A stretch of 64,000 nucleotides of DNA, taken from positions 65,908,001 to 65,972,000 of the forward strand of contig NC_045696.1 of the NCBI RefSeq assembly GCF_009834535.1. Reading direction: 5' to 3'. Positions 1 through 64,000 of the stretch are shown one piece after another. The notes beneath the pieces are model-generated. The model saw nothing but the letters and a program-made list of their open reading frames with translations, was not told where the DNA came from and did no database searches. The stretch is from Camelus ferus (taxonomy: Eukaryota). Position numbers and translations under genes: made by a program. How positions within the stretch are numbered: the stretch's first letter is position 1; every line of letters begins with the position of its first letter.

Positions 1-1644
1 CTGGTAACTACTAGGAAATCTGAGAGCCAACATATACTTTTCAAACTGAGAACAGATACAGACCTCCCAAAAGAAGTGTTCCAACTTACTCACCCAGAAT
101 AGACCCATCCAATGATCCTCTGATCAGGGCGACCCAAGAATCCTCTATAGACTTGTTACACTCAGAAGTATTAGGATGGAAGACAAATGAGAACAAGAGA
201 CCTAGTCTCTTTATTGAAGAAGAGCCCTGGAGGTAAATGGAGAGAAGGAAGAAGAGAAATCAGGAAATCCCCGCTCTTAATTAAAAGAATCCATCATATG
301 GGTTATAAGTGGCTGAGCCTTACATCTTAGTTTGCTGTGAAGCCCAGCTACCATATTGCTGCCATTCTTCATCCTCAGTCTGGCCTGAATAGCTTCCTAC
401 TTTGAAAAGCATTCTGTGCACAAAACAATCAGGAAATCTGGATTTGGACACAAATTTGATGTAGTGACCTGAGTCACTTGATTCTCTGATGTTCCTTTCA
501 ACACTGAATTTCTATAATTTATTAATTGTATTCTTCAGTTTCCAGAGTGGCTGACAATTTATTGCTAGACTTATGATTTTCAATTTGATCTTGCAAGAAT
601 TCATCATGGTCATGTTGTATAGCTTATTTGTGGATAATGGTAACACAGATACACAAGCATTTATTTTTTCATATAATCCTGAAAAAATTTATTCAGCATG
701 TTTTAGGCTTCAAATACCAATATTAATGACTGAAATACAAATATATATATATCTTTATTGTCATTGTATTATAAAATTCAGAGTGCCTATAAATGCATAG
801 CATTCTGCATGTCTTCCTTGCAAGAATCCTGTAAGATTATTAATACCTTTGTTTTATGCAGAAGGAGATTGAGACTGAAAAGTTAAACAACTTTACCAAG
901 GTCCTATAATCAGTAACAGAGTCAGAATTTGACTCTAATCTAAGTTTAAGCATCACATTCTCATCAACTATAGAATATGTCTGCCCCTACCTGAGTGATG
1001 GGACATACATGTGGAAGCACTTGCCGCTAACACAAAGCGCCGCTTCAAATTCACAGGAAGAGATCAGAGAGGAAGGAATAATTGCTCTCTACCCAAGAAG
1101 AGAAAAACAGATCTAGATTTTAAAGAATGAGTATAAGATTTTCAGGCAAGGAAGCACAACAAAAACAAACAAACAAACTAAACCCTCAAAAACAAAAAAA
1201 CCCTGCATTTGCAAAGGCAAAGAAGAGGAGAACACGGGTAGGGCTAGGGGAGTGTGGGTAGATAATAGCTAAGGCCTGTGAATAATGGAAATCAAAGCTG
1301 AGGCTTGAAAAGGAAATTAGAGCTAGATTATAAAGAGTCATGAACCCATTACAAAGGAATCAAGGTTTCAATTTTCCCTGAGCATAACTATCAAAGTTGT
1401 TTAGTGGAAACTTTAGTAAATATCAAAGCAGTTTTTGGGGTCTTTTTGCATATAATTTTTCTACCACCCACCATCACAGCATAGCAGCCAACTTACTTAG
1501 ATTTGCTAGACATTGGTGTCTCCTCAAGACACAATTTCTATTTTTAAATTAGTTTATAATGTAGTTAAAAAGTGATACATTAATATATATAATACTTAAA
1601 TATATAGACATATATTTCTGTACATAACTGCTTAAAAAGAAACT

Positions 1645-1652
1645 ATATATGC

Positions 1653-1697
<45 letters not shown>
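1645..1697. repeat. (TA)n microsatellite
   Basis: Uninterrupted TA run with degenerate 5' edge. Confidence 0.95.
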
Positions 1698-1702
<5 letters not shown>

Positions 1703-2829
1703 TTCCATGCAGAAAAAGGTACACAAGTGACAATAAATAAAAGATGGTCTATTTGCTAGGTCCCTACAAATGTTACAGAAAGTATATGAGTTATATTAAT
1801 TCAGATGCAGGAGCAAGCACTTTGAATGAAACAGGTCATGGAAATATGCATAGTGGTGAAGAGCATGGACACAAGAGTAAGATCTAAGTTCTAATCCCAA
1901 TAACTTCAAAATTTGTGTGACCTTGAAGAAATTACTTCTCTCTCAGTTTCTTCATGTATAAATTGGCAGTTATAATGAACAGAGTGCTTAAAATGTATTA
2001 AATGATCAATAAATACTGGTTAGAAAAATTCTTGAAACATGGAAAATTGTTGACCATCATTGAAAAAGGTAGAAGAAAGAATAGGAGATTAGACACAGGA
2101 GACAGGTCTGTCCAAGGCTATGAGTACCTGGAGAAAGGAGAGAAGCTGAGAAATCCAGATAGAGCTGGGTACACCAGGATCATACTGGAGGCAGCATGGC
2201 GCAGTGGAAAGAACGCTGGATTCCCCACTGTGCCACATTGACAGTTTTCTACCTTGAGCAATTAACTGCCCTTCTGGAACTCAGTCTGTTGATTGCAAAG
2301 TAGATTTTATTACTTGGAAACATTTAAGGGTGTTAGTATAGAAAAAAAAAACCCTCAAGTATTATTAAAACATTCATCTTACAATAAGCAGCTATATCTA
2401 GTACTTGCACACATGCAATCCATTCCTACCTTGGAAGGCTGATCTGGCTCAAACATTTAACCTTTGGTAATAATGTCTTGCCACTTAATTAGTGATACAG
2501 AGCTCTTTCCTAATAAACAGGTCTACAAATTTTAGACTTGAATAGGAAAGCCTGCTACCAAGATTTGGGGTCTAATGAGAACAGTCAAGTTTCTGTTTGC
2601 TCCTCTTAGGTCTTGAATCACGCGGAGCCACAGTACATACGTTACATTAAAGACTTTTTTGAAATTCTGCAGGAAACAAGCCTTCCTAACTCTGTTTGTT
2701 ATTCTAACTTCCCCATGCTTATTTGAGCTCTGAGGCATTTTTGTCATGAAATATTAATATTCAATAGAACCACGGCACCTGGAGCCCTACTTTGGTTAAA
2801 ACCAAGGGACAGCTGCAGTCACTGAGGAC

Positions 2830-3158
2830 TTGACTGGGGCTGGTCCATCTGCTTCCATGAGGCTGCTGACACAGACCTCAGTTCTTCATCACACGAGCCT
2901 GTCCACTAGGTTGCCTGTATCCTCACGGTGTGGCGGCTGGCTTCTGCCACGAGAGATCTCAGCGAGAGAGCAAAGCAGAAGGCACATAGTCTTCCACCAT
3001 GTAGCCTCAAAGGGACCCACCTGGTCACTTTCGGCTTGGTCTAGTTGTTCAAGCAAGTCACTGAGTCCAGGCCACACTCAAGGGGAGAGACATCGAGCTT
3101 CCCCTCTTGAAGGGAGGAGTGTCAGAGAAGTTGTGGACACATTTTTAAATCACCACAC
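2830..3158. mobile_element. ERVL-MaLR solo LTR (MLT1-type) remnant
   Basis: aagtcactgagtccaggccacactcaagggga...cctcttgaagggagga...tttttaaatcaccaca resembles an MLT1 LTR end. Confidence 0.6.
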
Positions 3159-6100
3159 AGCCTTTTTGTGGATGGAGACGCTCAAAGCTCTGCACCTCGG
3201 TCACGCCCCTGTTCCTCCCTACATCTTTACGGTTTCATTATGGAAACCCCAGTCTCCCTCACAAAGGAGTTTAAAACCGTTGCTAGCCTAGAAAATTCTT
3301 AAAGTGGAAAATATTGCCGTTTTGAGTAAATGAATATTCATCATCGGCTTTAATATATATAATGATTTTTTGTGAGTTTTAATGACATTTTGTTGAGAAA
3401 AACTTTATTCATTTAAACATCCTATGAAATATGACTTGAGGGTCCTAGTTCTGTTTAATAAAAAAAAATTCTACTAGCCATGAACTCTTGTAATTCTGAA
3501 ACAATTGATAAATATAGGAAGTTTGATTTAAGAATAGCTCCTCATGCTAAGCATTAAAACAATAAAACATTCCTTATATAAAGACAAAGTTAGGCTCTTA
3601 TATATTTGTAGATAAAACTGCAATAATAACTTGAATTTTTATATTTCATAAGAATATTGCACTATTTCTAAGTAATCCTTATAAAAATGTAAACACATAA
3701 ATAGAATTTTTCATATGAGAACCACAGTGACAGGCAGACAGTCTGGGTTTTGGTCTCAGTTGTATAAACTTGAATATTGCTCTTATCAGCCTGATTTTCT
3801 TCTGTAATCATGAAATAATTAAAGTATGTTGTTGAATTAGACGGTCTCAGTGCCCTCTGGTATAAACAGTCTTCGGTCCTAAAAATTTCCACTTCTAGTT
3901 TAAAGTAAATCCTGGTTAAATCTTAAAGCAACAAGCTGTTCCTAACTCTAAGATGCCAAATAAAAGATAGATGTCTAAATGAATAAAAATCCATGAAACA
4001 AAATACTCAGGAAAGGTCATTTTTAACTTGTCTGTTACATGCAAAATATATAAACCAAGTATTACACATGATTCCATGGAAAACACACAGACATTCTTAA
4101 TACGGTAGAAAGCTTTTCCTTCATACAAGTTTCAAATAGTATTTCCCCTTTAAAATAAAGTATCTTAATTATTGAAATGGCTTATTCTAAAAGATTAAAC
4201 AATGAAGCAAAGTACCAGGAAGCAGGCAAGTGAGGGATGCTTATGAAAATAGGAGAAAGTGGACCAAAGTATGCATCCAGGGCTTAAAATTATACGTTGC
4301 AGCTGCTTTTAGCTCACAATTCATAACAAAATAAAACAAAAAATATGTGGATACAGCGGTAGTTCAATACTAAGGAATTAGAACTCTTTTGAGTCTGATC
4401 TTAATACTAATTTGCTCAATAAACATCCATCCACTGAAATGAAGGGTCTGGAAAATAGGATTATTTGTACACAGCAAATCCATAACATCCTCTGTGTGCA
4501 GGGCACCAGGAGTGAGTGGTAACAGTCAGCTAATCAGACCTGGAACACAGGTTGCCTCTGGTGGAGAGCCATCCTGTTTTGGCCACACTGCAGAAGTTTT
4601 TCAAATATTGAAGCTCTGGGGAGAGAAAGCGCCGACATGTGAGCTCCCAGTGTCACCTCTCAGTGCGAGGCAGGCAGGTTCTCACTGAACAGACCCTATG
4701 GAACTCTTTTGCTGTGTGTGATTTCTTTAACTAATGACCGAAGTAAGTTCTATTTTTAGACTTGATAGATCCACACCTTCTTGGTTTGGATTCACTGTTT
4801 CTATGAAATTTATCCTGAGGTGTCAGGCCCCCTAAAGGCAACTAGAACTATATGAGAGCAATACAGGTCTTTTTCTGTCTCATTTTTAGCAAACATATTT
4901 AGCACATCAATTGTGCCAGGTCCGATGCTAAAAAACTTTCTGTATGTTAATGCGATTCATTCTTTCACTAACCCTGTGCGGTAGATCTGGTAGGTCAGGT
5001 GCTATTTGTGGATGAGGAAACTGTAAATTAACGAAATTAGTCATTTTCCCAAAGTCATTGCTGTTAAGTGTCAGAGTCTTGCCCAAAACTAACCACAGAT
5101 TCCATCATCTACACTGTCCCAATTCTTGTCTTTGTTATTCCAAGATTCCTCTAGATGTATTTTCAGCAATTTGTAGTTTGGGGTGTTTAAAAATATGTTG
5201 TAGCTAACTTAAAAGAGAAAATCTGTATAATCCATTCTTGGAAAAATGAGCAAAAGTAACCATATTAACTCACACATTCATTCACACACAGCACGGCTCA
5301 TGCGTATTCGGTGTAATGGCAGAACATAGAGGTGAGTCCGCTTGGTCGTATCTGTAACATTTCTTCCATCTGAATTGAACAGCAAACATTATAAAGTTGT
5401 TGGTGACCATCTAGTGAGAGAGGCTACATAATCACTTTTATATTTTTACCAATGCTAGTTTAAAGGATATATAAAATGTCCATAGTGTCTGTAATTAACA
5501 TGAGAAAAATCAGTAACTGACAAAGAATTGAAACTATTTAGCAAATCTTTCAAGAGGAAATTTTTCTGGATAGGGAAACAAGTCCTCCACAGATAGGAAG
5601 TATTTATTTTTGGTATCCAGGAAATTCAGCTTTAGATTAAGCTGATAAAACTTAGACAGTAGGTCTTAAAGCCAATGAACAAAACCCAATGATATCTCTA
5701 TTGATTGTGGCTGATTTTGAGTGGAAGATTTTATGGTACAGAGACCACAGCATTGTAAACATTTGGGTACAAGTGGTGGGCACCAAGTACAAGCCCTGTA
5801 CACAAATTTATAAATGATGGGAAAATATTTATCTGGTAAAGCTATTGCAGCTGAATACGAGGAGCATGTGTGTGTGTGATTTTCCAATTTATCTGACAGA
5901 AATAAAAAATTCAAAGAGTATTTCAAACTATCCACTATTAATTTCCCAAGAAACATTCCTTCCTATTAAATAGAATGCCACTTCATTCTTCATCAGATCC
6001 AATGACAACCCAGTCTAATATTTTTCCTCCCTTTTATACATCCACCTTTTCCTCTAGGTCATTCGAATAATGTACTTGCAGGGTTCTTACTAAAGGCTTT

Positions 6101-9100
6101 CCTGCAGCCTTTTTCTCAAGGCTTCTCTTTTTCCTCTGATGGCAATCACCCGATAAAAGATGACATCTGTGCCTCTGATCATTGTGAACCGCTTCAGGTA
6201 GGCCATGTGTTGTACCTTGACCTAACATCTCATTTCTGTTCCCACCATTGTGGCCAATTAAATAGGGGCCTTGTGAGGAGCCAGTTGACTGGTCGTGTGC
6301 TGGTTATCACCACAAGAGCTTAGGAGCCACAAATCTCTGTTATTACCAAGCTGTTGCTGCCAGAAGCATGCTGATCTCTGACAAAAAGAATAGATTAGGA
6401 TCAATCAAATCTCCCCCAGGCTTGTCAGTGGGACTTTTAACCACACCTTCCACCTCAAACTTTCCCCTTCACCTCCTTCCAAACACCTACGCAGCAGCAA
6501 GCTAACAAGGTGTCTGCCAAACCATATGTTCATAATTAGTTAACTTCTTGCCTGTCGCTAGAGGCACCACTGATTCAGCAACAGCCCTCAAGGGTGCTGG
6601 GCATCCAATGAGACACCACCAACCAGCACGGCCCCTCCCCTCAGCGGTAGGAGAAGAGGCATACTCAGTTCCAGCTGTGGCATTGTTGAGTGAATTAACT
6701 TTATCCTCAATTTAAAAAGCCAGCATGAAATCAAAGGAGACCTCAGAAAAGAAAAATAGAGAAAATGAAAAAAAAAAAAAAAAAGCTTGTAGGTTAACTC
6801 AACGAGTCTGATGAATGAAACTCAACTGGTTGGCCTCACTTAGCCAATCACTGCAAAGCAGGTTTCTGGCACCGTTGTTGCTTCTGGCATAGTTCTTCCT
6901 TTTATTTCCCAGTTCTGTGGTTAAGGTCTCTCGTTACACACAGAGGGGATTGATGATATAATTGTTTATGAGCCAGTGGAACAGAGTTTTATGTAGTAGT
7001 GAGGTTACCAAGCAATGAGAAATTAATGTCCAAAACAGCAGTGTACGATGCTGGGTAAGAAATCTCACCTCAAGGTAAGGATGCTACGTATGAAATTAAA
7101 TTTGCAATCTCCTCTCTGAGCCTGTAAATGTGTGAGTGTGTGATTTTCTTTATGGGAAAGAGTTGATTGAAAAAAATCAAATTTTTCAAAAAATTCTAGA
7201 GCAATGAGAATTCTGAAATCTTTTTGTTCCCATTACCTAAGGAAGAAATGTCTAATATTCTGAAAAAAAATGTGCATTTTTGTTAAATTTATATACATGA
7301 GAAATCACTGATGAATTACACTGTTTTCAACAAAATCCTTTATACAGATATCCCAATAAATTGATCAATATTACTTTGCTTGAAGAATTAAAAATGAGTA
7401 CTAAATGCATATATGATCCTGAATTTTAGTTGGCAAAATTGGACAATATCATATTTTAGTTTGAAGCTTTCAAGACTATGGTGAATAAATTTCTAAACCT
7501 GAAAGAAAAAACCAAAGGATACTTTTTCTGTAGCATAAGTATTATAAGCTTTATTTTAAATATACATAAATTAATGCCAATTATTTAAATTAGACTGGAA
7601 AACAAGAGTTAAGCATAGATATGCATTCTTAATGTATATTCTTAAAATAAAAATTGCCATAAAATTCAATGACTATGCAATTGTGTAAATAAAAAGTATT
7701 TATATTTTTATAAATGATGCTCATGAGACCAAAAATGTGGATATAAATGTGCAAAAAGATAGAAAGCTTAAATTTTAAATAAGATTAAATAATTTATGTT
7801 AAAAATAGTTATAAATGAGAAACCAGTTTATTATTTTAAACCATGCTAATCTTAGAATATTATGGCTATGATGTTGTAGTTGATATTATCAGGAAAATCC
7901 TCTTATGAAGCAATCTAAGAATTTTGGATAATGTAAAGAACAGGAGCAGAACAAACCCAAAAGCTAGATATCTACCAAGGACAGGTCACTGTTTTAAGTA
8001 TCAGCTTGAGATCGAATTTCATTGTCAATCACATAATCTCTGCTATTATATTAAAAAGCCATTGAGGTTGGCAAGGGACTCAGGGGTTTTGAGTAACAGA
8101 CATTGTCATTATGATATGTGGCTTAAAGTGAATTAAGAAACAACTGATGTGGTTTGGGACCAGGGAATTAGAAAACATAAGCCAAAGGGAAAATGCAGAA
8201 ACCACAGATTGGTACAAGTTACAGGCAATTTTCTTAATAAACCCCTTTATGATAATGTCAGATGAGACAAGTCAAGCATCTTCCCTATCCTCTATGGAAC
8301 AAACACATTTACAGTTAGAGCCAAATATTTGCTTTCACAGATGAGTTGCCATCCTAAAAAAAAAAGAATCCTAAAAAATATTTTTTGCAGCTTAATTGTC
8401 ATTAAGCAGGTAACACCTTTTTCTTTAAAAAAAAATTGTGCTAAAATGCCCATAGATTAATAAATACTCTTTTCAGTTTAGTCTCTCCAAATTTAAACTT
8501 TGATATATTGTAAATAAAATAAATCGTGATTCAACTCAAAAATACAATATTGAGTCCATAGCCAAGTATATTATTTATAATTTCATAGCAGGGGTCTTTA
8601 TTTTAGCTTTTGGTGTGATTACCTTATAATGAGATTAAATTTATAATGAGTATTATACTCTGGAGCATGAAGATGCACATACTAGAAATAGGAAATAATG
8701 TTGCTCAGATTTTAATAATTGGTTTCGAGAAATCTTAAAAATCTTGCAACCCTATTGCAATAAGAAATGGTGGACCACTAGAACAGAAGATAGTGATCTA
8801 ATATGATGAACAGGATGTTTAACAAGACACTGGCAGTAGTGGTCAGTGCAGATTGGACAAAAAACAAAAGGCTTATTGAAGATGCTGTGTTCCATATTAA
8901 TAATAAGCACTTGGCCAAGGACAGTGAAACAGGACAGGATGCAATGAGACAAATATAAAATACATTGAAGACTGAATCAGATGGCTATAGCTAATGAACA
9001 AAGGAGAGATTCAAGATGATTATGTCAAACTGGCGAGCTTGGGTACCGAAAAATATGACCGTGACAAAAGTGATGTGAAAGAAGACAAGGAGATTGGAAG

Positions 9101-9649
9101 TCCGATTTTTTTTTTTGGCAGAGAAAACACTGAGTTTAGTTTTAGTCAAATTAAATTTGAGAAGTGATATGCATACTAGGAATAAGAATCTGACAGATCT
9201 AGCAGATCTGAGCAGACTGGAAACATTTTGGTTTGGGAGATACCAAGATGGTGAGGATTACCAGACACGTGAATGGGCGTGCTCCTCAAGGCAGTGAGTA
9301 TAAATCAAGAGGAGCAATAAATGTTAACTCCCAGAGCAAAGGGGCAGAGGGGAAAGGAGTGAGGAATGAGGGCACAGGAAGAGTGTGAAGAAAAGAGTCA
9401 GTAACAGATTCTACTAGATGTAATGAAATTAAAAAGCAAAGAAAAGTAAAAATATCCTGTGGAGCATAGAGGTCAAAGTATAAAGAAAATGGCTTAATAA
9501 TCTAGTTAAACCCAGTTAAATGTCACTTACATTTTTCAAATTCCATTTGTAAAGTATGGGAACCAAAGTGGCCAAACAACATGAAGGCAGTGATAAACAA
9601 AGGTAATGTTTTATGATGTATTATTTAGTAGTTTACAACTATGCTTTTA

Positions 9650-10500
9650 AGGGGAATTGGTCAATCATTCTTCTTTCTTATGCTATTTTTGTTCAGATTT
9701 TTATATGGAAATCATACTAGCTTCATGAAATGAATTGGGGTGTACTTTTTTTTTTTTCTTCTCTGCAACTATTTGCAATAAATTGGGATTACCGGTTTTT
9801 GGAAAGTTTGATTAAAAACTCACTTATAAAACCATTTTAGCCCAGCGTATATGTTGGAGGGAGATTTTTGACTATGCATTTATCTTCTTTAAAAGTCATC
9901 ACGATATTTTGAGTTATTATCCTCCCTTGAGTCATTTTGTTAATTCATATTTCTCAGGGTAACCATTTCTTCTAAGTTTACAAAGATATTTGCATTAACA
10001 AATTCATTATGTTATAATTTAAAAAAACTCAACCAAAGCTAATGTTACAGTTTCCTTCTTATTTCTAACGTTTATTTTTTTTCATAATTAGGGAACTATG
10101 TATGTTTATTGGATTAGTTTCTTTCAAAAAATTACTATTGAGTATACTGATTTACACAACATTTTTTTCAGTTCTTTGTTGCAATTCCTCCTATTTTTTA
10201 ATCATTTTATCTCGTCTACTTTTAAAATTCTGTTTTATCCTAGTTTAGATTAACCTTAGATTAAAAAGTTAGTTAATATTTGATTTTTCTGGTTTCCCAG
10301 TATTTTTATTTGAGATTGTGAATCATCTCCTAAATTTCTATTTATAACAAATTTTTATACAAAATTATTTTATTCTATATAGTTCTTATAATTTCATGAT
10401 ATTGTGATTTTTCTTTATCTTATTTATTATTTATTCATGTAGACATGCAGTTTGAATTTTTTCAGTTGTATTGGCTTTGGTTTATATTATTGATTTATGA
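9650..10500 (-). mobile_element. Old L1 (L1M-type) ORF2 remnant
   Basis: T-rich stretch with tagcttcatgaaatgaattggg and aactcacttataaaaccat, characteristic of antisense L1 ORF2. Confidence 0.55.
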
Positions 10501-10639
10501 TTTTACTTAAGGGCTAGCAAATTACTGGAAACTACTCACTAATCCCAAAGTTCAGCAAAGCTAAAGAGTGACTTTACTGTCATAATAGCCCAAGACAAAA
10601 AAATCATAGAAACTTGGACTATGATGATGAACTGGGAAG

Positions 10640-11200
10640 GGAAGTAACTGGACTATTAGAAAAGGCCTTTAAGATTGAGATTCCATGACTGATGGATTAT
10701 AGAAGGTGAGGGTGAGGGAGGAGTCAGATAAGACTTCCCTGACCAATTCTGGCTTGAGTGACAGGATGGTTGGTGTCACCATTTACTGAGATGGAGAAGG
10801 TTGAGATTGATAGCAAAGATTTTGTTCGGTTTTGGACAGGTTGTGCCTGTATTTCCTGTGAGATATCAAACAGGAGATAAGAAAGTAATAAATACACAAA
10901 TCTTGACATCAAAAGAAAATGTCATGCTAAATATATAAATTTTCAAGTCATCAAGGTGTAGAAAGTTATTGAAACATGGCAGTGGAAAAGTTTGCTCAGG
11001 AAAAATTTACAGAATAGGAAAATGGGCAAGACTGAAGCAATTCCAATTGTCTGCTAGAGGAGGGAGAGTTGGCAATGGGGACTGTGAATTCACAGAGAGT
11101 GAAGGGGACTAGTATCTGGTGTCATGGTGAACAAGAGAATGGAGTATTTTGAGAAAAAGGGAATAACAAGCAAAGAGATGTCATTAACAATAAAGTTAAG
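10640..11200 (-). mobile_element. L2 LINE remnant
   Basis: tctggcttgagtgacaggatggttggtgtcaccatttactgagatggagaa and ttcggttttggacaggttg are typical L2 segments. Confidence 0.65.
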
Positions 11201-12989
11201 AAGGATGATTGCAAACTATACAGATACTTAATATATTACAAGAATTGAATTATAAACGTATGATTTCCAAACCGAAGTTTTTATGATTTTATTATTATGA
11301 TTAATAATACTAATGGGGATTTCAATATTTCAGGAAGTCATATGAATTGTACGCATTTTATTGATAGTCTTGATGAGCTGTCAGATCACTCAGTCTAATG
11401 AAAATTATCATAACAAGCTACTATGCAGTGAGAACCTACCATGTTCCAACAAGAGTGATAAGTGCTTTATCCATAGCAACTCTGAAAAAAAATGTGCAGT
11501 TTCTATCTGGAGCACAAAATGGTTTAAACAAATAAGTGCCTCCTTCAATAAAGCTATTAAAGCTTTCAGTTTTGTTTTGTGATGTATAGTTTGCCAAGCA
11601 CCTTTCACTTTGTTTCACTGAATTGTCACTGTTGTGGAAGAAAAAAAAAACCGACTCTACTCTTCTCTTCATATATCTGCCTAAACCCGTAGAAGAGGAC
11701 ACTGTATACAGTTCTGACTTCTTTCTTTATGCTCTTCTGGTTACTGCCCATAGGAAGAGGGGTTGTCGTTGACTCTTCCTACCATCAGGAATTGGCTTAT
11801 ATTTTGCTAGTAGGCAAGATTTCTTTTCTGTAAGGAGCAGGCAAGTGCCCTGCGTTCTCTTTTACTTCTCGAACCCCCAAGCTTTCTACTTCCATATGTA
11901 AAGCACACCTAGTCACACAGCTGAGGGGTCTATCCTTGCAAAGCGGCCCCTACATTCACTCTTTCTGTTCTGTCTGTGCTATAAAGTGAGATGGAACAGC
12001 TATAAACATTTATGTACCTAGTTGAGTGAATGGAGCTTGTACCACAAACTAGCCATTCTACATTCAAAAGTATCTCACTTAGATATCCAAGCTTAGGTGC
12101 ACTCCTGCATCATATTTCACCAGAGGAACCCTGTACTGGGGATTGTCAGGTGGATACTCACACTGGCCCACACACAACACACACACATGCATGCACATTT
12201 TCCTCACTGGCATATTCTTTTTGTATGTTTGTACACTGTTTTAACAAGTAAATTCAAATGAGAAGAGATGAGTTATTATTCATATACTATACATTTAAAA
12301 ACTGAAGTTCTAAGGTCTTGGAACTTAACGAAATTCAAACTGTTAATTAAAAGCAGATGGAAGATTTAAATCTAGATCTTTTCAGTTTATTTTTAGTACT
12401 CTTGTGCCCAGTCTAAATTTTTTTCTCACAGACATTATGTAATAAGTTAACTTTGATTAGTCAAAATGTGTATAGCACTTTTCGTTCCATAAAATCTTTG
12501 TCATTTTTGTTTTCATCATTAACTGCATTAAATACATCTCATCTATTTCACTAACACCCAGTAATATATGGGCTTCATGGACTTTGGAAAAGACAAAAAA
12601 AGTGCTCCAAACTAGAAGATTAACATTTTGAGAATGGGCACAAGAATGAGAGAGAAGGAGAGAAAAAATATTAAATGATAATGTAATTTCTATACCTGAA
12701 TAAGAAATGAAATGCTATCAAATAAGTCAATTGACTTGTCATCCTTATACAAGCATTATCAAAATGTGGGTTTCTGGTTTAGGTTCCCATATCAAAACTT
12801 TTGTAGATCAGAAAAGAAAGAGAAAGAGAAGAAATGCAGAGATACCCTCAATGAATGGAACCAAGCTATAGCTATCCCAAACTTGAAATATTATAGTCGC
12901 AAAATGCCGCTGACAGTCTCACGTGCGTGATGGTGAGTTCACAGTAACGATCCACGCACCTTCTGAGGAGTATAAACATTCTAAGAGAT

Positions 12990-13500
12990 AACAAATGGAG
13001 TAGCTGATACTAGACAGCAGAAAACAAGTATTTAAAACATGGATATAAATATTCTTAGAAATATAGGGGAGGATGTTGGAAAACAAGAGGCAATAATCAG
13101 TTAAAGATATTGATTGTCAAGAATATATTAGCGGAAATAAAAAACTACAAGGATTCAATGAGGAAGAGCATGCTTCTTACTTCCTAGTAAAGAAATGGAA
13201 ATGAAAGTTAGAGACTTTAATACTTCCATAGTGGGGATACCAGCAAGGAAGGAAAAGAATGCAGAGGAAGCAATAACTGAAAAGAATAACTTAGAGTTTC
13301 TCCTAACGCAACTGTAAGATCTTAGACTGAAAAGCTGTGTAGAATTTCATGTTACAAGGAGAAAAATAGAAAACACCAACACCTCAAGTCATACTGATAT
13401 ATAAGAATATCGTAGATAAAATCTAACAGATTTCAAGAGAATAAGGACACAGTTTACAAAAGAAGAAAAGAATCAGATTAATGTCAGCTCTTCTTGATCT
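12990..13500 (+). mobile_element. Old L1 ORF1-region remnant
   Basis: A-rich; gaagcaataactgaaaagaataac...aagaatcagattaatgtcag resembles degenerate L1 ORF1. Confidence 0.45.
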
Positions 13501-14689
13501 AAAGATATTTTGGACTGTTTCTTAATTCAAAAAACAACAATATAAATGCAAATTAATATCTCATCTCAGCCTATATTCTCCTTAGGATTATGGGTAGATC
13601 TTTATTTGTTCGTCACAAACTTCACCAACCTGCTTTCTTTGGAATTTAAGAAATGAGTTCATAACATTTTAATTTTTAAATGAATCTTTATCAAACTGCA
13701 TTTTTAAATTTTATTCAGCATGCTCCTCAAAAATTATACAGGGCCATCATAAGTCTCCTTTTACAATATTATCAAGCAATACGGTGTCTTAGCTATGAAA
13801 AATGGCTCTCAGAATCATACGCATGATTATACTTTTCCTACATTGGTTAAATTTTTATAAACTTAAAAATAGAGGATGGAGAAGTTTAGACTTGGTTGGT
13901 TTTTGAAGCAAATTAAATTAGACACATGCTAGAAAGTCATACTAATACAAAATGCTATCATTGCCGCAACATACACCTCTTTCATATTTACTTTAAATTA
14001 AAAAGTGAAATCACATTTCTCAGTCAGAACGTGGATTGCCATTAAGAGGCACTCATCCCTTACTTAAATCTGGATATATTGGAAAAGTCTTCAGGAAGCC
14101 CCCTCTAGTGTCTAAAGGATGCAACAGCTCACTGGCGAAGGATTTGAGAGCGACAAAAAGATGTGAGAATTTTAGTGGCTCCTCCTAAATGGTTCAAAGG
14201 GACCATGGAGATCACCAGCCCCAATATCCATGCTGTTTACAAACAGGAAAACTAAAAATCCAGAGAGAAAATATTTTGTCTAAAGTTACACTGAAAGTCA
14301 ATGGTAGTAGAACTCCAATCTCCTGACCCTCCAGTTCACAGAACAATCTACTCTAACCTGTCGACCTGGATTTGGGCCAAGCAGGCCCAGAGCAGAGTAG
14401 CATAAAGCAAGGAATTTGGAGGATGTGGGGTTTTTAAATGAAAGGGATATCCTCAGGGTAGCCAGAGATTTTTTTTTTTTTAAAGCACACACATAGAAAG
14501 GAATTACCATAAAAGAAATATTAATCAATTATTTTAAAATTCAGAATTTCTGGACATTAAAAGATACCAATAGGAGTGTAAAGGCAGCACACAGAGGAGA
14601 TGAAGATATTTTGTTTATCATGAAAAAATGATACATTTTGATAGGATTAATGTATGATGAATTTTTGATTCTCATTAAATATTTAATTA

Positions 14690-14910
14690 TTTTGAAAACT
14701 ATGTATTAAGTGCCTACTAAATGCCAGGGACTGTGCCCTGGGATCTTTAAAAACATTATTTCATTTATTCTTCATTACAATCATGCAAAGAACATGGTAA
14801 TATATTTCTAAAGAAACTGAGGCTTAGAGGGGTTTAGTAATTTGCTCACAATCTCACTTCTAGTAGGAGAGAGAAATAGAATTTAAAGAATTCAGAATCC
14901 AAATTCTCTC
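14690..14910 (-). mobile_element. MIR SINE
   Basis: aagtgcctactaaatgccagg...aaactgaggcttagagg...agtaatttgctcac core. Confidence 0.7.
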
Positions 14911-16089
14911 TATCTTGGTTGACTAAATTCAATATCTGAATACATGCATATTTTATGTGATCTACTCTACAGATACTGTGTATCTGAAATTTTGAATAGA
15001 AAGAGATTTGAGCATCACTTTTATACCGTAGAACCCCTCAGTGGGTTCTTGAATTCAGACAATCTAACAGCTAAGCAAGCTTGAGGCAATGCTGAAAGGA
15101 AAGCAGAAGAGGAAAGAAAATCTTCAGTGGAAAAGAAGAAAAGGGAATCCAGAAGAAGTCGGATGTAAGGAGCCATAGAAACAAACAGGCAGACATTATA
15201 TAGTCTAGAAACAGAAAAGAGGTATTTCTGTGTAATAAAAAAAATGTACTGGCCCAGAAATATGGAGAAAAGTGCCTGAGAAAGAGCTCTGCCATGGTCT
15301 CCAGTGTGAGCCTGGAGAAGTCCCTTGATCTCTCTGTTGCTAGGTTTCTCTGGCTATGAAATGAAAGAAATGGACCAAAGTGTCAAATGTCCCCTGCATC
15401 TCTGGTACTAAGTGAATGTCTCTGTGTATCTACCAAACATTGCACATAGAGCAGAGAACACACACAGCCTTTACAAAGTGAATACCGAATTGTCTACAGC
15501 TAATACTTTTCTTTTCCATTAATTTTCAGAATTATTGATTGTTTACATTTAAATCAATGCTTTAAAGAATTGCATTTGTTTAAATCACATGCCTTTTTTT
15601 TTTCCTGTAAACTTCAGGCTTTACTTCTACCAGGCATATACTCTGTATTACATTGTAATGCATTCAATCTTACAGGCCAGTGACACTGATTTAGTTTCCC
15701 ACGTGACTATGTTGGTCATTTAAACATATATTTCTTCCACACATAGCCTTCCACATAGTTTTCTTTTACGTAAATAAGTACAACTGTGCAAATCTCTGGG
15801 CCACAATAAGTAAGCAAATAAATAAATAAATAAAACACACTGTTGTTGTGGATCAGCCAAAATCCCATAGAGGGCAGTGTGGTTTTAGCTGAATCAGAAT
15901 TAAATCCTATTTTGTTGTAAAGAATGTAATAACTCTTTAAAAGAATAAAAGAGCAAGGGAGAGAGAACTTCTGATTATAAAGTAATATATAATCATTGTA
16001 AAATTTTTGGCATATACTAAAGTAAAAATAATTTTTAAATAATCAATTATCCCTTTTCGATGTTCATGTATACTGCATAATTGTTACCA

Positions 16090-16490
16090 GATTATGTAGT
16101 TTTATATTCATATTTATAATGTCATATTTTAAAATTTTCTTGTGTGGTTGAATTCTTTTTGTTATTTTTAATGGATGGGCAAAATCCCTTTATATGGATA
16201 CATACTATTTAAACCATTCAGCTCTTGATGGAATTTTAGGTGAATTTTATATTTTCACAATTAGTGTTGTGATAAATGTATTTTCCTTTAAATTCATGTC
16301 TTAATTTCTGAATATTTCTTTACAGTATATTCCTAAAGCATAATTAATGAGTAAGTAGATATTAATTTTTTTATATCTATCACCAAATTGCTTTACAGAA
16401 ATGTTATGCCAAGTTACACTTGGGTAACTCGAGCTTAGACAACATTTAATTTTATTTTTTACTAGCGAAAATAGAACCTCATTTTATTTG
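16090..16490 (-). mobile_element. Old L1 (L1ME-type) 3' region
   Basis: tatttaaccattc...ttgatggaattttagg...ccaaattgctttacagaa pattern. Confidence 0.55.
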
Positions 16491-17204
16491 TGATGGAAAA
16501 AAGTGTTGACGTGAATAATAGCTCAGAACTAAACGTTCTAAATTATCTCAGCAAAATCTAGGAATGGATGGTAGGCAAATCGAGTCTAAAAGCATTTTCA
16601 AGGTCCCCTGAGAGGGGCAGACGAGACTAAAGTTGAGGGAAGTGAAAATATGTTTTAAATGTTATCTTTTTGAAATGGAAAGAAGGAATGAGGAAATAGA
16701 ATGCTTTCCTGAGATGTATCATTGAGTCAGTGAAAGTCAGTGTATCATTTAGAGTTTCACAGCTTTGGCTAGCCTCAGTCTACCTGGTTTCAGAAATCTT
16801 GTTCCACCTCTTACCTGTGTAACATTGGATTAGTGGCTCAATTCCTTAGTAGTTAGATATGATAATTATGTCTACCTTATAGAGTTGTCATGAGGACTGA
16901 TTAGATAATATAGATTATTACAGATAAATTATAATATATTGATAATATAGACTGTTAGCACTCAGAACAGGCACAGAGTATACACTCAAAAGTATTATTA
17001 TATTTTCTTTTAGTCAAATAGCAGTAGAGAAATGTGTCTCAAATGATCACCCAGAAAGGAAAGGCAACCGTTAAATAATAATAAAAAAAAAATGGTACAA
17101 TTTCCAAATTAACAGAGTGACTAATGAGGTGAATGCTGACTCGGTCAAACAAACAAAAATGAGGAATGGAAAGAAAAGACAGAAAAGTTAAAAGTATTGT
17201 ATTT

Positions 17205-17400
17205 TTGAAAGTTACTTGGAGAGTAGACCTTAAAAACTCTCATCACAAGAAAATAACATTTTTTGTGACTATGTATGATAATGGATGTTTACGAGAGTGA
17301 TTATGGTGATCATTTTGCAATATACACTGATATCAAATAATTAAGCTGTATACCTGAAACTAATATAATGATATATATTTATTATGACTCAATTAAAAAG
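17205..17400 (+). mobile_element. L1 3' end (L1MA-type)
   Basis: gagagtagaccttaaaaactctcatcacaag...gtgatcattttgcaatatacac...tatacctgaaactaatataatg...ctcaattaaaa. Confidence 0.8.
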
Positions 17401-17464
17401 TTAAAAATAGTAAACCTATTTTTAAATGAATAAAAACATAAAATAAAATGAAATATGTAAAATA

Positions 17465-17790
17465 CGGAGCAAGGGAATTTTTAGAACAGTGAAACTATTC
17501 TGTACGATACAGTTATGGTGGATATATGTCATTATTTATCTGTAAATACCCACAGAATGTACAACACAAAGAGTGAACCCTAATGTAAGCTATGGAACTC
17601 GGTTAATAATAATGTGTCAACACTGGCTTATCAATTGTAGCAAACGTATCACCCTAATGGAAGATGCTAATAATAGTGGTAATTTGGGTGAGGGGGTAAG
17701 ATGAAGGGAATATATAGGAACTTTGTACTTTCCACTCGATTTTTTGTAAAGTTAATACTCTCCCCAAAATAAAGTCTATTAACTTTAAAA
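17465..17790 (+). mobile_element. L1 3' end (L1MC1-like)
   Basis: cagtgaaactattctgtacgatac...cccacagaatgtacaacacaaagagtgaaccctaatgtaa...aaaataaagtctatt. Confidence 0.8.
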
Positions 17791-18199
17791 ATAGTGTAGA
17801 AACCTCTGCTGGTTTATATACATTATTTAGTAAAAGAAGTTTTTTTGTCAGTTGTACAACAAAATAAATTTATGTAAGCTTTTATTATGTTAATTGCTCT
17901 TATAGTAATATTTCCTTAAGGTATTACTAACACCTTAAAAATGTATATTTTTCAAAAAATAGGTAGGTTATTTCATCATTTCAGTAATCCCAAGAGCTAA
18001 GCAAAGGCAGGTACAATTTATGCTTTATGGATTTTTAAAAAATAGTTAACGTCACAGAACAAGCATGTTGTTTAGTGAAAATAAAGACTAATTCTTCTGA
18101 TTTCTTAGCTCTTGAAAAGATCCATGTTCATCAGTACAAAAATAAACGTTATTCTGCAAAAAATGCTAAAAATAGTAAATCAAATAAATAAAAACACAT

Positions 18200-20070
18200 A
18201 ACAAAATGAAAGCTATAAAATGTCTTATCAGTCATGGCTTAAGTTGGAAATGGACTAATTAGCTCCCATAAAAAGACTCATGTTTTTAAAATGGATTTTT
18301 AAAAATCCAGCTCTATGCTATTTACAAGAATCAGAGTGAAAACAAAATGATGAAAATCTGAAAGTAAATGTAATGAGAGAGGGAGAGAAGAAATAATATT
18401 AATGTCAGAAAGTGGACTTTATAGTTGAAAGCACTAAACAAGGCATGAAGTGGGCTGACACGTATTAATAAAAGATGCATTTTGTGAAGAAGATAATGCA
18501 GTCATAGACCTTCATAGCACAAACAACACAGCAGCTAAATATATGAAGAACTACATATTAGAATATTGGTAACTTGATGAAAATATAATTACGATAAGAA
18601 CCTTTAATGCATTTCTTTTGAAATTTGAGTAAATCTAAGCACTTCCTGAACATTAACTCATTTAATCTTCACCATAATAACCCTGTGAAGTGAACACAAT
18701 TATAATCTCGATGGCAACTGAGGAAAAGTACAAGAGATAAACAAATCAAGTGCTTTTTTTAGAAGTCCAAGAAAAAAATGAAAAATCCCTCATAAACTTG
18801 ATTAAGGGCAAAAGAATGGGAGTAAAACACACAAGATTAGAGATGATAAGATCTAATTGCATAAAACAATATTATATTCAATTCTGTGGCAACACATTTG
18901 AGAACCAAAAAAGACAGATGATTTTTTGGCAAAGTATATAATTACCACAACTAAATGAAAAATAAGTGGGAAATTTGTAAATGACTACTTAAAGTTGAAA
19001 AAAGTTGAAGGGTCAGGTAGGTTAACAAGTGATTTTTATCAAATATTTAAATTGTAGGTACTTAGGTATATTGAAACAAAACAGAACATATCAAAAAAAT
19101 CTACAGATAGAGATACTGAAAATAAATTTGATGAAATTTAGTGATCGTTCTAATAACACCAAATAAAATTAGAATGAAAAGAAACTACTAAATTTAATAC
19201 TTGACTATGCAAATAAAACAACACATATTGTTATAAATAGCAAAGCTTTAAAGGTATTTTATTTAAGGCCACAGACTGTATAGGGAGGCCTGCTTTTGAC
19301 ATTAGTTTTTAATATTGGCTGGTGGCATAATGAAAGCAAGAGGGTAAGGAAAACAAAACAGATTAATATTGGAAAAGAAAGAGTTTCACTCCCTGCAGTT
19401 GATATGATTGTCCCCATCCTAAGAGATTCTAGAAAAATCTATTAAAATTAATATCAGAGTTTGTACAGAGCCTGGATATAAGATATACATTAAAAAACAA
19501 TAGCTTTCTCTTTAGTTCTGAAGCATATTGAGATGGAAAGAGGAAAAAAGTCATATTCATAATAGCATACATATACAACTGAAAATACTTAGAAATTAAA
19601 GAGTGGAATAGGACCTATATAAAAATACATGTATATTTGAAGTATATATGAAATTATATATGAAGTATATATGTGATCTTATGAGGGACATAACATAGTC
19701 TGAACAAATAAAAATAGTTATACGCTGCTAGTTGAAGTGTGAAGTATTGCAGTCAATTTAAAAAGAGACATCTAGCAGCATCTCTTGAAATCATAAAACC
19801 TTTGACCCAGCAAATATTCTCCTGGAAATTTATCCCTAAGAAGTAAATTGCCACTACATAGGGATATATGCATGGGAAATTTTATTATGTAATGTTTATG
19901 GAAACGAAAATAATCTCAGGTTATGTTAAGAGAGAAATTATTAAATATATTATGTAATATTAGATAGCCAGTGTATTATTTTATAGCCAATAAAAGAAAA
20001 TCTATTAAAATTGTTCCAGTTTACTTGATTTCTACAATGTATCAGTGAATGAGAAAATAAATATTATATA
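18200..20070 (+). mobile_element. Highly decayed L1 (L1ME-type) ORF2 and 3' end fragments
   Basis: Endonuclease-like ccagctctatgctatttacaaga, mid-ORF2 gttgatatgattgtc, and 3' ctttgacccagcaa...ctggaaatttatcc. Confidence 0.6.
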
Positions 20071-20312
20071 GACAAATCTATCTTTCCATTCTTTTTTAAC
20101 ATCTGTAAAATGATGTTAAAAGGTAAAATAATGTTAAAGACAGCCCTGCATGGTATGTATACATGTATTATAAATAGACGTATTATGTGTGATTATACGG
20201 CCATGAATAGGTTACCTAAGTGGGAGATGTTATTGGGGGACAATGTCTAGGTCAGGGAGAAACAAGTGATCACTATGGCTGTATAACAACCCCAAAACTT
20301 AGTGGCTCAAAG

Positions 20313-20501
20313 TAATGATTGTCAACTGGGGGCGGTTTTGCTCTCCAAGGGACATTTTTTTGATTGGCATGACTTAAGAAGGATTTGCTACTGGCAGGAG
20401 GCCAGGGATGCTGTTAAGCATCATTTTTACGCACAGGGCAGCTCTCACAACAAAGAACTGTCCTGTCCAACACAGCAATCAGGCAAAGCTGAGAAATCCT
20501 G
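20313..20501 (+). mobile_element. MER20 (hAT-Charlie) non-autonomous DNA transposon
   Basis: caactgggggcggttttgc...gaggccagggatgctgttaagcatc...cacaacaaagaa...tgagaaatcctg; degenerate 8-bp TSD gctcaaag/gcttaaaa. Confidence 0.8.
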
Positions 20502-20884
20502 GCTTAAAAAAGAATGACGATATTTATTTGGCTCATGAATCTGCAGTTTGGTCCAGGCAGAGCTGAATGAGAATAGCTCGTTTGTGTTCTACCCAGTGTC
20601 AGGCTAGCAGGCCAGACTAAGATTGCATGAAAGCTCTCTTATCCACATGGTTTGGTTTTGATCCTGACTGTAGGCTGAGACCTGAGATTGTCAACAGGAA
20701 TGCCCATTTCATGTACCCTCTCAGTGTGGCCTGGTCTTTCTTATAACAGTGTGGTTAGGTTCCAAGAGGGAAGAGAGAGAGGGACAGAGAGAGGGAGGGA
20801 GAGAGAGAAGCCATGTCACCTTGTGATGTTAATTGGGTTGAGGCAGTCACAAAGTCCCATGTAGTTTCAGGAGGAAGGCAGACC

Positions 20885-21003
20885 GGAAAGGTAATAGCTC
20901 AATGGTGGAGCACATGCTGAGCATGCACAAGGCCCTGGGTTCAATCCCCAATAATTGCCCCCACCAAAAAAAAAAAAAAAAAAAGATTAAAAAAAACAAA
21001 AAA
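20885..21003 (+). mobile_element. tRNA-derived SINE (camelid Vic-1-like)
   Basis: A box tagctcaatgg (20895-20905), B box ggttcaatccc (20938-20948), short body and A-rich tail. Confidence 0.85.
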
Positions 21004-21695
21004 GAAGAAGGGAAACAGACTCCAGACTCCACCTTTCAATGGGAGTGGCAGGGTTCTAAAAGCACATGTGGGAATGGAAATACTACTGTTCTATCAATTT
21101 TTTTTTGAAAAACATAATTTGCCACACAGCAACAATGAAAGATACACATTATAAATTACTTCCGTAAAATTATCTATAAGTGTATGTGGACATTTTAGCA
21201 TTCCTGGTAAGGTTAACAATTTTGCACGTCAGTAACCATCTGTTATTTTCTTCTGTGAATAACGTCCATTGCACATACTTTCTATTGTTAAGTTTAGAGT
21301 TTCCTTATTTATTTGTGTATGTTCCTTACTGTTAACTATTCTCCACCTCTTTCCAGAAAACATTTAAACTTCTTAAAGGAATAGGAATGTATACGAAGTT
21401 GGCATAGAAAACATAGGAGAGACAGAAGAAACTAAAGAAATGCAAAAACATTGAACAAGACCAGAATGAGGGTAAAAATTGATGCTATAAAAAACTTAAC
21501 CTTCCTATAAGCTCTACATTTGCACGGCCAAAGGAAAGAGGGAAATCTGGACCAAATTCTCAAGGTTTTTTTATTTTGACATGTTTATTTTGACATAGAA
21601 AAATTGGTCAGGGGACAGTTGGGTTAACATGAGAAAATAACACAATATTTAATAAAATACAGCAATTTCAATGATGTGACAAACTTCACAGGTGC

Positions 21696-22178
21696 AGATG
21701 GTCGCAGACTTAACGATGGTTTGGTTCACTTACAGTGGTGTGAAAGTGATGCACACTAGTAGAAGCCAGACTTTGAATTTTGAATTTCAGTCTTTTCCTA
21801 GGCTAGCAATACAGGGTACAGCGCTCTCCTGTGTTGCTGGGCAGTGGCAGTGGGCTGCCGCTTCCAGTCAGTCACAATCACAGGGGTAAACTACTATTCT
21901 GTTCCCATACAATCATTTTGTTTTTCACTTTCAATACAGGATTCAATAACTTACATGAGCTACTCAACACTTTATTATAAAATAGGCTTCGAGTTAGATG
22001 ATTTTTCCCAACTGTAGTCTAATGTAAGTGTGCTGAGCACATTTAAGGTAGGCTAAGCTAAGCTGTGATGTGTGGTAGGTTTGATGTATTAATTGCATTT
22101 TCAACTTAACAATATTTTCATCTTAGGATGGATTTATCAGGGTGTAACCCCATTGTAATTTGAGGAAATTCATTTCTG
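21696..22178 (-). mobile_element. Tigger3/Golem (MER7-type) TcMar DNA transposon derivative
   Basis: Termini cagatggtcgcagacttaacgatgg / ccattgtaatttgagga; internal actttattataaaataggctt...ccaactgtag...taaggtaggcta. Confidence 0.8.
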
Positions 22179-24039
22179 TTTTGGCTTCTGACTTTATGTA
22201 GAATAAGTGATTCTTGAGAATCATCAAATACGTAGGGCTTTCTCTGTTTCATACGTATATTTCCAGCTAGAACATAGTCACGCTTCCAACACAAAATGAA
22301 TGGTAAAACCTGATGTCTGCAGGGAAATGACTAATTAAGGGACAGCAAAAGATCAGGGGTCAACCTTTGCTCCACAAAGAGCAAAAGCAAAATATTTTAA
22401 CTTGTGGGTTTTTTTTTTTAACCTCGATAAAGCAAAGGATTCAGTGAACCTATTTTCACATTCATCTTCTCTTCTGATTGCCCACTTTTTGGCCCATTTT
22501 CTCCTTGCATTTTATTTATTTATGTATTTATTAAATTTTCCAATTTATCCAAGATACTGTCATCTGCTTTAACTATATATTTTTTCAATTTTCTCGACAT
22601 CCATCTGCTCACAATCTGAAGTTCCCACAGGCATGACCAAAGCATCAATGTCGCAGGAAAGTTACACTTGTTGATCTTTCATTTTCCTTTGAACCTTGAT
22701 AAGGTATGACTTAGTGTAACCTAATCCATGAAGGTCCTTCACTCCAAATGCTCATTTTTCTCTAAAACTTAAGCCCTTAAAAACCTGGGATGGGTTCAAT
22801 ATACACGCTCACTAAATACGCTCCTTCTCTTTGCCGTGACTAATTCTAAGGACCTGGTGACCCTAAGAATGGAGGAAAAGATGCTAAAGGAATGGGGATT
22901 AATGGTGATCCTACCCCACCACCAACATTTCCACCCACTGCTGTCTCTTCCTATCTTCCAAGTCACACTTGGTCCCAATAGAAGTTCTACTAATTCTCAG
23001 CAAAACTCTAAGTCTTTATCCTCATACAAAAAAGGGCAAGGAATTCTCTGTCCCTTTAAAGTTATGCATGGAAATTAATTATAATAACAGACTTCCAATC
23101 TCAAAATTCTTTTGGATTGTGAGTTCTCATCATTGGAAAGAAGGAGCAGACCTTCTTGGTATTACCAGTGTATGAATGAAACATAAAACATCCGTGGTTA
23201 CCAGTAGTCTGGCCTTTTGTGACTCTCTAGTGACCAAGAGCTCATTACTCACAGAGTATCAAGTTCTATCTTTATGTAGTACTTCATGGTAGAGTATCTT
23301 TCCTTTTTAAACTGAAATCTGGCAACTTATTAATTCTACCTATTGGCACTAGTTGTATTTAATCTCTTCAATACTTTGTTTTAATTAAAGATTATAATCA
23401 TAACCTATTTTATTTTCTTCTGTATATTTTAAAAAGACCCAAACTTTCTTGTATTTTATGATATTTTTGGCTTCATATCAAAGCCCAACTAAGTCTTTGT
23501 AGTTTTCGGCATTTTGGAGCAATGCAGTATTTTTAAAAAGTGGCTATTTTGTTGTAAAGTGTTTTTTCTCTTCTCTGTTTATTTGTACAATTTTTAAAAC
23601 AGTTTTGAGTTTGTGGGGAGAAAGTATTTTTCTATTTCTGCCCCCACTTCATCCATCACACTGCAAATTTGGGTAAAATTAGAAACATGTGGAGTACTTA
23701 TTTAAATCAGTATACGAAAGACGTTCTCTATCACTATAATTCAGGTAGCTTTAGTTTTAAATATAATGTTATTCTACAAACATGTGTCACTAATGACTTT
23801 TCCCTTGCTTTTTCAGTTGTGTGAATATACTTGTATATATCTTAATGTAGTTAACATAATGTTGTTTGTTCATGTCTGACTTTTTCCAAAAAGTTTTTGT
23901 ATGAATACACAACCATGCTATGAACACACTACAGTTTATTGAAAGAGTCTCTAATTGGACATTTAGAAAGTTTGCTTTTACAAACGTTTGTTATACTGAT
24001 ATGATAAAAGAAACTTTTAATCATTTTTGTTCAAATTTA

Positions 24040-24080
24040 TTATTTTCAGAAATTGATTATTTTCAGAAATTGATTATTTT
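24040..24080. repeat. 17-bp tandem duplication (ttattttcagaaattga) x2.4
   Basis: Directly visible exact repeat. Confidence 0.9.
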
Positions 24081-24721
24081 GTGTTTGCTGACTTAAAGGA
24101 TATGGATATTTTAAAATTCTTGAAATATATTCACATATGGTTGAATTTCATATAATTTTTTTTCTCCTGATTACTTACGTTTTATTACAAAGCATACAAT
24201 GTGTGTGTATATAGCAACAAATAACACTCCTTTCTTTTTCTCTTGCAATAGACAGACACACAAGGCAGGTAGATGGAAACCTTTATCCTTGAAAAAAAGA
24301 AGCTCGATTGTCAAGGATGCTTTATATTTGAAGTTTTAAGAGGCTTCTTAATATTTCTTTCTGAATAATATAGATTTCTTGCCCTATCACAGGTGACACT
24401 GGCCAGACACACACAATTCCAGTTTGGACAGAGCCTTCCTTGGTTCTTTTCAGATGTTGACATGAATGTGGGTAACACATTTACTTTCCTTCTTTCAATC
24501 TCACCAATCAAATAAATCCATTCTCATGGGAACAGTTGCCCCTTTATAGAAAAGTGAGGAGCGGAGAATAAGTCTTTATTTCCCAGCATCTTTGTACTTC
24601 ACTCTGTAAGTATTTCAAGGCGATGGGCTTCATTGTTTCCTCCAGGTACACGCATATGTATGTAAGCAAATATATAAGCATGCACATTTATACACATAAA
24701 GGCATATACTAAGGAATACAA

Positions 24722-25092
24722 AAGAATAATTACTAATAAACTTTTTTAAAAGATGCAAGTTCTGCGACTTGGAACTTGAGTTTTTGCCAGTTTTGTTCTA
24801 GGACAATAAACCATTTTTTAAAAGAGATAGGTCAATTTGCTTGCTTGTTTTTTGGTGACTTCTTGCCTATAAATGAAGCTATGGAAGTTGACTCTAAGTT
24901 TATTGGCTATGATTTGGTCAGGCAGTGCTAATATCTACCTGTTCCAGAGGTGGCAGGCAGCAGGAAAGCTGGTTGGATGAAGCAAAAACAGATTATCAGC
25001 ACTGCCTTCATCACGGTCCTCTTTTTCTAAAGTCACAGAGGATTTCGTAGTTTTACTTTATTGCTGGCATGGTCCTTTACTCGTATTCCAAT
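24722..25092 (+). repeat. Local direct duplication, copy 1 (upstream of GMNC)
   Basis: Aligns by eye with 39922-40294: 5 substitutions and one 2-nt T-run difference over 371 bp. Confidence 0.95.
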
Positions 25093-27899
25093 GTTTCTGT
25101 TCATTCATTCAAATGCCACTAGCAGTGCTAATTTCATAGCAATTATAATTCCATTTTTCTCAGATTGGTTTTGAATGTATAAATGCTTCCACTAGCTAGA
25201 GGTTGACATTATGCATTCACTTTGTGAAAAAGAAATGTGGAAAGCAGAGCGTGACTAAAGCCACCCACATTATTACAAAGTTCAAGTACGTTTCTTCAAT
25301 TTGATTGTAAATAAGATGATTTTGACACAAATTATTAAGTCAGTAAGAATTCAGTTCACATTTTATGGATTTTTATGGGTAACAAAAATATGGAATTATA
25401 ACTTCACTGTAGCTTAACGTTTTATATCTAAATATATTTCTTTATCTTCTTTTCATGAAAGATGTCACATTATTTTAGATTCTCTATTTCGAGGACTAGA
25501 AGGAATCTGGTCCTGGTTGTCCTGTTTTGCTATTACGCCCTAAACTAAGCTTTTTGAAGAAACCAGGTAGTGGTGTCCTTATTTCTGTTATCTCTGGGAT
25601 AAAATTAGATGCCATGGTCCATACCAATGCACTTTTCAGGTCTTTAACGCCTAGTCAGCAATTCATCCACTAACTTCTAGATCAAAAATCCTTAAGAGAG
25701 ATTTCAGGAGCAATGAAGGCACTGAAGCCTAGTTTATGAAAATACTAGTGCTCCTGAGGCAGAAATTCATTTTATTTCAAACTAGAGTTGGACTAGCATA
25801 CTTCTAATGCATAGTAATCATAATAACTCACTATCCATTATTTTCTAAGGTTGGAGGAAAGAGGAGTGGGGTTTTGTTTGTTTGTGTTGTTTGGGTGTCT
25901 GCATTTCTAATCTTTCTGTTAATGCAAATAACTTTCACTGTTTATCTGATTTTACAGTAGCATTGAGATTATTTTATTCCAGTTTGGCCAGAGAGATTAT
26001 CACAGAGCAGAGCTTCCCAGCCAGTGCACCAAAGCACAATGAATTAAATCCCTGGGAGACAGTGATGTCCCCTGTCCTCATGGGGGCCTGACAGGGCCTG
26101 GGAGAAATGGGAACTCCCTTGCCTACCAACAACCAAAATAAGCATCAACTCTTTGTTCCGGCTTGCCCACAAATATCATTGTCTTAAGCACCATATTATG
26201 AGAAAAGTCAGAAAAAGCAATGCTACAGAGGATGAAAGAGGTTTGCTTCACTGTAGACAGTGAATACAGATTGTCATCCATTTTTTAGTTATCCTTTAAA
26301 TATGAAATAAATTGTTGATAGTCGAAAGATCTGTGAATATCATTATAGCATATGATGCTTCTTAATATAATGCAATCCAATACAACTGAAAAAATAAGCA
26401 ATCACTTAATGAGTCAATACATAAAGGTCTAAAGCTGGCTATAAAGCTACTGGAATAAACTCTGACCGAAACATCCAATAAAATAATATCATAAATGTCC
26501 ATCCCCCTGCCCACTCAGTTCCGTATAGCACTAATTTGAGTCAGGCTTGCATCAAACATTTCACTCTATAATTTGTCCAAGGCCTTTCTCTTTTCTGGCT
26601 AATAACCTGATATTAACAGTTGACTTTCTTTTGTATACCTTTTGTTCATGTATAAATAATTTGTACCAGGGCACAACTTCCTGCATATGTAATGGTTATT
26701 AGAAGCTATGCTGACATGTAGGTGGTGGGTATTAGGCAAGACTGTCCACAGCAACATGATTGATTTCTGCACATCATTCTAGAGAAGTGATGTTCAAAAC
26801 TAAGACTATATATGCCATGGTTCTCCACGTATGCTGAAATAAAATATGCAAATGTTAAATCTCGCACTGTAAATCATCTACTGCATTGAATTTTCTCTTA
26901 AGGTTTTGCTTTCTATTTTTCTGTTTTAACCTACCTGTAAAAGCAGACATAGTATTTTTTTTATTCTCTGGAGACTTAGCTGTAGAAGCTATAAGGAGAG
27001 GCTATGCTTGTAAGGAGAATTTTTAATTGTTCTTTTATTATATATGCTACTGAATTCATTAATGAGGTAATCAAATAAAGTGTCCTCCCGGGGTGAAATA
27101 AAAGAACATTCCATATGCCAATCTATTTATCACCTTGGGCCACCTCTGCTTGCACTCTCCACTTTTCTGTCTGCAGACTTGGTTTGTGTGCAGGTCAAAT
27201 TACCTCCTAATTTGTTATATCTTTGCCCTGGCAGGAGGCAGTGCCCTGATTCAACAATTGGGCTGTTATTAGCCACCTTCCTTTTAACACCATCCCTTCA
27301 GCCACAATATAAAAGGCAGTTTTTTGCTGATCTTATTGTCTATAGAAGAAGAAAACATCTATATGGGTTGTGATCACTAAAGAAGGTTCACCTTCTTTCA
27401 TACGTGTGAATAAAAAACAGCCAAAGGTGTTTACATTATTGCTTAATTGACTGATGCACTTTTCAAAAAAATTATCATCAAACGAACAAACAAAAAATAA
27501 GACTTACACCTAAGCAGTATATCTTAAATAAAAATATAAGCTTAAGTCAGACCATACGAACATAGAAATCTTTCTAATAGTTTCTGATTTCAGGAAAGCT
27601 TTATCTTCTGATTTATGTTAAATTGTCAAGAGCTCTTCACTGTTTAAAGATTCTCTGTCACCATATACTTCTCTCTCTTACTAAGCTAAAATAGTTAATG
27701 ATTTATGAAATATTTGTATGCTGAAAGTCCATCAAAAACTTTAAAAATTTTTTTCTAGCCCTCAGAGAAAACCTCTGGAGTTTTACAGATGTAGCCTGTA
27801 TTTTCAATTATTTTTAACAATCAAGCCACAACAGCAAAGAAAGAGTCCTCTACGCTAACAATCCTATCAGCTACTTGTCATGACTTAGGCAGTGAACTA

Positions 27900-28080
27900 G
27901 GAGTTTTCAAGCATTAGTGGTCAGCTCATTAAAACCTCTCAAGTAGGTATTTCTTTCTTCATTTACGAGAGGAGCTAACTGAGGATTTGGAGACCATGAT
28001 ACAGCCTCAGGTGACTCAGTCTTAGAAGGCAGAGCAGGAATTTGTACCCAGTATTTTTGAATCCAAAGCCCTTGCCCTTT
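27900..28080 (-). mobile_element. MIR SINE
   Basis: ctcattaaaacctctc...gtaggtatt...aactgagg...ggcagagcaggaatttgtacccag. Confidence 0.7.
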
Positions 28081-28707
28081 ATTGTCATCCCGTACTTGCT
28101 GAGCTGCCCATTTTGTGGTATTATTAGAGTCTAGAAATTGTATCCTCGAGAGACTTATATGTCTCATTTATGACTGTTTCTAAAAACAAAACATCATCCT
28201 CTTCCTTTTTCTTGCCTCTTGTGCCCACTGTAAAACTGTTTAGGATTTTCTTTGCCCAGAGCAAGAGCATTGGTTCTTAAGACCTAAATGGGTTTTGATC
28301 TATTTCCCTATCATCTCAGGGTCGTCCTGCCAGGGCATCCATGTTCCTTGAGCAGCGAGAGCAGAGAGGGGACCACTCTCACGTTACTGACAGAAATCAG
28401 TCCTGTGGAGTGACCCAGACAGTGTCTTCCGAGGAGTGATCCCCATACCTGGTACCATTCACTTACCAATGCTTGTGAACAAACAGTATCAGAACAGAAG
28501 AAAAGGACTTTACTGAGTCTGGCACCTTCCTTCTCTTCCTCTTCCACTTCTTTCTTAATTTTGGACACAGAGCTTAATGAGCATCTGCTGTGTGTTAGTC
28601 ACCGTGGATGGTAAATACAATACAAAGCAGAATGAATAAAGGTCAAACCCGGTTTGGAGAAAGAACTATGCAAACCAAAATCAGTTTTCTTAATTCCTTT
28701 ACGATGC

Positions 28708-29075
28708 CTGTACTGATTTGCTAGAGCTTAAGACTAAATGGTTTAAACAACAGAAATCTATTTTTTTCACAATTCTAAAGGCTGCAAGTCCAAGATCAGG
28801 GCATCAGTGGAGTTATTGGCTTCTCCTGGGACCTTTCTCCTTGACTGGCAAACGGCTGCCTTCTCCCTGTGTCCCCCTGTGGCCATTTCTCTGTGCATAC
28901 CATCCCTGGTGTCTCTGCCTCTTCTTAGGAGGACACTACTCATAAGATTAGAGCACCACCCTTCTGAACTCTTAACCTTCTTTACCTCCTTAGAGGCTCT
29001 ATCTTCAAAAGCAGTCACACCGAAGGTTAGAGATTTAACATATTTAAAATTGGGGGGAATATAGTTCCCATAAAA
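28708..29075. mobile_element. ERVL-MaLR solo LTR (MLT1A/B/C-like)
   Basis: ttaaacaacagaaatctatt...cacaattctaaaggctgcaagtccaagatcagg...ggctgccttctccctgtgtcc...gcagtcacac...ggttagagatttaacatat. Confidence 0.85.
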
Positions 29076-29557
29076 TGCCCATTACTTAAATGGCTATAAT
29101 GTGCAATGGAAAGAAGAGTACTCTTCAAAGAGAGTAGTCAAAAACTGTAATTTTGGTAGATAGTATGGATGCTGGAGCCAGAGGTTCAAATCTCAAGTCT
29201 GCCACTTCCTGACTGTGAATATTGGTCATTTCTTAACTTCAGTGCTTCATTCACCACCTTTTAAAACAGGGGCAATAAGAGTACAGACCTCCTGGGTTAT
29301 TGCCAGTTGAAATCAGAGTTGGCTGCTAGTGGTAGATGAATGGTTTTAAAGATGGTATTGCTCCTTTTTTCCCTCTGGATATAACACCGTAGAAACCATG
29401 AGAATAAAATGCAAGGGGAAAGATGACAGATATAAAACACCTTGAGAAGTTTTAACACACTAAATTTTCTTAATTATGTTGATTTATTCTGTATAATAGT
29501 AGCTGTGAAGATAGGACGCACACAGGACAGACACATGAGATTCTTAAATTTGTAGCT

Positions 29558-29672
29558 TAATTCATTCTTTATTGAACACCCATTCTATGTTAGAAATTGT
29601 TCCAGGCACTTTGGAGACAGCAGTGAACAAAACGGACAGAAACCGCTATTCTCCTGAAGCTTACATTCTAGA
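29558..29672 (-). mobile_element. L2 3' end
   Basis: attcattc...ttattgaacacc...ccaggcactttggagacagcagtgaacaaaac...gaagcttacattctag. Confidence 0.75.
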
Positions 29673-29889
29673 ATGGATGTAGATCACCTCCACACTCAAC
29701 ACCCACTTCAGACGTTGGAGAAAATGAGACATATCCAATAGAAGGCGGCGGGGGGGCCAGTCAATCAGCAACATCACACAGCCAGATGAGATTTATTAAG
29801 TGGCCAGAGAACACACAGGAGGAGTATTAACTCGGGTTGGACGGGCTCCCCAAGTGCTGCTCTGATTCCTGAGAGGCAGATTTGGGCTT

Positions 29890-30300
29890 TTCCGGTCCCA
29901 GCGCCTCGGAGCCGACCTGTGCGCCCCGCCCTGCCCGGCGGCTGCGCGCCTCGCGCCGGCGTGAGCCGGGTGCGCCCCGTCGGGCCGGGATCCGCGGTCA
30001 CTGCGGGACCCGATGCGCGGCGCCCTGGGGACGCGCGGCGAGCCGGCACCGGCGCGGGTTTTGAAGCAGCGCTGCGCACCCGGAGGCGGAGCGTCGCGAG
30101 CCCCGAGCCACCGCCCGGGAACCCGACCCGCTGGTCCTAGGTCCCGGGCGGCGGTCGCCGTGTGTGCCAGTGACTTTGGCTTTGGCTGGGTGTCTCCTAA
30201 CCCACGTCACCAGCTTGACATCCTCGCACCAAATCAGAGGGCGGCGCTCGCCGGGAGCCCCGGGCGTCACCGGGAGCTCCCGCAGATTAGAACTCGCCTC
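29890..30300. promoter_or_regulatory. CpG island / GMNC promoter
   Basis: Abrupt, very GC- and CpG-rich block in an otherwise AT-rich, CpG-depleted window, directly upstream of the GMNC ATG exon. Confidence 0.9.
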
Positions 30301-30322
30301 TCCTAGCTCCTCCCCTCAGTCC

Positions 30323-30373
30323 CATTTAAAGCTCCCACCCGCTTTCCGGGAAAATTAAGAGTGGGCTCAGATT
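30323..30373 (+). promoter_or_regulatory. Candidate core promoter: TATA-like CATTTAAAG, STAT/GAS site TTCCGGGAA (30344-30352), Inr-like CTCAGATT
   Basis: Motif matches 25-75 bp upstream of the ATG; the TSS itself cannot be observed. Confidence 0.45.
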
Positions 30374-30398
30374 CTGCAGCGCCTTCTTCCACTGCAAG

Positions 30399-30401
30399 AT
30401 G
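30399..30401 (+). CDS. GMNC: GMNC coding exon 1 (ATG only)
   Basis: gcaagATG|gtaagt: ATG with A at -3, directly followed by a consensus donor, at the 3' edge of the CpG island; in frame with exon 2. Confidence 0.88.
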
Positions 30402-33400
30402 GTAAGTGGGAGCTGGCGTTAGCTAGTCCGCTGGCGAAACCGAGGGGCTCTGAGAGCTAGTCAGCTTTGCCTTTAGAATTTCTTCTACCTTGGAAACAAA
30501 ATTTCTCTGCTACCTGCCAATTAAAACCGGTCTTCTTTGTGCCCCACCTCCCTTTTCTTCTCCCCTATCTTCTGGCTTTCTCTCTCTCTCTCTTTCTCTA
30601 TCTCCCTCTCATCCTTCTGCCCTCTCTGTAATTTCTACTCCCTGCACTCTCTCCCAGCTTTCCCTTTACACCTGCACTCACAATTTTCATTCCACCTCTT
30701 CCTCTAGATTATGCACATATTTGCAAAAACTTGAACTTGAGTCTAGGGGTATTTGGGGTTTGTTTTCGTCTCAGGTGTCAATTGCATAAGAGCTCAGCTC
30801 TGATTCCAATAATAACCTCAGGGAAAGAGCCTACAAACATGCTTTTAGAATAAAAGAAAATGCACTTGATAAACTTTTGGCTGAGTTTCTCTGGTCTGCA
30901 CTGCCCACGCTGGACTTGCTTCAAGACAGGACTTTTTCAAAACTTAACTTACCGGGAACGTTAACAAAGTGTGACTTAATTGACTTAACATTTTTTCCCT
31001 CTTATTTGTTTTCTGTTTATGTTATGCCCAAGAAAGTTCTCAAGTCAACAAAAGACTTGCTGTGGTCAAAAAGGGTTTGTCCAAAGCTGGGCTCTGCTGA
31101 AATGAATGGCTTTTACCTGATTAAACATTGACAAATAATTAGGAATGGGCTGTTGTACAAATTAACTCAGGGAGGCTGCATACCTGCCCCTAACTGGACA
31201 TTTGGAAAGACTGTGTGTTTGAGGTTTGAGGAGTCAGGGGCAGGAGGGTGTTCACTGGCTCAGAACACAGTAGGGAATGCATGCCAGGCAGTTAGTACTG
31301 GCAAGATAACTTTGGAAGGGCATTGAGACCTGGTGATGGAGAGATCTAGATAGAGCTTGCTGTCTCTGCTAACTGACCTATTTCAGCTCTTTGATTGATT
31401 ATATGTTTAGTTGGAGTGACTTTACACTCCTGTGATTAGAGTTAGGAGCAAAATATATTTAGTTATCTCATATATGTATATGTGTGTGCATATATATGTG
31501 TATGTGTGTATGTATATATATATACCTCAAACTATTCAGATCACCATAGGATCGAACAGCACTGAAAACCAGAGGAAAAGAGGAAGAAGGAAGAGAGGAA
31601 TGGGACAGGTTTATAGCTCAGACACTTAGAAACTAAAATGAGGAGTTTAGATTATATGTCATCTTCTGTTCGTTTCAGCCTTAGCATCCTGCGTTCTTTG
31701 TCTTTCAAGGTTATTCGAAATATAATTAAGACATTTGCTAGAAAGAGTCAAATCGTTCTTACGTGTTTCATTCATTAAGTAGAATTCCTTTTACTTAGAT
31801 CTTGGGTAGCCTGTTAGATGACTCAGACATGGCAACAGAGAATACTCCTGGATAGTTACAAATGTGGCCCAGCTAATACTAGCCTTTTCTTTGCTGAGTG
31901 GACCTAAGGGAAGTACTGGGTAAACCAAGGACCTGATTCTCTTTCAGTAATTATGTTTGGACCACTCAACATTAATCTGGGATCTATACTTAACACCTTT
32001 ATTGTTTTTATATATTTTCTGCTTCTTTCTCCCACTCTTTTTCCCCTCCAAATCCCCATCACCCCATCTCTTGGGACCCCCCCATCCTGCATACTGAATT
32101 TCACAGAACACCGTTCTGCCTTGCCAAGACCAGTACTTTGTAGGAGGCCAGAGCTATAATTGCCCGTATTCCGCTACAACGTCAGAATCTAGTGTTGACG
32201 TTTCCACGGAGACTTGGGTCTCTTTCTGGGCTGCTGGTCTCCTGGACAACAGAGAGCCCCAACAAGCACCACAGGCACAGGGTAAGTTCTGCTCTTCTGC
32301 TTTTCTGGTGGATCTGAAGCCCTTTTCCAGTACTCATAGTCGCAAAGCATCATGGGCTGAAACTCTGTAGAAGAAGGTATGATAAGAAAGCCCCAAACTC
32401 CTGTATGTTGTATCCTAAATAACCTGCTTTTTTGTAATTGCCAAATAGTGACCATAGGATTCTTCCCCTTAACCACTGGACAATATGTATTTCTTCCTCT
32501 ACTTTATAGTTCTTGGAGATTTCCAACTCACTGAGAAAGTTTGGGTCTGGGTCAAAGTTTTATAAACAATGCTAGTGGGATGCTTTTGGAATCAAGATAC
32601 CAGTTGGAGCTTTTCTTTTGGAATTTAGGGAAGTTTCCCTGGGTATGAGAGAAAGAAGCAAAGAGAAATACTAACTTAATCTTTTATTTCATAAAGGAAA
32701 TTCTATGAATAATTTCTTATAAGTGGGAAAAATGATTTCGTTTTTGCCTAAAGAAGACTTCAGCAACTTTGGAGGGAAGTGTAACTTTGATGGGAAATTA
32801 CACATTAATTTTGCCCTGGGGCTTAGTAAACAGGGTTTATAAACAGTAAAGGAGTTTTTGTCTTATCACTCAAGTTTCTAGAAAAACTCTAAGACATTTC
32901 AGAATTCAGTATCTGTGCTGTCAGTTCTGCAATATGATTTTATTGAATTGAAGAAAAGACAAAAACAAAAAGCCCCCAAATATTGAAACACACTTACATG
33001 TCACGAAGGAAGTTGTTCAATTGTAGCTTCCTACCACAAGCAACAGAACAAGCAGAATACCCAAAATTATAAAGCCAAGGAGTATATAAAATTGTATTCC
33101 TGTTTTCCTTGCCCATCATTCCACTTTAATCAAAAATATGTCAGTCATATTTCAGTTTAGGTAGAGGAGGGCAAGCATCAGAACTGTACTAGATGAAGAA
33201 AGGAAAGATTAGAAAATGAGATAGAAACCTGAAAAACATAGTGGAATTGCAATGTAAGCCCAGTTGGGGGCAGGGCCAGTAAACAATTGCTTGACTAATA
33301 ATGTACATGGGACAGGGACAGTCTTTATAAATTTAGCAAGCAGGAATACATATATTAGGAAGGAACATGACCTCTTGACTTCTAAAAATTCACCTCTATA

Positions 33401-36400
33401 GCCACTTTGGCATATAGTCTATAAATATTTGTCTTTCGTAGCATGCTTGCCCCTTCTGAAAGCTTTAAATATGTTATTTTCCCATGTGGAGGCAATGGCT
33501 AATTTTAGAAAGGTAATTGAACTGATTACCTTTCTGAAATTCTTCACTGAGTTTTTTATTACACAGACACTGCACATTTGTTTTCTCAGTTATCCATTTG
33601 GTGTTTTCACATAGAATCATCCAGTGACTCGAATTTCCCTGTTCCTAATTCATGTTCATGGGAAGAGGCTCAGCTTTCCTCTCAGCTCTACAGAAACAAG
33701 CAGGTATGTGTAGATAATCAGAACATGGAGACCAACCATGTGCCAGGCAGTTCATTCTCAACATCATCCCTGAGTGTTACATCGCTTCTTTCCCCGTGTT
33801 CAATGCATTAACTTTCAGTTGAGAACCAAAGAGGATATTTGTCCACAGAGAAATCAAAGTTAGGTCATCAATGTGACAGCAAATAACAGCAACCAAGCCA
33901 GCAACAACCAAAACCCCTGAGGAAGACCTGCAATCAAGCCCTGACCTTACACACGTTAGTGGTATGACCTCTTAAATCCTCCTTTTCCTCATCTAAGAGA
34001 TGGAGATATTTGTGCTGCCCACCTCAGAGGGTTGGTGAAAAGATCAAATGATATAATGAGTGTGACAGTATTTTTCAACTATAAGCAGCTCATCACTTGG
34101 AAAAGGGATGGTGATTATAAAAGTTCTTGCAGAGGTTGCTTCATTTTCCAGATTTTGTTTGTTGTTACTTCCAAGAGAGTGATTTAATCCAGTGGACGTA
34201 CAAACAGATTGATCGGTGGCTAAGGGAGGCCAACCCACATCTTTTTGTCTCTCTCTCTCTCTCTTTTTTTTTTAACATGCAAGGAAGGGGTTCAACGAAA
34301 CCTGTCTAAACACTGTGTTCTATATTTAAACAGTTGCACGCAGCTCATTTTCCTACATACCTTCCCAATTCCCTTGTGGTTACAATTTTAAAAGTCATAT
34401 AATATCTGCAAATACTTTACAATGAATAAAACTGAACAATCAGGTGGTAGGTGGGTGTAGATTGAACTTAGGCCTCTGAGGACCAGGGCTACCTGAGATT
34501 GAGTTCATAAAACAAACAGAATAATAATCAAGTTTAAGCATTTATGGATCAGTGGCATTATTATAAGGTTACAGAGTCAACATAGTGGAGCAGCCTTCAC
34601 CATTGTTTGCTTTTTGCAGCTCCAAGATACTCTGGTGCAGAAAGAAGAAGAACTTGCTAGGTTACACGAAGAGAATAATCATCTCAGACAATACCTGAAT
34701 TCTGCTTTAGTTAAATGTCTTGAGGAAAAGGCCAAGGTATGTGACTATCCCCTTTACAAGGACAGAGCAGTGATTTGCAAAAGAAGGCCATTTGGGTAAA
34801 ACTCCTTGATTAAGTGTAAGAGGTGTATTAAACAATGTGTCTTGAAATGCATGAATAGGCGGGTGAATTTTTTTGAAGGAAATTTAGCACTTTCACGAGA
34901 ATTTCTATGTATCATTTCTCTGAAGTATCTAGATGGTAGATTTCAGCCATATATTACAAAAGAAGTTGCTTAAGAATCAAATACCAATCAAGGCGATTGC
35001 TGAGACAACAGAGGTTAATCAAAAGGTAGAGTTAGACGGATGGAACCTTGATGTGAGAATTAGATCTGAGACACGCTGGGTTCTTCTAATTACCTGTTTG
35101 ACTTTGGGTAAGTCACTCTTTCACTTGAGGCCTCAGTTACTTCATTTGTAAATGAATGAGCTAAAAGATCTTTTTAGAATCTTTCGAGCTCTGAAATGTT
35201 ATCAATATGGCTGAAGCCCAGATCTCTTGACTAGCAATTAGATCTAGCCAAATATTTATCTTTTAATGAACTTTTTTTTCTTACTCTTTTAAAATGAACT
35301 GTTCCTAACTCAAGGATAAATACTGGGAGTTTGAGATTTGTAGATACTGACTAATATATATAAAATAGATAAATAAGTTTGTACTGTGTAGCACAGGGAA
35401 CTATATTCAATATCTTGTAGTAGCTTATGGTGAAAAAGAATATGAAAATGAGTGTATGTATATTCATGTATGACTGAAACATTTTGCCATACACCAGAAA
35501 TTGACACATTATAAACCGACTATATCTCAATTAAAAAAAAAAAAAAGGATAAATACCTTGCCCACAGTCTTTGTTTTTTTTTTTCTTTTTGGTTCTTCCT
35601 CTCTTTGGGTTTTATATTTTGTTGTCTGTTTGCTATTCTATTATCATTATTGTTTCTATTATCAGTATTTACCTTACTTCTAGGCAGGCTGCTCATTTAT
35701 CTAAATCAATCATGTTTCCTACGGCTTTTACCATATATAACAATTCCTTCAGAATTCAGTCAGCTTTGTTTAAAAAAGGAGCACATCTTATAATCATTAG
35801 CCTGGGTTCCTATCTCCAGCCACCATTCTATAAAAAAAAAGAAAAAAGACAGTTATTAAATTAGTAAGTGATATTAATTAGGCAAATTTGTCTCTCGTTC
35901 TCAATTTTGCAAGCTTTAGAATGATATGATACATATAACATGGGAATGCTAAGATAGTTAATAAAATTAGAGGAAGTGATGATACATGGCATTTCAATTA
36001 GTGGTTCTATCTGGATTCAGATGGCTTAGTTTTAAACCTAGGCTGCGTGATCCTTAGCAAGTTGCTAATATGCCTGTGCCTCAGTTTCCTCATTAAACTG
36101 GATTTTAATAGTATCTACATAAAATGAGATAGTGCATTCAACCAGTCCTCAATAAATGATAGTTGCTATTATTGCCATTATAATGATCATCATCATTACT
36201 TCCCTGAATTGAAATTTTATAGACATCTTTTAATCCTTTCAGCTTTTACATGACTAGCAAACTAATATGAATTGGAATTTCTAGGTGATAACTTGTCATC
36301 ATAGATTTTAATTTAGAAACAAGTTAATCCAGTCGCTTTTGCATCTTTGTGGAAAAAAATAGAAATTTAATCAAATTGCCTGAGGAATGAAGGTGATTAG

Positions 36401-37097
36401 TCACTATCTGACAACAGTGAAGAAAATGATGTAGGTTGATTATCTGACTGTGTATTTTCAAATATTACCTCTCCAGAAATTGCTGTCATCAGAGGAGTTC
36501 TCCAGAGCACGTGGAAACTTCAGAAAGGGGAAGAGGAAACCCAGGGAGCAAAGATATTTTCCTCCTGAGATTCCCCATCATAAAAATGCCAAGAGAAACC
36601 TCTCTAGTGAATTTGCTAACTGTGAAGAACAGCCGGGGCCCCCTGTGGATCCCTGGGTTCTTCGAACTCTGGGGTTAAAAGATCTCAACACCATTGATGA
36701 CACCTCATCAGCTAACTACAGTGCCCTCTCGTCCCATCCAGCACGGACCACCAGTGCGTTCCCCCAGTTTCTGGATGATGCGGTTGGTTATCACAATGCC
36801 CCCGGGCAAGATCTGCCCATTGACTGTGGAGGTGACAGAACGGCCCCTTCACACAGCACTTCCAGCCACGGGGGAGAGTTTCACTTCCCTTCTCAGCTTT
36901 CCAGTCCCCCAGGAGGGCTGCAGACTCCTCCTTACTATGCTTCTGATGTGTTGCGCAATAAGACGGAGGTGGCCTTTTCCACATCCCTGAGCCCTCACTG
37001 TAATGTGAAAACTCACTCCTTCCACCAGGGACAAGCCTTTGTTCGTCGAGATGAAGAGGGAGGCTGGAAGTTTACCTGGGTCCCTAAGCAGTCTTAA
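30399..37097 (+). CDS. GMNC: GMNC / GEMC1 (geminin coiled-coil domain-containing protein 1), spliced CDS join(30399..30401,32107..32281,33615..33703,34620..34736,36477..37097), 334 aa
   Basis: Exons of 3+175+89+117+621 = 1005 nt join in frame at GT-AG introns. They give MNTVLPCQDQYFVGGQSYNCPYS...LYRNKQLQDTLVQKEEELARLHEENNHLRQYLNS...KTHSFHQGQAFVRRDEEGGWKFTWVPKQS*, recognisable as GEMC1 (geminin-type coiled coil plus C-terminal TIRT domain). Confidence 0.97.
32107..32281 (+). CDS. GMNC: GMNC coding exon 2 (NTVLPCQDQYFVGG...EPQQAPQAQ)
   Basis: Acceptor tttcacag|AAC and donor CAGG|gtaagt; open frame matching the GEMC1 N-terminus; phase-1 end. Confidence 0.95.
33615..33703 (+). CDS. GMNC: GMNC coding exon 3 (ESSSDSNFPVPNSCSWEEAQLSSQLYRNKQ)
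   Basis: Acceptor ttttcacatag|AA and donor CAG|gtatgt; its 89 nt restore the frame after exon 2. Confidence 0.95.
33940..34085 (+). mobile_element. MIR SINE (intron 3)
   Basis: ttttcctcatctaagagatggagata...cacctcagagggttggtgaaaagatcaaatga. Confidence 0.65.
34620..34736 (+). CDS. GMNC: GMNC coding exon 4, geminin-like coiled coil (LQDTLVQKEEELARLHEENNHLRQYLNSALVKCLEEKAK)
   Basis: Acceptor tttttgcag|CTC and donor AAG|gtatgt; heptad-patterned peptide typical of the geminin family. Confidence 0.97.
35324..35546 (+). mobile_element. 5'-truncated, relatively young L1 3' end in GMNC intron 4, with poly(A) and 12-bp TSD
   Basis: tgggagtttgagatttgtagatact...agcacagggaactatattcaatatcttg...ctcaatt(A)n, flanked by aaggataaatac at 35312-35323 and 35545-35556. 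Confidence 0.9.
36020..36170 (+). mobile_element. MIR SINE (intron 4)
   Basis: gctgcgtgatccttagcaagtt...ctgtgcctcagtttcctcat...ctcaataaatg. Confidence 0.7.
36477..37097 (+). CDS. GMNC: GMNC last coding exon (basic RKGKRK patch, KRNL cyclin-docking RxL motif, C-terminal TIRT E2F4/5-DP1-binding region)
   Basis: Acceptor ctctccag|AAA; 206 codons to TAA at 37095-37097; longest ORF in the window. Confidence 0.97.
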   Translation, partial: KLLSSEEFSRARGNFRKGKRKPREQRYFPPEIPHHKNAKRNLSSEFANCEEQPGPPVDPWVLRTLGLKDLNTIDDTSSANYSALSSHPARTTSAFPQFLDDAVGYHNAPGQDLPIDCGGDRTAPSHSTSSHGGEFHFPSQLSSPPGGLQTPPYYASDVLRNKTEVAFSTSLSPHCNVKTHSFHQGQAFVRRDEEGGWKFTWVPKQS

Positions 37098-37974
37098 TGA
37101 CCCCTCTTCTATCACAAAGGACTGCCATGAACTCTGTTTACAAAGACCTCTCTTGCACTTGAACCCGACTCTGTGGAAAATGCAAGCTCTTGCCCAGACT
37201 GTCTCCTGCCACTTGAAATGTCACTCTCAATTACCCACTTCCATCTGCAGGGAATGGCTTCCAAGAATCCATAATGAAACATGCCTGCTCTTCTTTCACC
37301 TAAATTTGACTTGTTTACACACCCACACCTGCTGTTGACGTCCTCCCTCTGCCCTATACTTGAAAAGGTATTTTTCCAATTGCCTGAATATTCCTCTGAG
37401 AGTTACATATGCTGTTCCAATTATAACACACCTAACAGCTTTTCTCTTCTCATCAAGCCGTTTAAATGTTCACAGCCGTCACCTTTTCACTTTTATTCCT
37501 CTCCTGCTCCTCTTCATTTCTAAAAACTGCCTTTGAAATGAGCGTTATAATTGCTCCAAGTACCTGTTATTGAGTGTTCAAATAACCGAGGGTGGGGTGG
37601 AAGCAAGTGTCTCTGCCCAGTCCCATTCCTGAAGACACAGTGCAGTTGTGAGTAATGCTTTGTGTAGGGCAGTTCGGTAAATTGAGTGTCCCATGGTGGA
37701 GTTGACAAAAAAATCTCTTCAAGCAGCTGTAACTCTACTGATAAGCAACACCACTGATAAATTGAAAGATAGAAGAGAATTAAAATTACTCCAAAATGCC
37801 TGCATAGTATATTAGCTTCTCTAGGCACTTGGCATTGTGTCGGCAACCAACATGGATCTAACAAAAACATTTCTGAGATGCTTGTGGTAACAGGATAAGT
37901 CACGATCCAAAACTACTTAGATGCTGATAACCTTCTACTCCTCCAAGTATAATCTAGCCTAGCTCTGACACTGT

Positions 37975-38112
37975 CTCATTCATTCAGTCAATCATGTCTT
38001 CATTTATCAACCCACCCAAAATATTTGTAGAACATCAGTGGTGTACCAGGCATTGTGCTATGGGCTGGTAATAAAAAGTGAACAAGTCAGACACTGTGGC
38101 CACACTCATGGG
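37975..38112 (-). mobile_element. L2 3' end within the probable 3' UTR
   Basis: cattcattcagtc...gtaccaggcattgtgctatgggctgg...gtgaacaagtcagac...ctcatgg. Confidence 0.6.
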
Positions 38113-39921
38113 AGACCCACTCATCTGCCTTGACCTTGAGAAAGCTGGTGTGAAGTTTCAGTTTTCCCAGCTGCAGAGTACAGATGGTGGACTAGGTAAT
38201 CACTAACAGTCTATAAATTGAGACAGGGCCCCAACAGCTTTGCTCCAATGCTGCCACCCCAGGTCACTGTTCTCTACTTTTTGATTGGCATTGCAGATAT
38301 GTTGGGTGAAATTTATGTACAGTTTTTGAAACGTGTGAGCCATGTATAGTTAACACTAGAAACCATTACTCTGATCACAGTATTCTTTTTCTGGTATGAG
38401 CCTATTTTGTGGGTTAATTCAGTCTTCGTGAGAACATGCACCTAAAAAATAGAGACCTTAATTTTTAAATAAGAGTGCATAGATTTAATGGAAATATTGA
38501 TGTCAAAGATTTCTGTTCCTAAATTTTTTAAAGAAGTATTCTTTTTGCTCATTCTAATTCTCCCTCTTTCCAATTCCCCAAGCTCTCTAACCTTCCCAGA
38601 ATAATTTACATATCAAAGATGTGCACATGTTTTTTATTTTTTTGGACCAAACTTCAGTTGATAAATCCACTGTGTTGAACCCCTTCCCCATTTTTCTGTT
38701 TTTCACCTTTCAGTAAGTCATCTTGTACAATCAATGCCTCAGAGCATGAGTGTGCTATTTGGAATTCTTTGTAACTAAGACATGTCTTTTGTTGCTGTTT
38801 GGTGTTTGCTTTCTTCTGGTGATGTGAGTAAATAATCTATTCCATAAAGTTTTGTTATCACTCAGATTTCTTTGTAATCCATGAAGGGCAATTAAATATG
38901 TTAATTATCTTCATGTCTTAGAAAGAGCTAGAACACTTTCTATTTTCTAAAAACAAAATTTTTAAAAAGTGTCTGTATTCTAGTATCTGTTCCCCTGGTA
39001 GAGGCGAAATGTATCTCTCTTTAATAACACATTTAAAAACTAAAACTGACTATACTTTAATATTAAGAATCAAAAAAGCAACATAAATATTTTGAAAGCC
39101 TAAATGATCATGCTGTAACACAAAATTGATTAGTCAACAAATAATTATTTTGCATTTTTATGTGCTTCACTGGGGGTTAGGTACTATGAGGAAATACCTG
39201 GGCTTAACAGAATGCATTTGATACATAAAACAAAGCCACATTAAATGTAATAGCTTTTAAATGAAACCTGGTCTCAGCCTGGTTTAAAGAAATTACAGCA
39301 TATTTGTGGTAAATTATGATAACATGCTCTGGCCTATATGGGAGAAAACTACACCAGATTATCACAATCTCATCTAACAGGAATTCGATGTTCTCTTGAA
39401 TTATGTATAGAAAATTATTTTGTTGATGTTTGAAAAATTAGAACTTTCTCTCACCTGAGTATATGTTCTAACTTTTATGGTTTTACTATGTCTCTCTAGT
39501 AAACCACAGTTAATATTTTACTAATATAAAGTGAAAAATAAAAGTTAAACAGCTCTTTTGTGATTTCAATGAATATTTTTATATTGTGCATAACATTTTC
39601 CAAGAATGGATTTTCCTCTCCTAGGTTTTAACCGTAATCTTTTGATTTGCACCTCTTTTGTATGATATATATGGCCAGACGAATATTTTCAGCATTTAGG
39701 ACTCAATGGTTCTTTCCTTTACCCAGGATATATTAACGAGGCTTTCAGATGTTAAGTGGCCTGAGAGGTCAAGTGTTTTGCGTAAACAGCACTCTCTTAC
39801 CTAACCTCCCATAAAAATTAAAACTCAGTATCAATTTTTAAAACTTGATGACATTTCCAATGTCCTCTGATCATTTGAAAATGAATCATACTTGTGTCTC
39901 ACTAGTATCTGGAATACATAT

Positions 39922-40294
39922 AAGAATAATTACTAGTAAACTTTTTTAAAAGATGCAAGTTCTGCGACTTGGAACTTGAGTTTTTGCCAGTTTTGTTCTA
40001 GGACAATAAACCATTTTTTTTAAAAGAGATAGGTCAATTTGCTTGCTTGTTTTTTGGTGACTTCTTGCCTATAAATGAAGCTATGGAAGTTGACTCTAAG
40101 TTTATTGGCTATGATTTGGTCAGGCAGTGCTAATATCTACCTGTTCCAGAGGTGGCAGGCAGCAGGAAAGCTGGTTGGATGAAGCAAAAACAGATTATCA
40201 GCACTGTCTTCATCACAGTCCTCTTTTTCTAAAGTCACAGAGGATTTTGTAGTTTTACTTTATTGCTGGCATGGTCCTTTACTCATATTCCAAT
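39922..40294 (+). repeat. Local direct duplication, copy 2 (in or near the GMNC 3' UTR)
   Basis: Near-identical to 24722-25092, same orientation, offset 15,200-15,202 bp. Confidence 0.95.
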
Positions 40295-40869
40295 TGGGAA
40301 ACCTTACTTATGAAAGTGACATTTAATGAATGGGGTTGTTTAATACTGCAGTGATGCTAAACTACAATTTTGAAAATTTTGAAGAAAAGAAACTATGTGA
40401 ATCAATGGAAAGAATTGCTCTACTTGATCTATTTCAAGAAAACAATTTAAAAAAAAAACTGTGACAAATGAACAACCAATCTACGAAAGTATAGGGTTAA
40501 TACATCTGTGATAATTTTTTGATAAATTTGCTTCTTGCCTATAAAGTTAAGATACACAATTTACATTTGTTTCAGTTTACCAAAAGAGTCACATAAGGTA
40601 AATATTAAATGCACCATTAATTTTTTTTACTAAACCAAATAAAATTGATTTATAAGCTGCAAATATATATTTCTTAACATATTTGTCATATTTTATCTAC
40701 ATTTTTTGTTACATGAACATAACTAGACATCCAGTTATAATTCTTACATTGGATATTCTATAAATGTAAAATATAATTTAACACTTAATATTTTAAATGA
40801 TTATGATTTGTCTATGATTTAAAATATTTCTAATTGTATATGAGTCAATTTTGTAATGAATTTATATCT

Positions 40870-40883
40870 AATAAATAAATAAA
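40870..40883 (+). terminator. Candidate distal polyadenylation signal (AATAAATAAATAAA)
   Basis: Three overlapping AATAAA, preceded by an AU-rich region with TGTA motifs and followed by T-rich sequence. Confidence 0.5.
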
Positions 40884-41114
40884 TGACAAAAACATTTAAT
40901 CCTACTTGTTCATGGCCTTCTTTTAGAAACCTTTTCAGTGAATGGAGCAATAGATTAAGAAAATGTGTTCTCTACTCATTTCTGCCATGAATTTTAAGTC
41001 ATAAAAATATATGTATTTGAATCTCCAAATAGTGGTATGATCAGTAAGTGAGACACTTATTCAACAGATATATTCTGTGCCACACTCTGCAGAAGATATA
41101 AAGATGAAATATGT

Positions 41115-41280
41115 TCTCAAAGTAACTTGGCTATAAATCGAAGAAAATAACTTAAACGTGCTTAGTCAAAGCAAGGGAATAATTAGCACTCATAATTGAA
41201 AAGTTTGTGCTTCAGATATGGCTGGATCTAGGTGCTCAAGCAAAATTGTCAGGAATGTGGCTTGGGATCTCAAGGAAAGC
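41115..41280. mobile_element. Old MaLR (MLT1J/K-like) LTR fragment
   Basis: ctcataattgaaaagt...gcttcagatatggctggatctaggtgctcaa. Confidence 0.5.
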
Positions 41281-44200
41281 TAATTATTAGGAGTGGATTC
41301 TGGAACGGTGTTAAGATAGTCCTCACCACACAAAAGTGTGACAGCAGCCAGGATGAGACAGGCAATATGAGCTTGCAGAGCAGCAAGCTATATCCCATGA
41401 GATACTGTCTAGATTTGTGACATTCTCCTTACCCTTCACCTTGTAACACCACCCTCCCAAATGAATAAAGCCTCAGTTATATGCTCCAGACTGGTCTCAG
41501 TTATACCATAGGAGATTATGAAAGTATTTTGGTGCCTGCACATGAAAATTGTGAGCAGATTTTCCCTGAGGCCACTATACTAGCCATGCACTTATCCCTA
41601 AGGGGAAGATTAATATCAAGAGAAATGGTTTGAGACTTGCATGTCAGGCCAATAACCCATTGTTACACGGGTTACCAGTAATGGATAATCTGGATTTTAT
41701 TTAGTCTCCTTGCAGGGATTTTCTTTTTTCTTGGCGAGAAATACCCCTAAACCTCACTCACTCTAAGTAACCCTTGAAGATGGATGTCGCAAGTACAGGT
41801 TATTAGAAATATCTTGATTCCCATTTTACAGATGAGAAAACTGGTTCTAAATGTTTTCTGGATCACATTGCAGTAAGTAGTTGAGACCCAAGGCACTGAC
41901 TTTACACCTAGTTCTTTTTTTTGTTATAAAACACAATGATGATTTTTGGGACCAGTAAATGTATTTGCAGTCTGAAGTCTGTTACAGACTCTTACAAGCC
42001 TCAGAGCTAGAGGGGGTTTTAAATCTTTGCTTACATTCATCAGATGGCTATTCTGGGGTCCACACGCTCTTAATCCCATCATTGCTAAAAGGGATTGTTC
42101 AAAAAAGACCTAATTCATCCTCCATCATTTCAAAAAAAAGGAAGTATACGAATTGAAAACTACTGTAGAAATTTGGGGTAACGAGACTAGGATGGAAAAG
42201 TTAGCCAACTCACAGTGAAAATATTAATATGCTTTATTAATGTTATTAATATTAATAACAAAAGAAAGCTAAATTAAAAGGGAAATAAATCTCTCTTCTG
42301 CTGCTAGTTCAAAAGCCTGAAGTAGCAGTTTATAAACAATGCTCATGAAGCCTCTTTCTCCCTCTCTTTATACAGGAAATCAACAGATTTCATACCTGCT
42401 GAAGTGATGTCATTATTCCCATTCCTGTCAATCATTTTAAGTATAATTCTAAGGGACAGTAAAATAGTTGAGGAAGTGTATTTATAACACTGAGCCCACT
42501 TCTTCTAACACACAGAAAGCATTCTGCTCCCTCACTTTGGAAATCAGGGGTTAAATGATACTTTTTCAAAGGCACAGCAGATTTTTTTTTTCTCGTCTCT
42601 TTTCCACATTTATAATCTGAAATAATAAGGCATAAAAACGGGTGTTTCAAGGTAATTTCTTATTTCAAGAGAGTCCTTAGTACTCAATGGGTGGTCCCTC
42701 TGGGATGAGGCCCACGATCTCAGATCCACAATCAGGAGAATTCTAAAGGTAATGTTCCCTCAGGGTCTTCTGGTTGCTCTGAAGCTGAGAGCAGGAGCAG
42801 CTCTTTAATGAGTATGAAGTAAGAAGTCAGAACCCCTTGCTACAATCAGGCAAAAGGCCAAGACACACCCTCCTTTCATTTTGGTCTCCTGAGATTTGCC
42901 ACCTCACAGGAGCCAGAGAGTCATTCTTCGTCCATCCGTAACACACAGGGGAATCAATGCGGGTGGAACCTGCAAGCGGCATCTGCGCAGTGCAGTCCAC
43001 GGCCCCATCCACTGGTAGAGCTGTGTGTACATCCTGGGACTCCCAGCCTCCTTTGGGAGTGGAGCACCGTATTGCCAGAGGCTTGGCCTTGCCTTCTTTT
43101 GATTTTAAGGATCATAAGTAGTCATCCTAGCCCATCCTCTTGTCCTCACACAAAATTTCTACAATAGTTTTAATTAATATGCTTTCTTTTGAAATGATCA
43201 AGGATGGATTAGGTTTCTTATGAGCTATCCTGTTACCAAAAAAGGAAGAAAAAAGGCTGGACACCCAGAGTAGCCCTCTGATAGATGTAAATATAATCCC
43301 TCCGATGTCCTTGGAATGGGCTTCTAGAAGAAGACTGGAATGGGCAATTATTAGCATTTATTCACATCAGTAGATCAGAATACTGACAAAAGAATCACAT
43401 TTCCCTTCCCTACAGGTCAGTGACATTATGGAAGAAGAAAGGACTCTCGTCAGCAAATTGAGCTTCTTCACTTTTAACTGTGACACCTCAGGAATTAATT
43501 GAGACTTCCTCAACCTTGGGGTGTTCGCCTATAAAATGGAGGTAATATTTGCTCTATCTCATAATTTGTGAGATAATCTCCTAATTTTTAAGGACCATGT
43601 GTAAGTTAAGAGTCTCATTTATCACAATCTTCACACAGAGTAAACGTCCATTTAATTTAATTCTTGAGTGAAAAATCACTTCTTAAAACTAGTTATTCAT
43701 ATTTCTGTTGACTCAAATCAATAAATGCTCTTTGTTTTCCTACCATGCTCAAAGTATAGTTTTATGTTCTAGGGACTGTGGCCCATGTCTTAAAAGAGTT
43801 TACAAGTTGGTGAGTGGAGAGAAACTAGGAAAGGATGCATTGAAGACCCGATGAGACATCCGTTAGACATAAAGTTAGAATTGCTTCCATAGATGCAAAG
43901 GTAGGAGGGATGGAAGAGAGAAGAAAAACTCAACAGGGCGAAGTGTGAGGCCTGTTCAAGGAATGTTTATTGGTACAGGTAGTTTTAGGACAGATTCTTT
44001 TTTTTAATAAAATAATCCATTCTTGAAATCCAGCAGAAATTTTTGTGCAATGAGACATACTACAGACTCTGCAAATATATTATTAGTTATAGAAAAGAGT
44101 TGCCAAATACAGAACACCCCAAAAGTGAAGGTGATAACTTAGAAATGTTTTTTGCATCCTTAAAACAATTCAGTCATCATCTTCCATGACTAGTTACATC

Positions 44201-47200
44201 GGTACTTATATAGTAACCCTTAAAAAGAGTCCAACTTTTGTAGATTTCTTGTAATGCTCTCAGTTTCCCAAGACGGTCGCCAAAGCCTTTGAAGACAAAA
44301 GTATGGGGATTTAGATAGTGTAAATTACCAGTTCTTCTTGTTTCATATCCATCAGCTTTTGTTTTAAAATCTTAGGGTTTTTTCTAAAAAATGCTATTCT
44401 AATGTTTCTTTGAAGATCTTACATGTACTGTACAGAGAGCACAAGGAGTAAGGAGAGTATATGGTAGTCATCATCATTTAAACAAAATATCAAATAGCCC
44501 ATGAGAAGAGTGATTACCCCAATGACTATCCCATTAGAAGAAGGGTGAGAAAATTTCCCCCTTGGAGCCCAATGGAGTTATGCAAGAGAATCGTGTAATC
44601 AGGAGAGATGGCAAGAAAGGTAATGTTAAATTTTGTTCCTCTGATAGACACTAGTTGTGTCAGTATGATATCGGATGTCAGGGCAGCCAAAGAGGAGGCA
44701 TCAGAGTGACTTGGACTCCCAATTTTGTTCATGGAAAGGAGATTCCTGTAGTTGATCAAACCCTGCAGAAGTTGCTGGGTTTGAAACATTTTCACTTTAC
44801 CATGTCCATCTCCCAAGCAATGGACATAAGAAGCAAGAGACTCTAGGGTAGACATCTGGGGGTGTGAGCTGAAGTTAGGGGAAGGGGACTGTTACAAGTG
44901 GTTGAGCCAAAGCTGCTTAGAAGTTCTTCTATCCTAGAAAGACCCTACAAATGTATCCCATTGGAACATGGTCATACAATGTATTGTCCAGGCTGTGACT
45001 TTTTTAGAGTGACAAATACTAAACTGGGAGAAATAATGGGACACTAGGTGTAACTGTAGCCTATGGCAACCTAACTAGACTTATGTCCAAAATATACAGA
45101 AAAATCAGTATTTCGCTGTCTGCCATGTACAGGACAACAACAGCCAGCCACATTATCCAAGAAAGCAGCAACTATGAATAATACTAGGCTAAACCTCTGC
45201 TAGTTAAGTAGGTATGTACCCAAATTAAGGAGAGTGAAGCCAGTGGTAGGTCAAGAGTGGAACTCCTTTCTAAAGTGCCCTGAACCATGAGGTTAACCTG
45301 CATTGGGGGAGAAGGACCAGTTATAAGATTATCAATTCATTCAATTGTAAGATTAAAGTTTCAAACTCATCTGGACCAGGCTTCATGACAGAAATGACTA
45401 AAAATTTATGAGATTTACCCCAAAATGGGAAAGGTAATTCAGCACAGCATGGCTGAAATCAGCAAACAAACAAACCAAAAAATAACCCAGTTCATCTTAA
45501 TACTTCAATGAGATGATATCTCTTAATAAACCATTTGCAAGTGGTTGTAAAGAGTGAAAAACAAGTTGAGCAGAGAAATAGAATATATTTCTTTGAAATG
45601 AATGAGAGTTCATTTGTAGCTGGTAATCAAAATGTGTAGTAAAATGAATTTAAGTTACTATATATCTTGTTATATGTAAGTTATTATATATAATGTATTT
45701 GCAGCATCATAACCTCTTTCTTCATGAAACACTAACATATTTCAAGTTATTTAATTTTTTGTACAATATGACTTTCAATTAAAGTAAAAGCAGCCCATTT
45801 CTATAATACACAATGATCAAAAATCCATGCTCACATGTGTGTAGATAAGCAAAATGTTGTCTGGACACAACTTTTTCAAGGGAAGGAGTCAAGTTTACTT
45901 TGCTGTGGAGGAGGGAGCTTGGGACACAATTTTGTTCCTGAATTGGAAGAAAAAACAGGCCAAAACCTTTGTTATTTATGTCTTAGCCATTCATCTTACT
46001 CTTTTAACATGCATCTGCTCTCTGAGGTCACATATTGTAACAAATACCTGATCATCTGCTTTGCCTGTCTTTTCCCCCTTCTCCTTTCTGTTCCAGCTTG
46101 CCTGTGATCAGTCTTACTACCCTGCCTAGGAAGTAATTTTCTCTCCATGTCAATCTTACTATCTTTTTGTGATATTATTTTCAATGTCAAAGTTGAATTT
46201 TAACACCTTTTCCCCTTTGCATTACTACTGTGATAATTTTAACCCTCTACCAAGTCAGAGACAGATGGTGTAAAATAAGAAAGAAAGAGCATATTGTTCT
46301 CTATAAATAATACTAATTTCATTAAATATGAAAGAACCAAGAAAGTATTCCTCTTCTCACTGTCTGGCCCATTGATTTTTATAATCTGATCAATAGGCTT
46401 GGAAATCTACTACAATCAACACTGCGGAATATTGAAATATTGGATGACTTTTTAACATTGAGTCTCTAATTCTACAAAGGCCAGTTAAAGCAATCTTCAC
46501 AATGTGTCTAGATTCATTTAAAACTTAAGAATATCAATTAAGTTTAAAAAAAAACTTATTTTTCCACAATTTAGAATAGATTACCACCTTTCATTTACCA
46601 GCTGTATGGATTTAGGCATATTACTTAACCTCTGTAGGATTTTGCCTGATTTGTAATGCTGGCAAAATAATAGTGCCTAACTCAAGTTTTGAGGCAGAGA
46701 TTAAGTAAGTGATACTCAGATACTTAGACTTGTTTCTGACTGTACGGTCAGGCCACTCACAACGGCAGTTCTCTTGCTCTTTCTACATCCTCTGCTCGAC
46801 TAGTGTCTTTTTCACCTACAGCCTACTCACGTGACGACCTTCCTACATACTTGCCCCAGCCCCAGCTAGTGATTGTTCTTATCAAAGGGACGAGGAGGAG
46901 GGTGCCTCTCTGTTGGTTTCCCTGGTAACCAATGAGCCAACCTGACCTTGGTTCCCCCTTTAACTGCTAACCTCCTCCTGCTCTTGGGAGTGAAGGCTGC
47001 TGCTGTGTCCTGCCCTGGCATCCGCCGCACACGGTGGGGTGCTGCTCCAGGACCTTGCTTCAGATACGGAAACTTCCCCACCCACTAAACCACTGATGTC
47101 TCTGTTGCTGACTTTGGGCTCTCTTTTTGGTCTTGCAGGTCTGCGTGGTGCAGCCCAACACTGACACATAGTAAGCACACATATATAAATAATAATTATG

Positions 47201-48916
47201 TTATCACCATTATCACTATCATCATAAACAAAAGCATCAGCATAGAATATGAAAGCTTGGAAGTACAGTTTATGAGATCTAGAAGAGATTTCTAAAACCA
47301 TCTCTAACAATTGTACATAGCTCTTGTAACAAGTACAAACAGAAAGTAGACAGCTTAGAAGGGAACAAAGACTCTGAGTGGGAAGAATGGTCAATTAACC
47401 TTGAGTCTCCCTCACAGTATTATTATGCTCTCAGGTTGGCTTCTACCTCTGTTTTACCTCTGCCATCAATATATGTTGAACCCGTAAGGAATGTTATGTA
47501 TTCAAATCCATGGTCTCTGTCAAGGCTCCTGCTTTATTGTGAGGGCAAGCTAATGATGTATTTTTACAAAACATTCGTATATTTTTTTAATCACCCATGC
47601 TTATGGGAGAAATATTAGAAAACAAAAATAAGCAAAAGGAACAATCATAACTCTGCAACTACTGCATATATGTCTGCATACACACTTCTCATCTTCTACA
47701 ACAAATGTGTATTTTTACAAAAAATCAAACTATTGCGTTTTTTTCTTTTTATCATGTAAATTTTTATTCTTAAAGAATAACTTAAGTAGAGGTCTTTGTC
47801 TATATATAAAGGGAGGTAGGAATTTTGAATGAGATGATTTTTATGTTTTTGTAAGCTCAAGGGTGATACGATTTTTTTTAAAGGATGTTTATTAAGGTAA
47901 AAATTCTCGAAGACTTTAATGGATACTTACAAAATGATTATAGTTGGCTATTGCACCCCTTTGCCAATTACTGTTGAATATATATTTGTTGGTACAGAAA
48001 AACAATGATTGTCCTGTTGTATCCAAGTTGTGCAAATATGCAAAAATGTTCTTCATCTCATTGCTCTGACCAAGGTGCTGAAATTGGCCCCTGAAACTCC
48101 ATCCCAACCATCACAAATCATAAGAAAGTGATAATTGTTTTCCATTGTATTTCTAATCACATCCAAATGAACTATATATCAAGGTACTTTAATTCTTAAC
48201 ATCACCTCCGGCTTTCCAAAGAACATCAGGCTACTGTAAACAAAGTTATAGTTGGAGATTAAAATAAAAGCCATGTTACAGCTCATTTAAAATATTAAAT
48301 GTCAGGAAAACAAGTAAACTCTTATGACATATTTAAGAGGCCATAACACAAACACACTCAACAGAAATTACAGAAAGATATTTTTAGACTATAAATTAGA
48401 ATTATTCTAATCAATGTCATTATTAAATAAGGCAGTGAATTTATGAAAATATGTTGCAATTTCTCATTTTCATCACTGAATTTAGGTATAAAATTTTGGC
48501 AAGAGGCAAGAATCCACTTCTGTGCCAATGTTTTTCCTCTCCCTGAAATTTCCTTTCTCTCAGTTTCCGTTGAAAACTTCTATTTCTAAAGTCTCCCCTC
48601 ATTATTTATGTGGTTTACCATATAAGTGTCATTACAATTGACATATATATCTTAAGGGAGATAAATCAGTTCCATGGCTAGTTATTCAGTTATTATATTG
48701 TCAACAACTATCTGTATCTCATTCACTCAGTAAAAATCACTTAGTAACCACCATGTACCAGTCTATGCTTTGAGGAGAAAAGGAAGAACAATGATCATAG
48801 AGTATAAGACAAATACAAATATGTATGATACACATGTTTCTGAATGGTACATTTCAGAAGAAAATAAAAACAAAAATAATGATGTGTGAGGGAGTGTTCT
48901 AATTTCACACATCACT

Positions 48917-49325
48917 GATGGACCTGGAGATCATCATTCTAAGTGAAGTAAGCCAGAAAGAGAAAGAAAAATACCATATGGTATCACTTATATGTGGAAT
49001 CTAAAAATTCCCACAAGTGAATTTATTTACAAAACAGAAACAGACTCACAGACATAGAAAATAAACTTGTGGTTACCAGAGTGAGTGGGGAGGGATAAAT
49101 TGGGAGGTTGGGATTTGCAGATACTAACTACTATATATAAAATAGATAAACAACAAGGTCCTGCTGTATGGCACAGGGAACTACATTTAATACCTTGTAA
49201 TGGCCTATAATGAAAAATAATATGAAAAGGAATATATATATATAGTATAAATAAGTCACTGTGCTGTACACCAGAAACCAACACAACATTGTAAATTGAC
49301 TACTCCTCAATTAAAAAATTAAAAA
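48917..49325 (+). mobile_element. L1 3' end (family related to the intron-4 copy)
   Basis: atggacctggagatcatcattctaagtgaagtaagccaga...aaacagactcacagacatagaaaa...gcacagggaactac...ctcaattaaaaa. Confidence 0.9.
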
Positions 49326-52144
49326 CTTTTGATGTGGAAACTAAATGTAGAAAGATTAATTCCAGCTTGGAAGAGGCAGTTAGTGAAAGAGTGTGAATTA
49401 GGACTGAGGACTAAGGAAGTGACCTTTGACTAATGGAAGCTGGAAGAAGATCCGGCAGAAGCTCTGTATTGGTCTCCATTGATGGAAGATTGATATTAAG
49501 CAACAGCTAGAGCTAGATCAGATTTGTGTTGTTGAAGACCATGTTGGTGGGTCTGTGTATGCATTGCCCCCATCTCCACCATCAAGGCTGCTCTGCTTGT
49601 CAGTCTATTGTGCTGCTTTGAAGTGTCATTTGAATCTCTCCTATGGTTAGATTTTTCTCTGGTGGGCACTGATTTGTAATGAAAAGATCTTCACATTCAT
49701 GTCTACTCCTATAAAGAGTTTTTTGGTGAGTGATCTTGACCAGGAGTAGGGCTGGGGGACAGATTTAGAAATTTCTACTTTACCTTCCCCGTTTCAACAG
49801 CTCTGGTCCCACAAGCCAAGAAGCCAATATGGGGTCTTTTCAACAACCAAATACGTCCATTTTAATTTGTATTCAAGGATCAGAAAAATAACTTCTGGGA
49901 TGTTTGCAGACCCAGTGGGTCCAATGTCATCTGCACCTAGGCCAGAATTCCATATACTATCAGGTCCTCATATGCACCCACTCTAGCAGCAAGATCATAA
50001 TAATGGTTCGGACCCTCAAATGTTAATATCAACTTAAATTCTGTTGCACAGCCCTCAAAATGTCAAAGCATTCGCATTTTCACAGTGTATGGTTATCTGA
50101 TTAAATAGCCAAAAGTCATTTGGGAAATTAGAGAAATCATCTCTCTACATGCCATTATGTCCAAAGTTATTCCTCATGGGGAACTTAGACTCTCTATTAA
50201 TCAATGGATTAATTAATAGAGTTTGAGAACTGGCTCAAAGGTGGAAACTAGACAATGGAATGGAATATTTTATTGGAGTGGTTGCTTGTACTCTAACTGG
50301 CTGACGATCTATCTTTCCCAACTGTGTCTTTTGAATCATCTCCATAGTTCTTGGGCTGCACAATGACATTAACACTCATTACCATAATGACTTCAAACTT
50401 GCTGTCATATGGCCTCTCTTAGTTTAGGATCTGATTATGCCCCAACTATCAGTAAGCCCAGTTCTTAGCATTTCCTATCATCTGCTTTGGACTCGAGAGG
50501 ATAGCCAACATTGAGCTTTTCAAACATGCTAATTCCTCTCTCGTCAGTGCTTTGCTAATCACTTTGGTAAACAGAGTCATGGGGGCTCTCTTTTGTAACA
50601 TAATCAGCTACTGTGTTTTCTGGCCTCACTTAGTAAATCCACTCTAGCAATCCACTCCAGCATGCCCACTTCGCTAAGCATTCCTCTGCCTTCTGCTTTA
50701 GTATTTCTGGCATTTCTACTTCTCTTAGGTATGGGCCATTATTTTCCTCTAGCTTCCAATAGCCATTTTAACAGCGTGTCAGTGCCATAATTCAGGGTTC
50801 TTCCTAAGTCTTATATCACCTATCCTTGTAAAATTTCTGTCCTTCTGTGACCCAACACTTTTAGGACCTATTTGACTACGTTTACCCAGGGTATTTCCTT
50901 ATGCATATTTTAAGAGAAGAAGTGAGGCAACCAAAGCATAGAAAGGGGGTTTAAAAATGATAATTATCTGTCAAGAATTAATGCATACTTATTGGAATAC
51001 TAAGTTAATTTGATGTTTCCTATTTACATATGTCCTTATCCTTATTGGATGTGGATAAAAGAAACTTGGCCTCATTTTTTTCAATGGATCATCACTTCCA
51101 ATGCACATTCACACATATGTATATACTCACACCTTCTCTCTAATGCTGGACCAAGGAGTTTAGACAACAGGCTTAAACTAGGTCAGAGGATAAGAGGGAG
51201 AAGAGTTCCAGTCTTTTAATGTTTGAGTGACCCCAGTTATGCATGAACAAGAAGACTGAACTCAACTTGCCAAGTAGGTTAGCAGACAGTACTGTGAAAG
51301 ATCAGGACAATCTGGTCATGGATCACCTTTTCCAACACTGGTTCATTAACTTCCATTTTAGTTCGTGAACATTACCCATTATATCAAGTCTGGGTTATCT
51401 AAGATGAAACAGTCCCATGCTGCCTGAAATAAAGTGGGTGGAGGATGACAGAGAAATTGATATTTCAGGATTGGAACTCTTTGGGACCTAATTTACCAAG
51501 GCCAAGTTAGAGCATCGCAAAGTCATATAGTCACAAAATAAAAACAATAATTATTGCACAGATGAGAAACATTGACGATTTGAAAACAACTTTTAAATAT
51601 GAAATAAGCAAAATTGATTGTGACTAGGTATTTTAAAAGAAAATACTAAAAGAATGACTACTAATTCATAATCTCTTCTGAGATAATCTAAGCTTACTTT
51701 TTATGATTATCAGAGTTCAGGAGTTTCACATTACTGCTGACACCATGGACAAAATACTGTATTTTAATGAAATCTAAGTATGTAAGTGTATATTTTTCTT
51801 TCATAACTGGACATTTTATCCATCGTATTTATTTATGTAGGTGCAGTCTTCTCCCTATGCCTTCCTCATCTCCACATTTTGAGGAAAAAGGTATCTCCTC
51901 AGCATAAACCTCTCTCCAAAAATATTTTTCTTCACATGTTTAGCTGAAAGAATTAGTCCTTATAAAGGTTTGATAAGGACACTTGAAAGTAGAACATTTG
52001 TTTCATTAAATGAAGAAAAGGGAAGAGTGCTTTGGAAACCTCTTAATTAATTTCATTTAAATGGATCCATTAAAGGAAGAATAATCATGAAAAATATGGC
52101 GAGGCTGGCATAACTAAGATTGCTCCCTTAAGCGGGACCATATA

Positions 52145-52223
52145 TTAGGTTGACCCATTTGAAATTTCCATTTTTATAGGACAAATATGATCTAATATTG
52201 GCAATTTTATATAATTTAGTCTA
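52145..52223. mobile_element. MADE2-like mariner MITE (~80 bp)
   Basis: ttaggttgacccatttgaaatttcc...ggcaattttatataatttagtcta: imperfect terminal inverted repeats flanked by TA. Confidence 0.6.
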
Positions 52224-55200
52224 TCTAAATAGGCATCAGTAATGCATTTTAGAGGAAAAAACTCTGTGAAAATGCTCAGTAAATTAAGCTGGTAAACAAG
52301 GTACATAAACAAAGAGCCAAAAGTGGCTACTTCACGTATAATTGAAATTAATATTTCTTTTCTGAGAATGCTTGCCTTGACTGTAAAATAATGCTATTTA
52401 ATTTCAAAATTGACAGCTAATTTAGACCATTTCTAACTATTAAAGACACTTTGGAGTTTAGTCCAAATGTAAGACTAGTAGTTATCATTACAAAATGTCA
52501 ACCAACTAACAATGTACTTCTTACTTAAACACTCTGTCTCAGATTTTATTAGATGAGAAAGCTTTCCTCTCCATATAAAAGTGAATATCTTCACTTGGAG
52601 ACCTCTAACAGACTCTGCAGGATTCCAAATGTGTTAGATGCTGAAGTTACAGTTACTTACAGTCCTGAGCACTAAAGCAAAGCCTCTAACTCAGATAGTC
52701 TTCTTATTTTTGTGAGCCGCTGCTTCCATTATTGGAACAATACTTTAGAGGAATATAAATATTTGCAGCTTATCTTGAAGTGGCTTCACTGAAAAAGTTG
52801 TCCTTTACGTATATATTTAACTAGGTCAGTGCACACCAGCAGCCAGTGATCTAGTTTTATTCTAATGGGGGCAATAAACGTAAGAGCAAAACAAGGAGGT
52901 ACTTCTAAAGTCAATAACTAAGTGACTTCAGTGGCTAAAATTCAGTCTCTGGAATTATTTATGTCCTTCTGTGCTGTAGCAAGTTATAAAACTAGTTATT
53001 CAAGAATGATTGTCTTGCAAATGATTGTTTTCTCAATCAGTGTTCTAATATAAAATAAAGTATATGTCAAATATATCTCTAGAGCTAGATAGCGAAGTAA
53101 TACCTCATATTTCCTTAGTGCTTAAGGAAGTGATGAAAGCATCTGACAGGTGTTCAGAGATTTGTTAAAAGAATGAAAGAATAAATGTATTACTCAATTA
53201 ATTAATGATCACATAGCACCTCATATGTATGCAACACCTTGCCATTTATCAAACACCTTCAAATACATACAATATAATTTGATACTCAGAGGATGTACAA
53301 CATAGTGAAACGTGCGTACAATTTGGAATGAGAGGATAAAGGCTTGAGTTCATTTTCTGTGATTTTTTTTCTGTTCAGACAACTTTGAACAAGTAAACTC
53401 TCTGAATCTTAATTTCTACATCTGTAAATAGGATCGAAAAAACCTACATCATAAGCATTGCTGCAAGAATTAAATGAGAGATTGCATATAAAAAAGATCT
53501 GTAAAAACAATTCAAGTGTTAGAATACCTAATCGGAGATGAACAAGCCTCCGCTCTGGAAAGTAAGCTACTGAATCAAGGTCACAGCTACATATCGAGTT
53601 TCCCAGCAACACCATACTTTATTATTTGTGTCTTTCTTATGAACCCCTTACAAGAACACATATAGTGTTCTTACTTAGTTAAGTTCATCATCCCTCAGTG
53701 AGAATATTTTATTGTAAGCATTATATTTTAACATTTCATTCAAGCTCTCAAGTTCCTCTCTGTTAATGATCCTTACGGACCTCTGTGAATGACTCATATT
53801 CACGAAAGGAACAAGGACCAGATAGCCCGGCTTTCCTTCCCTGGCAAGGGAGTACATTATTAATAAGGCAAATGTGAATGGTCAGATTCAGGAATTATTT
53901 CCCAAGAAAACTTCCTTTCCAAACCCGATCATCAATTTACAGACCAACTTTAGACCAATTCTTTTCCATCTGAGCCAGTATACATCTGTTTCTACTTTTT
54001 AATTATATTTCCTAACTTTGTACAAGACTTTCTAATTGGTTCTCATGATCATTCTGATATTTGCTAGTACCCACTCTATATAGAATTCTATGCTAAATTC
54101 AGTGTAGAACACCTGGAGTTTTAATATAAAACTTTGGCCTCTAGAGACTTAAAGAGAATAGGTAGCAGTTGTTCTTTGATAGTTCAATAAATAGCAAGAA
54201 GTGCCTCTGATCTTTGAGAGGATTAAATCCTAAACACCATTAATCTACTTCCTCTTTTCAGCTAGATTTATTTGAAGACAATTGGATGTTATCTTCATTG
54301 ACAAATTTATTAATAATTCCACAGGGCAGTTTCAGTTTTTAGACTTTCTTTTATTTTTCTACAGATTGCAGCCAAATGCAGACTTGCCATCAGAGAAACT
54401 TTTTCCTATGTCTCTTCACCTAGATTCTCCTGATTTTCTTTCCCAGAGAATGCTGAACATTTTCTTTACAGCAATTCCTACAGTTTGAGTCTTTGAGGGC
54501 TTGTAAGTTCCCATCACTATTCAGCTTCTTTCAGGGATGTAGTATTGTTCCACTGCTGTGTTAAATGACTGCATGGACCATCCAAAGTGTTTGTGTCAGT
54601 GGTCCCCCTTTCCATTAACTTTCCTTGCCTTATCCTGCTAAGAAGGGCTTCAACAAGTATCTGGTATTTTAGTCCAGGAAATAAATACCTAACCTTGTGC
54701 TCATCAGAGCTAGCTACAGAATCGGAAAATTGGTTTTCCTATAAATATAATAATACATATAATTAAATATTAATACAGATAATAAAACATATGCCAATTT
54801 TCCACAAAAATCATGAGGAAAAAGTTAAAGCCTTTGAAACAAAACAAACTCTACCTTGCTTTGCATATTTCTTATACCATGTAGCCATCTTCTCAGTCTG
54901 ATTCCATCCTGGGTCTGAGCTATAACTGAATCTACATACACATATGGCATGCTGCTTTCTCTTTTGGTGTTGCTGGCAGAAACTTCAAAGATTTTAGAGA
55001 CTTGTCACATCAGGAGGACATATGTGACTCCTTTGTGAGGATAAGGTCTGATGGAGACAGTTGGGAAAGACATCGCAAAACCAGGTACTGGAGTAAGAAT
55101 AGCCAGGGAGTCTACGGTAGAAGTCACCCTGGTTTTCAGTGCAGGGAAGATAAATATGTAAGTCTGGTGGCCTAGAGGATTACTCTCTCCTCTAAATGAT

Positions 55201-55619
55201 TCTGTATTCTTACTTTGTTTTTTCTTCTTAGCTTCTGTGAATCTCTCTGGAATGTGCTGTTCATTTCAGCATGGATGCACTCAGCAGTCTGTGGCCCGCT
55301 GGGCTGTTTTACTTCAGTGTAGGGTAGTGCTTGCCAGCTTTTGTTGAGAAATAACAGGAGGTCAAACACGGTGTCAAGAAAATGTTGGCATAGTTAGAGA
55401 AACAGGTATTGTATTAGTTGCAATGAATTCAGACCTACTGATGGTAGGATTAATGAAATCCGTGTCTGGCACTCTCGGCAGCTCGATGGAGCTTACAATG
55501 GGCTATAACTTGGACAACCAGAGAGGCTCAGCAAGACCCCTGGCCCCTGGCCTGCTTGATCAAGCCGGTTGGCCCAAGGTATTCGGGAACAAGTACAAAC
55601 CTCCTAAAAAACTTACCTA

Positions 55620-55645
55620 GGGAGGGAGGAGCAGACAGAGGTGAG

Positions 55646-55677
<32 letters not shown>

Positions 55678-55722
55678 AGGGAGGGAGAGAGAAAGTGGGG
55701 GGAGATAAGGAAAGAAAGGGAG
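55620..55722. repeat. Purine-rich (GA) low-complexity tract
   Basis: About 100 nt almost exclusively G/A. Confidence 0.8.
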
Positions 55723-55794
55723 CATACAGACAGAATTACATAACATATTTATCTTTAGTAATTCCAAGTTCAATTACAGTAAACACTAATAGTA

Positions 55795-56040
55795 GCGACC
55801 CTTTATTAACGTCTTTACTATAGATGAGTCACTGATCCCAAAGCGTTACATATATTAATGAAAGTAATCTCACAACCGCACAATGATGTTAGTACCGCTT
55901 ATATCCCCATTTCACCCATAAGAGAGTGAGGCACAGAGAGACTAAGTAAATTGCCCAAGAGTTCACAGGTAGAAAAAGGTGTATCTAGGATTTGAACTCA
56001 GAAAATCTGACTGTGGGGTCTTTATTCTTAAACACTGGGT
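55795..56040 (-). mobile_element. MIR SINE
   Basis: aatctcacaacc...tatccccatttcac...tgaggcacagagagactaagtaaattgcccaag...ggatttgaactcag. Confidence 0.8.
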
Positions 56041-57807
56041 GTAACTGCTTCTCTCCAGAGGCTGTCTCCCAGACTTAACTGATAACCCGCAAACATGGCT
56101 TGGTGGGCAGGGTGGGAAGGAATCCTAGACATATGGAATGAGAGATGTAGTAGATCGCAGAACGTTGGTGCTTTTAGAGGAATACTGGAGTGAAGGAATT
56201 AAGAAGTCCCATGCTTTGATATGGGCAATTGATTTTTCCCCCTAACTTTTGTGTCATGCTAGGGAAGCGCAGCTTCAAACCTACCCTCCTGTTCAATGCA
56301 GACCCCCTGCCCTTTATCCCTTCCCTTTCCTTGCAGGTGCAGGAGATTTTACTGCTTTTAGATATCATTTACTTAAATTCTTGAATGTATGGGCAGGGAG
56401 GGTCAGAGAGGGGAAAGTCACAGTTATATAGAAAGGCGAGGGGATCAGAGAATCCAGGGTTCCTAAATCCTAGGTGAGCGTTCTTTGTATTCTACACACG
56501 GTGAGACTTAAAGGCACAACAGGTTATCACAAACCCATGAAGAAGGGGAGAGACCAATATGGAAAGATGCTCCGAGAGAGACAGACAGAAACTCTTTCCT
56601 TTTCAAAGAGTCACAAATAAAAGTTGTAAAACTCTATGTTGCTTTATTTTGTGTGTAATTTAGCATCACACAGTAGCCATCCCTACCTCATTATCCTCCT
56701 TCTCTTAGTGTTCCCAGAACTTCAGAAGAATCCATGTAACGTCTGCCTACGTCTGCACGTATCTATCCCCGTTGCACTTAGGTTTACATGTGTAACTTCT
56801 ATTGGCTACTCCATTTCCCTCTCTGCCAGGACTCCCAGACTGAAACTTGATGTTAGCTGCTTTACAAATCTTCAGAATTGGCTCTGAAGAAGATCATTGA
56901 AAAGAGAAAATGGATAAAGACAAACTCTTCAACACAATTAATTATTACGCTGAAGTTCCTGCCCTCTTACGGGGCCAGCAGGATCCAGACACAGAGTAGT
57001 TGAATGCCATTTAATTAATGGTTCAATTTCTCTTCCCCCAAACTGTTTGAAAAACACAATGGTAAAAACATGTGAAAAGGTCATTCCATTTCTGAATTGC
57101 AACTTGGACAATATGGCTTGTAAAGACAAAATTTTTTAAATATTAGATGATTTTAGTCTTTATTATGCACAAATACTGCTAATGTATACACAGAATGAAT
57201 GAAAAATGTAATGTGGAAATGTTCTTACAAAATTAGATAAAATAATATATACAGAGTTCTGTTTGAGTTGAGCATACATGATGTATACAATATAAAATTA
57301 CTTGCAAACTGAGGGACTGGAAGACCTCCCTCAAAAGTTTAAAAAGTGGTTTTCACCTCTTTTTCAAATAACCAAGCTCAATATTCTCAAAATAACACTG
57401 TCATGTAGTAGCTCTAAAACTTATGAGGTGAGGTATGAGACACCATCTTCTGCATATAAAAGGCAGTTTGAAGTATTATTATAAAATAATTAATAGTATA
57501 TTTGAATAAGTATTTGTATGAAAATAAAATGCATAAAATCTAAGAATTATCTCACGTTGATTTTGCTAAAGTCTCTAATAAATAATTCAACATTTGTTCA
57601 GTAGTTTGTACTGCTTCTTTTTCATTATTGTACTCATATTTGCATTATTGCCTTTTCAGGTTTATACAATCTATTCTCTTAGATTCAGCCTTTTTAATCA
57701 ACATTGAAATTATTTGCTTTATTTGTTATAGTCATAAAATATAATATTTCCTAAGGCAAATCCACCTTCAATCCAATTTCTTTTCTAAATATTATTACTC
57801 ATTTAGC

Positions 57808-60425
57808 TTATATGTCTTTCTCTGTCTGACTTATTTCACTTAGTATAATACCCTCTAGATCCATCCCTGTTGTCACAAATGACAAAATTTCATTCTTTTT
57901 ATAGCTGAGTAATATTCCATTATATATATATGTGTATATAATGTGGGTGTGTATATATATGTATATGTGTGTATATATATGTATATGTGTGTATATATAT
58001 TTGTAATATATACACACATACACACATACTATGTTGTCTTTATCCATTAATCTATCATTGGACAATTAAGTTTCTTCCATGTCTCGGCTACTGTAAATAG
58101 TGCTGCAATGAACATTGGAGGGCATATATCTCTTTGAATTAGTGTTTTTGTTTTATTCAGGTAAATATCCAGAAGTGAAATTACTGGATCACATGACAGC
58201 TGTAGTTTTAATTTTTTGAGGAAATTCCATTGTATTTCCCATAGTGACTGCATCACTTTACAATCTCACCAACAGGGCACAGGGGTTCCCTTTTCTCCAC
58301 ATCCTCACCAACACATGTTATTTGCTGTCTTTGTTGACAGCCATTCTGACAGGTATGAGGTGATATCTCATTGTGGCTTTGATTTGCATTTCCTTCATGA
58401 TTAGTGATGTTGAGCATCTTTGTATGTGTCTGTAGGCCGTCTGTATGTCTTCTTTGAAAAAGAAATATTTATTTAGATCTTCTGCCCATTTTTAATTGGG
58501 TTTTTCTTATTTGATGTTGAGTTGTACGAATTCTTTGTATATTTTGGATATTAGCCCCTTATCAGACATATCATTTGCAAATATTTTCTCCCATTCAATA
58601 GGCTACTCTTTTGTTGATATTTTCCTTCACTGTGCGAAAGTTTTTAGTTTGACGTAGTCTCATTTGTTTATTTTTGCTTTTGCATACTTTGCCTAAGGAA
58701 ACATTTCCAAAGAAATATTGCCAAGATCTATGTAAAAGAGCGTGCTGCCTATTTTTTCTTCAAGGAGTTTTATGGTTTCAGGTATTACATGTAAAGTATT
58801 TAAACTATTTTTAGTTTATTTTTGTATATGGTGTGAGAAAGTAGGTCAGTTTGATTCTTTTGCATGAAGCTGTTAGTTTTCTTAACACCAGTTATTGAAG
58901 AGGATTTGTCCCACTGCGTATTATTGCTTCTTTTGTCAAAGACAAACTGTATACTTATTTCTGGGTTATCTATTCTGTTCTATTGATGTAAGTGTCTGTT
59001 TTTGTACCAATACCATACTGTTTTGGTTATGGTAGCCTTGTGGTATAGTTTGAAATAAGGAGCATGATAACCACCAGCTTTGTTCTTCTTTCTCACGATT
59101 GTTTTTTTCTTTTGCACATTCATACAAATTTTAGAATTATTTGTTCTAGTTCTGTTTAAAATGCCACTGGCATTTTGATAGGAATTGCATTGAATCTGTA
59201 TATTGGTTTGAGTAGTATGGTGATTTTAATAATATTAATTCTTTTAATCCATGAGCACGGTGTATCTTTCCATTTGCATTGTCTTCAATTTCTTTCATCA
59301 AAACCTTATAGAGTTCTAAGTACAGGGCTTTTATCTCCTCGATTAAATTTATTCCTAGATATTTTATTCTTTCTGATGCAATTGTAAATGGGGTTGTTTT
59401 CTTAATTTCTCTTTCTGATAGTTCATTTTTATTGTCTAGAAATGCAACAGATTTCTGTATATTAATTTTGCATTTTCAGCTTTACTGAATTTATTTATTA
59501 GTGCTAATAGATTGCATTTGGTAACATGGATTGTCTTTATATAATATCATGTCAACTGCAAGCGGTGATGGTTTTACTCATTCTTTTCTGATTTGGATTC
59601 ATTTTACTACTTTTTCTTGTCTGAATGCTATGGCTAGGTCTTCAATACTATGTTGAATAAAAGTGATGAGAGTAGGCATGCTTGTCTTGTTCCTGATGTT
59701 AGAGGAAATGCTTTCAGCTTTTCACCTTTGTGTATGTTGGCTCAAGGTTTGTCATATATGGCCTTTATTATGTTGAGGTATGTTTACTTTATACCCACTT
59801 TGTTGAAAGTTTTTATCATATATGGGTGAAGAATTTTATCAGAAGCTCTTTCTACACCTAATGAGTTGATTTCTATTCTTCAGTTTGTTAATTTAGTGTA
59901 TCATATTGATTGATTTGTGGATATTTGCATCTTTAGGATAAATCCCACTTGATCCTGGTGTATGATCCTCTTAGTGGATTGTTGAATTTGATTTGCTCGT
60001 ATTTTGTTGCGGAGTTTTGCAGCTATGTTCATCAGTGATACTGGCCTGTAATTTTCATTTTGTTGTGATGCCTTTGTTTGGTTTTGGTATCAGGGTAACT
60101 CTGGCTTCATAAAATGAGTTTGTAAGACTTCTTTCCTTTTTGTTTTTTTTTTTGTTTTTTTTGAAATAGTTTGAGGAGAGGTGTTAACTCTAAGCATTTG
60201 GTAGATTTCACCTGTGAAGCCATCTGTCTTGAACTTTGTTTGTTGGGAGTTTTTAAAATTCTGATCCAATTTCATTTCTCATAGTTGTTCTGTTCATATT
60301 TCTATTTCTCACTGGTTCAGTCTTGGGAGATTTTGCATTTTTAGGAATTTATCCATTTTTTTCTAGGTTGTCAATTTTATTGGCATATAATTGATTGTAG
60401 TAATCTCTTATGATCCTTTGTATAT
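57808..60425 (-). mobile_element. L1 ORF2 (RT and C-terminal region) to 3' UTR, about 2.6 kb, inactive
   Basis: Minus-strand ORF pieces (GMDLEGIILSEISQTEKD; QRDICPPMFIAALFTVAETWK; DGFTGEIYQ) match L1 ORF2p; many stops and frameshifts; internal TA/TG microsatellite at about 57920-58030. Confidence 0.92.
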
Positions 60426-60429
60426 CTGT

Positions 60430-60860
60430 GGTGTTTATTACTTCTCTTTTTTCATTTCTTCTATATTTTCTTTCTCTGTGTACTTCAAATTGGATGATTT
60501 TTTTTATTCATCTTTAAGTTCACTAATATGTCCTTCTGTTGTTTCCAATTTGTTATTAATCATATTAAATTTTTTTTTAGGTACTGTATTAATCATTTCT
60601 AGGTTTTCCATTTGTTTCTTTATTATTGCTTTCAAGTCTCTCCTAAAATGTCCTATTTCTTCACTCATCCTATGTATCTTTCCTTGCAGATTCTTTAATA
60701 TATTTATCATGATTATTTCAAAGTCTTTGTCTAATAGTCCAACATATACATTGTTGGTAGGTCTCTTTCAATTTATTGGCTATTTTCTTGTCATGGGTCT
60801 TATTTTCCTGCTTATTCATATGTTTTATAATTATTATAATGATATTGTGTATAAAAGAAA
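60430..60860 (-). mobile_element. Older L1 ORF1 coiled-coil region remnant
   Basis: Minus-strand peptide ...IIKKQMENLEMINTV...NNKLETTEGHISELKD resembles L1 ORF1p heptads. Confidence 0.65.
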
Positions 60861-61827
60861 AGCCTGAGGTGGAAAAAATACATATATAATCTTCAAGAAG
60901 CAATGCACTTTCCTTCCTTAGGTAGTTAGCTCAAGGGACTTATCAATTTATTGCTTCAAGCAAAAGATGAAGTGATTATGGGTTTTGTGACTTTATCTCT
61001 CTAGTAGGGCTTGGAATTAGATCTCCAGGAGTTGAAGAATTTCTCTCTTTTATTTTTGGTTCAGCTCAACTACTTGGGCCACCAAAATGCTAAAATTTTG
61101 ATGTTATTAGAAGTTTTATTAGTTGCAACCTTAGACTCATTTCAACTTTGTCTTTAATTGCTTTGAAAACTTGCTCAGGACTATAAACAAATAATGCAAG
61201 ATGAGAAGATCTCAAAAATGAAAGTCTTCCATGCCTTGAGATTATGAAATATAATTTTGCCAGATCTTTAGTCTGCAGTGCCTTGAAGAGCCTTTGGAGA
61301 CTGCAAGACTGCAGCACTATAAAATGCAAGATGTAAAAGCCCTTCACATCACTGAAACACTATCAAATATCCAGACAAACAAGAGTAACAAAAACTTTTC
61401 TTTAAATTCATTGAAAATTCATTGGATACAAATAGTTCAAAGGTACAAATGTAAGTTCAAGAATGATGATCATGAGACAGATGATACTTTCATACCTGGA
61501 GTTAGGTTGGAGGCAGCAGATTGGGAAAAGAGACTAACCTGCCAGAGACGGACAGCTTCTCAGATAAGAGAAGCCAAACTTTTTGGCTTGCCTGTCTTCT
61601 AGTATGCCAGAATTTATTCTGGAAAACATCTCAAAGATAACCCCCTCTGCTAAGTATTTCTCTTACGCAAGAAATTTGCTAAGTAAGCAGAGGCTAGGGT
61701 AACCCTGGATAACAGAAAGGATCTTGCAGACTTTCAGTCTTGCAGATTCAAAATCTTGTAGGCTTGAAGACTTGCAACTTCAGAGCCCGTGCTCAGGGAT
61801 TCTTAGTTTCATGGTATCCAGTCTATC

Positions 61828-61898
61828 TACACATGCGCACACACACACACACACACAGACACACACACACACAGACACACACACACACACACACATAC
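61828..61898. repeat. (CA)n microsatellite, interrupted
   Basis: Directly visible CA run with two GA interruptions. Confidence 0.95.
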
Positions 61899-62059
61899 AA
61901 TATATCTGTTTCTTAGGTTTAATATTTAATATATCTCTTAATACAGTGTTAATAACTGTATTTATTTATTTTTTTAATCCACATATCCTCCACTGTACAT
62001 CATTCCATCATTCTACACATTCCCCCTTGTGATATAATCCACTCCCATGTTTTAAATTA

Positions 62060-63490
62060 CTGAACACATACCTTTAACTCAAACCCCTTTCTTAAGCTTC
62101 AGACTTTAATTGATTTCCTTGATATCATCACTTGAATGTCACACATATTTCTAATATGAAAAATGCAAACTTAATTCTTCATCTACTCCCTCCCAATTCC
62201 ACTCCAAACCTGCCGTTTCTCTTCCTTATCACACAGAATCATCCAGTTCCCCAGGTCTAAATCCTGGACATTATCATAATTAATTCTTTTTTCTCTTTGA
62301 TCAAAATAATTACAGAGAACTGTCATTGCTATCCTGTAAACATGTTTTGATGCCATCTATTTCTCGTTAACCCTTCTACCACTAATAATTCTCAATAGAG
62401 CACTGAAGGACCCCTCAATGGAGGCTAATTGTTCCGTGTGCTTTTAGACAGGCATTCTTTATGTATTTGTTCAATCATTATTTTGAAAAAAGGAAAGCAG
62501 AGAAATATGACCACAGGGACTATTCCTCTGCCTTTCTTTTATTTTTCTGAACTGTCATCTCTGACTCCAAACTTGCATCATCTGTCTGCAAAACAAAATC
62601 TTTGTAAATAACATAACTTACCATTCTAAAATGTTGCTTTTCACACTTGGAAAGTTTGAGTTTGTGCCTTAAGAATCTCTATCATCCCTTCCAAAGACAT
62701 ATTGCATTCTCCCTGAAAGAACTTTGATAATTATACATTTCTCCATTTTCTTACACTTTCAGTAGTTCTAGCACTCTGATGAATTTTTTTATCCTTTTAG
62801 GTTGACATCTCTCCATAAAATTTTCTTGCTGGCCCATCTCTATCCAGGTCTGCCCACTATCCATGTAACAGTCACAGCATTTCACACTTGGAGGTTTGCA
62901 CCAGCTCCCTGACTGGTCTCTCTAATTCTAGAATTGCAGCACGCTCCTTTGCACCACACCTACACCAGAGACAAGTTAGTTTCCACACTTCAGCTAGCCT
63001 GACCTTTGAAACATATAAACATGGTTGCATCACTTTCATGTGTGAATTATTATTATAATTTTCTTCTCAGGCAAAATCTCAACACCTACAAGGACCTAAA
63101 TTTCCCACCTTACCTTCTGAAACTCCCCATCACACTGTATTTTCCAGGTAAGATGGACTTCTTTAAGTTACTTCTGTATCCAGTGACATGTTTTCTGACC
63201 TCTGGTCTTTTTCAAATGTTTTCTCCTTTTTCTGGACTATTCTTAATAGATAGTAATCCCTTACTCATTATTCAGACACAAAATTAGATTTCATTTCTCA
63301 TGGAAAGCTTCTCCCAACCCCAATACAAACTTGAAGGAAGGGACTTTCCTCTGTCCTTTCACAGCACCCTAACCTCCCACTCTCATGCACCTGCTATATA
63401 CTACAGTTTGATTGTTTAATTGCCTCTTATTTCCTCTACTAGATCATATGTTCTGTGACCAAGAGCCTAACATTCATTAAATATATTTTG
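62060..63490 (+). mobile_element. Fragmented L2 remnants
   Basis: catccagttccccaggtctaaatcctggacattatc; ccagctccctgactggtctc; cttactcattattcagacac...ggaaagcttctcc. Confidence 0.5.
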
Positions 63491-64000
63491 AAAAGGGTGA
63501 TTAAATACGTGTACAGAAAACTCTATCACTAGGCCATGGTGTGACTCACTCATCAATTATTCAAGGTTAAAAAAAATATTTATTGAGCAAAAGTCTAATG
63601 CTAAGAATGTTGAGATAAAACCAACAGAGTCCTCTGAGTTTCTACTCCTTTCAAAGGTAATTTTAAGAAAATATGAGGTAGAGCTGATTCTTAAATAATG
63701 GATAGGAACACAGATTTTAGAAAAGAGCTTTCTAAGCATGAAGAACAGAGTCTAGGAATGGGGAATAATGAGGGGTAGAAAAAAAAGAAGTTCTCAGATT
63801 GGAAAGTAACTGGGCAATTATTTAACACTTATAAAGCCAGGTTGATGTCCACAGGATGCAAACATTTCATCTCTCCATTGGGATGAATAGAGTTTCCATT
63901 TGATTTGACTCACAAGCACTATTTTGAGTTAAAAGCTAAATAAATAAAAGCTGTTTCAAATACCTTATTAAAAAATTAACTCACATATTTATACCCCTTT

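Follow-up and report, generated by a model that had tools for sequence, protein, structure and literature searches.

About 380 bases of GMNC gene-end DNA recur upstream of the gene in Camelus ferus, probably as an ordinary product of error-prone break repair

The window analyzed here is a 64,000-nucleotide stretch of the Camelus ferus genome (RefSeq assembly GCF_009834535.1, contig NC_045696.1, positions 65,908,001 to 65,972,000), and all coordinates below are positions within it. GMNC, a regulator of cilia, lies on the plus strand and has five coding exons (30399-30401, 32107-32281, 33615-33703, 34620-34736, and 36477-37097) with GT/AG splice sites, which join into an intact product of 334 amino acids without an internal stop. 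The exon 4 peptide matches PDB entry 5c9n, chain A (E 5.5e-19), and in the homologue listing (120 of 235 entries) identities are 91.0% to whales, 89.8% to pig, and 86.5% to sheep; these entries, like the listed members of five clusters, include no camelid protein. The promoter region is a CpG island (29800-30400; the 200-nt bins starting at 29800-30200 have a GC content of 0.60-0.81 and observed/expected CpG ratios of 0.81-1.22). A GMNC C-terminal peptide finds no locus in prokaryote genome contigs. In metagenome contigs it matches one distantly related locus, with 61% identity across 23 residues, which has 70% GC and no similarity to the duplicated unit described below. Two primers for the mouse Gmnc 3' UTR (PMC13684506) reach at best 15/20 and 14/18 matching positions, outside the 3' region, and their mapping is unconvincing. 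The main texts of the GMNC/Gemc1 literature searched for camel, UTR, and polyadenylation describe neither this duplication nor where the GMNC transcript is polyadenylated.

On either side of the coding region lie two copies of one short sequence (24722-25092 and 39922-40294) in the same orientation, with starts 15,200 bp apart. As the initial annotation had described, alignment of the copies reveals five substitutions (24736 A/39936 G, 25005 C/40207 T, 25015 G/40217 A, 25046 C/40248 T, and 25083 G/40285 A) and a 2-nt difference in the length of a T-run (T6 at 24814 in copy 1 versus T8 at 40014 in copy 2). Self-BLAST of the unit gives 384 columns at 97.4% identity with an E value reported as 0.0, so the match is not due to chance, and no other pair in the window reaches 50 bp at 88% identity or better. 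The partial match noted earlier just left of both copies is also present: GGAATACA precedes copy 1 at 24713-24720 and copy 2 at 39911-39918, with one base (A, copy 1) or three (TAT, copy 2) between it and the core, and may be either a microhomology of 8 nt or the point at which the copy really begins. With this lead-in counted, the shared stretch is about 380 bp (copy 1, 24713-25092; copy 2, 39911-40294, located 2.8 kb beyond the GMNC stop codon), and a third occurrence of the 8-mer is found at 33343. Similarity ends abruptly on both sides without diverged shoulders. The ends of copy 1 form a 7-bp terminal inverted repeat (GGAATAC at 24713-24719 and GTATTCC at 25083-25089, the first base of the right arm being A in copy 2 at 40285), a feature with at least seven matches in only 0.37% of 9,086 control segments; the copies share 3 nt more beyond the right arm. 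The earlier statement that the unit lacks a target-site duplication (TSD) and a poly(A) tail agrees with these ends, since the longest direct flank matches (4 nt at copy 1, 5 nt at copy 2) are not placed as a TSD, and neither copy has a poly(A) or poly(T) tail of at least 5 nt in its end sequence. Rfam produced no matches across 20-45 kb of the window and ARAGORN no genes, the flanks joined across the unit match no repeat elsewhere in the window, and none of ten chance ORFs across or near the junctions was found by exact look-up. A 20-mer from the unit has no match in viral contigs and one in genome contigs, which does not extend past 20 bases.

The copies differ by 1.35%, and all five substitutions are transitions, three of them CpG to TpG/CpA changes, a pattern typical of real divergence; copy 1 retains four CpGs and copy 2 one. 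This divergence would date the duplication to about 3-5 Myr (95% range 1-11), so that "recent", as the event had been called, is apt for an age of this order and not in the sense of a new event. Mutagenesis by a single-strand deaminase is ruled out by the fact that the changes fall on both strands. The substitutions sit at both ends of a substitution-free core whose length of 268 bp exceeds expectation (P 0.009; 0.02-0.06 when CpGs are weighted), a hint of gene conversion and of a greater age. An older duplication with a core homogenized by ectopic gene conversion would account for this arrangement and for the loss of three of four CpGs from one copy, which is high for 3-5 Myr. However, three of the four CpGs are located in the last 80 bp of the unit, which explains part of the clustering, and the sharp ends of the similarity lack the diverged shoulders of such an origin, leaving it with only a very small chance of being correct.

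The unit contains an AATAAA followed by a strongly GU-rich element, a feature absent from the initial annotation. In copy 2 this candidate distal GMNC poly(A) signal (40005-40010, plus strand, copied at 24805) precedes a GU/U-rich stretch at about 40030-40070 and has a GU score of 13, on a scale devised within this analysis and applied post hoc to sequence alone. It ranks fifth among 87 plus-strand AATAAA sites, none of the 105 minus-strand sites reaches 13, and only two sites outside the unit, out of 192 on the two strands together, score as high. An AATAAA of this score occurs in about 1% of plus-strand segments of 380 nt. A second AATAAA in copy 1 (24735-24740, plus strand; AGTAAA in copy 2) is also followed by GU-rich sequence (score 14, rank 2/87), and an alternative candidate GMNC signal lies upstream of copy 2 (39537-39542, plus strand; score 12, rank 6/87). 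Copy 2, the likelier donor, may therefore supply the poly(A) site of GMNC itself instead of bracketing the gene. Accordingly, of the proposal that the copies bracket the entire gene, what stands is that the CpG island and the whole coding sequence lie between them; for the whole gene it is unproven, as copy 2 itself holds the poly(A)-like signal.

These features make it probable that copy 2 was the donor and copy 1 the acceptor. The high-scoring AATAAA fits DNA native to a gene end, and a 15-nt echo of the unit occurs 237 bp past copy 2 (14 of 607 controls reach 15 nt), although poly(A) scoring and echo search alike are weak, post hoc tests. The best echo by copy 1, of 11 nt, was rejected (reached by 70/607 controls). 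Amongst repair-mediated duplications (RDs), 3' UTRs are represented by 11 donors versus 2 acceptors (Pace et al., PMC2671141). The same repair running in reverse, with copy 1 original and copy 2 pasted at the GMNC 3' end and then losing CpGs in methylated DNA, is possible though unlikely; in that case GMNC would have acquired a new candidate poly(A) signal with the insertion. It draws on the ancestral-looking CpG state of copy 1 at three sites, the GC content of the unit (36-37%), which is nearer to the 1-kb flanks of copy 1 (31.5 and 35.6%) than to those of copy 2 (30.9 and 27.4%), and the occurrence of CATAT inside both ends of copy 2. However, the CATAT repeat is at chance level (1,077 of 9,086 controls, 12%) and was rejected as a TSD of copy 2, three CpG losses confined to one copy would have a probability of 0.25 whichever the direction, and the poly(A)-like signal and 15-nt echo indicate that copy 2 is native.

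Short duplications of this kind are well documented. RDs, attributed to capture of nearby DNA by synthesis-dependent strand annealing (SDSA)-type repair, number more than 1,000 human candidates, with 202 proximal cases in cow and 192 in dog; their breakpoints show microhomology of 2-9 nt and filler of 1-68 nt, and proximal copies reach 619 bp (Pace, Sen, Batzer and Feschotte 2009, PMC2671141). The proximal set was defined by a length of at least 50 bp, a distance of more than 50 bp from a donor at most 5 kb away, a tail of less than 5 nt, one other genomic place, breakpoints with microhomology, filler, or deletion, and either an orthologous empty site or a transposon that the copy interrupts (PMC2671141). 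The camel unit (371-384 bp, non-tandem, no tail, two copies in the window) resembles these 50-619 bp duplications in size, arrangement, chromosomal co-location, lack of poly(A), and possible microhomology and filler, and its candidate donor at the GMNC 3' end recalls the 3' UTRs among their donors. In contrast to the proximal cases, with their 5-kb cut-off and mean of 1.2 kb, its spacing of 15.2 kb places it in the same-chromosome distant group (58 of 1,136 human candidates are on the same chromosome and more than 5 kb apart), whose members the authors do not consider confidently classable as repair-mediated, with an estimated 41% being true RDs (PMC2671141). Also, the candidate acceptor is not inside a recognized transposon, so the direction cannot be read directly, and the available portions of that paper do not mention a terminal inverted repeat. 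Class 2 templated-sequence insertion polymorphisms (TSIPs; Onozawa and Aplan 2016, PMC5110952) likewise lack a TSD and poly(A) tract, have end-joining junctions with which those of the unit may be compatible, and bracket its size (73-414 bp), whereas their donors are distant and the candidate donor of the unit is local, and a divergence of 1.35% suggests an old and probably fixed event. Class 1 TSIPs and other L1-mediated retrocopies are rejected by the lack of a TSD of at least 5 bp and of a poly(A) tail 10-30 nt after the signal. A non-autonomous DNA transposon (MITE) is disfavored by the lack of a TSD; its terminal inverted repeat would be one of just 7 bp, beyond whose right arm the shared sequence continues for 3 nt. 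Segmental duplication is rejected by a length of 384 bp versus the more than 1 kb at more than 90% identity required (definition via PMC2671141). The doublets of Thomas et al. (as cited in PMC2671141) are similarly short, two-copy, nearby, and near-identical, but their duplicons are shorter than 100 bp, compared with about 380 bp here. Insertions by synthesis-dependent MMEJ and polymerase theta, which involve hairpins or loops, also arise by templated copying begun at short repeats (1-4 bp), but their template flanks the break (review, PMC7407515), whereas the camel copy is 380 nt long, has a 7-bp inverted repeat at its ends, and would come from 15 kb away.

We consider it slightly better than even (a probability of roughly 0.55) that break repair copied the GMNC 3' end (copy 2) to the upstream site (copy 1), and that the copy has been neutral since. 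On this account a double-strand break arose in the germ line, about 5 kb before GMNC, and its repair was imperfect: one resected end, terminating in or near GGAATACA, would have annealed to the matching 8-mer by the GMNC 3' end, at a distance of 15 kb, on the sister chromatid, the homologue, or the same molecule. About 370 nt over the poly(A)-signal region would then have been copied and the new strand released, possibly aided by pairing of its 7-bp complementary ends, before joining to the other end of the break; the inverted repeat may thus have fixed the stopping point of copying. The outcome would be a copy in the same orientation without a TSD or poly(A), after which both copies would have drifted for about 3-5 Myr, copy 2 chiefly through CpG decay. 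The length of 380 bp, the absence of a tail, the possible 8-nt microhomology, and the 1-3 nt mismatch at the left junction are within the breakpoint ranges of Pace et al. (PMC2671141). Against this account, microhomology at the left junction is imperfect (A in one copy and TAT in the other follow GGAATACA, which fits microhomology with filler or could itself belong to the copy), the 8-mer at 33343 is nearer than the one at copy 2, and the spacing exceeds the 5-kb class.

Other origins are less probable. It is distinctly unlikely that a break close to the place of GMNC transcription was patched by reverse transcription of nascent or long-3'-UTR GMNC RNA, as in class 2 TSIPs or endonuclease-independent L1 activity, even though copy 2 sits at a candidate transcript end, Gemc1 is expressed in mouse testis, and experimental templated insertions of 73-414 bp are enriched in transcribed sequence and suppressed by reverse transcriptase inhibitors (PMC5110952). 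The RNA donors described in those studies are distant rather than nearby, and the unit has neither tail nor TSD. Copy 2 as a structured RNA is rejected by its unremarkable fold (z -0.80). The unit also runs through its own AATAAA, about 290 nt ahead of the unit end with no tail following, so only unprocessed or read-through RNA could be the template; use of the 40005 signal would leave about 260 nt of the unit beyond the cleavage site, excluding mature mRNA. The rarity of the inverted repeat among controls could instead point to a dispersed repeat of low copy number, or to a non-autonomous DNA element whose terminal inverted repeats measure 7-8 bp, an origin made very improbable by the absence of a TSD at either copy, the three shared nucleotides beyond the right arm, and the presence of only two copies in 64 kb. 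DNA transposons of comparable youth are not known from mammals other than bats. False duplications in assemblies are usually longer and adjacent; that a single locus with one haplotype placed twice produced these copies is the least probable origin of all, given that all four flanks are unique, the window contains no N, and the 1.35% divergence comprises transitions only, three at CpG.

Break repair or template switching, as proposed in the initial annotation, fits all testable features and is a common known class (PMC2671141), while the consequences attached to it fare less well. Physical proximity of the gene ends finds no support, since copy 1 stops well short of the promoter, about 4.7 kb from the CpG island and 5.3 kb from the ATG, and short duplications prefer nearby donors whether or not a gene is present (PMC2671141). 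A CTCF-anchored loop between the copies was rejected, with a single one-mismatch match in the window to a CTCF consensus (33260), near neither copy. We find no support for gene looping or a regulatory function: the sole candidate for a duplicated regulatory element resembles a poly(A) signal instead of an enhancer. Recombination requires 132-232 bp in mouse cells and an estimated 337-456 bp in human, compared with which the longest perfect tract common to the copies (191 bp) is a marginal substrate for unequal exchange. Possible regulatory-site duplication and ectopic recombination are already mentioned by Pace et al. (PMC2671141). It is a long shot that a fold in the donor set the ends of the copy and that a GMNC poly(A)/termination cassette was copied, which now ends read-through before the GMNC promoter. 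Pairing of its complementary ends over 7-8 bp would fold the new strand into a 380-nt stem-loop and free it from the template, and the two sense-orientation AATAAA motifs of the upstream copy, with their GU-rich elements, would stop read-through short of the promoter; the gene would thereby have gained an upstream terminator from its own 3' end.

The duplication is most likely neutral and its present import small, as hundreds of such copies exist per mammalian genome and chance alone will place some of them around compact genes. Should terminal inverted repeats prove common among such duplications, they would explain what halts synthesis in ectopic repair; should copy 1 prove to terminate transcription actively, it would show clearly how a repair scar can acquire a regulatory role. 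The unit could rarely seed a 15.2-kb deletion taking out the GMNC promoter and coding sequence (male mice without Gemc1 are infertile), and it could be usable as a presence/absence marker among camelid lineages.

Two same-orientation copies of one segment (copy 1, 24722-25092; copy 2, 39922-40294) lie 15,200 bp apart and align with 5 substitutions and a T6/T8 difference, confirming their placement in the initial annotation. The 8-nt sequence GGAATACA is found ahead of both copies (24713 and 39911), where the next bases are A (copy 1) or TAT (copy 2), and the homology therefore spans ~380 bp (97.4% over 384 columns). This is the sole pair of at least 50 bp at 88% identity or more within the 64-kb window. 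All five substitutions are transitions, and at three of them a CpG of copy 1 stands opposite TpG or CpA in copy 2, a pattern that has the look of real divergence and argues, from sequence, against an assembly error behind the two-copy state. The duplication in this sequence is real, and it went without mention in the GMNC/Gemc1 literature searched. Flanks of both copies yielded no target-site duplication (best matches, 4 and 5 nt) and the unit ends no poly(A) tail, as had been claimed; the unit has no Rfam match. A third GGAATACA occurs at 33343-33354, within a 12-nt match to the start of copy 2, and is nearer copy 1 than copy 2 is.

Between the copies, five coding GMNC exons with GT/AG sites encode an intact 334-aa protein (identity to whales 91.0%, pig 89.8%, sheep 86.5%); exon 4 aligns with the coiled coil of GMNC in PDB 5c9n, and the last exon retrieves named GMNC proteins across vertebrates. 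These identities are compatible with a camelid source but are no proof of one. The first coding exon (30399-30401) is the ATG alone, with the splice donor directly after it. A metagenome contig of 70% GC (L001, 4242-4307) shares 61% identity over 23 encoded residues with the C-terminal region of GMNC (E 1e-5 among candidates), a chance or distant motif match. Copy 1 ends ~4.7 kb ahead of a CpG island (~29800-30400) and 5.3 kb ahead of the GMNC ATG; 2.8 kb separate the stop codon from the start of copy 2. Elsewhere, two 76%-identical copies with an A-rich tail at the end (35314-35545 and 49093-49325; one inside GMNC intron 4) resemble what we take to be L1 3' ends, and long strand-skewed composition runs (~7000-21000 and 58000-64000) are as expected of candidate long L1 segments. 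An old inverted duplication (42031-42195 and 43132-43290; 73.5% over 166 columns, arms ~0.9 kb apart) starts 1.7 kb past copy 2. The motif CACTGCC has 13 occurrences in the whole window, of which 11 are minus-strand; shuffling predicts 3.87, and none of 100 shuffled sequences reaches 13.

The unit contains AATAAA (24805 in copy 1, 40005 in copy 2) with a GU/U-rich stretch downstream. Under a plain GU tally of our own, chosen after looking, this site ranks 5th among 87 plus-strand AATAAA sites, its score is attained outside the unit at just 2 of 192 sites, counting both strands, and ~1% of 380-nt plus-strand segments hold an AATAAA site scoring as high. Another strong candidate site lies at 39537, and at 24735 copy 1 carries a further AATAAA, which reads AGTAAA in copy 2. 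The GU score of the shared site suggests that the GMNC 3' end is where the unit originally belongs and that copy 2 may be part of GMNC, which would make copy 2 the donor. The original description of copies bracketing the entire gene thus holds for the coding sequence and CpG island, but "entire" is uncertain given the poly(A)-like content of copy 2. Positions 40531-40545, 237 bp after copy 2, repeat unit positions 40061-40075 exactly over 15 nt (reached by 14 of 607 controls); this echo may be a relic of an earlier local duplication and points weakly to copy 2 as donor, and further loose similarity is seen on its left side. The odds that copy 2 was the donor are put at about 3 to 1; the reverse, with copy 1 original and copy 2 inserted, takes the short end of those odds and draws on a unit GC content closer to the copy 1 flanks. 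A CATAT repeat inside both copy 2 ends was rejected as a target-site duplication (chance level, 12%).

The anatomy is that of repair-mediated duplication by synthesis-dependent strand annealing as described by Pace et al. (2009, PMC2671141), who report 1,136 human candidates (824 within 5 kb, 58 farther on the same chromosome, 254 on other chromosomes), proximal copies of up to 619 bp, junctions with 2-9 nt microhomology, filler or deletion, 11 donors in 3' UTRs, and 202 cases in cow counting transposon DNA alone; 41% of distant cases were estimated to be true repair events. The templated insertion initially proposed agrees with this anatomy, but 15.2 kb exceeds the 5-kb cut-off of the proximal set, where the GMNC case is not filed although it works like one. 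A rival origin is RNA-templated, as a class 2 templated insertion (PMC5110952), for which mature mRNA would be an impossible template if cleavage follows the 40005 signal. The unit begins GGAATAC and copy 1 finishes with the reverse complement GTATTCC plus 3 nt (7 matches at the ends, reached by 0.37% of 9,086 control segments). Modelled as single-stranded DNA, copy 1 beats 99 of 100 shuffled sequences in folding (z -2.58), with a terminal helix of predicted probability 0.73 on one strand and 0.92 on the other; end pairing is as strong in 2 of 146 control segments. G-to-A at 40285 abolishes the helix in copy 2 (0.03-0.05); once the three CpGs are restored in the model, it is retained at 0.18-0.73 when 6-300 nt of flank from copy 2 are included, and in the copy 1 context it drops to 0-0.15 with at least 150 nt of flank. 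This post hoc observation on a single event may show the point at which the nascent strand folded and came off its template, or may be coincidence; a transposon signature is rejected because there is no target-site duplication and the arms are not flush with the ends.

With five substitutions over 371 bp, the estimated age is 4.8 Myr at a rate of 1.4e-9 per site per year (from 7e-9 per generation and a generation time of 5 years; PMC7331169) or 3.1 Myr if the rate is 2.2e-9, with a Poisson 95% range of 1.0-11.2 Myr. The camelid tribes are reported to have split ~16.3 Myr ago (PMC12337305), so one copy should be absent from the other tribe. The event could instead be older, with gene conversion, in keeping with a 268-bp substitution-free core longer than expected (P 0.009; 0.02-0.06 under 10- to 50-fold CpG weighting) and the loss of 3 of 4 CpGs in one copy.

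Regulatory-site duplication and ectopic recombination are already named as possible outcomes of such events (PMC2671141). The perfect tracts between copies measure 14, 77, 191, 9, 30, 36 and 9 bp, and efficient recombination is reported to need at least 132-232 bp in mouse cells, and in human 337-456 bp (PMC1352149, PMC3758752); the unequal recombination envisaged earlier, a 15.2-kb deletion, is thus possible but should be rare. Such a deletion, if it arose, would be a GMNC null allele, and Gemc1-null male mice are reported infertile (bioRxiv 10.1101/258418). The suggested proximity of the gene ends found no specific support: copy 1 is off the promoter, and a scan with a CTCF consensus found no CTCF-like site near either copy. 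A 7-nt motif, presumably a miR-34/449 seed match, is intact in copy 1 (25000-25006) and broken by C/T in copy 2 (40202-40208). Mouse Gmnc is reported to be repressed via two miR-34/449 sites in its 3' UTR (PMC13684506), and the break could represent a lost site if copy 2 is in the UTR; because the mouse Gmnc 3'-UTR primers did not map convincingly, this is only a lead. The GMNC duplication most probably belongs, as a neutral event, to a well-described class of repair-type duplications, and the poly(A)-like content and terminal inverted repeat are the only features of the unit that merit attention.
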